From: Geobacter metallireducens GS-15
GTDB taxonomy: Bacteria; Desulfobacterota; Desulfuromonadia; Geobacterales; Geobacteraceae
DNA: 32,000 nt
Direction: 5' to 3'
Assembly (NCBI RefSeq): GCF_000012925.1
Contig: NC_007517.1
Coordinates: 1,020,001-1,052,000, forward strand
Part shown: positions 1 to 32,000 of the stretch, in pieces
How positions within the stretch are numbered: the stretch's first letter is position 1
Layout: every line of letters begins with the position of its first letter
Made by a program: the position numbers and the translations under genes
Notes under the pieces: model-generated
Databases searched by the model: none
The model's input: only the letters and a program-made list of their open reading frames with translations
Told to the model about the DNA's origin: nothing

Positions 1-1
1 C

Positions 2-157
2 CCTCCCGGCGTGGTCCACGCCTACAAGAACGTCGGCGGAGAGAACGGGATCGTTTTCAACGCGCCGAACCGTCTCTATGCCGGCGAAGGGAAGAAATCG
101 CCGGTGGACGAGATCCGGCACGAAGAGGTGGAGGGGTCTCCCTTTACGCTCGATTGA
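2..157 (+). CDS. 3' end of a cupin-fold, RmlC-like (sugar epimerase-related) protein; the 5' end lies outside the window
   Basis: Frame-2 translation runs from the window edge to TGA at 155-157: PPGVVHAYKNVGGENGIVFNAPNRLYAGEGKKSPVDEIRHEEVEGSPFTLD. The PPGVxH..N.G strand is typical of RmlC-like cupins. It is absent from the ORF track because it has no start codon inside the window. Confidence 0.4.
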   Translation, partial: PPGVVHAYKNVGGENGIVFNAPNRLYAGEGKKSPVDEIRHEEVEGSPFTLD

Positions 158-183
158 TCAAGGACGTCACAGCCGTTGCCCTT

Positions 184-202
184 GATCGGCGATATGCCGA
201 TC
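184..202. repeat. Perfect 7-bp inverted repeat GATCGGC-N5-GCCGATC between the cupin gene and mreC; function unknown (weak hairpin or operator)
   Basis: Read directly: GATCGGC at 184-190, spacer gatat, GCCGATC at 196-202. No T-run follows, so it is not a convincing intrinsic terminator. Confidence 0.5.
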
Positions 203-263
203 TACCCTCGAATCTTTCGGCCGAACGGACCGTTTGCGGTTCCCGAGGCCAGAACATCGCTCC

Positions 264-1085
264 ATGCTCGAACTGATCAGGAAATACCGGTTCCACCTGC
301 TGACCGGCGCGGCCCTGCTGGCGGCCCTTGCCTTCTATTCCCTCAGCCTGCGGGATCGGGAGCACGCAAGCGGCTTTGAACGCATGGTCATCGATCTCTT
401 TGCGCCGGTTCACAACGTTGGTGCCGGTGTCAGCGGTTTTTTTTCCGGCGTCTGGAATGACTACATCGACCTGGTTGACGTCCGGGCAGAGAACAAGCAG
501 CTGCGCGAGTCGGTGAAGACCCTCAACTCCCGCCTGATCGAGAACCGGGAGGCAATCCACGAGAACATGCGGTTGAGGCAGCTCCTGGACCTGAAGGCGA
601 TCCAGCGGGCGCCGTCGGTGGCCGCCATGGTGATCGGTGAAGACAGCTCCCCCTGGTTCAAGACCCTGGTCATCAACCGGGGGGCGGTGGACGGCCTCCA
701 GGAAGGGATGCCGGTGGTGGCCGCCAACGGCGTGGTGGGCCAGGTGATCAAGGTGGCGGCGGGGAGTTCCCGCGTGTTGCTCCTCACCGACACCGCCAGC
801 GGCATAGCCTCGGTGGTCCAGCGTTCCCGGGCCAGGGGTGTTGTCAAGGGGAAGGGGGGCGGTCTCTGTTTCCTCGAATTCTCCCTCCGGGAGGAAGATG
901 TGAAGGTCGGCGACATGGTTGTGACCTCCGGCATCGGGGGGATCTTCCCCAAGGGGCTCGTCATCGGCGAAGTGACCATGGTGAGGAAGGGAGAATACGG
1001 CATCTTCCAGACCATCAGCGTTCGTCCGGCCGTGAATATGGCAAGGCTTGAGGAAGTTCTCGTTCTCTTGCAGAAGGCGCCATGA
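264..1085 (+). CDS. mreC: Rod shape-determining protein MreC
   Basis: ATG at 264; the ORF-track start at 234 is a TTG upstream extension. It has an N-terminal TM segment (LLTGAALLAALAFYSL) and a coiled-coil stretch (ENKQLRESVKTLNSRL...MRLRQLL). Beta-rich C-terminal motifs GMPVVAANGVVGQV and VVTSGIGGIFPKGLVIGEV are present. The stop overlaps the mreD start (ATGA at 1082-1085). Confidence 0.9.
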   Translation: MLELIRKYRFHLLTGAALLAALAFYSLSLRDREHASGFERMVIDLFAPVHNVGAGVSGFFSGVWNDYIDLVDVRAENKQLRESVKTLNSRLIENREAIHENMRLRQLLDLKAIQRAPSVAAMVIGEDSSPWFKTLVINRGAVDGLQEGMPVVAANGVVGQVIKVAAGSSRVLLLTDTASGIASVVQRSRARGVVKGKGGGLCFLEFSLREEDVKVGDMVVTSGIGGIFPKGLVIGEVTMVRKGEYGIFQTISVRPAVNMARLEEVLVLLQKAP

Positions 1086-1567
1086 TCAAGTTCCTCTGGT
1101 ACGCCATCCTTGTCTTCGCGGCGCTCGTCATGCAGGTAACCCTCTTTCCTGCGCATATTGCCGATCCCTTCAAGCCCAACCTCCTGATTATTTTCGTGGT
1201 CTACATGGGGCTGCGGGAGGGGGTCGCCTGGGGGGCGCTCGCCTACGTTCTCGGCCTCATCCATGACAGTTTCAGCGGTCTCTATCTGGGACTGAACGGT
1301 TTTTCCTACCTGATCATTTTTCTGGGGCTCACCATGGTGGCCGACCGCCTCTTCACCGACCGGCGCTCGCTCATGATCCTCGGGGTCTTTTCCTCAACCA
1401 TCGTCAATGGCCTCCTGAACCTGCTTCTGCTCTTTCTCTTCTCCTCAGCCCAGGGGATTTACGCAACCCTCCTCGAAAGCCTCGTCCCCCAGGCCCTTGT
1501 CAATGCCCTGGTCGCCTCCGTTATCTTCACCGTTCCCCCCCTTGCGCGGATTGGGGAGGCCCGATGA
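1082..1567 (+). CDS. mreD: Rod shape-determining protein MreD
   Basis: 161-aa polytopic hydrophobic protein lying between mreC and PBP2, with ATGA overlaps on both sides. Size and position are typical of MreD. Confidence 0.8.
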   Translation: MIKFLWYAILVFAALVMQVTLFPAHIADPFKPNLLIIFVVYMGLREGVAWGALAYVLGLIHDSFSGLYLGLNGFSYLIIFLGLTMVADRLFTDRRSLMILGVFSSTIVNGLLNLLLLFLFSSAQGIYATLLESLVPQALVNALVASVIFTVPPLARIGEAR

Positions 1568-3495
1568 ACGGGAAGGCCTACATCCGGCAGCCCAATGATC
1601 CCCGGAAGCAAAAGCAGATAATCATCCTGTCATGCTTCGTGGCCGCACTCTTCTTTCTGCTCCTGACCCGGCTCTGGTATCTCCAGATTGTCAAGGCCGA
1701 GGATTTTCAGAACAAGTCCGAAAGCAACCGGCTCCGCCTTGTTCCCGTGGCGGCGTCCCGGGGAACCATCTTTGATCGCAACGGCACGGTGCTCGTCAGC
1801 AATCGCCCCTCGTTCAGCGTTGCCGTTATTCCCCAGGAGGTGAAGGACCGCGATGCCCTCCTGGACCAGCTCTCTGCATATCTCGACATCGACCGGGCCG
1901 AGCTCCTGGAAAAATGGGAAAAGGGCAAGGGTAGGGCCCGGTACCATCCCATCGTCCTCGCTTCGGGGATTACCCGGGACCAGCTTGAGCTGCTGGAGGA
2001 GAAACGTCTCTGGCTTCCGGGGCTTGAGATTGAGGTCAAGCCGGTGCGCCAGTACGAGGCGGGAGTGCTCGCTTCACACCTCCTTGGCTATCTTGGCGAG
2101 GTATCCGATGATGAGCTGAAGTCCGATGCCTATGCCGGTTATAATTCGGGTGATTACATCGGTAAGAGCGGTATTGAGCGCAACTGGGAGCGGGTTCTCC
2201 ATGGTAAGGATGGCGGCCGGCAGATCGAGGTGGATGCCCGGGGCAGAATCCTGCGGACTCTCTCCGAGACTCCTCCCACGGTCGGTTCGAGCCTCGTTCT
2301 GACCATCGACGCGGAACTCCAGAAAAGGACCGAGCAGAGTTTCGGCGAGCAGGCGGGTGCGGCCGTGGTGATGGATGTCAACACCGGGGATATTCTTGCC
2401 TTTGCCAGTAATCCCGATTTCGACCCCGCCCTCTTCACCGGGCGGATGCCCCCCGAGAAGTGGAAAGAGTACCTGGAGGACAAACGCCACCCCCTGGAGA
2501 ACAAGGCCCTCAAGGGGCAGTATCCCCCCGGCTCCACCTTCAAGATCATTACCGCCCTTGCGGGGCTTGAGGAAGGGCTCATCGACGAGAAAACCTCGGT
2601 CGTCTGTAGAGGCACCTACACCCTCGGCGCGAGCAAGTTCGGCTGCTGGGAGCGAAAAGGTCACGGCACGGTGAATCTGAGGCGTGCGCTCAAGGAGTCG
2701 TGCGATGTCTATTTTTACCAGTTAGGTGAAAGGCTCGGCATCAACAAGATCGCAGCCTATGCCCGGGCGCTCGGTATGGGTTCCCCCATGGGGGTCGGGC
2801 TGGACAACGAGAAGGGCGGGCTTATCCCCACCTCGGAGTGGAAGGAGAAACGCCACAAGAAGAAATGGCTCCAGGGGGATACGCTTCCCGCTGCCATTGG
2901 CCAGGGGTACGTTCTCATGACGCCTATCCAGCTTGCGTCAATGATTGCTACCGTCGCCACCGACGGTGTTGTCTACCGTCCCCACCTTGTCAAACGCATC
3001 ATCGACCAGGACGGCAGGGCCCTCCAGGAGTTCAAGCCGGAGGTCATTGCCAGGCCACGAATCAGTGCCAGGAGTTTCAGACTGGTAAAGGAGGGGCTTT
3101 CCGCCGTCGTCAACGATCCCGGGGGGACCGGTGCCAGGGCGCGGCTCTACCAGGTGCAGGTAGCGGGTAAGACCGGTACGTCGCAGGTGGTGAAGCTCCG
3201 TGACAACAGAGGGGGGATCCCCTATCAATACCGGGACCATGCCCTCTTCGTCGCATTTGCCCCTTACGACAAACCCGAAGTGGCGGTGGCCGTGGTTATT
3301 GAGCATGGCGAGCACGGCGGCTCCGCAGCGGCTCCTATAGCGGGGAACATCCTCAGGGCCTATTTCGAGGGAAAGGGATCCATCAGGAAACCCGTCAGGA
3401 AAGATGTTCCCAGCGAGACGGGAGAGCAGGCAGGGCAGGAAACACCGGCATCCGAGCAAGGCGGCAGTGCGTCGCAAGGACAGCAAGAGCAATGA
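1564..3495 (+). CDS. mrdA: Penicillin-binding protein 2 (elongasome transpeptidase)
   Basis: N-terminal membrane anchor (IIILSCFVAALFFLLLTRLWYLQIV). Transpeptidase motifs STFK (SxxK), SCD (SxN/D) and KTGTS (KTG). A low-complexity Q/E/S-rich C-terminal tail. ATGA overlaps with mreD and rodA. Confidence 0.92.
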   Translation: MNGKAYIRQPNDPRKQKQIIILSCFVAALFFLLLTRLWYLQIVKAEDFQNKSESNRLRLVPVAASRGTIFDRNGTVLVSNRPSFSVAVIPQEVKDRDALLDQLSAYLDIDRAELLEKWEKGKGRARYHPIVLASGITRDQLELLEEKRLWLPGLEIEVKPVRQYEAGVLASHLLGYLGEVSDDELKSDAYAGYNSGDYIGKSGIERNWERVLHGKDGGRQIEVDARGRILRTLSETPPTVGSSLVLTIDAELQKRTEQSFGEQAGAAVVMDVNTGDILAFASNPDFDPALFTGRMPPEKWKEYLEDKRHPLENKALKGQYPPGSTFKIITALAGLEEGLIDEKTSVVCRGTYTLGASKFGCWERKGHGTVNLRRALKESCDVYFYQLGERLGINKIAAYARALGMGSPMGVGLDNEKGGLIPTSEWKEKRHKKKWLQGDTLPAAIGQGYVLMTPIQLASMIATVATDGVVYRPHLVKRIIDQDGRALQEFKPEVIARPRISARSFRLVKEGLSAVVNDPGGTGARARLYQVQVAGKTGTSQVVKLRDNRGGIPYQYRDHALFVAFAPYDKPEVAVAVVIEHGEHGGSAAAPIAGNILRAYFEGKGSIRKPVRKDVPSETGEQAGQETPASEQGGSASQGQQEQ

Positions 3496-4592
3496 TCGAT
3501 CGCAGACTTTTTACCAATTTCGACTGGACTCTCCTGGTGCTGGTGTTCCTCATCAGCGCCATGGGCATAGTCAATATCTACAGTGCGTCCGCTTCCTATA
3601 CCCTGGTGGGGGCACCCTATTACCTCAAGCAGTTCTACTGGATCGTTGCCGGCATGTTCCTGGTGGTGCTCGCCTGCAGTGTCGACTACCATCTGCTGGA
3701 GGACGTTACCTACTGGTTTTACGGGTTACTCTGCGTTGTGCTGGTTGCCGTCCTGCTGATGGGAAAGACATCCATGGGGGCCACTCGCTGGCTTCACCTC
3801 GGATTTTTCAGCATCCAACCATCCGAACCGATGAAGGTGGTCATGATTATGACCCTCGCACGGTTCCTTTCACGGTACCCGGCCGTCGACGGGTTAACCG
3901 TGCGGGATCTCGTCTATCCCCTGTTGTTCGTGGGGGGACCGGCAATCCTCATCATGAAGCAGCCCGACCTGGGCACTGCCATTGTCATAATTCTCATTGC
4001 CTGTTCCATGATTGCCTATGTAGGAGTCCGCTTGGCAACCCTCGTCGCCTGCCTTGCGGCAACCGTCCCCGCGATTTACCTGGGATGGCGCTATTACCTA
4101 CGTGATTACCAGAAAAACAGAATCCTCAACTTCCTCAATCCGGAACGCGATCCGCTCGGATCGGGCTACCATATCATCCAAAGCAAGATTGCAGTCGGTT
4201 CAGGGGGGATATTCGGCAAGGGGTTTACCCACGGGACCCAGACCCAGCTCCGTTTCCTCCCCGAACAGCACACCGATTTCGCATTCTCGGTTTTCGGCGA
4301 GGAGTGGGGGTTCATCGGGTGTCTGACGCTGCTGCTTCTCTACCTGTTCCTCATTTTCTGGGGACTCCACATTGCCGGCAGGTGTAACGACCGATTCGGC
4401 AGCCTTATGGCCGTCGGGGTGACGGCCATGCTCTTCTGGCATACCATCATCAATATCGGCATGGTAATCGGGGTATTCCCGGTTGTCGGCGTTCCCCTCC
4501 CGCTTTTCTCCTATGGCGGCACCTCAATGATCACCTCCATGATTGGTGTGGGAGTGCTGCTCAATATCAGCATGCGCAGGTTCATGTTCTAG
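3492..4592 (+). CDS. rodA: SEDS-family peptidoglycan glycosyltransferase RodA
   Basis: 366-aa multi-TM protein with FtsW/RodA/SpoVE signatures (PEQHTDFAFSVFGEEWGFIG, PLPLFSYGGTSM). It follows mrdA with an ATGA overlap. Confidence 0.92.
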   Translation: MIDRRLFTNFDWTLLVLVFLISAMGIVNIYSASASYTLVGAPYYLKQFYWIVAGMFLVVLACSVDYHLLEDVTYWFYGLLCVVLVAVLLMGKTSMGATRWLHLGFFSIQPSEPMKVVMIMTLARFLSRYPAVDGLTVRDLVYPLLFVGGPAILIMKQPDLGTAIVIILIACSMIAYVGVRLATLVACLAATVPAIYLGWRYYLRDYQKNRILNFLNPERDPLGSGYHIIQSKIAVGSGGIFGKGFTHGTQTQLRFLPEQHTDFAFSVFGEEWGFIGCLTLLLLYLFLIFWGLHIAGRCNDRFGSLMAVGVTAMLFWHTIINIGMVIGVFPVVGVPLPLFSYGGTSMITSMIGVGVLLNISMRRFMF

Positions 4593-4996
4593 TACTCTCC
4601 TCCCGGTAGACAGCCCCTCAAGCCTCGCATGAATGCATCTCCTGAGACCGTCGGGAACGGCGCTTTGATCAGTTTTCTGTTTGGGTCCGAAGGTTGCAAT
4701 TTAATTGGTAGTCTGTTGAAAAGACTACTGCCAGTGGGCCCGCTGGATAGAGGAAAAGCGCATGATTACAAAGGTTTTTTTGAGCAGCCTCCAGTTCTTT
4801 CGTGTGGTGCTCCGGCGAAGGGGTAAGCTATTTCACCGGATGTCCGGTTATTTGACGGTGGCTTAACGAGTGTTGCGTGGGTGGGAGCGTTACGACAATG
4901 AATGCGTTGTGGAAAAAATGAAGAAGTTTTGCCCTCTTACGAATGCGGCTCACATTGCTGTGTCAAAATGCCAACTTGAAGGGCAATAAAATTTAT

Positions 4997-5024
4997 TTGA
5001 TAATTGTGGCGGTGCCTATAGAAT
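4997..5024 (+). promoter_or_regulatory. Candidate sigma70-type promoter TTGATA-N16-TAGAAT upstream of the cytochrome gene
   Basis: TTGATA at 4997-5002 and TAGAAT at 5019-5024, with a 16-nt spacer, inside the AT-rich intergenic region. It is immediately preceded by the AT palindrome AATAAA-A-TTTATT (4985-4997). Pattern match only. Confidence 0.3.
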
Positions 5025-5043
5025 GCAGTATACAAAATCCGCC

Positions 5044-5071
5044 TTGACAAAACATTTCTGCACGTTAAAGT
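5044..5071 (+). promoter_or_regulatory. Candidate sigma70-type promoter TTGACA-N16-TAAAGT upstream of the cytochrome gene
   Basis: Consensus -35 TTGACA at 5044-5049, a 16-nt spacer, then TAAAGT at 5066-5071. It would give a 5' UTR of roughly 360 nt. Pattern match only. Confidence 0.3.
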
Positions 5072-5437
5072 AATTCACTTGGTTAGTGAGTGTTAATCAG
5101 TGGGGAGGACTTTTAGGGATTGACATGCTATTCAGTGCTCGGATGACTTCCTCCGAAATCTAGTGCTTCAGGATGGATATGACGAGCAATTCAGATGCAG
5201 AATATGAACGATTCTAAAACAGGGAATGCTTCGCAGATTTGAGTGATGTTTTTTGCTTTTTGGCTGGAAGGATAGGGCGCTACTTCATTCCCGGTTCATG
5301 AAATGTGATGGTTGATCGTGTAGGCAGGGTTTTCACAATCTTAACGCGAAGGAGGTGATGACAGGAGGTCTTTTGATTCAACTGTTGTCGTAAATGAAAA
5401 TTCTCTGCAGTTAATTACGCGAAAGGAGCAGAAAGGG

Positions 5438-6907
5438 ATGAAAAAGAAGATTTTGTTGAGCGCTGGGCTCGCAGTAACGGCAATTCTTGGTTTTGCCGCT
5501 GTCAACTGGGCTGTGGTACCCCCGCCGCCGGTTAACCAGAATGGAGGCATCTACGATACGACGTTTTCGGCGTTGACCCGTGCTGACTGTCTGCAGGCCG
5601 CCCCGTGTCACGTGAGTGATACGGTCGTGGTTCCCCGTCACCACAACCTGACACTGCCGCCGCGGCAGCTGAGCTGCTACGGCGACCCGACCGCCAACCC
5701 GGTTACCGGCTGCCACCAGCTGGTCCCCGACGGGGCGGGCGGATTCACCTTTGCTGATTTCCGGGATTGCCTCCGCTGCCACTCCAAGACTCCGCACCAT
5801 ATCACAACCCAAGCCCAGCAGCAGGACTGCAAGTTCTGCCACGGCAGCTTCATTGACAATCCGCTGGATGGCCATACCATCCCGACCTACGCCAAATCTT
5901 CGGTCACTCCCGAAACCAAGTGGCGCGGCAACAACCCCACCTCCCCGCAGAACTACGGCGGTTGCGCGGCATGCCACCAGGCTGCTGTAGCCTCCCCCAC
6001 CGTCGGACCGAAGGACATCAAGAGCAACGCCGATAACCACCACGGGACCGGCCTCGGTGCTCCGACTTCCACGACCGGCCAGCCGATCCAGGTCGGTGAC
6101 TGCACCTGGTGCCACGGCGGTGTGCCGGGCGACGTCAACTTCCTTGACATCCGGACCTGCGAGCGTTGCCATGGCATCAAGTCGCTCCACAACATTGAGA
6201 ACCCCTCCGGTGCCGGGCCTAACGGCTCCACGCTCGGAACCAACGTCGTCCCGGGTGCCATGCCGCTCGGTTACGGCCACATCGGCGCTGACTTCGATTG
6301 CTGGGGCTGCCACGGTACGTTCAAGAAGTATGCAACCGATCCGTCTCCGGCCGGTGCGGTTGTACCGTTCGTATCCGACCTGAGCACCAGGGTCCTCATC
6401 GCCAACCAGTCTAACGCACTCACCATCACTGGTGGCAGCTTCACCAACCAGAGCAACGGCGTAGACTTCACTTCATCCGTTACCCTTACCAATGGTTCGG
6501 TCACGGTCAATGTCCAGCCGACCTCCATTACCGTGAGCGAGATTCAGGTAAACATCCCGGCTCTTCCGGTCGGCACCTACGACCTGCTCGTGGTCAAGGG
6601 CGACAAGCAGAGCAACCTGACTCGCGTTGCCGTACTTCCGCTCCTCACCATCAAGTCGGCTTCGGTCAGCGGCGGCACGGTTACCATCACTGGTAGCGGC
6701 TTCGGTGATGCTCCTGCTACCGACGTGAACACCGGCCTTGGCCTCTTCGCCGCGGACGGCAGCCAGATCCCCGTTTCGTTCTGGGGTAATGGTAAGATTG
6801 TCGGTTCAAGCACTGCCGTCAAGGCAGGCAGCACCGTTACCGTGAAGACCCTTTACGGACCTACCAGCGCCCTCGTTACCGGCGCAGGCAAGAAGGCCAA
6901 GCGGTAA
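5438..6907 (+). CDS. omcZ: Secreted octaheme c-type cytochrome with two C-terminal IPT/TIG (Ig-like) domains; OmcZ-type nanowire subunit precursor
   Basis: AAAGGAG lies 9 nt upstream of the ATG. Signal peptide MKKKILLSAGLAVTAILGFAAVNWA. Six CxxCH motifs: C111, C131, C176, C222, C241, C288. Two CH-terminated non-canonical sites: C51-x5-C57-H58 and C80-x11-C92-H93. The heme-free C-terminal ~185 aa contain two IPT-like repeats (ALTITGGSFT..., GTVTITGSGFGD...). The gene symbol is assigned from this architecture plus the adjacent subtilisin gene, not from an alignment. Confidence 0.8.
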   Translation: MKKKILLSAGLAVTAILGFAAVNWAVVPPPPVNQNGGIYDTTFSALTRADCLQAAPCHVSDTVVVPRHHNLTLPPRQLSCYGDPTANPVTGCHQLVPDGAGGFTFADFRDCLRCHSKTPHHITTQAQQQDCKFCHGSFIDNPLDGHTIPTYAKSSVTPETKWRGNNPTSPQNYGGCAACHQAAVASPTVGPKDIKSNADNHHGTGLGAPTSTTGQPIQVGDCTWCHGGVPGDVNFLDIRTCERCHGIKSLHNIENPSGAGPNGSTLGTNVVPGAMPLGYGHIGADFDCWGCHGTFKKYATDPSPAGAVVPFVSDLSTRVLIANQSNALTITGGSFTNQSNGVDFTSSVTLTNGSVTVNVQPTSITVSEIQVNIPALPVGTYDLLVVKGDKQSNLTRVAVLPLLTIKSASVSGGTVTITGSGFGDAPATDVNTGLGLFAADGSQIPVSFWGNGKIVGSSTAVKAGSTVTVKTLYGPTSALVTGAGKKAKR

Positions 6908-6920
6908 TTTTTGATGTTCC

Positions 6921-6958
6921 GGGATAGGGGAGGGAGTTTCTCCCCTATCCCACTTTTT
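6921..6958 (+). terminator. Rho-independent terminator downstream of the cytochrome gene
   Basis: GGGATAGGGGA (6921-6931) pairs perfectly with TCCCCTATCCC (6941-6951) across a 9-nt loop. A T-run (TTTTT) follows at 6954-6958. It starts 14 nt after the stop codon. Confidence 0.85.
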
Positions 6959-6999
6959 ACCTGTTTACCGGCTGCTTCCCATTGATTAAGAGGTACACC

Positions 7000-8502
7000 A
7001 TGAACATACTACGCACCCTTCTTGTCGCTGTTATGGGGGCGATGCTTTGCTTACCACTTGATTCGTTTGCTGCCACGAAGAAGGTGATCGTCGGATTCAC
7101 TCGCGCGCCAAAAGATCATGAAAAAAATCTGGTGTATGGCGCAAGAGGCCGAATCCACCGGACTCACCAGCACATCCGTGCCATTTCCGCGGAACTTCCC
7201 GAGGAAGAGATAGCGCGTCTGAAGCAGGACCCTTCGGTTGCTTATGTTGTTGATAATATTAAATTTACTCTGATTCGACCGGCAGAGCCGCTCAGTGTCC
7301 CGTCACCCGAATATGTGGATTCGTGGGGTGTTCTGCGGATCGGCTCCAATGTTGCCGCCTCCCGTGGATATAAAGGGGCGGGAATCAAGGTCGCCATTGT
7401 TGACTCCGGAATTGACTACAACCATCCCGACCTCAAGGACAACTATCGGGGTGGATACAATTTTGTAAACAATACAGCAGATCCCTTTGACGACGATGCC
7501 CAGAGCCATGGAACCCATGTGGCGGGGATCATCGCGGCCCGGGACAACGGCACCGGCGTTGTCGGTGTGGCGCCGGAAGCATCCCTCTACGCGGTAAAGG
7601 TCTTCAGTGCCACCGCCGGGGGGGACATGGATACCGTCGTTGCCGGGATTGAGTGGGCCATTGACAACAAGATGGATGTGATCAACCTCAGCATCGGGTA
7701 TTCCGGCGACATCTATTCCATCTATCCCGACATTTTCAAGCCTCTCAAGGATGTCTGCGACCGGGCCTACCAGGCAGGCATCGTTCTGGTTGCGGCAACA
7801 GGAAACGACAACCGGGAAACTATTTCCGTTCCGGCGGCGTTCGATTCCGTCATTGCCGTTGCGGCCACTGACCAGAATGACCAGCGTGCCGTCTTTAACA
7901 CTGTCGCTGCATCCAGTTATGGTGCAAAAGTGGAACTGGCCGCGCCGGGCACCTATATCAAATCCACGGTCAGCGGTGGTGGATACGCACTCCTGAGCGG
8001 CACTTCCCAGGCCTCACCCCATGTTGCTGGAGCGGCTGCGGTTCTTCTTTCCAGCGGCATTGCCGACGCAAACGGTAACGGCAGTCGTGCCGACGAGGTA
8101 CGGGCAAGGCTGGACGCAACCGCCAAGGATTTGGGGGATCCAGGGCGTGACAAGTACTTCGGCTGGGGGTTGGTTGACCTTTCTGCGTCTACGGACCAGA
8201 CCTACAAGTTACATATCGAGAAGAAAAAAGGCATGCCGAAGCTCAGCACACAATCCATAACCCTCGACAAGGGGAGCTATTCGTTGCAGGTCAGGAATAA
8301 CGGCTTGGAGCGGCTGGCGGTAAAGTCTGTCGTTGGAAGCTGCAAGGAATTCGAGCGGGTCTTTGCCACCGGCTTCACATCTCCTCTTGAGGAACTGAAT
8401 GCCAGTGTGACTCTCGATGGCTCTCAAACGACGCTTGTTTTTACCCCGTCCGGTGACATTGGTTCCTCAGCTGACATCACCATCACGAAACTCGCCCGGT
8501 AA
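7000..8502 (+). CDS. ozpA: Secreted subtilisin-family (S8) serine protease with I9-like propeptide and a ~100-aa C-terminal extension; OzpA-like
   Basis: ATG at 7000 is preceded by AAGAGG with a 6-nt spacer; the ORF-track TTG at 6982 is an extension. Signal peptide MNILRTLLVAVMGAMLCLPLDSFA. Catalytic triad contexts VAIVDSGID (Asp), HGTHVAGIIAA (His) and SGTSQASPHVAGAAA (Ser), with oxyanion Asn in AATGND. The symbol is assigned by synteny with the OmcZ-like gene. Confidence 0.85.
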   Translation: MNILRTLLVAVMGAMLCLPLDSFAATKKVIVGFTRAPKDHEKNLVYGARGRIHRTHQHIRAISAELPEEEIARLKQDPSVAYVVDNIKFTLIRPAEPLSVPSPEYVDSWGVLRIGSNVAASRGYKGAGIKVAIVDSGIDYNHPDLKDNYRGGYNFVNNTADPFDDDAQSHGTHVAGIIAARDNGTGVVGVAPEASLYAVKVFSATAGGDMDTVVAGIEWAIDNKMDVINLSIGYSGDIYSIYPDIFKPLKDVCDRAYQAGIVLVAATGNDNRETISVPAAFDSVIAVAATDQNDQRAVFNTVAASSYGAKVELAAPGTYIKSTVSGGGYALLSGTSQASPHVAGAAAVLLSSGIADANGNGSRADEVRARLDATAKDLGDPGRDKYFGWGLVDLSASTDQTYKLHIEKKKGMPKLSTQSITLDKGSYSLQVRNNGLERLAVKSVVGSCKEFERVFATGFTSPLEELNASVTLDGSQTTLVFTPSGDIGSSADITITKLAR

Positions 8503-8523
8503 CGGGTGACGCATAGAGGAAAA

Positions 8524-9516
8524 ATGAGATTAAATCGTTCGCTAACATTTGGATTATTCCTTTTGGGAGTGATGTTCACTCTTCATCTGCTTCAGACGCC
8601 TGTCTCCGCGGATGAGGTGAATAAAACCGGGAAAGTAGTAGCCCGGGTCAATGGGGTTCCGATCTACGAGAATGCTTTGCAGTCGCACCTTGCCGCATTG
8701 GCTAATAAGGGAAGAGCTTCCGGATTCGCGCGTGATCCAGCAAAGATGAACGACTACCAAAAGAAAAAAGCACTCTATTCCCTCATTGATGCAGAACTGC
8801 TTCGCCAGGCAAGCAACCAGCAGCAAGTTACCGACCTTGACGCCAAGGTGAGCAAGCGGTTACAGGAAGTTAAAGGGAAGTTTCCCGACGAAGAGGCGTT
8901 TCTCAAAAATCTCCAGGCCAGAGGGAAGACCCTCGACATCTTTGTGGCTGAACTTCGGGACGGGATTCGCTACGACGAATATCTTACGAGCAAGAAGGTC
9001 ATTGGCGTTCCGGTTCCCGATGAGGAGATCCAGAAGTTCTACCGCGACAATCCGACGAGCTTCAGTGTTCCGGAGCAGATCAAGGTCAGACATATTCTGA
9101 TCGAGCCCGATGGTAGCACCGCTGAGGCTGTTGCCAAGGCCGAAAAGAAGGCCGGTGAAATCCGTAATCGGGTTGTCAGGGATAAGGACTTTGCCGCAGT
9201 TGCCAAGGAGGTATCGGCGTGCTCCACCGCTTCGTCCGGTGGGGATCTGGGCTATGTTTCGCGAGGAACCATGCCCGCTGAGTTCGATAAGGTCGCCTTT
9301 TCACTCAAGCTCAATGAGGTGAGCGAACCGGTCAGGACTAAATTTGGTTTCCACATTATGGAAGTTTTGGATAAAAAGCCGGTGACGGTACGGCCGTACT
9401 CGGAAGTTCGAGAGTTCATTTCCCGCTACCTGCAACGTTTCGACGATGAAAAACGTTTGAATGCACACACGCTGGAGTTGCGGAAGAAAGCAACCATCGA
9501 GGTTCTGCTCGATTGA
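8524..9516 (+). CDS. Exported SurA/PrsA-like peptidyl-prolyl cis-trans isomerase (single parvulin/PpiC domain)
   Basis: ATG at 8524 follows GAGGA; GTG at 8506 is an alternative start. N-terminal signal/anchor LTFGLFLLGVMFTLHLL. A SurA-N-like helical region precedes a parvulin domain (IKVRHILI...GGDLGYVSRGTMPAEFDKVAF...KFGFHIMEV). The gene starts only 21 nt after the protease stop. Confidence 0.88.
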   Translation: MRLNRSLTFGLFLLGVMFTLHLLQTPVSADEVNKTGKVVARVNGVPIYENALQSHLAALANKGRASGFARDPAKMNDYQKKKALYSLIDAELLRQASNQQQVTDLDAKVSKRLQEVKGKFPDEEAFLKNLQARGKTLDIFVAELRDGIRYDEYLTSKKVIGVPVPDEEIQKFYRDNPTSFSVPEQIKVRHILIEPDGSTAEAVAKAEKKAGEIRNRVVRDKDFAAVAKEVSACSTASSGGDLGYVSRGTMPAEFDKVAFSLKLNEVSEPVRTKFGFHIMEVLDKKPVTVRPYSEVREFISRYLQRFDDEKRLNAHTLELRKKATIEVLLD

Positions 9517-9620
9517 AAGGGTGTGCGGAACGCAGTACGGCACTAAACAAAGTCAGTCGTCTATAGTCGTATTTTTGTTCAAGCTTTTATTAGGAATTGA
9601 AAGGGAGAAGGTACTCGGTC

Positions 9621-12600
9621 ATGGGCATTGCTCGAAAAATCAAATGGGTATTCGTGACACTCTGCCTCCTGCTGGTAACGGCGCTCACCTCATCAGCCTA
9701 TGCTGCTGACTGGAACCTTACCAGTGGGAATTCAACGGTAACGCTTAATGACTCCGCAATGCCCGGAACTAGTCCCGGCGTTTATTCCTGGCTATTAGAC
9801 AACGTTGAACGGATAAGTCAGCAGGCGTTCTACTACAGGATCGGGACGACATCGCCCGAGGTCAGCGTGAGTGGTGACACTCTTGATGCCACTGCTCCTT
9901 TCACTGTTGCTGCCAGCAACCAGACCGCTTCCTCAGTAACCCTGACGTTTACCGAAAAAGCCGGAAGGTTCTCGATTGCCGTCACCTATGAGTTGATTGG
10001 CGGAACCACTGGTCGCTCGACGCTTAACAAGAAGGTGGTCGTTACCAACCTCACGGCGGCTCCTCTTGACCTCCATCTTTTCAGCTATTCGGATTACGAC
10101 CTCAAGACTGGCGCCTATAATTTCGAGAATGCCTCAATTGTCAACGGCAAGGCGTATCAGTCCAGTTTTACTAACACCACCGACACGGTCGGTAACGGGG
10201 CGACTTTTGTTGAACGTGCAACAGTGCCTCCCAGTCGCGTCGGTATCGATAACGCCCAGTTCCTGGGCTCCCTGGCAAACGGGGCCACACCATACAACCT
10301 CGACAATTTTTCCGGACCGTTCCCCTCCAATGGTGACTCCCAGTTCGCCTTCCAATGGGATCTGACCGTAGACCCCAAGACACCGACTTCATTTACGATT
10401 ACAGACGACTTTTACCCGACCAAGGCCCTCTATCTCTCAAAAGCCTCCACGCCCAGCACCTGTGTAAACTATGGTCAGACCTTCACGAACACCTATGCGT
10501 TTGACAACACACGAAACCTTGCCACTCCTGCCGATAACACCCTCATCAGAGAGAAGCTGGCCCGCGACATCTCTCTCTCGTTAGCGACCGACGGCGGGGC
10601 CTACAACGCGACAACCGGCTCCGTCGATTGGAAGATTCTCCAGATGGCGGCCGGTGCAGCGCAGCAGACGGTCCAGGGGACCTATACCGTCAACTCCGCC
10701 GCCGATTTCACAATGACGTCCCAGATAGTCAGCGACGAGACATTCCCCACGAGCGTGAGTGCCAAGCTGACTCTCTGTAATCACCCCCCTTCAATTTCTT
10801 CCTTTCCGGGCAAGAACGGCACCGAAGGCCAGGCATACAGTTACCAGGTGATAGCCACTGATTCCGACCCGGGGACCACGCTAAGCTACTCCCTTGATGT
10901 CGCTCCTGCCGGGATGACGATCAATTCAAGCGGCCTTATCACGTGGACTCCTACGTCTGCCCAGACCGGTAATAACACGATAACCGTCCGGGTGAGTGAT
11001 GGTACTCTGGCCGCTACCCAGACCTATACGCTCTTCATTGCCTATGTAAACGCCGCACCGTCCATCACCTCTTCTCCGGTGACGAGTGCTTACGTCGGGG
11101 TTTCCTATCCTTACACCGTGGTCGCAACCGACCCGAACCTCAAACAGGGTGACAAGCTCACCTTCGGATTGCCGGCTGCCCCCAGCGGGATGACCATTAA
11201 TTCGACCACCGGTGTTATTTCCTGGACACCGGATGCGACGCAGGTCGGCCCCCAGAATGTTGTCGTTCAAGTTACGGATAACGGCTATCTCTTCGTCCAA
11301 CAAAGCTTCACGGTAACCGTCAGCGCGACAACCAAGCAGACCCCTGTCATCACGTGGACAGCGCCTGCCGCGATCACCTACGGGACCGCGCTTGGCGTGA
11401 CGCAATTGAACGCCACAGCCAACGTCCCCGGCACCTACGCCTACACCCCGGCCTCCGGCGCCGTCCTTAACGCCGGGAGCCAGACCCTGTCGGTCACCTT
11501 CACGCCAACCGATACGACCACCTACACCACGGCCACCGCGACCACCACCCTCACGGTGAACAAGGCCACCCCGACCATTACGTGGGCGACGCCGGCCTCT
11601 GTTCCCGTCGGCACGGCGCTTTCCTCGACTCAACTGAACGCCACGGCCAGCACGGTCGGCAGCTTCACCTACACCCCAGTCTCCGGGACGGTGCTGACCA
11701 CCGCTGGAGTCCAGACGCTGTCCGCCACTTTCACCCCGACCGACACCACAAACTACAACGGCGCCTCAGCGAGTGTGAACCTCTCGGTAGTTGCCAAACA
11801 GGTACCGACCATCACGTGGGCAGCGCCTGCGGCGATCACCTACGGGACCGCGCTCAGCGCCGCGCAGCTGAACGCCACGGCCGGTGTCCCCGGCACCTAC
11901 ACCTACACCCCGGCCGTCGGCACGGTACTTAACGCCGGCACCCAGAGCCTGTCGGTCACCTTCACGCCGACCGATACGACCATCTACACCCCGGCTACCG
12001 CGACCGTCAGCCTCACGGTGAACAAGGCCAGCCAGACGGTCAGCTTCACCTCGACCATTCCGACGAGTCCCGCGTTTGGTGGCACCTACACCCCGGCAGC
12101 CACCGCGACCTCCGGGCTCGCCGTAGCCATCACCCTTGATGCCGCCAGCACCGGCTGCACACTCGCCTCCGGCGTAGTAACCTTCACCGGGGCCGGCACC
12201 TGCGTGATCGACGCCAACCAGGCAGGCACCACCAACTACAACGCCGCAGCCCAGGTACAGCAGAGCATCGGCATCGGCAAAGGCGCTTCGACCATAACCG
12301 TGACCGGCGCCACCAGCTTCACCTACACCGGCGCCCCGCAGGGTCCGGGCACTGCCACCGTGACCGGCTCGACCGGCGCGGTGACCTACAGCTACGCCGG
12401 GACCGGAACCACCACCTATCCCGCAAGCGCCACCAAACCGACCAATGCCGGTAGCTACACCGTAACCGCCACCGTAGCGGCTGACGCCAACTACAACGGC
12501 GCCTCCTCCTCCGCCACGGCATTCACCATCACCAAGGCCGCTGCCACCGTGACCCTCGGCAACCTTACCGCCACCTATGACGGCACTGCCAAGGCCGCTA

Positions 12601-15600
12601 CCGCTACCACCATCCCGAACGGGCTGACCGTGGCAATCACCTACGCCGGCGGCACCACCGCACCGACCGCGGCCGGTTCCTACGCCGTAGTTGCCACCGT
12701 TAACGACGCCAACTACACCGGCAGCGCTACGGGCACCCTGAACATCGCCAAGGCCAGCCAGACGGTCAGCTTCACCTCGACCATTCCGGCGAGTCCCGCG
12801 ATAGGCGGCACCTACACCCCGGCAGCAACCGCGACCTCCGGGCTCGCCGTAGCCATCACCCTTGATGCCGCCAGCACCGGCTGCACACTCGCCTCCGGCG
12901 TAGTGACCTTCACCGGGGCCGGCACCTGCGTGATCGACGCCAACCAGGCGGGCACCACCAACTACAACGCCGCAGCCCAGGTACAGCAGAGCATCGGCAT
13001 CGGCAAAGGCGCTTCGACCGTAACCGTGACCGGCGCCACCAGCTTCACCTACACCGGCGCCCCGCAGGGTCCGGGCACTGCCACCGTGACCGGCTCGACC
13101 GGCGCGGTGACCTACAGCTACGCCGGGACCGGAGCCACTACCTATCCCGCAAGCGCCACCAAACCGACCAATGCCGGTAGCTACACCGTAACCGCCACCG
13201 TAGCGGCTGACGCCAACTACAACGGCACCTCCTCCTCCGCCACGGCATTCACCATCACCAAGGCCGCTGCCACCGTGACCCTCGGCAACCTTACCGCCAC
13301 CTATGACGGCACTGCCAAGGCCGCTACCGCTACCACCATCCCGAACGGGCTGATCGTGGCTATCACCTACGCCGGCGGCACCACCGCACCGACCGCGGCC
13401 GGTTCCTACGCCGTAGTTGCCACCGTTAACGACGCCAACTACACCGGTAGCGCCACGGGTACCCTGGTTATTGCCAAGGCGACGTCTACCATCACTTGGG
13501 CCACGCCGACCGCCGTTCCCGTCGGCACTGCCCTCAGCAGCACCCAACTGAACGCCACAGCCAATACTGCCGGTACTTTCACCTACACCCCAGCTGCCGG
13601 GACGGTCATGAACACCGTCGGGACCCAGGCCCTGTCCGTCTCCTTTACACCGACAGACAGCACGAACTACACCAGCGCCACGGCGAGCGTGAGTCTCTCG
13701 GTAGTTGCCAAGCAGGTACCGACCATCACGTGGGCAGCGCCTGCGGCGATCGCCTATGGCACAGCCCTTGACGCCACCCAACTGAACGCTACCGCCAACG
13801 TAGCGGGTACCTTCGTCTACACTCCGGCCGCCGGCACCGTGCTTAACGCCGGCAGCCAGACCCTGTCGGTCACCTTCACGCCGACCGACACTGCCACGTA
13901 CACCACGGCCACCAAGACCGTCAGCCTCACGGTGAACAAGGCCAGCGCCACCATAACTCTCTCAGGGCTCAGCGCCACCTACGACGGCACCACCAAGGCC
14001 GCAACCGCCACAACCAGCCCTGCCGGAGTAGCAGTATCCCTAACCTATAAGAACGGTAAAACCACGGTAACCAGCCCGACAGCGGCAGGAAGCTACAGCG
14101 TAACCGCCACCGTCACCGACCCGAATTACACCGGTAGCGCCACGGGTACCCTGGTTATTGCCAAAGCGACGTCTACCATCACCTGGGCTACGCCGACTGC
14201 CGTTCCCGTCGGCACTGCCCTCAACGACACCCAACTGAACGCCACAGCCAATACTGCCGGCACCTTCAGCTACACCCCGGCTGCCGGGACGGTTGTGAAC
14301 ACAGCCGGGACCCAGACGCTGTCCGTCTCCTTCACGCCGACCGACAGCACGAACTACACCAGCGCCACAGCGAGCGTGAGCCTCTCGGTAGTTGCCAAGC
14401 AGGTACCGACCATCACGTGGGCAGCGCCTGCGGCGATCGCCTATGGCACAGCGCTTGACATCAATCAACTGAACGCCACGGCCAACGTTGCCGGTACCTT
14501 TGCCTATACCCCGGCCTCCGGCACCGTGCTTAACGCCGGCAGCCAGACCCTGTCGGTCACCTTCACGCCGACCGACACCGCCACGTACACCACGGCCACC
14601 AAGACCGTCACCCTGACGGTGAACCCGGCCAGCGCCACGGTAACCCTCGCAGGCCTTACCGCCACCTATGACGGCAGCGCCAAGGCCGTCACCGCTACCA
14701 CCAACCCTGCGGGCAAGGCCGTCACCATCACCTACGCCGGCAGCGCCACCGCGCCGACCGCAGCCGGTTCCTACGCCGTAGTTGCCACCGTCACCGACCC
14801 GAATTACACCGGTAGCGCCACGGGTACCCTGGTTATTGCCAAAGCGACGTCTACCATCACCTGGGCTACGCCGACTGCCGTTCCCGTCGGCACTGCCCTC
14901 AACGACACCCAACTGAACGCCACAGCCAATACTGCCGGCACCTTCAGCTACACCCCGGCTGCCGGGACGGTTGTGAACACAGCCGGGACCCAGACGCTGT
15001 CCGTCTCCTTCACGCCGACCGACAGCACGAACTACACCAGCGCCACAGCGAGCGTGAGCCTCTCGGTAGTTGCCAAGCAGGTACCGACCATCACGTGGGC
15101 AGCGCCTGCGGCGATCGCCTATGGCACAGCGCTTGACATCAATCAACTGAACGCCACGGCCAACGTTGCCGGTACCTTTGCCTATACCCCGGCCTCCGGC
15201 ACCGTGCTTAACGCCGGCAGCCAGACCCTGTCGGTCACCTTCACGCCGACCGACACCGCCACGTACACCACGGCCACCAAGACCGTCACCCTGACGGTGA
15301 ACCCGGCCAGCGCCACGGTAACCCTCGCAGGCCTTACCGCCACCTATGACGGCAGCGCCAAGGCCGTCACCGCTACCACCAACCCTGCGGGCAAGGCCGT
15401 CACCATCACCTACGCCGGCAGCGCCACCGCGCCGACCGCAGCCGGTTCCTACGCCGTAGTTGCCACCGTCACCGACGCCAACTACACCGGTAGCGCCACG
15501 GGTACCCTGGTTATTGCCAAAGCGACGTCTACCATCACCTGGGCCACGCCGACTGCCGTTCCCGTCGGCACTGCCCTCAACGACACCCAACTGAACGCCA

Positions 15601-17531
15601 CAGCCAATACTGCCGGCACCTTCAGCTACACCCCGGCTGCCGGGACGGTCATGAACACCGCCGGGACCCAGACACTGTCCGTCTCCTTCGTCCCGACCGA
15701 CCCCGTCAACTACAGCACGGCAACAGCAAGCGTTAACCTCACCGTGAACGCCGTTACCAAGCAAACTCCGGTAATTACCTGGGCAACGCCGGCGGCAGTG
15801 TCGGTTGGTACGACTCTCAGTAGCACTCAGCTCAATGCCACAGCCAACGTACCGGGCACCTTCACCTACATCCCGGCTGCCGGGACAGCCCTGAACACCG
15901 CCGGCACCGTAACTCTTTCCGCCACCTTCACGCCGACCGACACCGTAAACTACAACACGGCAACGGCGAGCGTTAACCTCACTGTGAACGCCGTTACCCA
16001 GCAGACTCCGGTCATTACCTGGGCAACACCGGCGGCAGTGTCTGAGGGTACGACCCTCGGCAGCACCCAACTCAACGCCACTGCCAACGTTCCGGGTACC
16101 TTCGCCTACACCCCGGCAGCCGGGACAGCCCTGAACACCGCCGGCACCGTAACTCTTTCCGCCACCTTCACGCCGACCGACACCGTCAACTACACCACGG
16201 CAACGGCGAGCGTGAGCCTCACCGTGAACGCCGTTATCACCAAGCAGCCCCCCGTGATCACATCGTCTCCGGTGACAACAGGATATAAGGACGGCTACTA
16301 CTACTATCAGGTAGTGGCTTCTGATCCGAATGGTGACACTGTCAGTTACTCGTTGAGCACCTATCCGTCGGGCATGACCATCAACTCGACGACGGGACTC
16401 ATTTACTGGCGTCCGGGGAGCACCGGCACCTATTCGGTAACGGTGAGAGCAAAGGACACAACTGGTCTTTACGCAAGCCAGAGCTTCAAGATTTCCGTAG
16501 CCGACAGCTCTTCCAACAGCTCGCCGAAGATCACCTCGACGGCTGTGACCACGGCAGTCGTTGATACTTTGTACAACTATGATGTGAATGCAACGGATTC
16601 CAATGGCGACACCGTGTACTTCAGGTTGTCATCGGCACCGTCAGGGATGACGATCGACGCGATAAGCGGTCTCATCAGCTGGACGCCGACTTCATCCCAG
16701 ACCGGCTCGAAATATGTGAGTGTCCAGGCGGTCGACAGCAAGGGAGGAAGAACGTCACAGAGCTTCTACATTACGGTGTCACAGTCCTCCAGTACCAATA
16801 ACGCACCGGTGATTTCTACCTCGCCGGTAACAACTGCCACCGTGGGACGTTCGTACTCCTATGATGTCAATGCAACTGACGCTGATGGGGATACTTTGAC
16901 CTACAAGCTGACCACCGCCCCCAGTGGCATGGGCATCGACGCAAACACCGGTGTCATTTCGTGGACTCCTTCGTCCTCACAGACCGGATCCAACAGTGTG
17001 ACGGTCGAGGTGACTGATGGCAAGGGAGGAAGCGACACCCAGAGCTTCACCGTATCGGTCACGGGGAGTACAACGAACAATGGGGCTCCTCAATTCACTT
17101 CCACTCCCGTGACCACTGCAGTTGTCAGGAAGTATTACACCTATAACGCTGACGCCGTTGATCCGAATGGCGACACTATTAAATATTCGTTCGCCAGAAG
17201 GCCTGACGGTATGTCGATCAATTCTTCCACGGGCTTGATCAACTGGTATGCCTCCCGAACCGGCTCCTACAATGTTTCGGTGAAGGCCACCGATTCGAAA
17301 GGGAATTCTGCATACCAGAATTTCACCATTACCGTTGTGACGGCAGATGTGTCAGCTATCCCCTTGTCCGTTAATTCGTGCGATGTCAACGGTGATGGTC
17401 TTGTAACCATCGATGATGTCAAGGCGATCATTGCCGGGAGGGGGACTAACAACCTCACTCTCGATATGGACGGTGATGGTGCCGTGACGTTGCTGGATGC
17501 GCGCATTTGCTCCCCTCAAGTGAAGAACTGA
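9621..17531 (+). CDS. Giant (2,636 aa) secreted Thr/Ala-rich repeat protein: unique N-terminal domain, cadherin-like domains, about 21 Ig/MBG-like modules, C-terminal dockerin
   Basis: ATG at 9621; the ORF-track TTG at 9597 is an extension. Signal peptide MGIARKIKWVFVTLCLLLVTALTSSAYA. A single uninterrupted ORF. Module types read from the translation: (a) cadherin-like/He_PIG-like (SPVT...Y.Y.V.A.D.[ND]GD...SGM.I[ND]S.TGLI.WTP); (b) about 80-aa modules P.ITW..P..(I/V).YGTAL...QLNATA..GTF.YTP...TLSV.FTPTD..NY; (c) MBG-like modules (L.ATYDG.AKA...ITY.G...APT.AGSY.V.ATV.D.NYTGSATGTL.IAKA); (d) SQTVSFTS...C...C modules; (e) dockerin. Confidence 0.9.
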   Translation: MGIARKIKWVFVTLCLLLVTALTSSAYAADWNLTSGNSTVTLNDSAMPGTSPGVYSWLLDNVERISQQAFYYRIGTTSPEVSVSGDTLDATAPFTVAASNQTASSVTLTFTEKAGRFSIAVTYELIGGTTGRSTLNKKVVVTNLTAAPLDLHLFSYSDYDLKTGAYNFENASIVNGKAYQSSFTNTTDTVGNGATFVERATVPPSRVGIDNAQFLGSLANGATPYNLDNFSGPFPSNGDSQFAFQWDLTVDPKTPTSFTITDDFYPTKALYLSKASTPSTCVNYGQTFTNTYAFDNTRNLATPADNTLIREKLARDISLSLATDGGAYNATTGSVDWKILQMAAGAAQQTVQGTYTVNSAADFTMTSQIVSDETFPTSVSAKLTLCNHPPSISSFPGKNGTEGQAYSYQVIATDSDPGTTLSYSLDVAPAGMTINSSGLITWTPTSAQTGNNTITVRVSDGTLAATQTYTLFIAYVNAAPSITSSPVTSAYVGVSYPYTVVATDPNLKQGDKLTFGLPAAPSGMTINSTTGVISWTPDATQVGPQNVVVQVTDNGYLFVQQSFTVTVSATTKQTPVITWTAPAAITYGTALGVTQLNATANVPGTYAYTPASGAVLNAGSQTLSVTFTPTDTTTYTTATATTTLTVNKATPTITWATPASVPVGTALSSTQLNATASTVGSFTYTPVSGTVLTTAGVQTLSATFTPTDTTNYNGASASVNLSVVAKQVPTITWAAPAAITYGTALSAAQLNATAGVPGTYTYTPAVGTVLNAGTQSLSVTFTPTDTTIYTPATATVSLTVNKASQTVSFTSTIPTSPAFGGTYTPAATATSGLAVAITLDAASTGCTLASGVVTFTGAGTCVIDANQAGTTNYNAAAQVQQSIGIGKGASTITVTGATSFTYTGAPQGPGTATVTGSTGAVTYSYAGTGTTTYPASATKPTNAGSYTVTATVAADANYNGASSSATAFTITKAAATVTLGNLTATYDGTAKAATATTIPNGLTVAITYAGGTTAPTAAGSYAVVATVNDANYTGSATGTLNIAKASQTVSFTSTIPASPAIGGTYTPAATATSGLAVAITLDAASTGCTLASGVVTFTGAGTCVIDANQAGTTNYNAAAQVQQSIGIGKGASTVTVTGATSFTYTGAPQGPGTATVTGSTGAVTYSYAGTGATTYPASATKPTNAGSYTVTATVAADANYNGTSSSATAFTITKAAATVTLGNLTATYDGTAKAATATTIPNGLIVAITYAGGTTAPTAAGSYAVVATVNDANYTGSATGTLVIAKATSTITWATPTAVPVGTALSSTQLNATANTAGTFTYTPAAGTVMNTVGTQALSVSFTPTDSTNYTSATASVSLSVVAKQVPTITWAAPAAIAYGTALDATQLNATANVAGTFVYTPAAGTVLNAGSQTLSVTFTPTDTATYTTATKTVSLTVNKASATITLSGLSATYDGTTKAATATTSPAGVAVSLTYKNGKTTVTSPTAAGSYSVTATVTDPNYTGSATGTLVIAKATSTITWATPTAVPVGTALNDTQLNATANTAGTFSYTPAAGTVVNTAGTQTLSVSFTPTDSTNYTSATASVSLSVVAKQVPTITWAAPAAIAYGTALDINQLNATANVAGTFAYTPASGTVLNAGSQTLSVTFTPTDTATYTTATKTVTLTVNPASATVTLAGLTATYDGSAKAVTATTNPAGKAVTITYAGSATAPTAAGSYAVVATVTDPNYTGSATGTLVIAKATSTITWATPTAVPVGTALNDTQLNATANTAGTFSYTPAAGTVVNTAGTQTLSVSFTPTDSTNYTSATASVSLSVVAKQVPTITWAAPAAIAYGTALDINQLNATANVAGTFAYTPASGTVLNAGSQTLSVTFTPTDTATYTTATKTVTLTVNPASATVTLAGLTATYDGSAKAVTATTNPAGKAVTITYAGSATAPTAAGSYAVVATVTDANYTGSATGTLVIAKATSTITWATPTAVPVGTALNDTQLNATANTAGTFSYTPAAGTVMNTAGTQTLSVSFVPTDPVNYSTATASVNLTVNAVTKQTPVITWATPAAVSVGTTLSSTQLNATANVPGTFTYIPAAGTALNTAGTVTLSATFTPTDTVNYNTATASVNLTVNAVTQQTPVITWATPAAVSEGTTLGSTQLNATANVPGTFAYTPAAGTALNTAGTVTLSATFTPTDTVNYTTATASVSLTVNAVITKQPPVITSSPVTTGYKDGYYYYQVVASDPNGDTVSYSLSTYPSGMTINSTTGLIYWRPGSTGTYSVTVRAKDTTGLYASQSFKISVADSSSNSSPKITSTAVTTAVVDTLYNYDVNATDSNGDTVYFRLSSAPSGMTIDAISGLISWTPTSSQTGSKYVSVQAVDSKGGRTSQSFYITVSQSSSTNNAPVISTSPVTTATVGRSYSYDVNATDADGDTLTYKLTTAPSGMGIDANTGVISWTPSSSQTGSNSVTVEVTDGKGGSDTQSFTVSVTGSTTNNGAPQFTSTPVTTAVVRKYYTYNADAVDPNGDTIKYSFARRPDGMSINSSTGLINWYASRTGSYNVSVKATDSKGNSAYQNFTITVVTADVSAIPLSVNSCDVNGDGLVTIDDVKAIIAGRGTNNLTLDMDGDGAVTLLDARICSPQVKN
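10785..11325 (+). other. Two N-proximal cadherin-like (He_PIG-type) domains of the giant protein
   Basis: PPSISSFPGKNGTEGQAYSYQVIATDSDPGTTLSYSLDVAPAGMTINSSGLITWTP... and APSITSSPVTSAYVGVSYPYTVVATDPN...PSGMTINSTTGVISWTP... Confidence 0.6.
12026..13477 (+). repeat. Tandem in-frame duplication, 2 x 726 bp (242 codons), near-identical
   Basis: GGCCAGCCAGACGGTCAGCTTCACC starts at both 12026 and 12752. A by-eye comparison of the two units shows only about a dozen substitutions (for example ccgacgagt/ccggcgagt, tttggtggc/ataggcggc). Each unit encodes one SQTVSF module plus two MBG-like modules. Confidence 0.9.
13424..15690 (+). repeat. Tandem in-frame array of about 680-bp units (687 + 678 + 678 + about 220 bp partial); units 2 and 3 are identical
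   Basis: Unit starts are at 13424, 14111, 14789 and 15467. By line-by-line comparison, 14111-14798 appears base-for-base identical to 14789-15476. Unit 1 has a 9-bp insertion and scattered changes. Unit 4 diverges after about 15690. Each unit encodes two ITW modules plus one MBG-like module. Confidence 0.9.
15747..16226 (+). repeat. Tandem in-frame duplication, 2 x 240 bp (80 codons), diverged
   Basis: AACGCCGTTACC(A/C)AGCA(A/G)ACTCCGGT(A/C)ATTACCTGGGCAAC starts at 15747 and 15987, and a third junction lies at 16227. Protein units: VTKQTPVITWATPAAVSVGTTL... and VTQQTPVITWATPAAVSEGTTL... Confidence 0.85.
16248..17340 (+). other. Four C-proximal cadherin-like (He_PIG-type) domains of the giant protein
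   Basis: PPVITSSPVTTGYKDGYYYYQVVASDPNGD..., SPKITSTAVTTAVVDTLYNYDVNATDSNGD..., APVISTSPVTTATVGRSYSYDVNATDADGD..., APQFTSTPVTTAVVRKYYTYNADAVDPNGD.... Each is followed by SGM(T/G/S)I(N/D)..TG(L/V)I.W. Confidence 0.65.
17379..17510 (+). other. C-terminal type-I-like dockerin module (two Ca-binding EF-hand-like loops)
   Basis: CDVNGDGLVTIDDVKAIIAGRGTNNLTLDMDGDGAVTLLDARIC. It contains two D.[ND]GDG.V...D loops about 24 residues apart, bracketed by Cys residues, at the extreme C-terminus. Confidence 0.75.
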
Positions 17532-17575
17532 GGATATGATGCTGTAAGCAAAGCTGTGATTTCGTATGATGAACG

Positions 17576-17612
17576 ACGGGGAGGTGTCGCGGACGCCTCC
17601 CCGTTTCTTTTT
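17576..17612 (+). terminator. Rho-independent terminator of the giant gene
   Basis: ACGGGGAGG (17576-17584) pairs with CCTCCCCGT (17596-17604) across an 11-nt loop, followed by TTCTTTTT (17605-17612). It begins 45 nt after the stop codon. Confidence 0.85.
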
Positions 17613-17646
17613 GCCGCAACCCTTGAGGGCGCATTGGTATTCACGG

Positions 17647-17676
17647 TTGCCCCTGATTTCGAAAAGATGGTATAAC
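17647..17676 (+). promoter_or_regulatory. Candidate sigma70-type promoter TTGCCC-N18-TATAAC for the plsC-rnhA-HNH-HAD gene string
   Basis: TTGCCC at 17647-17652 and TATAAC at 17671-17676. It lies between the terminator and the AGAGG/TTG start at 17707. Pattern match only. Confidence 0.3.
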
Positions 17677-17706
17677 CAGTTCATTCCACATGATTCAGAG
17701 GTTTTC

Positions 17707-18360
17707 TTGAAGGCTTCCCTGGTTCGCCGTGTCTGGGTTACATTCTCTGCCCATGTAATCGGTTTCTATGCATCCACTCTCAACAGGTTCCGGGTTAAAG
17801 GGATTGAAAACCTGCCGAAGGATGGTGGGGTGCTGATCGCCTCCAACCACATCTCGGCCTATGAAACCATTTTCATTCCCTGGGCCGTGTTGCGTCACTA
17901 TCCCCTGCAGATGGTCTGGGCTCCCGCCAAGGAAGAGCTTTTCACCAGCCGTCTTCAGCAGTGGCTCTACAGTTCGTGGGGGGCGTTTCCGGTCAAGCGG
18001 GGGCGCGACATCCGCGCCGGTAAGGTCATCAATGATCTTCTCCTGACCGAAAAGGTGATGCTCTTCCCCGAGGGGACCCGCCATAAGGACGGGGTTCTCG
18101 GCCCTGGCAACCGGGGTGTGGGCAAGATTATCTACGACACGCGCCCCACGGTCGTGCCGACGGCCCTCGTGGGCCTCAATCGCTGGAAGTTCCCCGGTGT
18201 AGGCCAGGATGCCGCCATCGTATTCGGAAAACCTCTCGATTTTGCAGACCTGTATGGCCGCGAAGACAACAAGGAAACTCACCAGTTGATTGTCGGGCGT
18301 GTCATGACAGCCATAGCTGATCTTCTGAAGACGGAAGGGGCCTATGTCAACAAGGGTTGA
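17707..18360 (+). CDS. 1-acyl-sn-glycerol-3-phosphate acyltransferase family protein (PlsC-like)
   Basis: Acyltransferase motifs NHISAYE (H-x4-D/E block) and FPEGTR. The ORF-track start at 17566 would place the terminator hairpin (17576-17612) inside the gene. TTG at 17707 is preceded by AGAGG with a 5-nt spacer and is the first plausible in-frame start downstream of the terminator. Confidence 0.7.
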
Positions 18361-18802
18361 ACTTTTCTGCGACGGTGCCTGCAGCGGTAATCCGGGCGTC
18401 GGCGGTTGGGGGGGCATCCTTCGGTGTGGCGCTACGGAAAAGGAATTATCGGGCGCCGAGTGGGAGACCACCAACAACCGGATGGAGATGACCGCCGCCA
18501 TCCGGGGGCTGGAGGCCCTGACGCGTCCCTGTGAGGTGGTCGTCACCACCGACTCCCAGTATCTGGTAAAGGGAATGACCGAATGGCTTTCGGGGTGGAT
18601 CCGGCGGGGGTGGGTCAACAGCAAGAAGGAGCCGGTGCTGAACCGGGATCTCTGGGAACGGCTCCTGGAACTCTCCAAGACTCACCGGATCCAGTGGACC
18701 TGGATTCGGGGGCACAACGGCCATGCCGAGAACGAGCGCTGTGACGCCCTGGCTCGGGGGGCCATTGACGAGCTCAGAAAGAAGGGGCAGGGACGGCGGT
18801 GA
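18344..18802 (+). CDS. rnhA: Ribonuclease HI
   Basis: [26 protein letters not shown] and [14 protein letters not shown] motifs (DEDD catalytic residues). GGAAGGGG lies upstream of the ATG. The gene overlaps the plsC-like gene by 17 nt. Confidence 0.93.
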
Positions 18803-19113
18803 ACTACTTCATCGTTGAGGTGTCGGAGCAGGAGGTGAAGCGGGAGAAGGAAAAGGCCCGGGAGCTTCGCCGAAGCCAGTGGTGGAAGAACCGGATTGCC
18901 CGCGGCATCTGCCACTACTGCGGTGAAATCTTCCCGCCCGAGGAGCTCACCATGGACCACCTGGTGCCCGTCGTGCGTGGCGGCAAGAGCACCCGCGGCA
19001 ACGTGGTTCCGGCCTGCAAGGAGTGCAACAACCGCAAGAAGTATCTCCTCCCCGTGGAGTGGGAGGAGTATCTGGATTCGTTGGAAAGCGAACCGTCCGA
19101 CGGTGAAGGGTAA
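18799..19113 (+). CDS. Small HNH endonuclease (104 aa)
   Basis: CHYCG...[10 protein letters not shown]...[13 protein letters not shown], that is CxxC...H-N-H...CxxC zinc-finger HNH. The GTG start overlaps the rnhA stop (GTGA at 18799-18802). Confidence 0.8.
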
Positions 19114-19142
19114 CCTCCGCCAGCGGGCGGCATGGGGTAAGC

Positions 19143-19763
19143 GTGCGTTACAAGGCAGTAATCTACGATTGTGATGGGGTGATGTTCGACTCCTTCGAGG
19201 CGAATCTCGCCTTCTACCAGCGGATCATGGGGATGATGGGGCGCAAGCCCCTCGACCGGTCCGACGAGGAGCAGATGCGCATCCTCCATACCTATGCTAA
19301 CCGGGAGGTCCTCGCTCATTTTTTCCCCGACCCGAGGGAGTGGGAAGAGGCGGTCCGCTGTGCCGGCCGGATCGACTACCGGGACCTCGTCCCTCTGATG
19401 GTCATGGAACAGGGGTTTCGCGAAACCCTCGATGTGCTCAAGGGTCGTGTTGAGCTGGCCGTCTGCACCAATCGGTCAACCTCCATGGACACCGTTCTGG
19501 AAAGCTTCGACCTCGCTTCCTATTTCGGCCTCGTCATGACCGCCTCGAAGGTGGCCAACCCGAAGCCCCACCCGGAGCCGCTTCTGAGGGTTGTTGAACA
19601 CTTCGGCATCAAACCCGGTGAGGCCCTCTTTGTGGGGGACTCGGCCGTGGACTCCATGGCCGCGGAAGCAGCCGGCGTGCCTTTTGTCGCCTACAAGGCA
19701 GACCTCCCCGCCATGACGTGCATCGACCACCATGGCGATCTGGTCGCCCTTGTGCGATCCTGA
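19143..19763 (+). CDS. HAD-superfamily phosphatase (phosphoglycolate phosphatase-like)
   Basis: HAD motif I IYDCDGVMFDS (DxDG), motif II CTNRS, motif III KPHPEP, motif IV VGDSAVD. GTG start. Confidence 0.8.
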   Translation: MRYKAVIYDCDGVMFDSFEANLAFYQRIMGMMGRKPLDRSDEEQMRILHTYANREVLAHFFPDPREWEEAVRCAGRIDYRDLVPLMVMEQGFRETLDVLKGRVELAVCTNRSTSMDTVLESFDLASYFGLVMTASKVANPKPHPEPLLRVVEHFGIKPGEALFVGDSAVDSMAAEAAGVPFVAYKADLPAMTCIDHHGDLVALVRS

Positions 19764-19788
19764 ACCGCTCCCACATGGTTCCCTAACA

Positions 19789-20748
19789 CTAAACACCTAA
19801 CACCTCTGCCAGCCGCAATACCTCGTCCTGGGGGCGTTTCTCGCCTTTGATGACGTCTTCCAGGGGCGTGGCGAGAATGGCATTGCAGGAAAGTCCCACC
19901 ATCACCCCGGAGTTGCCGGAGATGAGGAGTTCCACCGCCCGCTTGCCGAAACGGCTTGCCAGGAGCCGATCGAAGACGGTCGGCGCGCCGCCGCGCTGGT
20001 AGTGGCCCAGCACCGTGATCCGCGTCTCGAAGCCGATGGCGTCCTTGATGCTGTCGGAGATCTCCCGGGCATGGCCGGCGCCTTCGGCGAGGATGATGAT
20101 GGCGTTATCGCGCCCCTCCTCGAAGCGTGCTCGGAGCTGTTGGCAGATCTCGGCCAGGTCGTATTCCCGTTCGGGGACCAGGGCGAACTCGGCACCGGTG
20201 GCGATGGCGGAGATGCTGGCCAGGTACCCCGAGTTGCGCCCCATGACCTCGATCACAAAGGCCCGGGCGTGGGAGCTGGCCGTATCCTTGATGCAGTCGA
20301 CGGCGTAGATGATGTTGTTGAGGGCCGTATCAACACCGAGGGCCATGTCGGTGTAGGGGATGTCGTTGTCAATGCTGGACGGGATGCCGACCACCGGCAG
20401 GCCGAGCCGGTGGAGCGCCAGGGCGCCGGTTAGGGAGCCGTCGCCACCGAGCACCACGAGTCCTTCGACGCCCAACTCCTTCAGGTTGTCGATGGCCTTC
20501 TGCTGCCCCTCGGGGGTCTTGAATTCCGGCGAGCGGGCCGACTGGAGGAACGTCCCACCCCGGTGGAGGATGCCCGAAACCGCCTTGGTGTCGAGGGGGA
20601 TGGCATCCCCCTTCATGAGCCCCAGATATCCCTTTCTGAATCCCACCACCTCGATGTTCAGGCGGATCGCGGTCCGTACCGCCGCCCGGATGGCGGCGTT
20701 CATGCCGGAGCAGTCGCCGCCGCTCGTGAGAATGCCGATCTTTTTCAT
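19789..20748 (-). CDS. pfkA: ATP-dependent 6-phosphofructokinase
   Basis: MKKIGILTSGGDCSGMNAAIR, VLGGDGSL and TRITVLGHYQRGG motifs; 319 aa. The start overlaps the rarA stop (ATGA on the - strand). Confidence 0.93.
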   Translation of the reverse strand: MKKIGILTSGGDCSGMNAAIRAAVRTAIRLNIEVVGFRKGYLGLMKGDAIPLDTKAVSGILHRGGTFLQSARSPEFKTPEGQQKAIDNLKELGVEGLVVLGGDGSLTGALALHRLGLPVVGIPSSIDNDIPYTDMALGVDTALNNIIYAVDCIKDTASSHARAFVIEVMGRNSGYLASISAIATGAEFALVPEREYDLAEICQQLRARFEEGRDNAIIILAEGAGHAREISDSIKDAIGFETRITVLGHYQRGGAPTVFDRLLASRFGKRAVELLISGNSGVMVGLSCNAILATPLEDVIKGEKRPQDEVLRLAEVLGV

Positions 20749-22070
20749 TGCTTGTTCCTCTCCTGTAAAGTCCGCAGATATTCCATCCGTTCCTTGATCG
20801 TCTTTTCGTAGCCATGCCCGCGGGGGGCGTAAAAGGTCTTCCCCCGGAGTTGTTCAGGGAGATACTCCTGGGAGACGTGCCCCCCTTCGTAGTCGTGGGC
20901 ATACTTGTATCCCGCGTGGTATCCCAGATCCTTCATGAGCCGCGTGGGGGCGTTGCGGATGTGGAGGGGAACGGGGAGGGCGCCGCTCTTCCTTACCTCT
21001 GCCAGGGCCGCGTCGATTCCCGCGTAGGAGGCGTTGGACTTGGGTGCGGTGGCGAGATACGTCACCGCCTGGGCCATGATGATCCGTCCTTCGGGCATCC
21101 CCACAAGCTGGAACGCCTGAAGGGCTGCAACCGCCACTTGCAGCGCCCTCGGGTCGGCATTGCCGATATCCTCGGAGGCGAGGATCACCATCCGCCTCAG
21201 GATGAAGAGGGGGTCTTCCCCCGCTTCGATCATCCGCGCCAGCCAGTAGAGGGCGCCGTCGGGGTCGCTGCCCCGCATGGACTTAATGAAGGCGGAGATG
21301 ACGTTGTAGTGCTCCTCACCCCCCTTGTCGTAGAGCAGGGCCTTCTTCTGGGCCGCTTCCCGGGCCGAGTCCAGGTCGATCTCGCCGTTTTTCGCCAGTC
21401 GCGCCGCCGTTTCCAGGGTGTTGAGGGCGATCCGGGCGTCCCCCTGGGCCTGCTCCGCCATGAAAGCGAGGGCCTCGTCGGAAACGGCAAGGCTCCGGTT
21501 GCCAAGCCCCCGTTCCGGGTCGACAAGGGCACGACGCAGGATCGTTGTCACCTCTTCATCGGTCAGGGAGTTGAGGACCAGGACCTTGCAGCGGGAGAGG
21601 AGCGGCGCGATGACCTCGAACGAAGGGTTTTCGGTGGTGGCGCCGATAATGGTGAAGACTCCTTTCTCCACGTAGGGGAGGAAGGCGTCCTGCTGGGATT
21701 TGTTGAACCGGTGGATCTCGTCAACGAAGAGGATGGTGTTGGAACCCCGGTACTTCCGCTCGTTCTCCGCCTCCTTGACGATTTCGCGGATCTCCTTCAC
21801 GCCGGAGAGGATGGCGGAAAAAAAGATGAAGTGGGACTTGGTGGCGTTGGCGATGATGCGGGCCAGGGTCGTTTTCCCCGAACCGGGAGGACCCCAGAAA
21901 ATGAGGGAAGAGAGGGTGTCGGACTCGATGAGCCGACGCAGGAGTTTCCCTTCGCCCAGAAGGTGCTCCTGGCCCACGTAGTCGTCGAGGGTGCGGGGGC
22001 GCATCCGTTCGGCCAGGGGGGCATCCCTGCCGGTTTCGGTTGCGGCGGTGGCGTCGAAAAGATCGGTCAT
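20745..22070 (-). CDS. rarA: Replication-associated recombination protein A (AAA+ ATPase MgsA/RarA)
   Basis: Walker A GPPGSGKTTLAR, Walker B ILFVDEIHRFNK, MgsA C-terminal signature ALYWLARMIEAGEDP. Confidence 0.93.
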   Translation of the reverse strand: MTDLFDATAATETGRDAPLAERMRPRTLDDYVGQEHLLGEGKLLRRLIESDTLSSLIFWGPPGSGKTTLARIIANATKSHFIFFSAILSGVKEIREIVKEAENERKYRGSNTILFVDEIHRFNKSQQDAFLPYVEKGVFTIIGATTENPSFEVIAPLLSRCKVLVLNSLTDEEVTTILRRALVDPERGLGNRSLAVSDEALAFMAEQAQGDARIALNTLETAARLAKNGEIDLDSAREAAQKKALLYDKGGEEHYNVISAFIKSMRGSDPDGALYWLARMIEAGEDPLFILRRMVILASEDIGNADPRALQVAVAALQAFQLVGMPEGRIIMAQAVTYLATAPKSNASYAGIDAALAEVRKSGALPVPLHIRNAPTRLMKDLGYHAGYKYAHDYEGGHVSQEYLPEQLRGKTFYAPRGHGYEKTIKERMEYLRTLQERNKQ

Positions 22071-22084
22071 CGGTCTGATTCTGC

Positions 22085-24601
22085 TCAGTCGGGTATCACG
22101 TCGTGCTGGCGGTACTCCAGGACCGGGTGGACTTCAAAGGGCTCCACGTCCCAGATCTCCCGGGCGTACTCGGCGATGGTCCGGTCGCTGGAAAACTTCC
22201 CCATGCCGGCGCAGTTGAGGATGGCCTTGCGGGCCCACTGTTCCCGGTCCAGGTAGAGGCGGCTGACCTCCTCCTGACAGGCCACGTAGGAGGCGTAATC
22301 GGCCAGGAGCATGTAGTGGTCTCCCTGGTTGAGGAGGGAGTCGACAATGGGGCGGAAGAGGTCGCGGTTGGCGGGGAAGAAGTACCCCTCGGCGATCATG
22401 TCCAAAACCTTTTTCAGCTCGGGGTTGCGGCTGTAGTAATCCCTCGGGTTGTAGCCCCTGCGGCGCAGGTCCTCCACCTCGTCGGCGTTCATGCCGAAGA
22501 TGAAGATGTTGTCGCGCCCCACTTCCTCCATGATCTCGATGTTGGCGCCATCGAGGGTGCCGATGGTGAGCGCCCCGTTCAGGGCGAATTTCATATTGCC
22601 AGTCCCCGACGCCTCGGTTCCGGCGGTGGAGATCTGTTCCGAAAGATCGGCGGCCGGGAAGATTTTCTCAGCCAGGGAAACGCTGTAGTTAGCGAGAAAG
22701 ACCACCTTGAGGCGGTCCCCAACCTGGGAGTCGTTGTTGATTACATCTCCCACGGCATTGATGAGCCTGATAATCAGCTTGGCGATGGCATAGGCCGGGG
22801 CCGCCTTGCCGCTGAAGATTATCGTGCGGGGGACGAAGTCGCCGTCGGGGTTCGCCTTGATACGGTTGTACAGGGTGATGACGTGGAGCACGTTCAGCAG
22901 TTGCCGCTTATATTCGTGGATCCGCTTCACCTGGCAGTCAAACAGGGAGTCGGCGTTCACCTGAATACAGTTGTGCTTCAGGATATACTCGGCAAGCTTG
23001 TCCTTGTTGGTCCGCTTCACCTGCTGCCACTGGGCCATAAAGGCCGGATCGTCGACCAGAGGACGGAGCTGGGTGAGCTTGTAGAGGTCGGTGGTCCAGC
23101 CGTTGCCGATGGTGTCGCCGATGAGGCGCGCCTGGTCCGGGTTGGCGCACTTGAGCCAGCGGCGCTGGGTGATGCCATTGGTCTTGTTGTTGAACCGCTC
23201 CGGGTACATCTCGAAGAAATCCTTGAAGACGTGTTCCTTGATAATCTCCGTGTGGAGTGCCGCCACGCCGTTCACCGAGTGGCTCCCCACCACGGCCAGG
23301 TTCGCCATCCGCACCTTTCGCTCCCAGTGTTCCTCGATGAGGGACATCCGTTCCAGCTTGCCCGTGTCGCCGGGAAAGCGCGTGCGGACCGCAGTCAGGA
23401 AACGATCGTTGATTTCATAGATGATCTGGATGTGGCGGGGGAGGATATGTTCGAAGAACCAGACCGGCCACTTCTCCAAGGCCTCGGGGAGGATGGTGTG
23501 GTTGGTGTAGGCGAAGGTCCTGGTGGTGATATTCCAGGCGGTCTCCCAATCGAGCCGGTGGTGGTCGATGAGGACCCGCATCATCTCGGGGATGCAGAGG
23601 GCCGGATGGGTGTCGTTCAACTGGATGGCAGCCTTTTCGGGGAGACGCCGCAGGTCCTCGTGCTGTTTGTGAAAGCGGTAGATAACGTCGTGAACCGTGG
23701 CGCAGGCCAGGAAGTACTCCTGTTTGAAGCGGAGTTCCTTCCCCTCCGGCACGTTGTCGGCCGGGTAGAGGACCTTGGAGATGTTTTCGGTGAGCATCTT
23801 CTTTTCGACGGCACGGATGTAATTCCCTTCGTTGAAGAAGGAGAGGTCGAATTCCCGGGTCGACTTGGCGGTCCACAGCCGCATGGTGTTGACGGTGTTG
23901 GTGCCGTAGCCGGGGATGGGGGTGTCGTAGGCCATGGCCATGACGTCCTCGGTGTCGATCCAGTCGAAGAGGGTATTGCCTTCGGTGTCCTTGCGCTCCA
24001 CAACCCTGCCGTAGAACTTGACCGGGTGGAGGTGCTCCTGGCGGTCCATCTCCCAAGGGTTTCGATAACGGAGCCAGTTGTCGGGGATTTCCACCTGGGA
24101 ACCGTCAATGATGTTCTGGCGGAAGATGCCGTACTCGTACCGGATGCCGTAGCCGTACCCCGGAACCCCCATGGTGGCCATGGAGTCGAGGAAGCAGGCC
24201 GCAAGCCGCCCCAGCCCTCCGTTGCCGAGCCCCGCGTCCTGCTCCCGTTCGATGAACTCATCGAGGTCATAGCCGAGCGAGTTCATGGCCTCCCGGAACT
24301 CCGCGAGAAGCCCCAGATTCACCAGGCTGTTCTCAAGGGTCTTCCCCATGAGAAACTCCATGGATACGTAGTAAATGCGTTTGGGGTCCTCGTTGTAGTA
24401 GGCCTGCTGGGTGTCGAGCCACCGTTCCACCATCCGGTCGCGGACGGCGTAGGCGAGGGCGTTGAAGATATCGTGGCGGGTAGCGGAGTACTTGTCCTTG
24501 CCCAGGGTGTACTCCAGGTGCTCAAGGAAAGACTTGATGATGAGCATCATGGTGTCGAGTTCAGGGGAGCCGGATTCGCTCGGAAACGCTTCATCAGTCA
24601 T
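22085..24601 (-). CDS. glgP: Glycogen/maltodextrin phosphorylase
   Basis: 838 aa with the PLP-lysine signature EASGTGNMKFALNGALTIGTLDGANIE and the N-terminal GLGNGGLGRLAACFLDS motif. Confidence 0.95.
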   Translation of the reverse strand: MTDEAFPSESGSPELDTMMLIIKSFLEHLEYTLGKDKYSATRHDIFNALAYAVRDRMVERWLDTQQAYYNEDPKRIYYVSMEFLMGKTLENSLVNLGLLAEFREAMNSLGYDLDEFIEREQDAGLGNGGLGRLAACFLDSMATMGVPGYGYGIRYEYGIFRQNIIDGSQVEIPDNWLRYRNPWEMDRQEHLHPVKFYGRVVERKDTEGNTLFDWIDTEDVMAMAYDTPIPGYGTNTVNTMRLWTAKSTREFDLSFFNEGNYIRAVEKKMLTENISKVLYPADNVPEGKELRFKQEYFLACATVHDVIYRFHKQHEDLRRLPEKAAIQLNDTHPALCIPEMMRVLIDHHRLDWETAWNITTRTFAYTNHTILPEALEKWPVWFFEHILPRHIQIIYEINDRFLTAVRTRFPGDTGKLERMSLIEEHWERKVRMANLAVVGSHSVNGVAALHTEIIKEHVFKDFFEMYPERFNNKTNGITQRRWLKCANPDQARLIGDTIGNGWTTDLYKLTQLRPLVDDPAFMAQWQQVKRTNKDKLAEYILKHNCIQVNADSLFDCQVKRIHEYKRQLLNVLHVITLYNRIKANPDGDFVPRTIIFSGKAAPAYAIAKLIIRLINAVGDVINNDSQVGDRLKVVFLANYSVSLAEKIFPAADLSEQISTAGTEASGTGNMKFALNGALTIGTLDGANIEIMEEVGRDNIFIFGMNADEVEDLRRRGYNPRDYYSRNPELKKVLDMIAEGYFFPANRDLFRPIVDSLLNQGDHYMLLADYASYVACQEEVSRLYLDREQWARKAILNCAGMGKFSSDRTIAEYAREIWDVEPFEVHPVLEYRQHDVIPD

Positions 24602-24742
24602 GGGGTCACCTCAGGGGAGGGGGGTGGAAACCGGGTCGTTCGGGAGAAGGCAGTACCCCCAAATGGCGGAATTCCATTGGACATGCCCCCTGATCTATGC
24701 TAGTAAATTCCATACTTATACCACAATAACAGGGTCGGCACG
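24602..24742. promoter_or_regulatory. Divergent promoter region between glgP-rarA-pfkA (- strand) and nadK-recN (+ strand)
   Basis: This 141-bp gap separates two divergently oriented gene strings, so both promoters must lie here. It is AT-richer toward nadK. I could not assign convincing -35/-10 boxes. Confidence 0.4.
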
Positions 24743-25594
24743 ATGAAAAAAATCGCCATCTTCGCCAAGGTTCACGACCCCCGTTGCCAGGGAGTGGCAG
24801 GGGAACTGATCACCTGGCTCGAGCAGCGGAGGATCGTTCCGCTCGTTGAAGCCCATTTTGCCCGCCATCTGGGGCGATCGGGCGTTACCTCCGAAGAGAT
24901 TCCCGACCTCGCTGACATGGCGGTGGTCCTGGGGGGGGACGGCACCCTCATCTCGGCCGCCCGGCTCCTGGGGGGGCGGGAAATCCCCATTCTCGGCGTG
25001 AACCTGGGGAGCCTCGGCTTTCTGACCGAGGTCACCCTGGACGAGCTCTATCCAGCCCTTGAAGCATGCCTCGGCGGCGACTACCGGGTTTCGGAGCGGA
25101 TGATGCTTGCCGCCACCGTGGAGCGGGGCGACGACATCGTCTTCTCCCACCGGGTTCTGAACGACGCGGTGATCAACAAGGGAGCCCTTGCGCGGATCGT
25201 CGACATGGAAAGTCTGGTCAACGGCCACTACCTCACCACCTACAAGGCCGACGGCCTCATCATTTCGACCCCCACCGGCTCCACCGGCTACTGCCTCTCG
25301 GCCAATGGCCCCATCGTCCACCCGGACCTGGAATGCCTCACCATCACCCCCATCTGCCCCCATACCCTCACCAACCGTCCCATCGTCCTGGAGGCCAGCG
25401 CTGAGGTAACCATCAGGCTCATCTCCAAGAATGAGGATGTCTACCTCACCCTCGACGGCCAGGTGGGGATGGAGCTCAAGTGCGGCGACATCATCCGGGT
25501 GCGCCGGGCCGAGCACCGCACGCGCCTCGTTATGTCGCGGAGCAAGGACTATTTCGAGGTTCTCAGGACCAAGCTCAAGTGGGGTGAGCGGTAG
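24743..25594 (+). CDS. nadK: NAD(+) kinase
   Basis: GGDGTL, NDAVI and STPTGSTGYCLSANGPIV motifs; 283 aa. Confidence 0.93.
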   Translation: MKKIAIFAKVHDPRCQGVAGELITWLEQRRIVPLVEAHFARHLGRSGVTSEEIPDLADMAVVLGGDGTLISAARLLGGREIPILGVNLGSLGFLTEVTLDELYPALEACLGGDYRVSERMMLAATVERGDDIVFSHRVLNDAVINKGALARIVDMESLVNGHYLTTYKADGLIISTPTGSTGYCLSANGPIVHPDLECLTITPICPHTLTNRPIVLEASAEVTIRLISKNEDVYLTLDGQVGMELKCGDIIRVRRAEHRTRLVMSRSKDYFEVLRTKLKWGER

Positions 25595-27258
25595 TGCTCA
25601 TCGACCTCTCCATCAGAAACTTCGCCATCATCGATACTCTCCATGTTCCGTTCCAGCCGGGGCTTACGGTCTTTACCGGCGAGACCGGCGCGGGAAAGTC
25701 GATCATCATCGACGCGGTAAACCTCATCATGGGGGGGCGTGCTTCCGCCGACCTGATCCGGACCGGCGCCGAGGAGGCCACCGTGGAGGCGGTCTTTGCG
25801 CTCCCCGAAGGTTCCCCTCTTGGTGCCCGCCTGGCCGATGCGGGGATCGAGTGCGACGGCGAGCTCCTGGTGAAACGGGTCGTGTCCCGCTCGGGACGCA
25901 ACCGGGTCTTCGTGGGGGGCGGCCTCTCCACCCAGGCGATTCTCGCCGACATGGCCCGGGAGCTCGTCAATATCTACGGCCAGCATGAGTCCCAGACCCT
26001 CCTGCGGACCGACAACCACCTGACCCTCCTGGACGGTTTCGGGGGGCTTCTCCCTCTCCGGGAGTCCTATGGCGCCCTCTATGCCGATTACCGCGCTACC
26101 CTTGATCAAATCCGGGCGCTGGAGGAGGGGGAGCGGGAGGCGGCCCGGCGGCTCGATCTCCTGTCGTTCCAGGCAAGCGAGATTCGTGAGGCGGCCCTGC
26201 ACCCCGGCGAGGATGCGGATCTGGAGCGGGAGCGGGGGCTCCTGGCCCACGGCGAAAAGCTCCTCTTCGCCAGCCAGGAGGCCTATGCGGCCCTCTACGG
26301 GGACGATGGTGCCGTGCTCGACCGGCTGGCCGAGGTGAAGGGAAAGGTGGCCGAGATAGCCGGCATTGACGCATCCCTCGGACCGCTCATGGATTCCCTG
26401 GCGGATGCCGCCGCCCAGTTGGAAGATGCCGCCATGACCCTCAGGGATTACTCCTCGCGGGTCGAGGCCGATCCCGCCCGGTTGGAGCGGGTGGAGGAGC
26501 GGCTCGACCTGATCCGGCGGCTCAAGAAGAAATATGCCCCGACCGTGGAGGAGATCGTCGCCTACGGCGAGGAGGCGGCCCGCGAGATGGAACACCTTGA
26601 AAACCGTGAGCGAACCCGCGGTGAGCTGGACGCGGCCCTGGAGAGGCTGCGGAAGGAGCTTGCGGCAAAGGGGGGGGAGCTTTCGGCGAAGCGCCGCGCC
26701 GTGGCGAAGGAGTTGCAAAAGGCCATGGAGCGGGAGATTCACCAGCTTGCCATGAAACACGCCCTTTTCGAGGTCGCCTTCGAGGAGTTTTCCGAGCCGC
26801 GGGCCACGGGGCTTGAGCGGGCCGAGTTTCTCTTTTCCCCCAACCCGGGGGAGGAACCGAAGCCCCTGACGAAGATCGCCTCGGGCGGGGAGCTTTCCCG
26901 GCTCATGCTGGCCCTCAAACAGGTCCATCCGGAGAGCGACGTGCCGACGCTTGTGTTCGATGAGGTGGACACCGGCATCGGCGGCGCCACGTCGGCCCTG
27001 GTGGGGGAAAAGCTCAAGCGGGTCAGCAGGGGGCAGCAGGTCCTCTGCATAACCCATCTTCCCCAGGTGGCGGCCTTTGCCGACCACCACTACCTGGTGG
27101 AGAAGCGGGTGGAGGGGGGGCGGACCGCCACCGCCGTCACCCCGTTGGAAGGGGAGGCCCGGGTGGCGGAGATGGCCCGGATGCTGGGGGGAGTCACCAT
27201 CACCGACCGGACCCTGGAGCATGCCCGCGAGATGATAGCCCACGGGGCCGGGGCGTAG
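25594..27258 (+). CDS. recN: DNA repair protein RecN
   Basis: Walker A GETGAGKS, long coiled-coil middle region, signature SGGELSR, Walker B LVFDEVDTGIGG. The GTG start shares one base with the nadK stop (TAGTG). Confidence 0.93.
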   Translation: MLIDLSIRNFAIIDTLHVPFQPGLTVFTGETGAGKSIIIDAVNLIMGGRASADLIRTGAEEATVEAVFALPEGSPLGARLADAGIECDGELLVKRVVSRSGRNRVFVGGGLSTQAILADMARELVNIYGQHESQTLLRTDNHLTLLDGFGGLLPLRESYGALYADYRATLDQIRALEEGEREAARRLDLLSFQASEIREAALHPGEDADLERERGLLAHGEKLLFASQEAYAALYGDDGAVLDRLAEVKGKVAEIAGIDASLGPLMDSLADAAAQLEDAAMTLRDYSSRVEADPARLERVEERLDLIRRLKKKYAPTVEEIVAYGEEAAREMEHLENRERTRGELDAALERLRKELAAKGGELSAKRRAVAKELQKAMEREIHQLAMKHALFEVAFEEFSEPRATGLERAEFLFSPNPGEEPKPLTKIASGGELSRLMLALKQVHPESDVPTLVFDEVDTGIGGATSALVGEKLKRVSRGQQVLCITHLPQVAAFADHHYLVEKRVEGGRTATAVTPLEGEARVAEMARMLGGVTITDRTLEHAREMIAHGAGA

Positions 27259-27291
27259 AAACGACCCAGCCGTTCACGGAGACGAAACCCG

Positions 27292-27621
27292 ATGCAGACG
27301 ATACCCATAGCCCTTGCCGAGCCGGAAATGGCCCTTGCCCGCGACGTGAGGCGGACCGACAATCCCCAGGCCCCACCCATCTGCGGCCGGGGGACGACCC
27401 TTACGGAATCGCTCATTGAACGGCTCAAGAACCTGGGGATCAAGTCCATAACCGTGGAGGGGCATCCGGTCGTCATCGAGGGGGAGAAGACCCTGGAGGA
27501 CCTTCTGGCGGATCTGGACCACCGGTTCAGCAAGGTGGCGAACGTACCGCTCATGGGTCGGTTGCAGGAAATCTACCGCAAGAACATTATCCGCTCCATG
27601 GGGGGTGAAGGTGGGAAGTAA
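27292..27621 (+). CDS. Small conserved hypothetical protein (109 aa), possibly a stand-alone version of the N-terminal domain found on HD-GYP/HDOD-type signalling proteins
   Basis: The ORF has genome-typical codon bias and overlaps the HDOD gene start by 17 nt. The pattern I.LAEPEMALARDV......I..RGTTLTESLIERLKNLGI resembles such N-terminal domains from memory only. Confidence 0.45.
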   Translation: MQTIPIALAEPEMALARDVRRTDNPQAPPICGRGTTLTESLIERLKNLGIKSITVEGHPVVIEGEKTLEDLLADLDHRFSKVANVPLMGRLQEIYRKNIIRSMGGEGGK

Positions 27622-28465
27622 GCGCGACAAGATCCTCGACATCATCCGGGATACGAACTCGCTCCCGACTCTTCCCGGCGTTGTGTCGCGGCTCCAGGCC
27701 CTGGCTGAAAACCGCAAGTCCAGCATCGAGGAGATGGCCCGCCTGGTATCCTCGGACCAGATATTGTCGGCCCGGGTGCTGAGGCTTGTCAATTCTCCGT
27801 CCTACGGTTTCTACCGGGTTTCCACCATCTCCAACGCCCTCATCCTCCTGGGGGTGAACGTCATCAAGAGTCTCGCCCTCAGCTCTTCCATCTTCGAGAT
27901 TATGGAAAAGACCATCGTCGGGCTGTGGGAGCACTCCCTGGGGGCCGGCGTGGCGGCAAATATCATCGCCAGGCACCTGAAGCTTCCCGAGGTCGAGGAG
28001 ATCTCCACCGCGGCCCTTCTCCATGACATCGGCAAGGTGATTATCAAGGAGAAGTGCGCCGAGGATTATGAGCGGATCTGTAACATGGTGGAGCGTGACG
28101 GCATTCCCATGCTTGAAGCCGAACGGCAGGTGCTCCAGACCAACCACGCCGAGGTCGGGGAGTGGCTGGTGCACAACTGGTATCTTCCCAATAAGCTGAG
28201 CGAGCCGGTTGCCTGCCACCACGACGTGGCCAACGCTCAGCACCACAAGATGAAGACCGCCGTGGTGCATCTGGCCGACGTGCTCGTCAAGGCGAGCGGT
28301 TTCGGCTTCAGCGGTGAAGTCTATGTACCCCGCATCCAGCCCACGGCCTGGGAGTGGCTCGGCATGGCCGAGGACGACCTTGCCGCCATTGTGGAAGAGC
28401 TTGAGGACCGGCTGGTGGAAGTCAAAAACTTCAGCCTGGAGATACAGTCCGCCGATGGGAACTAA
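27605..28465 (+). CDS. HDOD domain protein
   Basis: LPTLPGVVSRLQALAENRKSSIEEMARLVSSDQILSARVLRLVNSPSYGF...LWEHSLGAGVAANIIA...AALLHDIGKVII is the HDOD layout. GTG start at 27605, with an alternative GTG at 27611. Confidence 0.8.
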   Translation: MKVGSKRDKILDIIRDTNSLPTLPGVVSRLQALAENRKSSIEEMARLVSSDQILSARVLRLVNSPSYGFYRVSTISNALILLGVNVIKSLALSSSIFEIMEKTIVGLWEHSLGAGVAANIIARHLKLPEVEEISTAALLHDIGKVIIKEKCAEDYERICNMVERDGIPMLEAERQVLQTNHAEVGEWLVHNWYLPNKLSEPVACHHDVANAQHHKMKTAVVHLADVLVKASGFGFSGEVYVPRIQPTAWEWLGMAEDDLAAIVEELEDRLVEVKNFSLEIQSADGN

Positions 28466-29372
28466 TCTGAGGATCATCGTCGTCACCAGCCCCAGCGGCG
28501 GGGACGGGAGCCTCGAACTGCGCCTCCAGAGCAAGGGGTACCAGGTGGTCACCCTTGATAATCCTCCCAGTGTCATGGGGCTCATCTACTCCGACCCCCC
28601 CGACGTGGTGCTCATAGACCTGGCGACCCCCGACCAGACGCTTCTCGGCATCATCCACAGCCTGAAGGATGATTTCTTCTTCTCCACCATCCCGGTCATA
28701 GGGATGATCCCCGAATGGGCTGCCGAAGGGTTCGACTGGGAGGAATATCCCCTCGACGATTTCGTCACTACCCCACTCAGTTACCGGGATCTCTTCACCC
28801 GGATTGTCCTGTCGCTGCGGCGCCTCAGGCGGGTCTTCGATAACAATCCCCTGACGAGGCTCCCCGGCAACACCTCCATCCAGCGCGCCATCGAGCATGC
28901 GGTGGGAAAGCCCATGGGGGTCTGTTACGTGGACATCAACCACTTCAAACAGTACAATGACGTCTATGGCTTCGCCCACGGCGACGAGGTGATCCGGATG
29001 GTTGCCCGCATCATCGCCAATGCCGTCAAGGAGGCGGGTGAGGGGTTTGCGGGCCACATAGGCGGCGACGATTTCGTCTTCATCGTGCCCCTGGAGCAGG
29101 CCGAGGCCGTGTCGGAGCGGATCATCGCCAACTTCACCGCCGTCGTTTCCGAGCTCTTCAACGAGGAGGAGAAGGCGCGGGGATTCTACGTGGCCCACGA
29201 CCGCAAGGGGAACGAGGAACGGGTGCCCCTCATGGGGGTCGCCATCTCCATTGTTCCCATGGATTCGCCGAAGATCGGCCACTACGCCAAGGTGGCCGAG
29301 GTGGCGGCGGAACTGAAAAAGATGGCCAAGAAATCCCACAGAAGCTGTTATGTTATGGATCGGCGTAAATAG
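28455..29372 (+). CDS. Pseudo-receiver domain fused to a GGDEF-fold nucleotide cyclase-like domain with a GGDDF motif
   Basis: ATG at 28455 overlaps the HDOD stop by 11 nt; the ORF-track start at 28314 lies inside the HDOD gene. Receiver-like fold: IIVVTSPSGG (acidic pair replaced by T-S), DVVLIDL (Asp retained), DDFVTTP (conserved Lys replaced by Thr). GGDEF-fold: NPLTRLPGN..., VDINHFKQYNDVYGFAHGDEVI, HIGGDDFVFIV. No RxxD I-site lies upstream of the motif. Confidence 0.65.
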   Translation: MGTNLRIIVVTSPSGGDGSLELRLQSKGYQVVTLDNPPSVMGLIYSDPPDVVLIDLATPDQTLLGIIHSLKDDFFFSTIPVIGMIPEWAAEGFDWEEYPLDDFVTTPLSYRDLFTRIVLSLRRLRRVFDNNPLTRLPGNTSIQRAIEHAVGKPMGVCYVDINHFKQYNDVYGFAHGDEVIRMVARIIANAVKEAGEGFAGHIGGDDFVFIVPLEQAEAVSERIIANFTAVVSELFNEEEKARGFYVAHDRKGNEERVPLMGVAISIVPMDSPKIGHYAKVAEVAAELKKMAKKSHRSCYVMDRRK

Positions 29373-29421
29373 CCATTTAACGCAGGACCATCCCATCCAC
29401 ACCACAGAAGGAGACCCACCC

Positions 29422-29874
29422 ATGCTCCGCAAGGCCCAGATAGGTGACGTCAAGAACATCCAGAAGCTCCTCACCCACTTCGCCAGTCAGGGGGACATGC
29501 TCTCCCGTTCCCTGTCGGAGCTCTACGAGTCGATCCGTGACTTCTATGTGTGGGAGGAAGGGGGGGAGATCGTCGGCACTGCCGCCCTCCACATCATCTG
29601 GGAGGACCTGGCAGAGATCCGTTCCGTGGCCGTGGCGGAGGAGACGGGGCGGAAGGGGATCGGTACCCAGGTCGTGAACGCCTGCATCGACGAGGCCCGC
29701 CAACTGGGGCTCAAGCGGGTTTTCTGCCTCACCTACAAGCCCAATTTCTTCGGCACGTTCGGGATGCGGATCGTGGACAAGTCGGAGCTTCCCCACAAGG
29801 TGTGGGGCGATTGCATGAAGTGCGTGAAATTCCCCGACTGCGACGAGATCGCAATGATCCTGGACCTCGAATAG
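29422..29874 (+). CDS. GNAT-family N-acetyltransferase (short amino-acid N-acetyltransferase-like)
   Basis: ATG at 29422 follows GAAGGAG with an 8-nt spacer; the ORF-track start at 29350 is an extension. Acetyl-CoA loop VAVAEETGRKGIGTQVV. C-terminal Cys cluster VWGDCMKCVKFPDCDE. Confidence 0.8.
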   Translation: MLRKAQIGDVKNIQKLLTHFASQGDMLSRSLSELYESIRDFYVWEEGGEIVGTAALHIIWEDLAEIRSVAVAEETGRKGIGTQVVNACIDEARQLGLKRVFCLTYKPNFFGTFGMRIVDKSELPHKVWGDCMKCVKFPDCDEIAMILDLE

Positions 29875-29886
29875 TCCTCGACAGGT

Positions 29887-31230
29887 ATGCCCATGAACAC
29901 AAATGAAATGATCGAAACCGTCGCCACCCTCCTGAAGGACCGTCCCCTGGACGGGTGGGAGGTTGCCGCCGCAACGTCGCGCCTACTCTCCATCGAGGTG
30001 AAGGAGCAGAAGGTGGACACCTTCAAGTGCTCCGCCCCGGGCGGGGTAAGCATCCGGGTCCTGAAGAACGGCGGCATGGGGTTCTCGTACTCCACCAGCA
30101 TGGAGCCTGCCGACCTTGCCCGCATGGTGGAAAACGCCCTCGTGGGGGCCGGAGCCCAGACCCCCGATGAGCACCATGCCTTTCCCGAGCCCCGTCCCGG
30201 TTCGGAGATCCCCGGGCTCTACGACGAGGGGCTGGCGGCCGTGCCCGAAGCGGAGAAGGTGGCGCGGGCCATGGAGCTGGAGCGGCTCGTCATGGCTGCC
30301 GACCCGCGGGTGAAGCGGGTGCGCAAATGCTCCTTCGGCGAGTCGACGGTGGAGACCCGTATCGTCAACTCCCGTGGCGTCGATGCCACCTGCCGGGGTA
30401 CGTCGGTGTCGGCCAGCGTCTCGGCTATCGCCGAGGAAAGCGGCAATTCCCAGATGGGGTGGGACTTCGACTTCGCCAACCATTTCACCGATCTGTCCGT
30501 TGACCGGATCGCGACACGGGCCGTGGCCAAGGCGGTGGGGCTTCTGGGGGCCGCGAAGATCCCGACCATGCGCTGTCCGGCGGTTCTCGACAACTACGTG
30601 GCCACCGAAATCCTGGAGGTGCTCGCCTCCGCCTTCCTGGCCGAGAGCGTCCAGAAGGGGAAGTCGCTCCTGGTGGGGAAAAAGGGAACCCGGATTGTCA
30701 GCCCCCTCCTCCGGATTCGGGATGACGGGACCCTCCCCGGCGGCATGGGGACTGCCCCCTTCGATGCCGAGGGGGTGCCGAAGCAGAACACAATCCTCGT
30801 GGAGGACGGCGTGCTCCGTGGCTACCTCTACGACACTCTCCGGGCCCGAAAAGACGGTGTCGCTTCCACCGGCAATGCCAGCCGCGGCGGCATCAAGTCC
30901 CCTCCCCACATGGGAGTGTCCAACCTCTTCATCGAGAACGGCACCGTCCCCTTCGATGACCTCATGGCCGGCATCGGGCGGGGGATCCTTCTCACCGACG
31001 TCATGGGGATGCACACCGCCAATCCCATCTCCGGCGACTTCTCCGTGGGGGCCGCCGGTTTCCTCATCGAAGAGGGGAAGGTGACGGTTCCGGTCAAGGG
31101 AATCGCCATCTCCGGGAATATTCTGGAACTCTTCCAGGGAGTGGAAGGGGTGGGGAACGACCTTCGGCTTTACGGCACCGTGGGGGCGCCGTCGCTGCGG
31201 ATCGCAGCCCTTGATGTGAGCGGCGAGTAG
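29887..31230 (+). CDS. pmbA: TldD/PmbA-family metalloprotease subunit (PmbA/TldE type; no HExxxH motif seen)
   Basis: 447 aa. GGMGFSYS near the N-terminus, and GDFSVGAAGFLIEEGK and GAPSLRI near the C-terminus, typical of PmbA. Confidence 0.85.
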   Translation: MPMNTNEMIETVATLLKDRPLDGWEVAAATSRLLSIEVKEQKVDTFKCSAPGGVSIRVLKNGGMGFSYSTSMEPADLARMVENALVGAGAQTPDEHHAFPEPRPGSEIPGLYDEGLAAVPEAEKVARAMELERLVMAADPRVKRVRKCSFGESTVETRIVNSRGVDATCRGTSVSASVSAIAEESGNSQMGWDFDFANHFTDLSVDRIATRAVAKAVGLLGAAKIPTMRCPAVLDNYVATEILEVLASAFLAESVQKGKSLLVGKKGTRIVSPLLRIRDDGTLPGGMGTAPFDAEGVPKQNTILVEDGVLRGYLYDTLRARKDGVASTGNASRGGIKSPPHMGVSNLFIENGTVPFDDLMAGIGRGILLTDVMGMHTANPISGDFSVGAAGFLIEEGKVTVPVKGIAISGNILELFQGVEGVGNDLRLYGTVGAPSLRIAALDVSGE

Positions 31231-31267
31231 GCTGCCATTACAGACCCGGAGTACCGGGCCGGTCAAT

Positions 31268-31316
31268 GAAACCGCCATGTTCGGATTAATACCGGGTGGC
31301 GGTTTCGTGATTTCAG
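31268..31316 (+). terminator. Candidate terminator-like hairpin after pmbA
   Basis: GAAACCGCCA (31268-31277) is the perfect reverse complement of TGGCGGTTTC (31297-31306). The loop is large (19 nt) and the trailing T-tract is weak (gtgattt). Confidence 0.45.
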
Positions 31317-31317
31317 G

Positions 31318-31346
31318 TTGACAAACACCGGGCGAGTGCGGAGAAT
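31318..31346 (+). promoter_or_regulatory. Candidate sigma70-type promoter TTGACA-N17-GAGAAT for iorA
   Basis: TTGACA at 31318-31323, a 17-nt spacer, then GAGAAT at 31341-31346, about 30 nt upstream of the iorA start. Pattern match only. Confidence 0.35.
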
Positions 31347-31376
31347 TCTCTGATTTTGCGTTGGGAGGAAAAGCAG

Positions 31377-32000
31377 GTGAGTGAACGAATGCTGTTGCTC
31401 GGCAATGAAGCCATGGCCCACGGCCTTGTGGAGGCAGGATGCAACGTGGTGGCCTCCTATCCCGGTACCCCCGCCTCGGAGATCCTTTCGTCCGTGGCCC
31501 AGTGGCGGGCCCGTTATGATCTCCCCATGCACGTGGAGTGGGCGGTGAACGAGAAGGTGGCCCTGGAGATCGCCTATGCGGCGTCCCAGGCGGGACTGCG
31601 GGCCGCAACCGCCATGAAGCAGGTGGGGCTCAACGTGGCCTCCGACCCGTTCATGAGCGCCGCCTACCTGGGGGTAAAGGGGGGCTTTCTGGTCATCAGC
31701 GCCGACGACCCCGGTCCCCACTCCTCCCAGACCGAGCAGGACAGCCGCCTCATGGCCATGGGCGCCAAGGTGCCGGTGCTGGACCCCGACTCGCCGGAAC
31801 AGGCCCGGGAGTTGGTGAAAGTCGGTTTCGAGCTCTCCGAGGCCTTCGAGATTCCGGTCATGCTCCGCCCCACCACCCGGGTCTGCCACGCCAACCAGGA
31901 CATCCTCCCCGGTCCCGTGGCCCCATCGGACCGCAAAGCCCTTTTCGAGAAAAACCCGGCCCGCTGGGCCGCCACCCCCAAGTTTCGCCACCGTCTCCAC
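31377..32000 (+). CDS. iorA: Indolepyruvate:ferredoxin oxidoreductase alpha subunit, 5' part (continues beyond the window)
   Basis: Hand translation: (VSER)MLLLGNEAMAHGLVEAGCNVVASYPGTPASEILSSV...AVNEKVALEIAYAASQAGLRAATAMKQVGLNVASDPFM...VISADDPGPHSSQTEQDSRL...PVMLRPTTRVCH, open to position 32000. GTG at 31377 lies 8 nt after GGAGG; an in-frame ATG at 31389 is the alternative start. It is not in the ORF track because no stop falls inside the window. Confidence 0.8.
   Translation, partial: MSERMLLLGNEAMAHGLVEAGCNVVASYPGTPASEILSSVAQWRARYDLPMHVEWAVNEKVALEIAYAASQAGLRAATAMKQVGLNVASDPFMSAAYLGVKGGFLVISADDPGPHSSQTEQDSRLMAMGAKVPVLDPDSPEQARELVKVGFELSEAFEIPVMLRPTTRVCHANQDILPGPVAPSDRKALFEKNPARWAATPKFRHRLH

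Follow-up and report, generated by a model that had tools for sequence, protein, structure and literature searches.

Organization of the locus

The window analyzed here is a 32,000-nucleotide stretch of Geobacter metallireducens GS-15 (contig NC_007517.1, positions 1,020,001 to 1,052,000). Four consecutive open reading frames on the forward strand (genes 1 to 4, Table 1) were taken from the list of open reading frames and their translations, and a Sec signal peptide was read by eye at the N-terminus of all four proteins. This arrangement agrees with the initial annotation at every coordinate, including the 2,636-aa length of the gene 4 product and the 21-nt gap after gene 2. The module is preceded by mreC, mreD, mrdA (PBP2) and rodA and followed by genes for an acyltransferase (plsC), RNase H, a HAD hydrolase, PFK, MgsA and glycogen phosphorylase; its proposed placement between the mreCD-mrdA-rodA operon and housekeeping genes was thus correct.

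Table 1. Coordinates of the genes and features of the module within the window.
Feature	Position	Strand	Description
Leader/promoter region upstream of omcZ	4593..5437	+	845-nt, AT-rich, intergenic
omcZ homologue (gene 1)	5438..6907	+	489-aa precursor: signal peptide, octaheme domain, C-terminal IPT/TIG Ig-like part
Hairpin and T-run between omcZ and ozpA	6921..6960	+	GC-rich; 13-14 bp stem
ozpA homologue (gene 2)	ATG 7000..8502	+	500 aa; predicted secreted subtilisin, I9-type propeptide, ~100-aa C-terminal beta domain
PPIase (gene 3)	ATG 8524..9516	+	330 aa; SurA-N and parvulin, GSU2074 counterpart
Giant repeat protein (gene 4)	ATG 9621..17531	+	2,636 aa, predicted to be secreted; positional homologue of GSU2073
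Head subdomain 1 of gene 4	9705..10400	+	no Pfam model
Head subdomain 2 of gene 4	10400..10790	+	DUF11/InlJ_IG-like beta-sandwich; LCNHPP linker at end
Repeat core of gene 4	11300..16250	+	recent intragenic duplications
3' end of gene 4	17094..17531	+	last He_PIG part and dockerin-like tail; stays with the conserved right flank
Intrinsic terminator at module end	17575..17614	+	hairpin and T-run

The two boundaries proposed for the module, an AT-rich leader on the left and a strong terminator on the right, were both found. The GC content of the leader is 0.452 versus 0.603 across the window, and the leader contains sigma-70-like hexamer pairs at 4976-5004, 4997-5024 and 5044-5071. An Rfam scan of the whole window returned zero family matches, hence no known riboswitch in the leader. 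In the right terminator (17575-17605), 9 pairs of the 14-bp stem are GC (dG -26.2 kcal/mol), and the tail is TCTTTTTG.

The 92-nt gap between omcZ and ozpA holds a second strong hairpin, which the initial annotation had overlooked (6921-6951, dG -24.2, tail ACTTTTTAC). In most related loci the equivalent position also carries a hairpin, of differing sequence and with a dG between -22 and -30 kcal/mol. The hairpin is probably a partial terminator or an mRNA-stabilizing stem. The PPIase gene is preceded by the ribosome-binding site GAGGA, and no terminator-like site was found in the window between this gene and gene 4.

Genes 1 to 3 correspond to the omcZ operon

The gene 1 product (residues 1-489) aligned end to end with the structurally solved G. 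sulfurreducens OmcZ (8d9m_A; phmmer, E=3e-114) and matched the OmcZs filament chain 7lq5_A (phmmer, 2e-68). Its heme-site spacings are 5, 11, 2, 2, 2, 2, 2 and 2, that is, six CXXCH motifs together with one CX5CH and one CX11CH. The protein had been described as an octaheme cytochrome; this holds if CX5CH and CX11CH are counted, whereas the canonical CXXCH motif alone gives six sites. The same spacing pattern was found in 14 of 109 cluster representatives. Among 33 diverse homologues, the Cys and His residues of the heme sites and the distal histidines H68, H69, H120, H121, H201, H202, H251 and H281 were invariant. A Pfam TIG domain was recognized at residues 310-392 (22.3 bits versus a cut-off of 20.9). 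At the OzpA cleavage position, KKYATDPSPAG stands in gene 1 where WFGNSSPYTN stands in G. sulfurreducens; the place is kept, whereas the sequence, including FGNSS, is not. We identify gene 1 as encoding a predicted OmcZ precursor.

Gene 2 encodes a Peptidase_S8 domain (Pfam, 2.2e-60) preceded by a weak Inhibitor_I9 propeptide match, which at 20.5 bits falls just under the Pfam cut-off of 21.2. Residues 25-397 aligned with pro-subtilisin E (3whi_A) at 1.5e-69, and the Asp/His/Ser triad is intact (VDSGID, HGTHVAG and GTSQASPHVAG). An S8 protease gene directly follows omcZ in nearly all loci, both bacterial and archaeal. Gene 2 is therefore assigned as a putative OzpA-type maturation subtilisin. 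Conversion of OmcZ from a 50-kDa to a 30-kDa form is reported for the G. sulfurreducens enzyme only (10.1101/2022.07.17.500359, PMC12307469, 10.64898/2026.07.18.739370).

Gene 3 encodes Rotamase (5.9e-28) and SurA_N_3 (4.1e-12) domains according to Pfam. A PPIase gene also follows omcZ and the S8 protease gene in 17 bacterial loci from outside the Geobacterales, and gene 3 is predicted to be the SurA-like parvulin of the omcZ operon. The initial annotation considered this PPIase to have no assigned role in the OmcZ system, a view that is outdated. GSU2074 has been assigned to the 'omcZ operon', and Tn-seq insertions in it caused a strong defect in electrode growth (Chan et al. 2017, PMC5585712). 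In addition, a 2026 preprint reports that deletion of the isomerase lowers OmcZ expression in Shewanella and that Shewanella and E. coli can make nanowires when given just the three-gene omcZ operon (10.64898/2026.07.18.739370). Further papers deal with the roles of OzpA and the PPIase (PMC2680965, 10.1101/2023.08.01.549754).

On the G. sulfurreducens chromosome, the order is mrdA, rodA, OmcZ (473 aa), S8 protease, PPIase, a 1,824-aa He_PIG protein, acyltransferase and RNase H. The omcZ operon of that organism (GSU2076, OzpA GSU2075, GSU2074 and GSU2073) thus occupies the same site, between rodA and acyltransferase-rnhA, and gene order, strand and domain architectures are identical to those in the window. 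This synteny, together with the OmcZ match, upholds the proposal that genes 1 and 2 are the OmcZ and OzpA counterparts, and we take the whole locus to be the orthologue of GSU2076-GSU2073. The sequences themselves differ considerably. Identities to G. sulfurreducens are 46% for OmcZ, 49% over the full length for OzpA, 35% for the PPIase and 45% for the head of gene 4, whereas the flanking genes are 75-92% identical. Given the low identities of the module relative to its flanks, the window carries a different cassette type. Furthermore, heme sites 1 and 2 are CX5CH and CX11CH here and CXXCH and CX14CH in G. sulfurreducens, and gene 4 encodes 2,636 aa against 1,824 aa in its G. sulfurreducens counterpart. 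Genes 1 to 3 are another allele of the known omcZ operon, with two unusual heme-attachment motifs in gene 1.

Clusters of omcZ-ozpA(-isomerase) are reported from other bacteria, from ANME/Methanoperedens archaea and from Borgs (Chadwick 2022; Gu 2023; Schoelmerich 2023; Ouboter 2024). The locus resembles these clusters in that an OmcZ-like octaheme cytochrome is followed by an S8 protease, to which the bacteria add a SurA-like parvulin; no parvulin match was obtained in the retrieved ANME-2 loci. In the retrieved loci from outside the Geobacterales, other cytochromes or unrelated repeat proteins stand in place of gene 4.

Architecture of the gene 4 product

The giant protein consists of a signal peptide, a domain of ~215 aa resembling PEP-CTERM proteins, a DUF11-like beta-sandwich, two He_PIG domains, ~20 MBG/Ig-like repeats, four further He_PIG domains and a dockerin-like tail. 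Pfam recognized MBG_3 seven times and He_PIG six times, and Thr and Ala make up 36% of the residues. A cytochrome or heme-carrier identity was rejected, as the 2,636 residues include 0 CXXCH motifs and 9 Cys. The long Thr/Ala-rich arrays of Ig-like domains, the recent intragenic duplications and the C-terminal pair of calcium-loop motifs are shared with giant Ig-repeat adhesins (MBG, He_PIG, Big_9) and non-cellulosomal dockerin proteins. In contrast to giant adhesins, the gene 4 family has its own head domain and a fixed place after the omcZ triad.

An exhaustive HMMER search found 373 proteins that match head subdomain 1 at E<1e-10. Most are 265-300 aa long, match this part alone at 30-42% identity and carry a PEP-CTERM or VPLPA-CTERM sorting tag at the C-terminus. 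The similarity of these small exosortase-sorted proteins covers the first ~215 mature residues of gene 4 (E 1e-14 to 1e-20) and includes the motifs QQWFWYRxG, LDFHFFQYSDFD and DxTWAFQWD; the motifs conserved in subdomain 1 are F/WYRxG, LDxHLFxYSDxD and DxQFxxQWD. Unlike these proteins, gene 4 is ten times longer and has no PEP-CTERM tag, as judged by a Pfam and NCBIfam search, but a dockerin-like tail instead. Gene 4 is thus not a PEP-CTERM member, with its N-terminal domain alone in common with such proteins.

NCBIfam models gave no match to gene 4. The flocculation-associated PepA model NF033554 was touched, weakly, by 22 of 40 small homologues of the head. Kinship of the head with PepA was demoted to a lead, given that many PEP-CTERM models matched equally, largely through the sorting tag.

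Head subdomain 2 was recognized as DUF11 in 8 of 17 homologues (best 4e-10) and as InlJ_IG in 9 of 17. Both subdomains and LCNHPP make up a conserved head of ~360 aa. The head was modeled with AlphaFold at a pLDDT of 33 without an alignment and 65 with a 7-sequence alignment; subdomain 1 reached 35-84, and the DUF11-like part alone was confident (~90). Foldseek comparison of this model with the PDB gave generic beta-sandwiches alone (TM <= 0.35, rmsd 8-10 A or worse), and a search of PDB sequences with the head profile returned nothing, even at E<=10. The Foldseek matches were non-specific and a fold assignment was dropped. With its poor pLDDT and non-specific fold search, the head model gives no information on a binding function. 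Word-indexed protein searches with the head, either as a single sequence or as a 17-sequence profile, gave 4-5 matches. Searches of this kind are of little use for the giant proteins, most of which are either fragmented or masked by words from the repeats.

In the repeat core, direct DNA repeats of 240-300 nt recur at spacings of 678, 687 or 726 nt with up to 96% identity. Public assemblies are broken within this core, and the contigs of two related loci (L001 and L005) stop there.

The last 60 residues contain two calcium-loop motifs of the DxNGDG/DxDGDG type, DVNGDGLVTIDD and DMDGDGAVTLLD. The protein had been described as dockerin-tailed; Dockerin_1 itself scored 18.4 bits (E=0.0025), below the Pfam cut-off of 22.9, and the tail is called dockerin-like here. 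Similar tails are present in the G. sulfurreducens protein and in one further locus (L008), and no cohesin domain was found within the 32-kb window.

Gene 4 is inherited and exchanged with the omcZ triad

The genome scan for OmcZ was built on an alignment of 12 closer sequences. A gene 4 homologue lies directly 3' of the triad in 18 of the 19 informative Geobacterales genome loci, the exception being L019. None was found in the 17 bacterial omcZ loci from outside the Geobacterales or in the retrieved archaeal loci. The neighborhood comparison suggested at the outset, which asked whether the giant-protein gene accompanies omcZ, therefore gave a positive answer within the Geobacterales and a negative one outside. 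Since gene 4 is missing outside this order and from L019, its role is not universal. In the reverse direction, a scan with the gene 4 head found omcZ, the S8 protease gene and the PPIase gene upstream in 10 of 10 metagenome loci, a count restricted to full-length matches with sufficient sequence on the upstream side. Two or three loci (L071/L072 and probably L075) have a gene 4-like protein without omcZ.

The order in L015, L068 and L073, which form one lineage, is omcZ-ozpA-gene 4-PPIase. The four-gene unit is retained in three genomic contexts, two of which have neither rodA nor plsC, namely multiheme-cytochrome islands and a CNNM/YhdP...glycosyltransferase context.

The head of gene 4 is 30-77% identical to those of 25 other loci. 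The pairwise-identity matrices of the four genes correlated with one another at 0.91-0.97, and with those of the flanking mrdA and rodA at 0.24-0.45. Across 26 loci, r was 0.86 between OmcZ and the gene 4 head, 0.88 between OmcZ and OzpA and 0.88 between OmcZ and the PPIase. The left recombination breakpoint lies at the rodA stop (4592-4600). The leader is counted in the exchanged segment because nucleotide similarity to relatives with a different cassette ends at that stop codon. The right breakpoint is within the 3' end of gene 4, where blastn similarity to L066 resumes from 17094 at 81% and continues through plsC. These comparisons indicate that the Geobacterales inherit, rearrange and horizontally exchange gene 4 and the triad as one cassette.

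Is gene 4 merely a hitch-hiker, caught between the triad and the plsC flank and co-inherited and co-transferred with no functional link? At the rodA-plsC site, conserved DNA contains both breakpoints, one at the rodA stop and the other at the gene 4 3' end/plsC, and this alone would yield discordance with the mrdA and rodA flanks. Part of the co-divergence of gene 4 and OmcZ may be physical hitch-hiking, because anything between the conserved flanks at this site would be co-transferred. We nevertheless consider hitch-hiking quite unlikely as the explanation of gene 4, since the four genes also stay together in at least two further contexts that lack rodA and plsC, and the gene order of L015, L068 and L073 places gene 4 inside the known operon. 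Moreover, most loci have short intergenic gaps of 14-104 nt, and in the window no terminator-like site separates gene 4 from the PPIase gene.

Proposed role of gene 4

To our knowledge, OmcZ filaments are the most conductive protein nanowires known. Geobacter depends on them to build thick anode biofilms with a high current. We consider it probable that the locus as a whole is an OmcZ-OzpA-PPIase nanowire operon with gene 4 as a matrix tether that is exchanged together with it. As established in G. sulfurreducens, the OmcZ precursor would be exported by Sec and fitted with eight hemes, the isomerase would aid its folding, OzpA would cleave the heme domain from the Ig-like C-terminal part, and the short form would polymerize into conductive filaments. 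The conserved hairpin after omcZ probably allows omcZ to be expressed more strongly than the genes that follow it. The gene 4 product would be extracellular, with about 30 Ig-like domains strung into a long, flexible tether and a head of the type found on exosortase-sorted matrix proteins, and it may hold OmcZ filaments or the producing cells in place among the matrix polysaccharides of the conductive biofilm.

The initial annotation had placed the giant protein in the same module as a component for anchoring or scaffolding. Its linkage to the triad was confirmed; anchoring or scaffolding is a putative role. Because Shewanella forms nanowires from the three-gene operon without gene 4, we do not consider gene 4 an assembly factor, and it would be dispensable for filament formation.

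The protein could instead serve the biofilm in a general way, as an adhesin or matrix protein that is co-regulated with OmcZ because both are of use on electrodes and minerals, and without any physical or specific relation to the filaments. Its architecture of MBG, He_PIG and Big_9 repeats is generic, paralogues adjoin other surface proteins at loci without omcZ (L072, L075), and nanowires need the three-gene operon alone. In other phyla, unrelated repeat proteins (InlB-B, PKD, Kelch, beta-helix with dockerin) occupy the equivalent position, which suggests a generic theme of a surface protein next to nanowire genes. On the other hand, the divergence of the head follows that of OmcZ as closely as the divergence of the two proven partners does, and gene 4 sits between ozpA and the PPIase gene in one lineage. 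A general adhesin should also survive a cassette swap, yet all but the last ~145 codons of gene 4 were replaced along with omcZ. We therefore regard this alternative as a serious possibility but somewhat unlikely.

We also considered whether, in its native host, OmcZ might rely on gene 4 to be exported or displayed at the surface, for instance by steering of the precursor or the protease through or onto the outer membrane, a step that heterologous hosts would bypass. According to a review, the path of OmcZ out of the Geobacter cell is unknown (PMC12307469). OzpA homologues of L012 and L025 contain a He_PIG insert and that of L018 has OmcZ-type TIG domains; such modules, common to OzpA homologues and gene 4 or OmcZ, hint at a common docking partner. 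However, a 2,636-aa repeat protein that carries an ordinary Sec signal and lacks any outer-membrane beta-barrel or secretin-like domain does not resemble secretion machinery, and most triad-bearing bacteria are without gene 4. This makes an export role very improbable.

A more specific form of the tether was also formulated, in which gene 4 would be a dedicated, co-adapted partner of OmcZ. The binding target of the head would be the OmcZ filaments or the cleaved Ig-like prodomain. A stalk of Ig repeats, ~100 nm long, and a tail that binds calcium would fasten the filaments to matrix polysaccharide or to the surface of the cell. We think such a dedicated partnership unlikely. If true, the Geobacterales would own a four-component 'wired matrix' cassette with alleles swapped as a unit, and it would explain why the three-gene OmcZ nanowires of Shewanella are not connected to metabolism.

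Significance

The locus is a known system, and its less-known part is confined to gene 4, which we regard as a modest lead. GSU2073 was not mentioned in the literature searched. The new lead is that this gene, present in the model organism and co-inherited with omcZ as tightly as the protease and the isomerase, may bear on how the nanowires are anchored and linked to cells. Finally, the cassette swaps mean that close Geobacter relatives can bear very different OmcZ systems, which matters where taxonomy is used to infer electroactivity.

The four-gene locus and its published counterparts

Four ORFs fill positions 5438-17531 of the window, as established by the ORF listing and translations. In all four products the N-terminus reads, by eye, as a signal peptide: a basic n-region comes first, then a hydrophobic core, then a site of the AxA type. 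The intergenic gaps are 92, 21, and 104 nt in gene order, with ribosome-binding sites at the junctions. The module is preceded by mreC, mreD, mrdA, and rodA and followed by genes for an acyltransferase, RNase H, a HAD hydrolase, PFK, MgsA, and glycogen phosphorylase. No Rfam family was found in the leader. Since the ORFs, signal peptides, leader, and closing hairpin were all found as described, the four-gene secreted module proposed in the initial annotation is confirmed. The acyltransferase ORF as listed mechanically begins at 17566 and overlaps the terminator hairpin; its alignment with the 217-aa G. sulfurreducens protein begins at residue 48 of the listed ORF, so the real start lies near 17707.

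Features of the omcZ locus in the window
Feature	Position	Strand	Length	Remarks
Leader	4593-5437		845 nt	GC 45% vs. 60% for the window
Hexamers in leader	4976-5071			sigma-70-like
Gene 1 (omcZ)	5438-6907	+	489 aa	
Heme site 1	5588-5611			CLQAAPCH, CX5CH
Heme site 2	5675-5716			CX11CH
Post-omcZ hairpin	6921-6951			dG -24; 6921-6960 including tail
Gene 2 (ozpA, S8)	7000-8502	+	500 aa	ATG start
Gene 3 (PPIase)	8524-9516	+	330 aa	ATG start
Gene 4 (giant protein)	9621-17531	+	2,636 aa	ATG start
Gene 4 repeat core	11300-16250			678-726-nt tandem duplications, identity up to 96%
Closing terminator	17575-17605			14-bp hairpin + T-run, dG -26

Gene 1 was aligned over its entire length with the full-length G. 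sulfurreducens OmcZ structure 8d9m_A (E=3e-114) and also matched the filament subunit 7lq5_A (E 2e-68). Gene 2 matched Peptidase_S8 (2e-60), and its residues 25-397 matched pro-subtilisin E (1.5e-69) with the subtilisin triad intact; it is a classical pro-subtilisin with an additional C-terminal domain of ~100 aa. Gene 3 combines a parvulin domain with a chaperone domain of the SurA-N type. On the G. sulfurreducens chromosome AP017912.1, the corresponding site is organized identically: mrdA, rodA, a 50-aa ORF, OmcZ (473 aa), S8 (485 aa), PPIase (327 aa), a 1,824-aa He_PIG/Big_9 protein, acyltransferase, RNase H, HAD, PFK, MgsA, and phosphorylase. The Chan et al. 2017 supplement (PMC5585712) gives the PCA flanking tags as GSU2071 (rnhA), GSU2072 (acyltransferase), GSU2078 (rodA), and GSU2079 (mrdA). 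Genes 1-4 are therefore the counterparts of GSU2076, GSU2075, GSU2074, and GSU2073, and the identification of genes 1 and 2 with OmcZ and OzpA holds.

Much of this system has been described. omcZ and GSU2075 share one anode-induced transcript (PMC2680965), and OzpA converts a 50-kDa precursor into the 30-kDa filament subunit (10.1101/2022.07.17.500359; PMC12307469). OmcZ, peptidase, and isomerase have been termed the entire cluster that nanowire assembly requires, conserved in Methanoperedens and Borgs (10.1101/2023.08.01.549754), and a 'three gene operon' produced nanowires in Shewanella (2026 preprint, 10.64898/2026.07.18.739370). The initial annotation regarded the PPIase as lacking an assigned role. 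That view is outdated, since GSU2074 has been assigned to the 'omcZ operon', with insertions causing strong electrode-growth defects (PMC5585712), and isomerase deletion lowers OmcZ, an effect that the preprint ties to 20% cis-prolines in the structure (10.64898/2026.07.18.739370). No mention of GSU2073 was found in the searchable literature.

Heme sites and the post-omcZ hairpin

The gene 1 product has eight heme sites, two of which are non-canonical. Site 1 is CX5CH in the window but CXXCH (CLECH) in G. sulfurreducens OmcZ, and the spacing of site 2 is CX11CH versus CX14CH. The 5,11,2x6 pattern occurred in 14/109 OmcZ cluster representatives, and all sites were canonical in 73. The heme-site Cys/His and eight further His did not vary among 33 diverse homologues. 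The allele class with CX5CH and CX11CH sites is new here.

A GC-rich hairpin (-22 to -30 kcal/mol) follows the omcZ stop by 15-55 nt in most loci (L005-L010, L015, L016, L018-L021, L025, L031, L035, L044). Stem sequences vary between lineages, and some copies have no convincing T-run. The hairpin resembles a conserved attenuator or an mRNA-stabilizing element, which would raise omcZ expression above that of the downstream genes.

The gene 4 protein

The gene 4 product begins with a signal peptide and a domain of ~215 aa that no Pfam model covers (subdomain 1), followed by a DUF11/InlJ_IG-like beta-sandwich with a conserved LCNHPP at its end (subdomain 2). Next come two He_PIG domains, some twenty MBG_3 and Ig-like repeats, and a further four He_PIG domains. 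The last 60 residues form a tail with a pair of calcium loops of the DxNGDG type; Dockerin_1 reached only 18.4 bits there. CXXCH motifs are absent, and 36% of the residues are Thr or Ala. Because of the duplications in the repeat core, public assemblies break inside gene 4, as in the short-read contigs L001 and L005 of close relatives, so that database copies of this family are mostly fragments. Homologues range from 1,119 to >2,385 aa and differ in their tails.

An exhaustive HMMER search of the N-terminal head against 1.84 billion representatives gave 1,137 matches at E<1e-3, 373 at E<1e-10, and 23 at E<1e-30. The full-length matches were giant Geobacterales proteins, including those of G. 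pickeringii, G. sulfurreducens, Geotalea uraniireducens, and Geobacter sp. M21. In contrast, hundreds of 265-300-aa proteins match subdomain 1 only (30-42% identity) and bear a PEP-CTERM or VPLPA-CTERM sorting tag at the C-terminal end. Exosortase-sorted proteins are known companions of exopolysaccharide matrices. Zoogloea flocs are reported to need both exopolysaccharide and PEP-CTERM proteins (PMC9012009). There is only a weak indication that the head is specifically akin to the PepA family, and the shared tag accounts for part of it. Neither structure prediction nor fold search of the head pointed to a function.

Some OzpA homologues carry extra modules. That of L018/L067 (3789-4307) bears a C-terminal copy of the OmcZ TIG domains (43% to OmcZ residues 316-488), and those of L012 and L025 (both ~12900-13200) carry a C-terminal He_PIG module resembling those of gene 4. 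These sequences hint at a common docking mode for protease, substrate, and giant protein.

Gene neighbourhood across genomes

A scan with an OmcZ profile, one genome per species, gave 60 loci, which were screened by tblastn with the window proteins. The omcZ-S8-PPIase triad was present in Geobacterales and in 17 loci from Desulfobulbales and other Thermodesulfobacteriota, Nitrospirota, and sulfur-oxidising Gammaproteobacteria. The retrieved ANME-2/Methanosarcinales loci had omcZ-S8 and no parvulin match. The gene 4 head (first 400 aa) lay immediately 3' of the triad in 18 of the 19 Geobacterales loci with enough downstream DNA (identity 30-73%, gaps mostly 14-104 nt); the exception, L019, has multiheme cytochromes in this position. 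Conversely, a profile of the head retrieved 20 loci from metagenome contigs. The triad was found at all ten with full-length head matches and enough upstream DNA, and PPIase (and S8) was visible at two truncated ones. The co-occurrence that the initial annotation proposed to check was thus borne out within Geobacterales; no locus outside them had the gene 4 head. L071/L072, and probably L075, have gene 4-like proteins beside other surface proteins without omcZ. That gene 4 is a generic co-regulated adhesin is possible but less likely.

Other neighbours were recorded. Outside Geobacterales, secreted repeat proteins unrelated to gene 4 lie 3' of omcZ-protease(-PPIase) in L049 (Nitrospirota; 17973-21311, InlB B-repeat, 1,112 aa), L042 (Thiodiazotropha; 7351-9570, PKD x5), L056 (15327-16754, Kelch), and L028 (ANME-2 archaeon; 13724-15154, NosD-like beta-helix with an above-threshold Dockerin_1); they may be stand-ins for gene 4 or coincidence. 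In L006 (14100-15300) and L009 (same place), the PPIase gene and gene 4 are separated by an additional gene for a 400-aa multiheme cytochrome, which over its N-terminal part resembles OmcZ residues 45-188 (44% identity). A same-strand multiheme cytochrome of ~1,400-1,800 aa precedes omcZ in L010 (4231-9775), L013 (4575-9777), L014, L025, and L017, as does a ~250-aa ORF without a Pfam match. Desulfobulbales-type loci (L031-L035, L040) have a ~210-230-aa secreted ORF directly 5' of omcZ (~9050-9720) and a heptaheme cytochrome 3' of the PPIase gene. Organisms with these additional genes may have a larger module. Tandem or additional omcZ paralogues occur in L049, L039, L042, L062, and L026 (against L012). 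L049 has four omcZ in a row (4831-14393) before a single protease-PPIase pair, and one Geobacter MAG contains a further omcZ that stands alone, with no match to the protease in the ~800 nt of contig 3' of it. L018 (JBAYZR010000180.1, labelled Pedobacter sp. MAG) carries a typical Geobacterales omcZ four-gene module; the contig is identical to metagenome contig L067 and is probably mis-binned.

Exchange of the omcZ cassette

DNA similarity to L066 was 82% up to the rodA stop codon (4592-4600), then absent, and returned at 17094 (81%), within the last ~145 codons of gene 4. These breakpoints delimit an exchanged segment of leader, omcZ, ozpA, PPIase gene, and gene 4 minus its tail. A dockerin-like tail was seen only where the module sits between rodA and plsC (window, L008, L066, G. 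sulfurreducens), in keeping with where the breakpoint lies. We compared pairwise-identity matrices of ten loci with a common rodA flank. Those of OmcZ, OzpA, PPIase, and the gene 4 head were mutually correlated (r=0.91-0.97), as were mrdA and rodA (r=0.91), but cassette versus mrdA/rodA gave only r=0.24-0.45. For OmcZ/OzpA/PPIase/gene 4 head, identities were 54/61/36/37% between the window and L012 (flanks 85-90%), 54/53/33/43% between L007 and L021 (flanks 90-94%), and 46/49/35/45% between the window and G. sulfurreducens (flanks 75-92%). Relatives compared with the window (L066, L012, L069, L011, L085) have flanks 80-95% identical and omcZ cassettes only 35-60% identical, with sharp breakpoints. 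On these comparisons, the omcZ locus has been replaced by recombination between Geobacter lineages.

Co-transfer at the rodA-plsC site could reflect physical linkage only. However, the four genes are found together in at least three settings: between rodA and plsC, within islands of large multiheme cytochromes (L010, L013, L014, L017, L025), and between CNNM/YhdP genes and a glycosyltransferase (L016, L027). In addition, the order in L015, L068, and L073 is inverted to omcZ-ozpA-gene4-PPIase, which places gene 4 inside the accepted operon. Across 26 non-redundant loci, the gene 4 head co-diverged with OmcZ (r=0.86) as strongly as OzpA and PPIase did (r=0.88 each; Mantel p<=0.001). That gene 4 is a hitch-hiker, carried along with the cassette, is unlikely.

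Proposed function and implications

The locus is correctly identified as an OmcZ/OzpA module, and the finding is real. By homology to steps established for G. sulfurreducens, the OmcZ precursor would be exported by Sec and loaded with heme, the parvulin would aid its folding, OzpA would remove the Ig-like C-terminal part, and the short form would polymerize. The post-omcZ hairpin probably sets a high ratio of OmcZ to accessory proteins. Since three genes suffice in heterologous hosts (10.64898/2026.07.18.739370), gene 4 would not be an assembly factor; a role as an export aid in the native host seems very improbable. We favour gene 4 as an extracellular tether ~100 nm long: the head, which resembles matrix proteins, and the calcium-binding tail would give OmcZ filaments or cells their place within the conductive biofilm.

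The model organism has the complete layout, and three of the four parts are already known and characterized there. New here is evidence from sequence comparison that Geobacter relatives exchange the omcZ locus as a cassette and that the unstudied GSU2073-type giant protein is its Geobacterales-specific fourth member.

What the first reader, a model, noticed from the sequence alone, without database searches (positions are those of the whole stretch)
9621..17531. Giant modular surface protein whose central array mixes three module types in a fixed super-repeat
The translation shows this order: signal peptide; a ~390-aa unique beta-rich N-domain with no motif I recognise; 2 cadherin-like domains; 3 ITW modules; 2 copies of a (SQTVSF Cys-pair module + 2 MBG-like modules) unit; 3.3 copies of a (2 ITW + 1 MBG-like) unit; 2 more ITW modules; 4 cadherin-like domains; and a dockerin. 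Such architectures are typical of adhesins and matrix scaffolds. The protein is extremely Thr/Ala/Gly-rich and contains only a few Cys. Its placement directly after cytochrome-processing genes is unexplained.
Basis: partly seen in the sequence, partly recalled or inferred. Interest (0 to 1): 0.65.

Follow-up and report, generated by a model that had tools for sequence, protein, structure and literature searches.

The report
Fourth gene of OmcZ nanowire cluster
This 2,636-residue secreted protein, a long chain of Ig-like domains with a sugar-binding-type head and a calcium-dependent docking tail, is the conserved but unstudied fourth gene of the Geobacter OmcZ "nanowire" gene cluster, and most likely tethers or organises that system in the biofilm matrix.

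Summary

Three points need correcting:
- The "motif-less" N-domain is two known kinds of domain. N1 is a galactose-mutarotase-like beta-supersandwich that otherwise occurs in hundreds of ~280-aa PEP-CTERM proteins. N2 is a DUF11 domain.
- The "cadherin-like" modules are He_PIG domains, and the "ITW" modules are ASH/HYDIN-type Ig domains.
- The super-repeat is not fixed. It is a recent, lineage-specific amplification with copies up to 99.6% identical in DNA, and it differs even in the closest relative found.

The gene's placement is explained. It follows a true OmcZ orthologue, an OzpA-like subtilase and a PPIase. Fifteen related loci carry the cluster genes directly upstream, in as far as their contigs extend that way, and they fall into three different flanking contexts.

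The positional G. metallireducens counterpart, Gmet_0933, is highly transcribed. Published work treats the operon as three genes, which are enough to make nanowires.

Best reading, by inference: an extracellular tether of roughly 100 nm that links matrix polysaccharide to a docking partner. No experiment exists. It is a new variant of a known kind, of moderate interest.

The parts
5438..6907 (+). OmcZ orthologue: an octahaem c-type cytochrome with C-terminal TIG/Ig domains
   Evidence: Full-length match to G. sulfurreducens OmcZ, PDB 8D9M chain A, E 3e-114. Pfam Cytochrome_C7 and TIG.
6921..6951 (+). Strong hairpin with a T-run just after omcZ; possible attenuator
   Evidence: 14-pair stem, 8 of them G-C. 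Its function is inferred.
6982..8502 (+). OzpA-like subtilase (Peptidase_S8)
   Evidence: Pfam S8, E 2e-60. Same position as ozpA (GSU2075) and Gmet_0931.
8506..9516 (+). SurA-like PpiC-type peptidyl-prolyl isomerase
   Evidence: Pfam Rotamase and SurA_N_3. Same position as GSU2074 and Gmet_0932.
9621..9701 (+). Start codon and Sec signal peptide (aa 1-27, cleavage AYA|AD)
   Evidence: Sequence. The matching N-termini of the homologues are aligned.
9702..10406 (+). N1 head domain (aa 28-262): galactose-mutarotase-like beta-supersandwich
   Evidence: AF2 model with pLDDT 90.1. Foldseek matches the N-domains of GH94 and GH15 enzymes, E 1.8e-8, TMq 0.70. Homologous to hundreds of ~280-aa PEP-CTERM proteins.
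10407..10784 (+). N2 (aa 263-388): DUF11-type beta-sandwich bracketed by invariant Cys281 and Cys386
   Evidence: Pfam DUF11 at 22.2 bits, just under the 24.6 cut-off. phmmer matches 19 stretches in each of two proteins that carry 21 DUF11 stretches apiece. The two Cys are invariant.
10785..11342 (+). Two He_PIG Ig-like domains (aa 389-574)
   Evidence: Pfam He_PIG, E 2.5e-30.
11343..12029 (+). Three ITW modules (aa 575-803), ASH/HYDIN-type Ig
12030..13484 (+). Two copies of the SQ(Cys-pair)-MBG-MBG unit (aa 804-1288)
   Evidence: 97.1% DNA identity between the copies. MBG_3 by Pfam. The SQ module has no Pfam or PDB sequence match.
13485..15527 (+). Three copies of the ITW-ITW-MBG unit (aa 1289-1969; 687, 678 and 678 nt)
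   Evidence: Units 2 and 3 are 99.6% identical in DNA; unit 1 is about 87%.
15528..16241 (+). Three further ITW modules (aa 1970-2207)
16242..17360 (+). Four He_PIG Ig-like domains (aa 2208-2580)
   Evidence: Pfam He_PIG. PKD-like match to collagenase domains.
17361..17531 (+). Dockerin-type double Ca-loop module bracketed by Cys2587 and Cys2630, then the stop codon
   Evidence: Dockerin_1 at 26.0 bits against a cut-off of 22.9, in 2 stretches. Loops DVNGDGLVTIDD and DMDGDGAVTLLD. Conserved in P0006, P0007, P0015, L004 and L011.
17575..17605 (+). Strong intrinsic-terminator-like hairpin that closes the unit
   Evidence: 14-pair stem, 9 of them G-C, followed by a T-run.

Best explanation
**What it is.** The gene is the fourth and last gene of the omcZ nanowire cluster (omcZ, ozpA-like subtilase, PPIase, this gene).

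**The protein.** It is exported by the Sec pathway. It forms an extended chain of about 28 beta-sandwich domains, roughly 100 nm long if each domain spans about 4 nm; that length is an inference.

**The two conserved ends.**
- At the N-terminus is a head made of N1 and N2. N1 is a carbohydrate-binding-type supersandwich. In other bacteria this domain is attached directly to a PEP-CTERM/exosortase tail, a sorting system associated with exopolysaccharide. N2 is a DUF11 domain.
- At the C-terminus are four He_PIG domains and a disulphide-bracketed, Ca2+-dependent dockerin.

**Proposed mechanism (inferred).**
- The dockerin fixes one end to a partner protein that is not yet identified.
- The head binds matrix polysaccharide.
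- The protein thereby acts as a spacer or tether that organises or retains the OmcZ system in the biofilm matrix.

**Role of the central array.** The ITW/MBG/SQ array is a length-variable stalk, not a specific functional code.

**Shown versus inferred.**
- Shown: gene structure, domain identities, the N1 fold prediction, the conserved linkage to omcZ, and transcription of the positional counterpart.
- Inferred: extracellular location, ligand, docking partner and the tether role.
For: **Linkage to omcZ.**
- The window cytochrome is a full-length OmcZ orthologue.
- The order omcZ-S8-PPIase-(N1-N2-He_PIG protein) recurs on one strand in L001/L006, L003, L004, L005, L007, L008, L010, L011/L012, L013, L014, L015, L018 and L021. 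L019 shows S8-PPIase-N-domain up to its contig end.
- These loci sit in three different flanking contexts: mre genes, MMPL plus a giant cytochrome, and AsmA.
- There is no terminator-like site in the gap between the PPIase stop and the giant gene's start. A strong one follows the giant gene.

**Expression.** G. metallireducens has the same gene order. Gmet_0933 ("Putative Ig domain") shows log2 expression of 11.0 and 12.05, above Gmet_0931 and Gmet_0932 and close to omcZ.

**Head domain.**
- AF2 model with pLDDT 90.
- Foldseek places it with the N-domains of GH94 and GH15 enzymes and with aldose epimerase.
- 92 of 108 small homologues end in a PEP..RR sorting tail.
- 47 of the 113 sequences in alignment A2 weakly hit the flocculation protein PepA model. 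Overexpressing PepA raises bound exopolysaccharide (PMC9850573).

**Conserved ends, variable middle.** Architectures range from about 1,340 to 2,700 aa with different arrays.

**Biological context.**
- Geobacter EPS anchors matrix cytochromes (PMC4974642).
- Three genes make OmcZ wires in Shewanella, but these are "not connected" to its metabolism.
Against: - There is no direct evidence for location, ligand or partner.
- The dockerin is missing from the more distant omcZ-linked orthologues (L008, L013, L015), which end in a short unrelated tail. Docking is therefore not universal in the family.
- Remote omcZ clusters (L016, L017) lack the gene altogether.
- omcZ, ozpA and the PPIase are enough for filament formation in a heterologous host and in vitro, so the protein is not an assembly factor.
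- The link to PepA is weak. Hits are below the model cut-off, and the window's own N1 does not hit the model.
- No cohesin gene is present in the window.
- Short N1-N2 proteins occur away from omcZ (L002, L009).
Confidence: 0.5

Rival explanations
1. It is a general-purpose adhesin. The protein attaches cells to minerals, electrodes or partner cells. It is co-transcribed with omcZ only because both are needed at surfaces, and it has no physical or functional tie to OmcZ filaments or to matrix polysaccharide.
For: - The Ig-repeat architecture with He_PIG and MBG domains is typical of adhesins.
- The head evolves and recombines fast, as exposed binding domains often do (dS 1.50 against 0.08-0.47 for the neighbours).
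- Short N1-N2 forms exist outside omcZ clusters.
- The G. metallireducens positional counterpart is expressed during partner-cell co-culture.
Against: - Every long form recovered sits directly behind the cluster genes, and these loci occupy three different genomic contexts.
- The head's fold and its PEP-CTERM relatives point to glycan or matrix binding rather than mineral binding.
Confidence: 0.25
2. It is a direct OmcZ or OzpA partner. The protein binds OmcZ filaments, the cleaved OmcZ TIG domains, or OzpA. It would then nucleate, bundle or anchor wires at the cell surface, or position the protease there.
For: - Strict synteny with omcZ, ozpA and the PPIase.
- Wires made in Shewanella from the three genes alone had no effect on EET flux, which the authors took to mean they are not connected to its redox metabolism.
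- OzpA has an unassigned C-terminal region of about 107 aa that could serve as a docking site.
- The two omcZ clusters that lack the fourth gene also lack a detectable TIG domain in OmcZ. This rests on only two loci.
Against: - Filaments form without it, both in vivo and in vitro.
- No cohesin-like domain was detected in OzpA or OmcZ.
- The dockerin is absent from distant linked orthologues.
- No interaction data exist.
Confidence: 0.15
3. The head is an enzyme. N1 would be a mutarotase- or glycoside-hydrolase-like enzyme that modifies matrix polysaccharide, and the Ig stalk would simply deliver it.
For: - The fold family includes aldose 1-epimerase.
- His125 is invariant in the N1-N2 proteins, and Glu53 is invariant in A1 and near-invariant in the wider family.
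- One small homologue hits a GH15 model, oligosac_amyl, E 2e-5.
Against: - The best structural matches are the non-catalytic N-terminal domains of GH94 and GH15 enzymes. The epimerase match is weaker, with TMq 0.58.
- No catalytic (alpha/alpha)6 domain is present.
- No enzyme family was hit by the window's N1.
Confidence: 0.05

Closest known systems
The three-gene omcZ operon of Geobacter sulfurreducens (omcZ GSU2076, ozpA GSU2075, PPIase GSU2074)
   Same: - The window holds an OmcZ orthologue (E 3e-114 to PDB 8D9M), an S8 protease and a PpiC-type isomerase, in the same order and on the same strand.
- The gene downstream of the giant gene is an acyltransferase, as is GSU2072.
   Different: - Published work describes and reconstitutes the operon as three genes.
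- The large gene studied here is a conserved fourth member.
- No paper in the searchable library discusses it in its main text.
Small PEP-CTERM proteins of the PepA-like group (flocculation-associated PepA, NCBIfam NF033554)
   Same: - The N1 head is homologous to the whole ectodomain of hundreds of ~280-aa PEP-CTERM proteins.
- 47 of the 113 sequences in alignment A2 weakly match the PepA model along most of their length.
- PepA increases bound exopolysaccharide (PMC9850573).
   Different: - The giant protein has no PEP-CTERM tail. It carries about 28 Ig-type domains and a dockerin instead.
- All PepA scores fall below the model's cut-off.
- The window's N1 itself does not hit the model.
Giant Ig-repeat surface adhesins of Gram-negative bacteria (LapA/SiiE/BapA type)
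   Same: It is very large and Thr/Ala-rich, and it has tandem Ig-like modules whose copy number changes quickly through near-identical DNA repeats.
   Different: - It has a cleavable Sec signal peptide.
- It has no RTX repeats and no type I secretion genes beside it.
- It has a distinct head and a dockerin tail, and it sits in an electron-transfer gene cluster.
Non-cellulosomal dockerin/cohesin proteins, including those noted in ANME archaea
   Same: - The C-terminal module is of the dockerin type, with two EF-hand-like Ca loops.
- ANME archaea carry close OmcZ homologues, and several ANME lineages carry many dockerin/cohesin proteins of unknown role (PMC9012536).
   Different: - No cohesin partner has been identified here.
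- The dockerin is bracketed by a Cys pair.
- It is present only in one clade of the family.
The repetitive fourth-gene protein of other Omc (OmcS-type) nanowire clusters
   Same: [quoted passage not shown] 2025).
   Different: - That statement concerns other Omc nanowire clusters, not omcZ.
- No sequence comparison could be made here.
- The resemblance is one of role only and is untested.

Membership tests
omcZ nanowire gene cluster | An OmcZ-type octahaem cytochrome with C-terminal Ig/TIG domains lies immediately upstream. | tested here: met
   Window 5438-6907 aligns over its full length with PDB 8D9M chain A, E 3e-114. TIG domain found.
omcZ nanowire gene cluster | An OzpA-like S8 protease and a PpiC-type isomerase lie between omcZ and this gene, on the same strand, with no terminator-like site in the gap before it. 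| tested here: met
omcZ nanowire gene cluster | The linkage is conserved across species and across different genomic contexts. | tested here: met
   Fifteen related loci in three flanking contexts. The gene is absent from two remote clusters.
omcZ nanowire gene cluster | A functional requirement for OmcZ-dependent phenotypes. | not testable with these tools
   No genetic data found. Three genes are enough for filaments.
Pfam He_PIG (PF05345) | The profile match is above the gathering score. | tested here: met
   239.9 bits against 24; 6 stretches.
Pfam MBG_3 (PF18887) | The profile match is above the gathering score. | tested here: met
   450.4 bits against 25; 7 stretches.
ASH/HYDIN/CFAP65-type Ig (ITW modules) | The profile match is above the gathering score for a single module. 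| tested here: inconclusive
   The whole protein scores 145 bits for Ig_CFAP65_4th. A single module scores only 21.3 bits against a cut-off of 27. This supports an assignment at superfamily level only.
Dockerin type I (PF00404) | Two 12-residue Ca-binding loops, each followed by a helix, with a profile match above the gathering score. | tested here: met
   26.0 bits against 22.9 on the isolated C-terminus, in 2 stretches. The whole protein scores 18.4 bits, below the cut-off. Loops DVNGDGLVTIDD and DMDGDGAVTLLD.
Dockerin type I (PF00404) | A cognate cohesin partner exists. | not testable with these tools
   No cohesin in the window. The rest of the genome was not available.
DUF11 (PF01345), for N2 | The profile match is above the gathering score. 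| tested here: inconclusive
   22.2 bits against 24.6. However, phmmer links N2 to 19 stretches in each of two proteins that carry 21 DUF11 stretches apiece.
PEP-CTERM / exosortase cargo proteins | A C-terminal PEP motif, a transmembrane helix and an Arg-rich tail. | tested here: not met
   The giant protein ends in a dockerin. No PEP-CTERM hit. Only the N1 domain is shared with this class.
NCBIfam floc_PepA (NF033554) | A score above the 80-bit cut-off. | tested here: not met
   No hit for the window's N1. The small relatives sampled score 22-36 bits, and the best E-value among the 113 aligned sequences is 3e-12.
Galactose-mutarotase-like supersandwich (N1 fold) | Structural similarity of a confident model to solved members of the fold. 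| tested here: met
   pLDDT 90.1 and pTM 0.88. 86 PDB matches at E<=0.001, with the top ones at TMq 0.65-0.71. The structure is predicted, not solved.
RTX / type I secreted giant adhesins | C-terminal RTX repeats with a T1SS signal, and an adjacent ABC/MFP exporter. | tested here: not met
   No RTX hits. An N-terminal Sec signal is present. The neighbours are omcZ, S8, the PPIase and an acyltransferase.

The most novel reading that the evidence does not exclude
The protein is the dedicated tether of OmcZ nanowires. Its dockerin end fixes to a cell-surface or cluster-encoded partner. Its exchangeable sugar-binding head grips the matrix polysaccharide. Its species-specific stalk length sets how far the wires are held from the cell. 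This would be the missing component that explains why wires made heterologously from three genes are not wired into cell metabolism. It would also be a handle for engineering conductive biofilms.
Probability: 0.2. Interest if true: 0.8.

Novelty: new variant of a known kind. Interest (0 to 1): 0.55.

Why it matters
OmcZ is reported as the one cytochrome essential for the electroactivity of Geobacter biofilms (PMC4974642). How its filaments are retained and organised outside the cell is not settled.

A conserved, co-oriented and highly expressed fourth gene, with a glycan-binding-type head, a long stalk and a docking tail, is an obvious and untested candidate for that job. Current reconstitutions leave it out.

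If it does tether wires to the matrix or to cells, it bears on three things:
- models of biofilm conductivity;
- interspecies electron transfer;
- the design of engineered conductive materials.

If it does not, it remains a well-defined example of a surface protein in which a stalk array and a head domain turn over quickly beside slowly evolving neighbours.

Tried and rejected
**Searches that gave nothing useful**
- Pfam and NCBIfam scans of the 400-aa N-terminus gave no hit. A whole-library phmmer search was needed to see its relatives.
- The first AF2 model, built from 6 sequences, was poor (pLDDT 64) and was set aside. A 113-sequence alignment gave pLDDT 90.
- PDB sequence searches with the SQ module and with an ITW-ITW-MBG unit gave only chance-level hits. 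The SQ Cys-pair module therefore remains unassigned.
- An Rfam scan of the whole window found no RNA family.
- The metagenome scan with the N-domain returned only one locus.

**The G. sulfurreducens orthologue**
- A profile search meant to find it was swamped by small PEP-CTERM proteins.
- L011 turned out not to be G. sulfurreducens.
- The equation with GSU2073 therefore rests on position only.
- Text searches for GSU2073 and Gmet_0933 found nothing in main texts. Supplement searches of two G. sulfurreducens papers found no GSU2073 entry.
- The paper by Rollefson et al. 2011 is not held in the library.

**Readings rejected**
- RTX/T1SS adhesin, PEP-CTERM cargo and scaffoldin (no cohesin domain): the defining features are absent.
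- The long antisense ORFs (11766-13781 and 14040-16070, minus strand): these are artefacts of ACC/GCC-rich repeats.
Full report
**1.

The window contains a single uninterrupted ORF on the + strand. Its likely start is the ATG at 9621, which follows GGGAGAAGG, and its stop is at 17531, giving 2,636 aa.

Motif positions and HMMs built from the protein's own modules give this order:

- signal peptide
- N1-N2
- 2 He_PIG
- 3 ITW
- 2 x (SQ-MBG-MBG)
- 3 x (ITW-ITW-MBG)
- 3 ITW
- 4 He_PIG
- dockerin

Pfam agrees with the module types:

| Module | Pfam result |
|---|---|
| MBG | MBG_3, 7 stretches, 450 bits |
| "Cadherin-like" | He_PIG, 6 stretches, 240 bits |
| ITW | ASH/HYDIN/CFAP65-type Ig models; cumulative score high, a single module below cut-off |
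| C-terminus | Dockerin_1, 26.0 bits against a cut-off of 22.9 when the last 63 aa are scanned alone |

Composition is T 20.8%, A 15.0%, S 9.5% and G 7.9%, with 9 Cys.

One Cys lies in the signal peptide. The other eight form four pairs, each within one domain:

- 281/386 bracket N2 and are invariant in the family.
- 846/861 and 1088/1103 lie in the two SQ modules.
- 2587/2630 bracket the dockerin and are kept in the dockerin-bearing orthologues.

This pattern suits a protein that folds outside the cytoplasm.

**2. The repeats are recent and lineage-specific, not a fixed design**

DNA identity between the super-repeat units is high:

| Comparison | DNA identity |
|---|---|
| The two SQ-MBG-MBG units | 97.1% |
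| ITW-ITW-MBG unit 2 vs unit 3 | 675 of 678 nt, with an exact shared run of at least 625 nt |
| ITW-ITW-MBG unit 1 vs units 2 and 3 | about 87% |

Orthologues have different arrays:

- G. pickeringii has five MBG modules alternating with ITW pairs and no SQ module.
- G. hydrogenophilus has nine ITW modules, then four MBG-ITW-ITW units, and no SQ module. Its flanking housekeeping proteins are 97.5-98.9% identical to the window's.
- Another clade (P0008; L011 is similar) has only about 15 He_PIG domains after the N1-N2 head. P0009 has 21.
- Complete orthologues range from about 1,340 to 2,700 aa.

Within one species the modules are 98-100% identical. Between species they are 63-86% identical. 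The arrays have therefore been amplified or homogenised independently in each lineage.

The middle of the protein behaves as a stalk of variable length. The copy number in this assembly should be confirmed with long reads.

**3. The "unique" N-domain is two recognisable domains**

Pfam and NCBIfam scans found nothing in the first 400 aa. An exhaustive phmmer search then found 1,155 relatives, and they split the region in two.

*N1 (aa 28-262)*

- It matches hundreds of ~280-aa secreted proteins. Of 108 such proteins examined, 92 end in a PEP...RR sorting tail, and most of the rest carry variant tails.
- Named examples come from Verrucomicrobiota, Phycisphaerae and Bryobacteraceae.
- 47 of the 113 sequences in alignment A2 weakly match the NCBIfam model for the flocculation protein PepA. 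All are below its cut-off, and the window's N1 does not match it.
- With a 113-sequence alignment, AlphaFold2 gave a confident model (pLDDT 90.1, pTM 0.88).
- Foldseek placed that model with the beta-supersandwich N-domains of GH94 phosphorylases and GH15 glucoamylase or glucodextranase (E down to 1.8e-8, TMq about 0.7). More distant matches were aldose 1-epimerase and the YidC periplasmic domain.
- This is the galactose-mutarotase-like fold, a carbohydrate-binding type.

*N2 (aa 263-388)*

- It is a DUF11-type sandwich. The Pfam score is 22.2 bits against a cut-off of 24.6.
- phmmer links it to 19 stretches in each of two proteins that Pfam shows to carry 21 DUF11 stretches apiece.

**4. The placement is explained**

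The upstream cytochrome (5438-6907) aligns end to end with G. sulfurreducens OmcZ (PDB 8D9M, E 3e-114). It is followed by an S8 subtilase and a SurA-like PpiC isomerase. This is the omcZ-ozpA-PPIase arrangement described for GSU2076, GSU2075 and GSU2074.

A protein with the N1-N2-He_PIG start lies directly after these genes in the following loci:

- L001/L006 and L021 (G. hydrogenophilus)
- L003, L004, L005, L007, L008
- L010 (G. pickeringii)
- L011/L012, L013
- L014 (Pelotalea chapellei)
- L015
- L018 (metagenome)
- L019 (S8-PPIase-N-domain up to the contig end)

OmcZ identity in these loci falls as low as about 44%. They sit in three different flanking contexts.

Two remote omcZ-S8-PPIase clusters lack the gene. 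Short N1-N2-He_PIG-dockerin-like proteins of about 534-640 aa occur elsewhere, away from omcZ.

Within the window:

- There is no terminator-like site in the gap between the PPIase stop and the giant gene's start.
- A strong hairpin follows omcZ at 6921-6951.
- A strong terminator-like hairpin follows the giant gene at 17575-17605.

In G. metallireducens the order is Gmet_0928 mrdA, Gmet_0929 rodA, Gmet_0930 omcZ, Gmet_0931 S8, Gmet_0932 ppiC and Gmet_0933 "Putative Ig domain". Gmet_0933 has log2 expression values of 11.0 and 12.05. That is above Gmet_0931 and Gmet_0932 and close to omcZ (PMC10989804 supplement).

In G. sulfurreducens, GSU2072 is an acyltransferase, like the gene downstream here. 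GSU2073 is therefore the positional counterpart. I could not retrieve its sequence.

**5. How it most likely works**

*Shown*

- Sec signal peptide.
- Extracytoplasmic domain set.
- Conserved ends and a variable middle.
- Conserved linkage with omcZ.
- Transcription of the positional counterpart.

*Inferred*

- The protein is an extended tether. About 28 beta-sandwich domains at roughly 4 nm each would span on the order of 100 nm.
- In small relatives, the head domain is attached to the cell by a PEP-CTERM tail, a sorting system tied to exopolysaccharide production.
- Overexpressing the distant relative PepA raises bound exopolysaccharide (PMC9850573).
- Geobacter EPS anchors matrix cytochromes (PMC4974642).

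From this I propose that N1 binds matrix glycan and the dockerin binds a partner that has not been identified. The protein would then organise or retain the OmcZ system in the matrix.

It is not an assembly factor. Three genes are enough for wires in Shewanella and in vitro. Those wires had no effect on EET flux, which the authors took to mean they are not connected to host redox metabolism.

*Caveats*

- The dockerin is confined to one clade. More distant linked orthologues end in a short unrelated tail.
- No cohesin was seen in the window.
- No ligand or localisation data exist.

**6. An extra finding: the head appears to be exchanged**

I compared the window with G. hydrogenophilus, gene by gene:

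| Region | dS | Other |
|---|---|---|
| mre genes | 0.08-0.21 | |
| omcZ | 0.24 | |
| S8 and PPIase | 0.47 | |
| N1 | 1.50 | 65% aa identity, dN/dS 0.16 |
| N2 and the first He_PIG pair | about 0.4 | |

The window's N-domain (N1 plus N2) is also closer to that of other species (74-77%) than to G. hydrogenophilus (69%). The window's OmcZ shows the opposite ranking.

This mosaic pattern suggests that the head has been swapped by recombination while remaining under purifying selection. That is what one would expect of an exposed binding domain.

**7. Comparison with known systems, and novelty**

- It is not a PEP-CTERM protein, an RTX adhesin or a scaffoldin. The defining features were tested and are absent.
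- It does belong to the omcZ cluster, by synteny, conservation and transcription-unit structure.
- The kind of protein, a giant Ig-repeat surface protein, is ordinary.
- What I did not find described in the searchable literature is the combination of three things: a PEP-CTERM-family supersandwich head with DUF11, a dockerin tail, and strict attachment to the omcZ cluster.

**Verdict:** a new variant of a known kind, of moderate interest, with an experimentally testable hypothesis.

Noticed in passing
window 9702-10406, compared with L021: The N1 head has dS 1.50 against G. hydrogenophilus, while the neighbouring genes have 0.08-0.47. Its dN/dS is only 0.16. The window's N-domain (N1 plus N2) is closer to that of other species than to its nearest relative's. 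This suggests recombinational exchange of the head domain.
   Followed up: partly
window 6921-6951: A strong hairpin with a T-run sits 14 nt after the omcZ stop codon. It may be an attenuator that lets omcZ be expressed above the downstream genes.
   Followed up: no
window 4593-5437: There is an 846-nt non-coding gap between rodA and omcZ, with three promoter-like sites at 4976-5071. No Rfam family matches it. In G. pickeringii the equivalent gap holds a radical-SAM gene (L010).
   Followed up: no
window 17566-18360: The listed start of the acyltransferase ORF overlaps the terminator-like hairpin at 17575-17605. The L011 homologue is 217 aa against 264 aa here. The true start is probably about 45 codons further downstream.
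   Followed up: no
L010 14111-15298; L004 8652-9854 (also L003 and L005): An extra ORF of about 395-401 aa, with no Pfam match, lies between the PPIase and the giant gene in G. pickeringii. A gap of similar size is present in L003-L005, where L004 has a 401-aa open frame. It is absent from the window.
   Followed up: no
window 11766-13781 and 14040-16070, minus strand: Two antisense ORFs of about 670 aa lie inside the repeat array. They are artefacts of the ACC/GCC-rich repeats (GC skew about -0.25), not genes.
   Followed up: partly
window 18799-19113: A small HNH endonuclease ORF lies after RNase H. It is conserved at the same position in L011.
   Followed up: no
L016 and L017, compared with the other omcZ loci: The two omcZ clusters that lack the fourth gene also lack a detectable TIG domain in their OmcZ. 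This could be a co-occurrence, but it rests on only two loci.
   Followed up: no
window 8179-8502: The C-terminal ~107 aa of the OzpA-like protease match no Pfam family. This region is a candidate interaction domain.
   Followed up: partly
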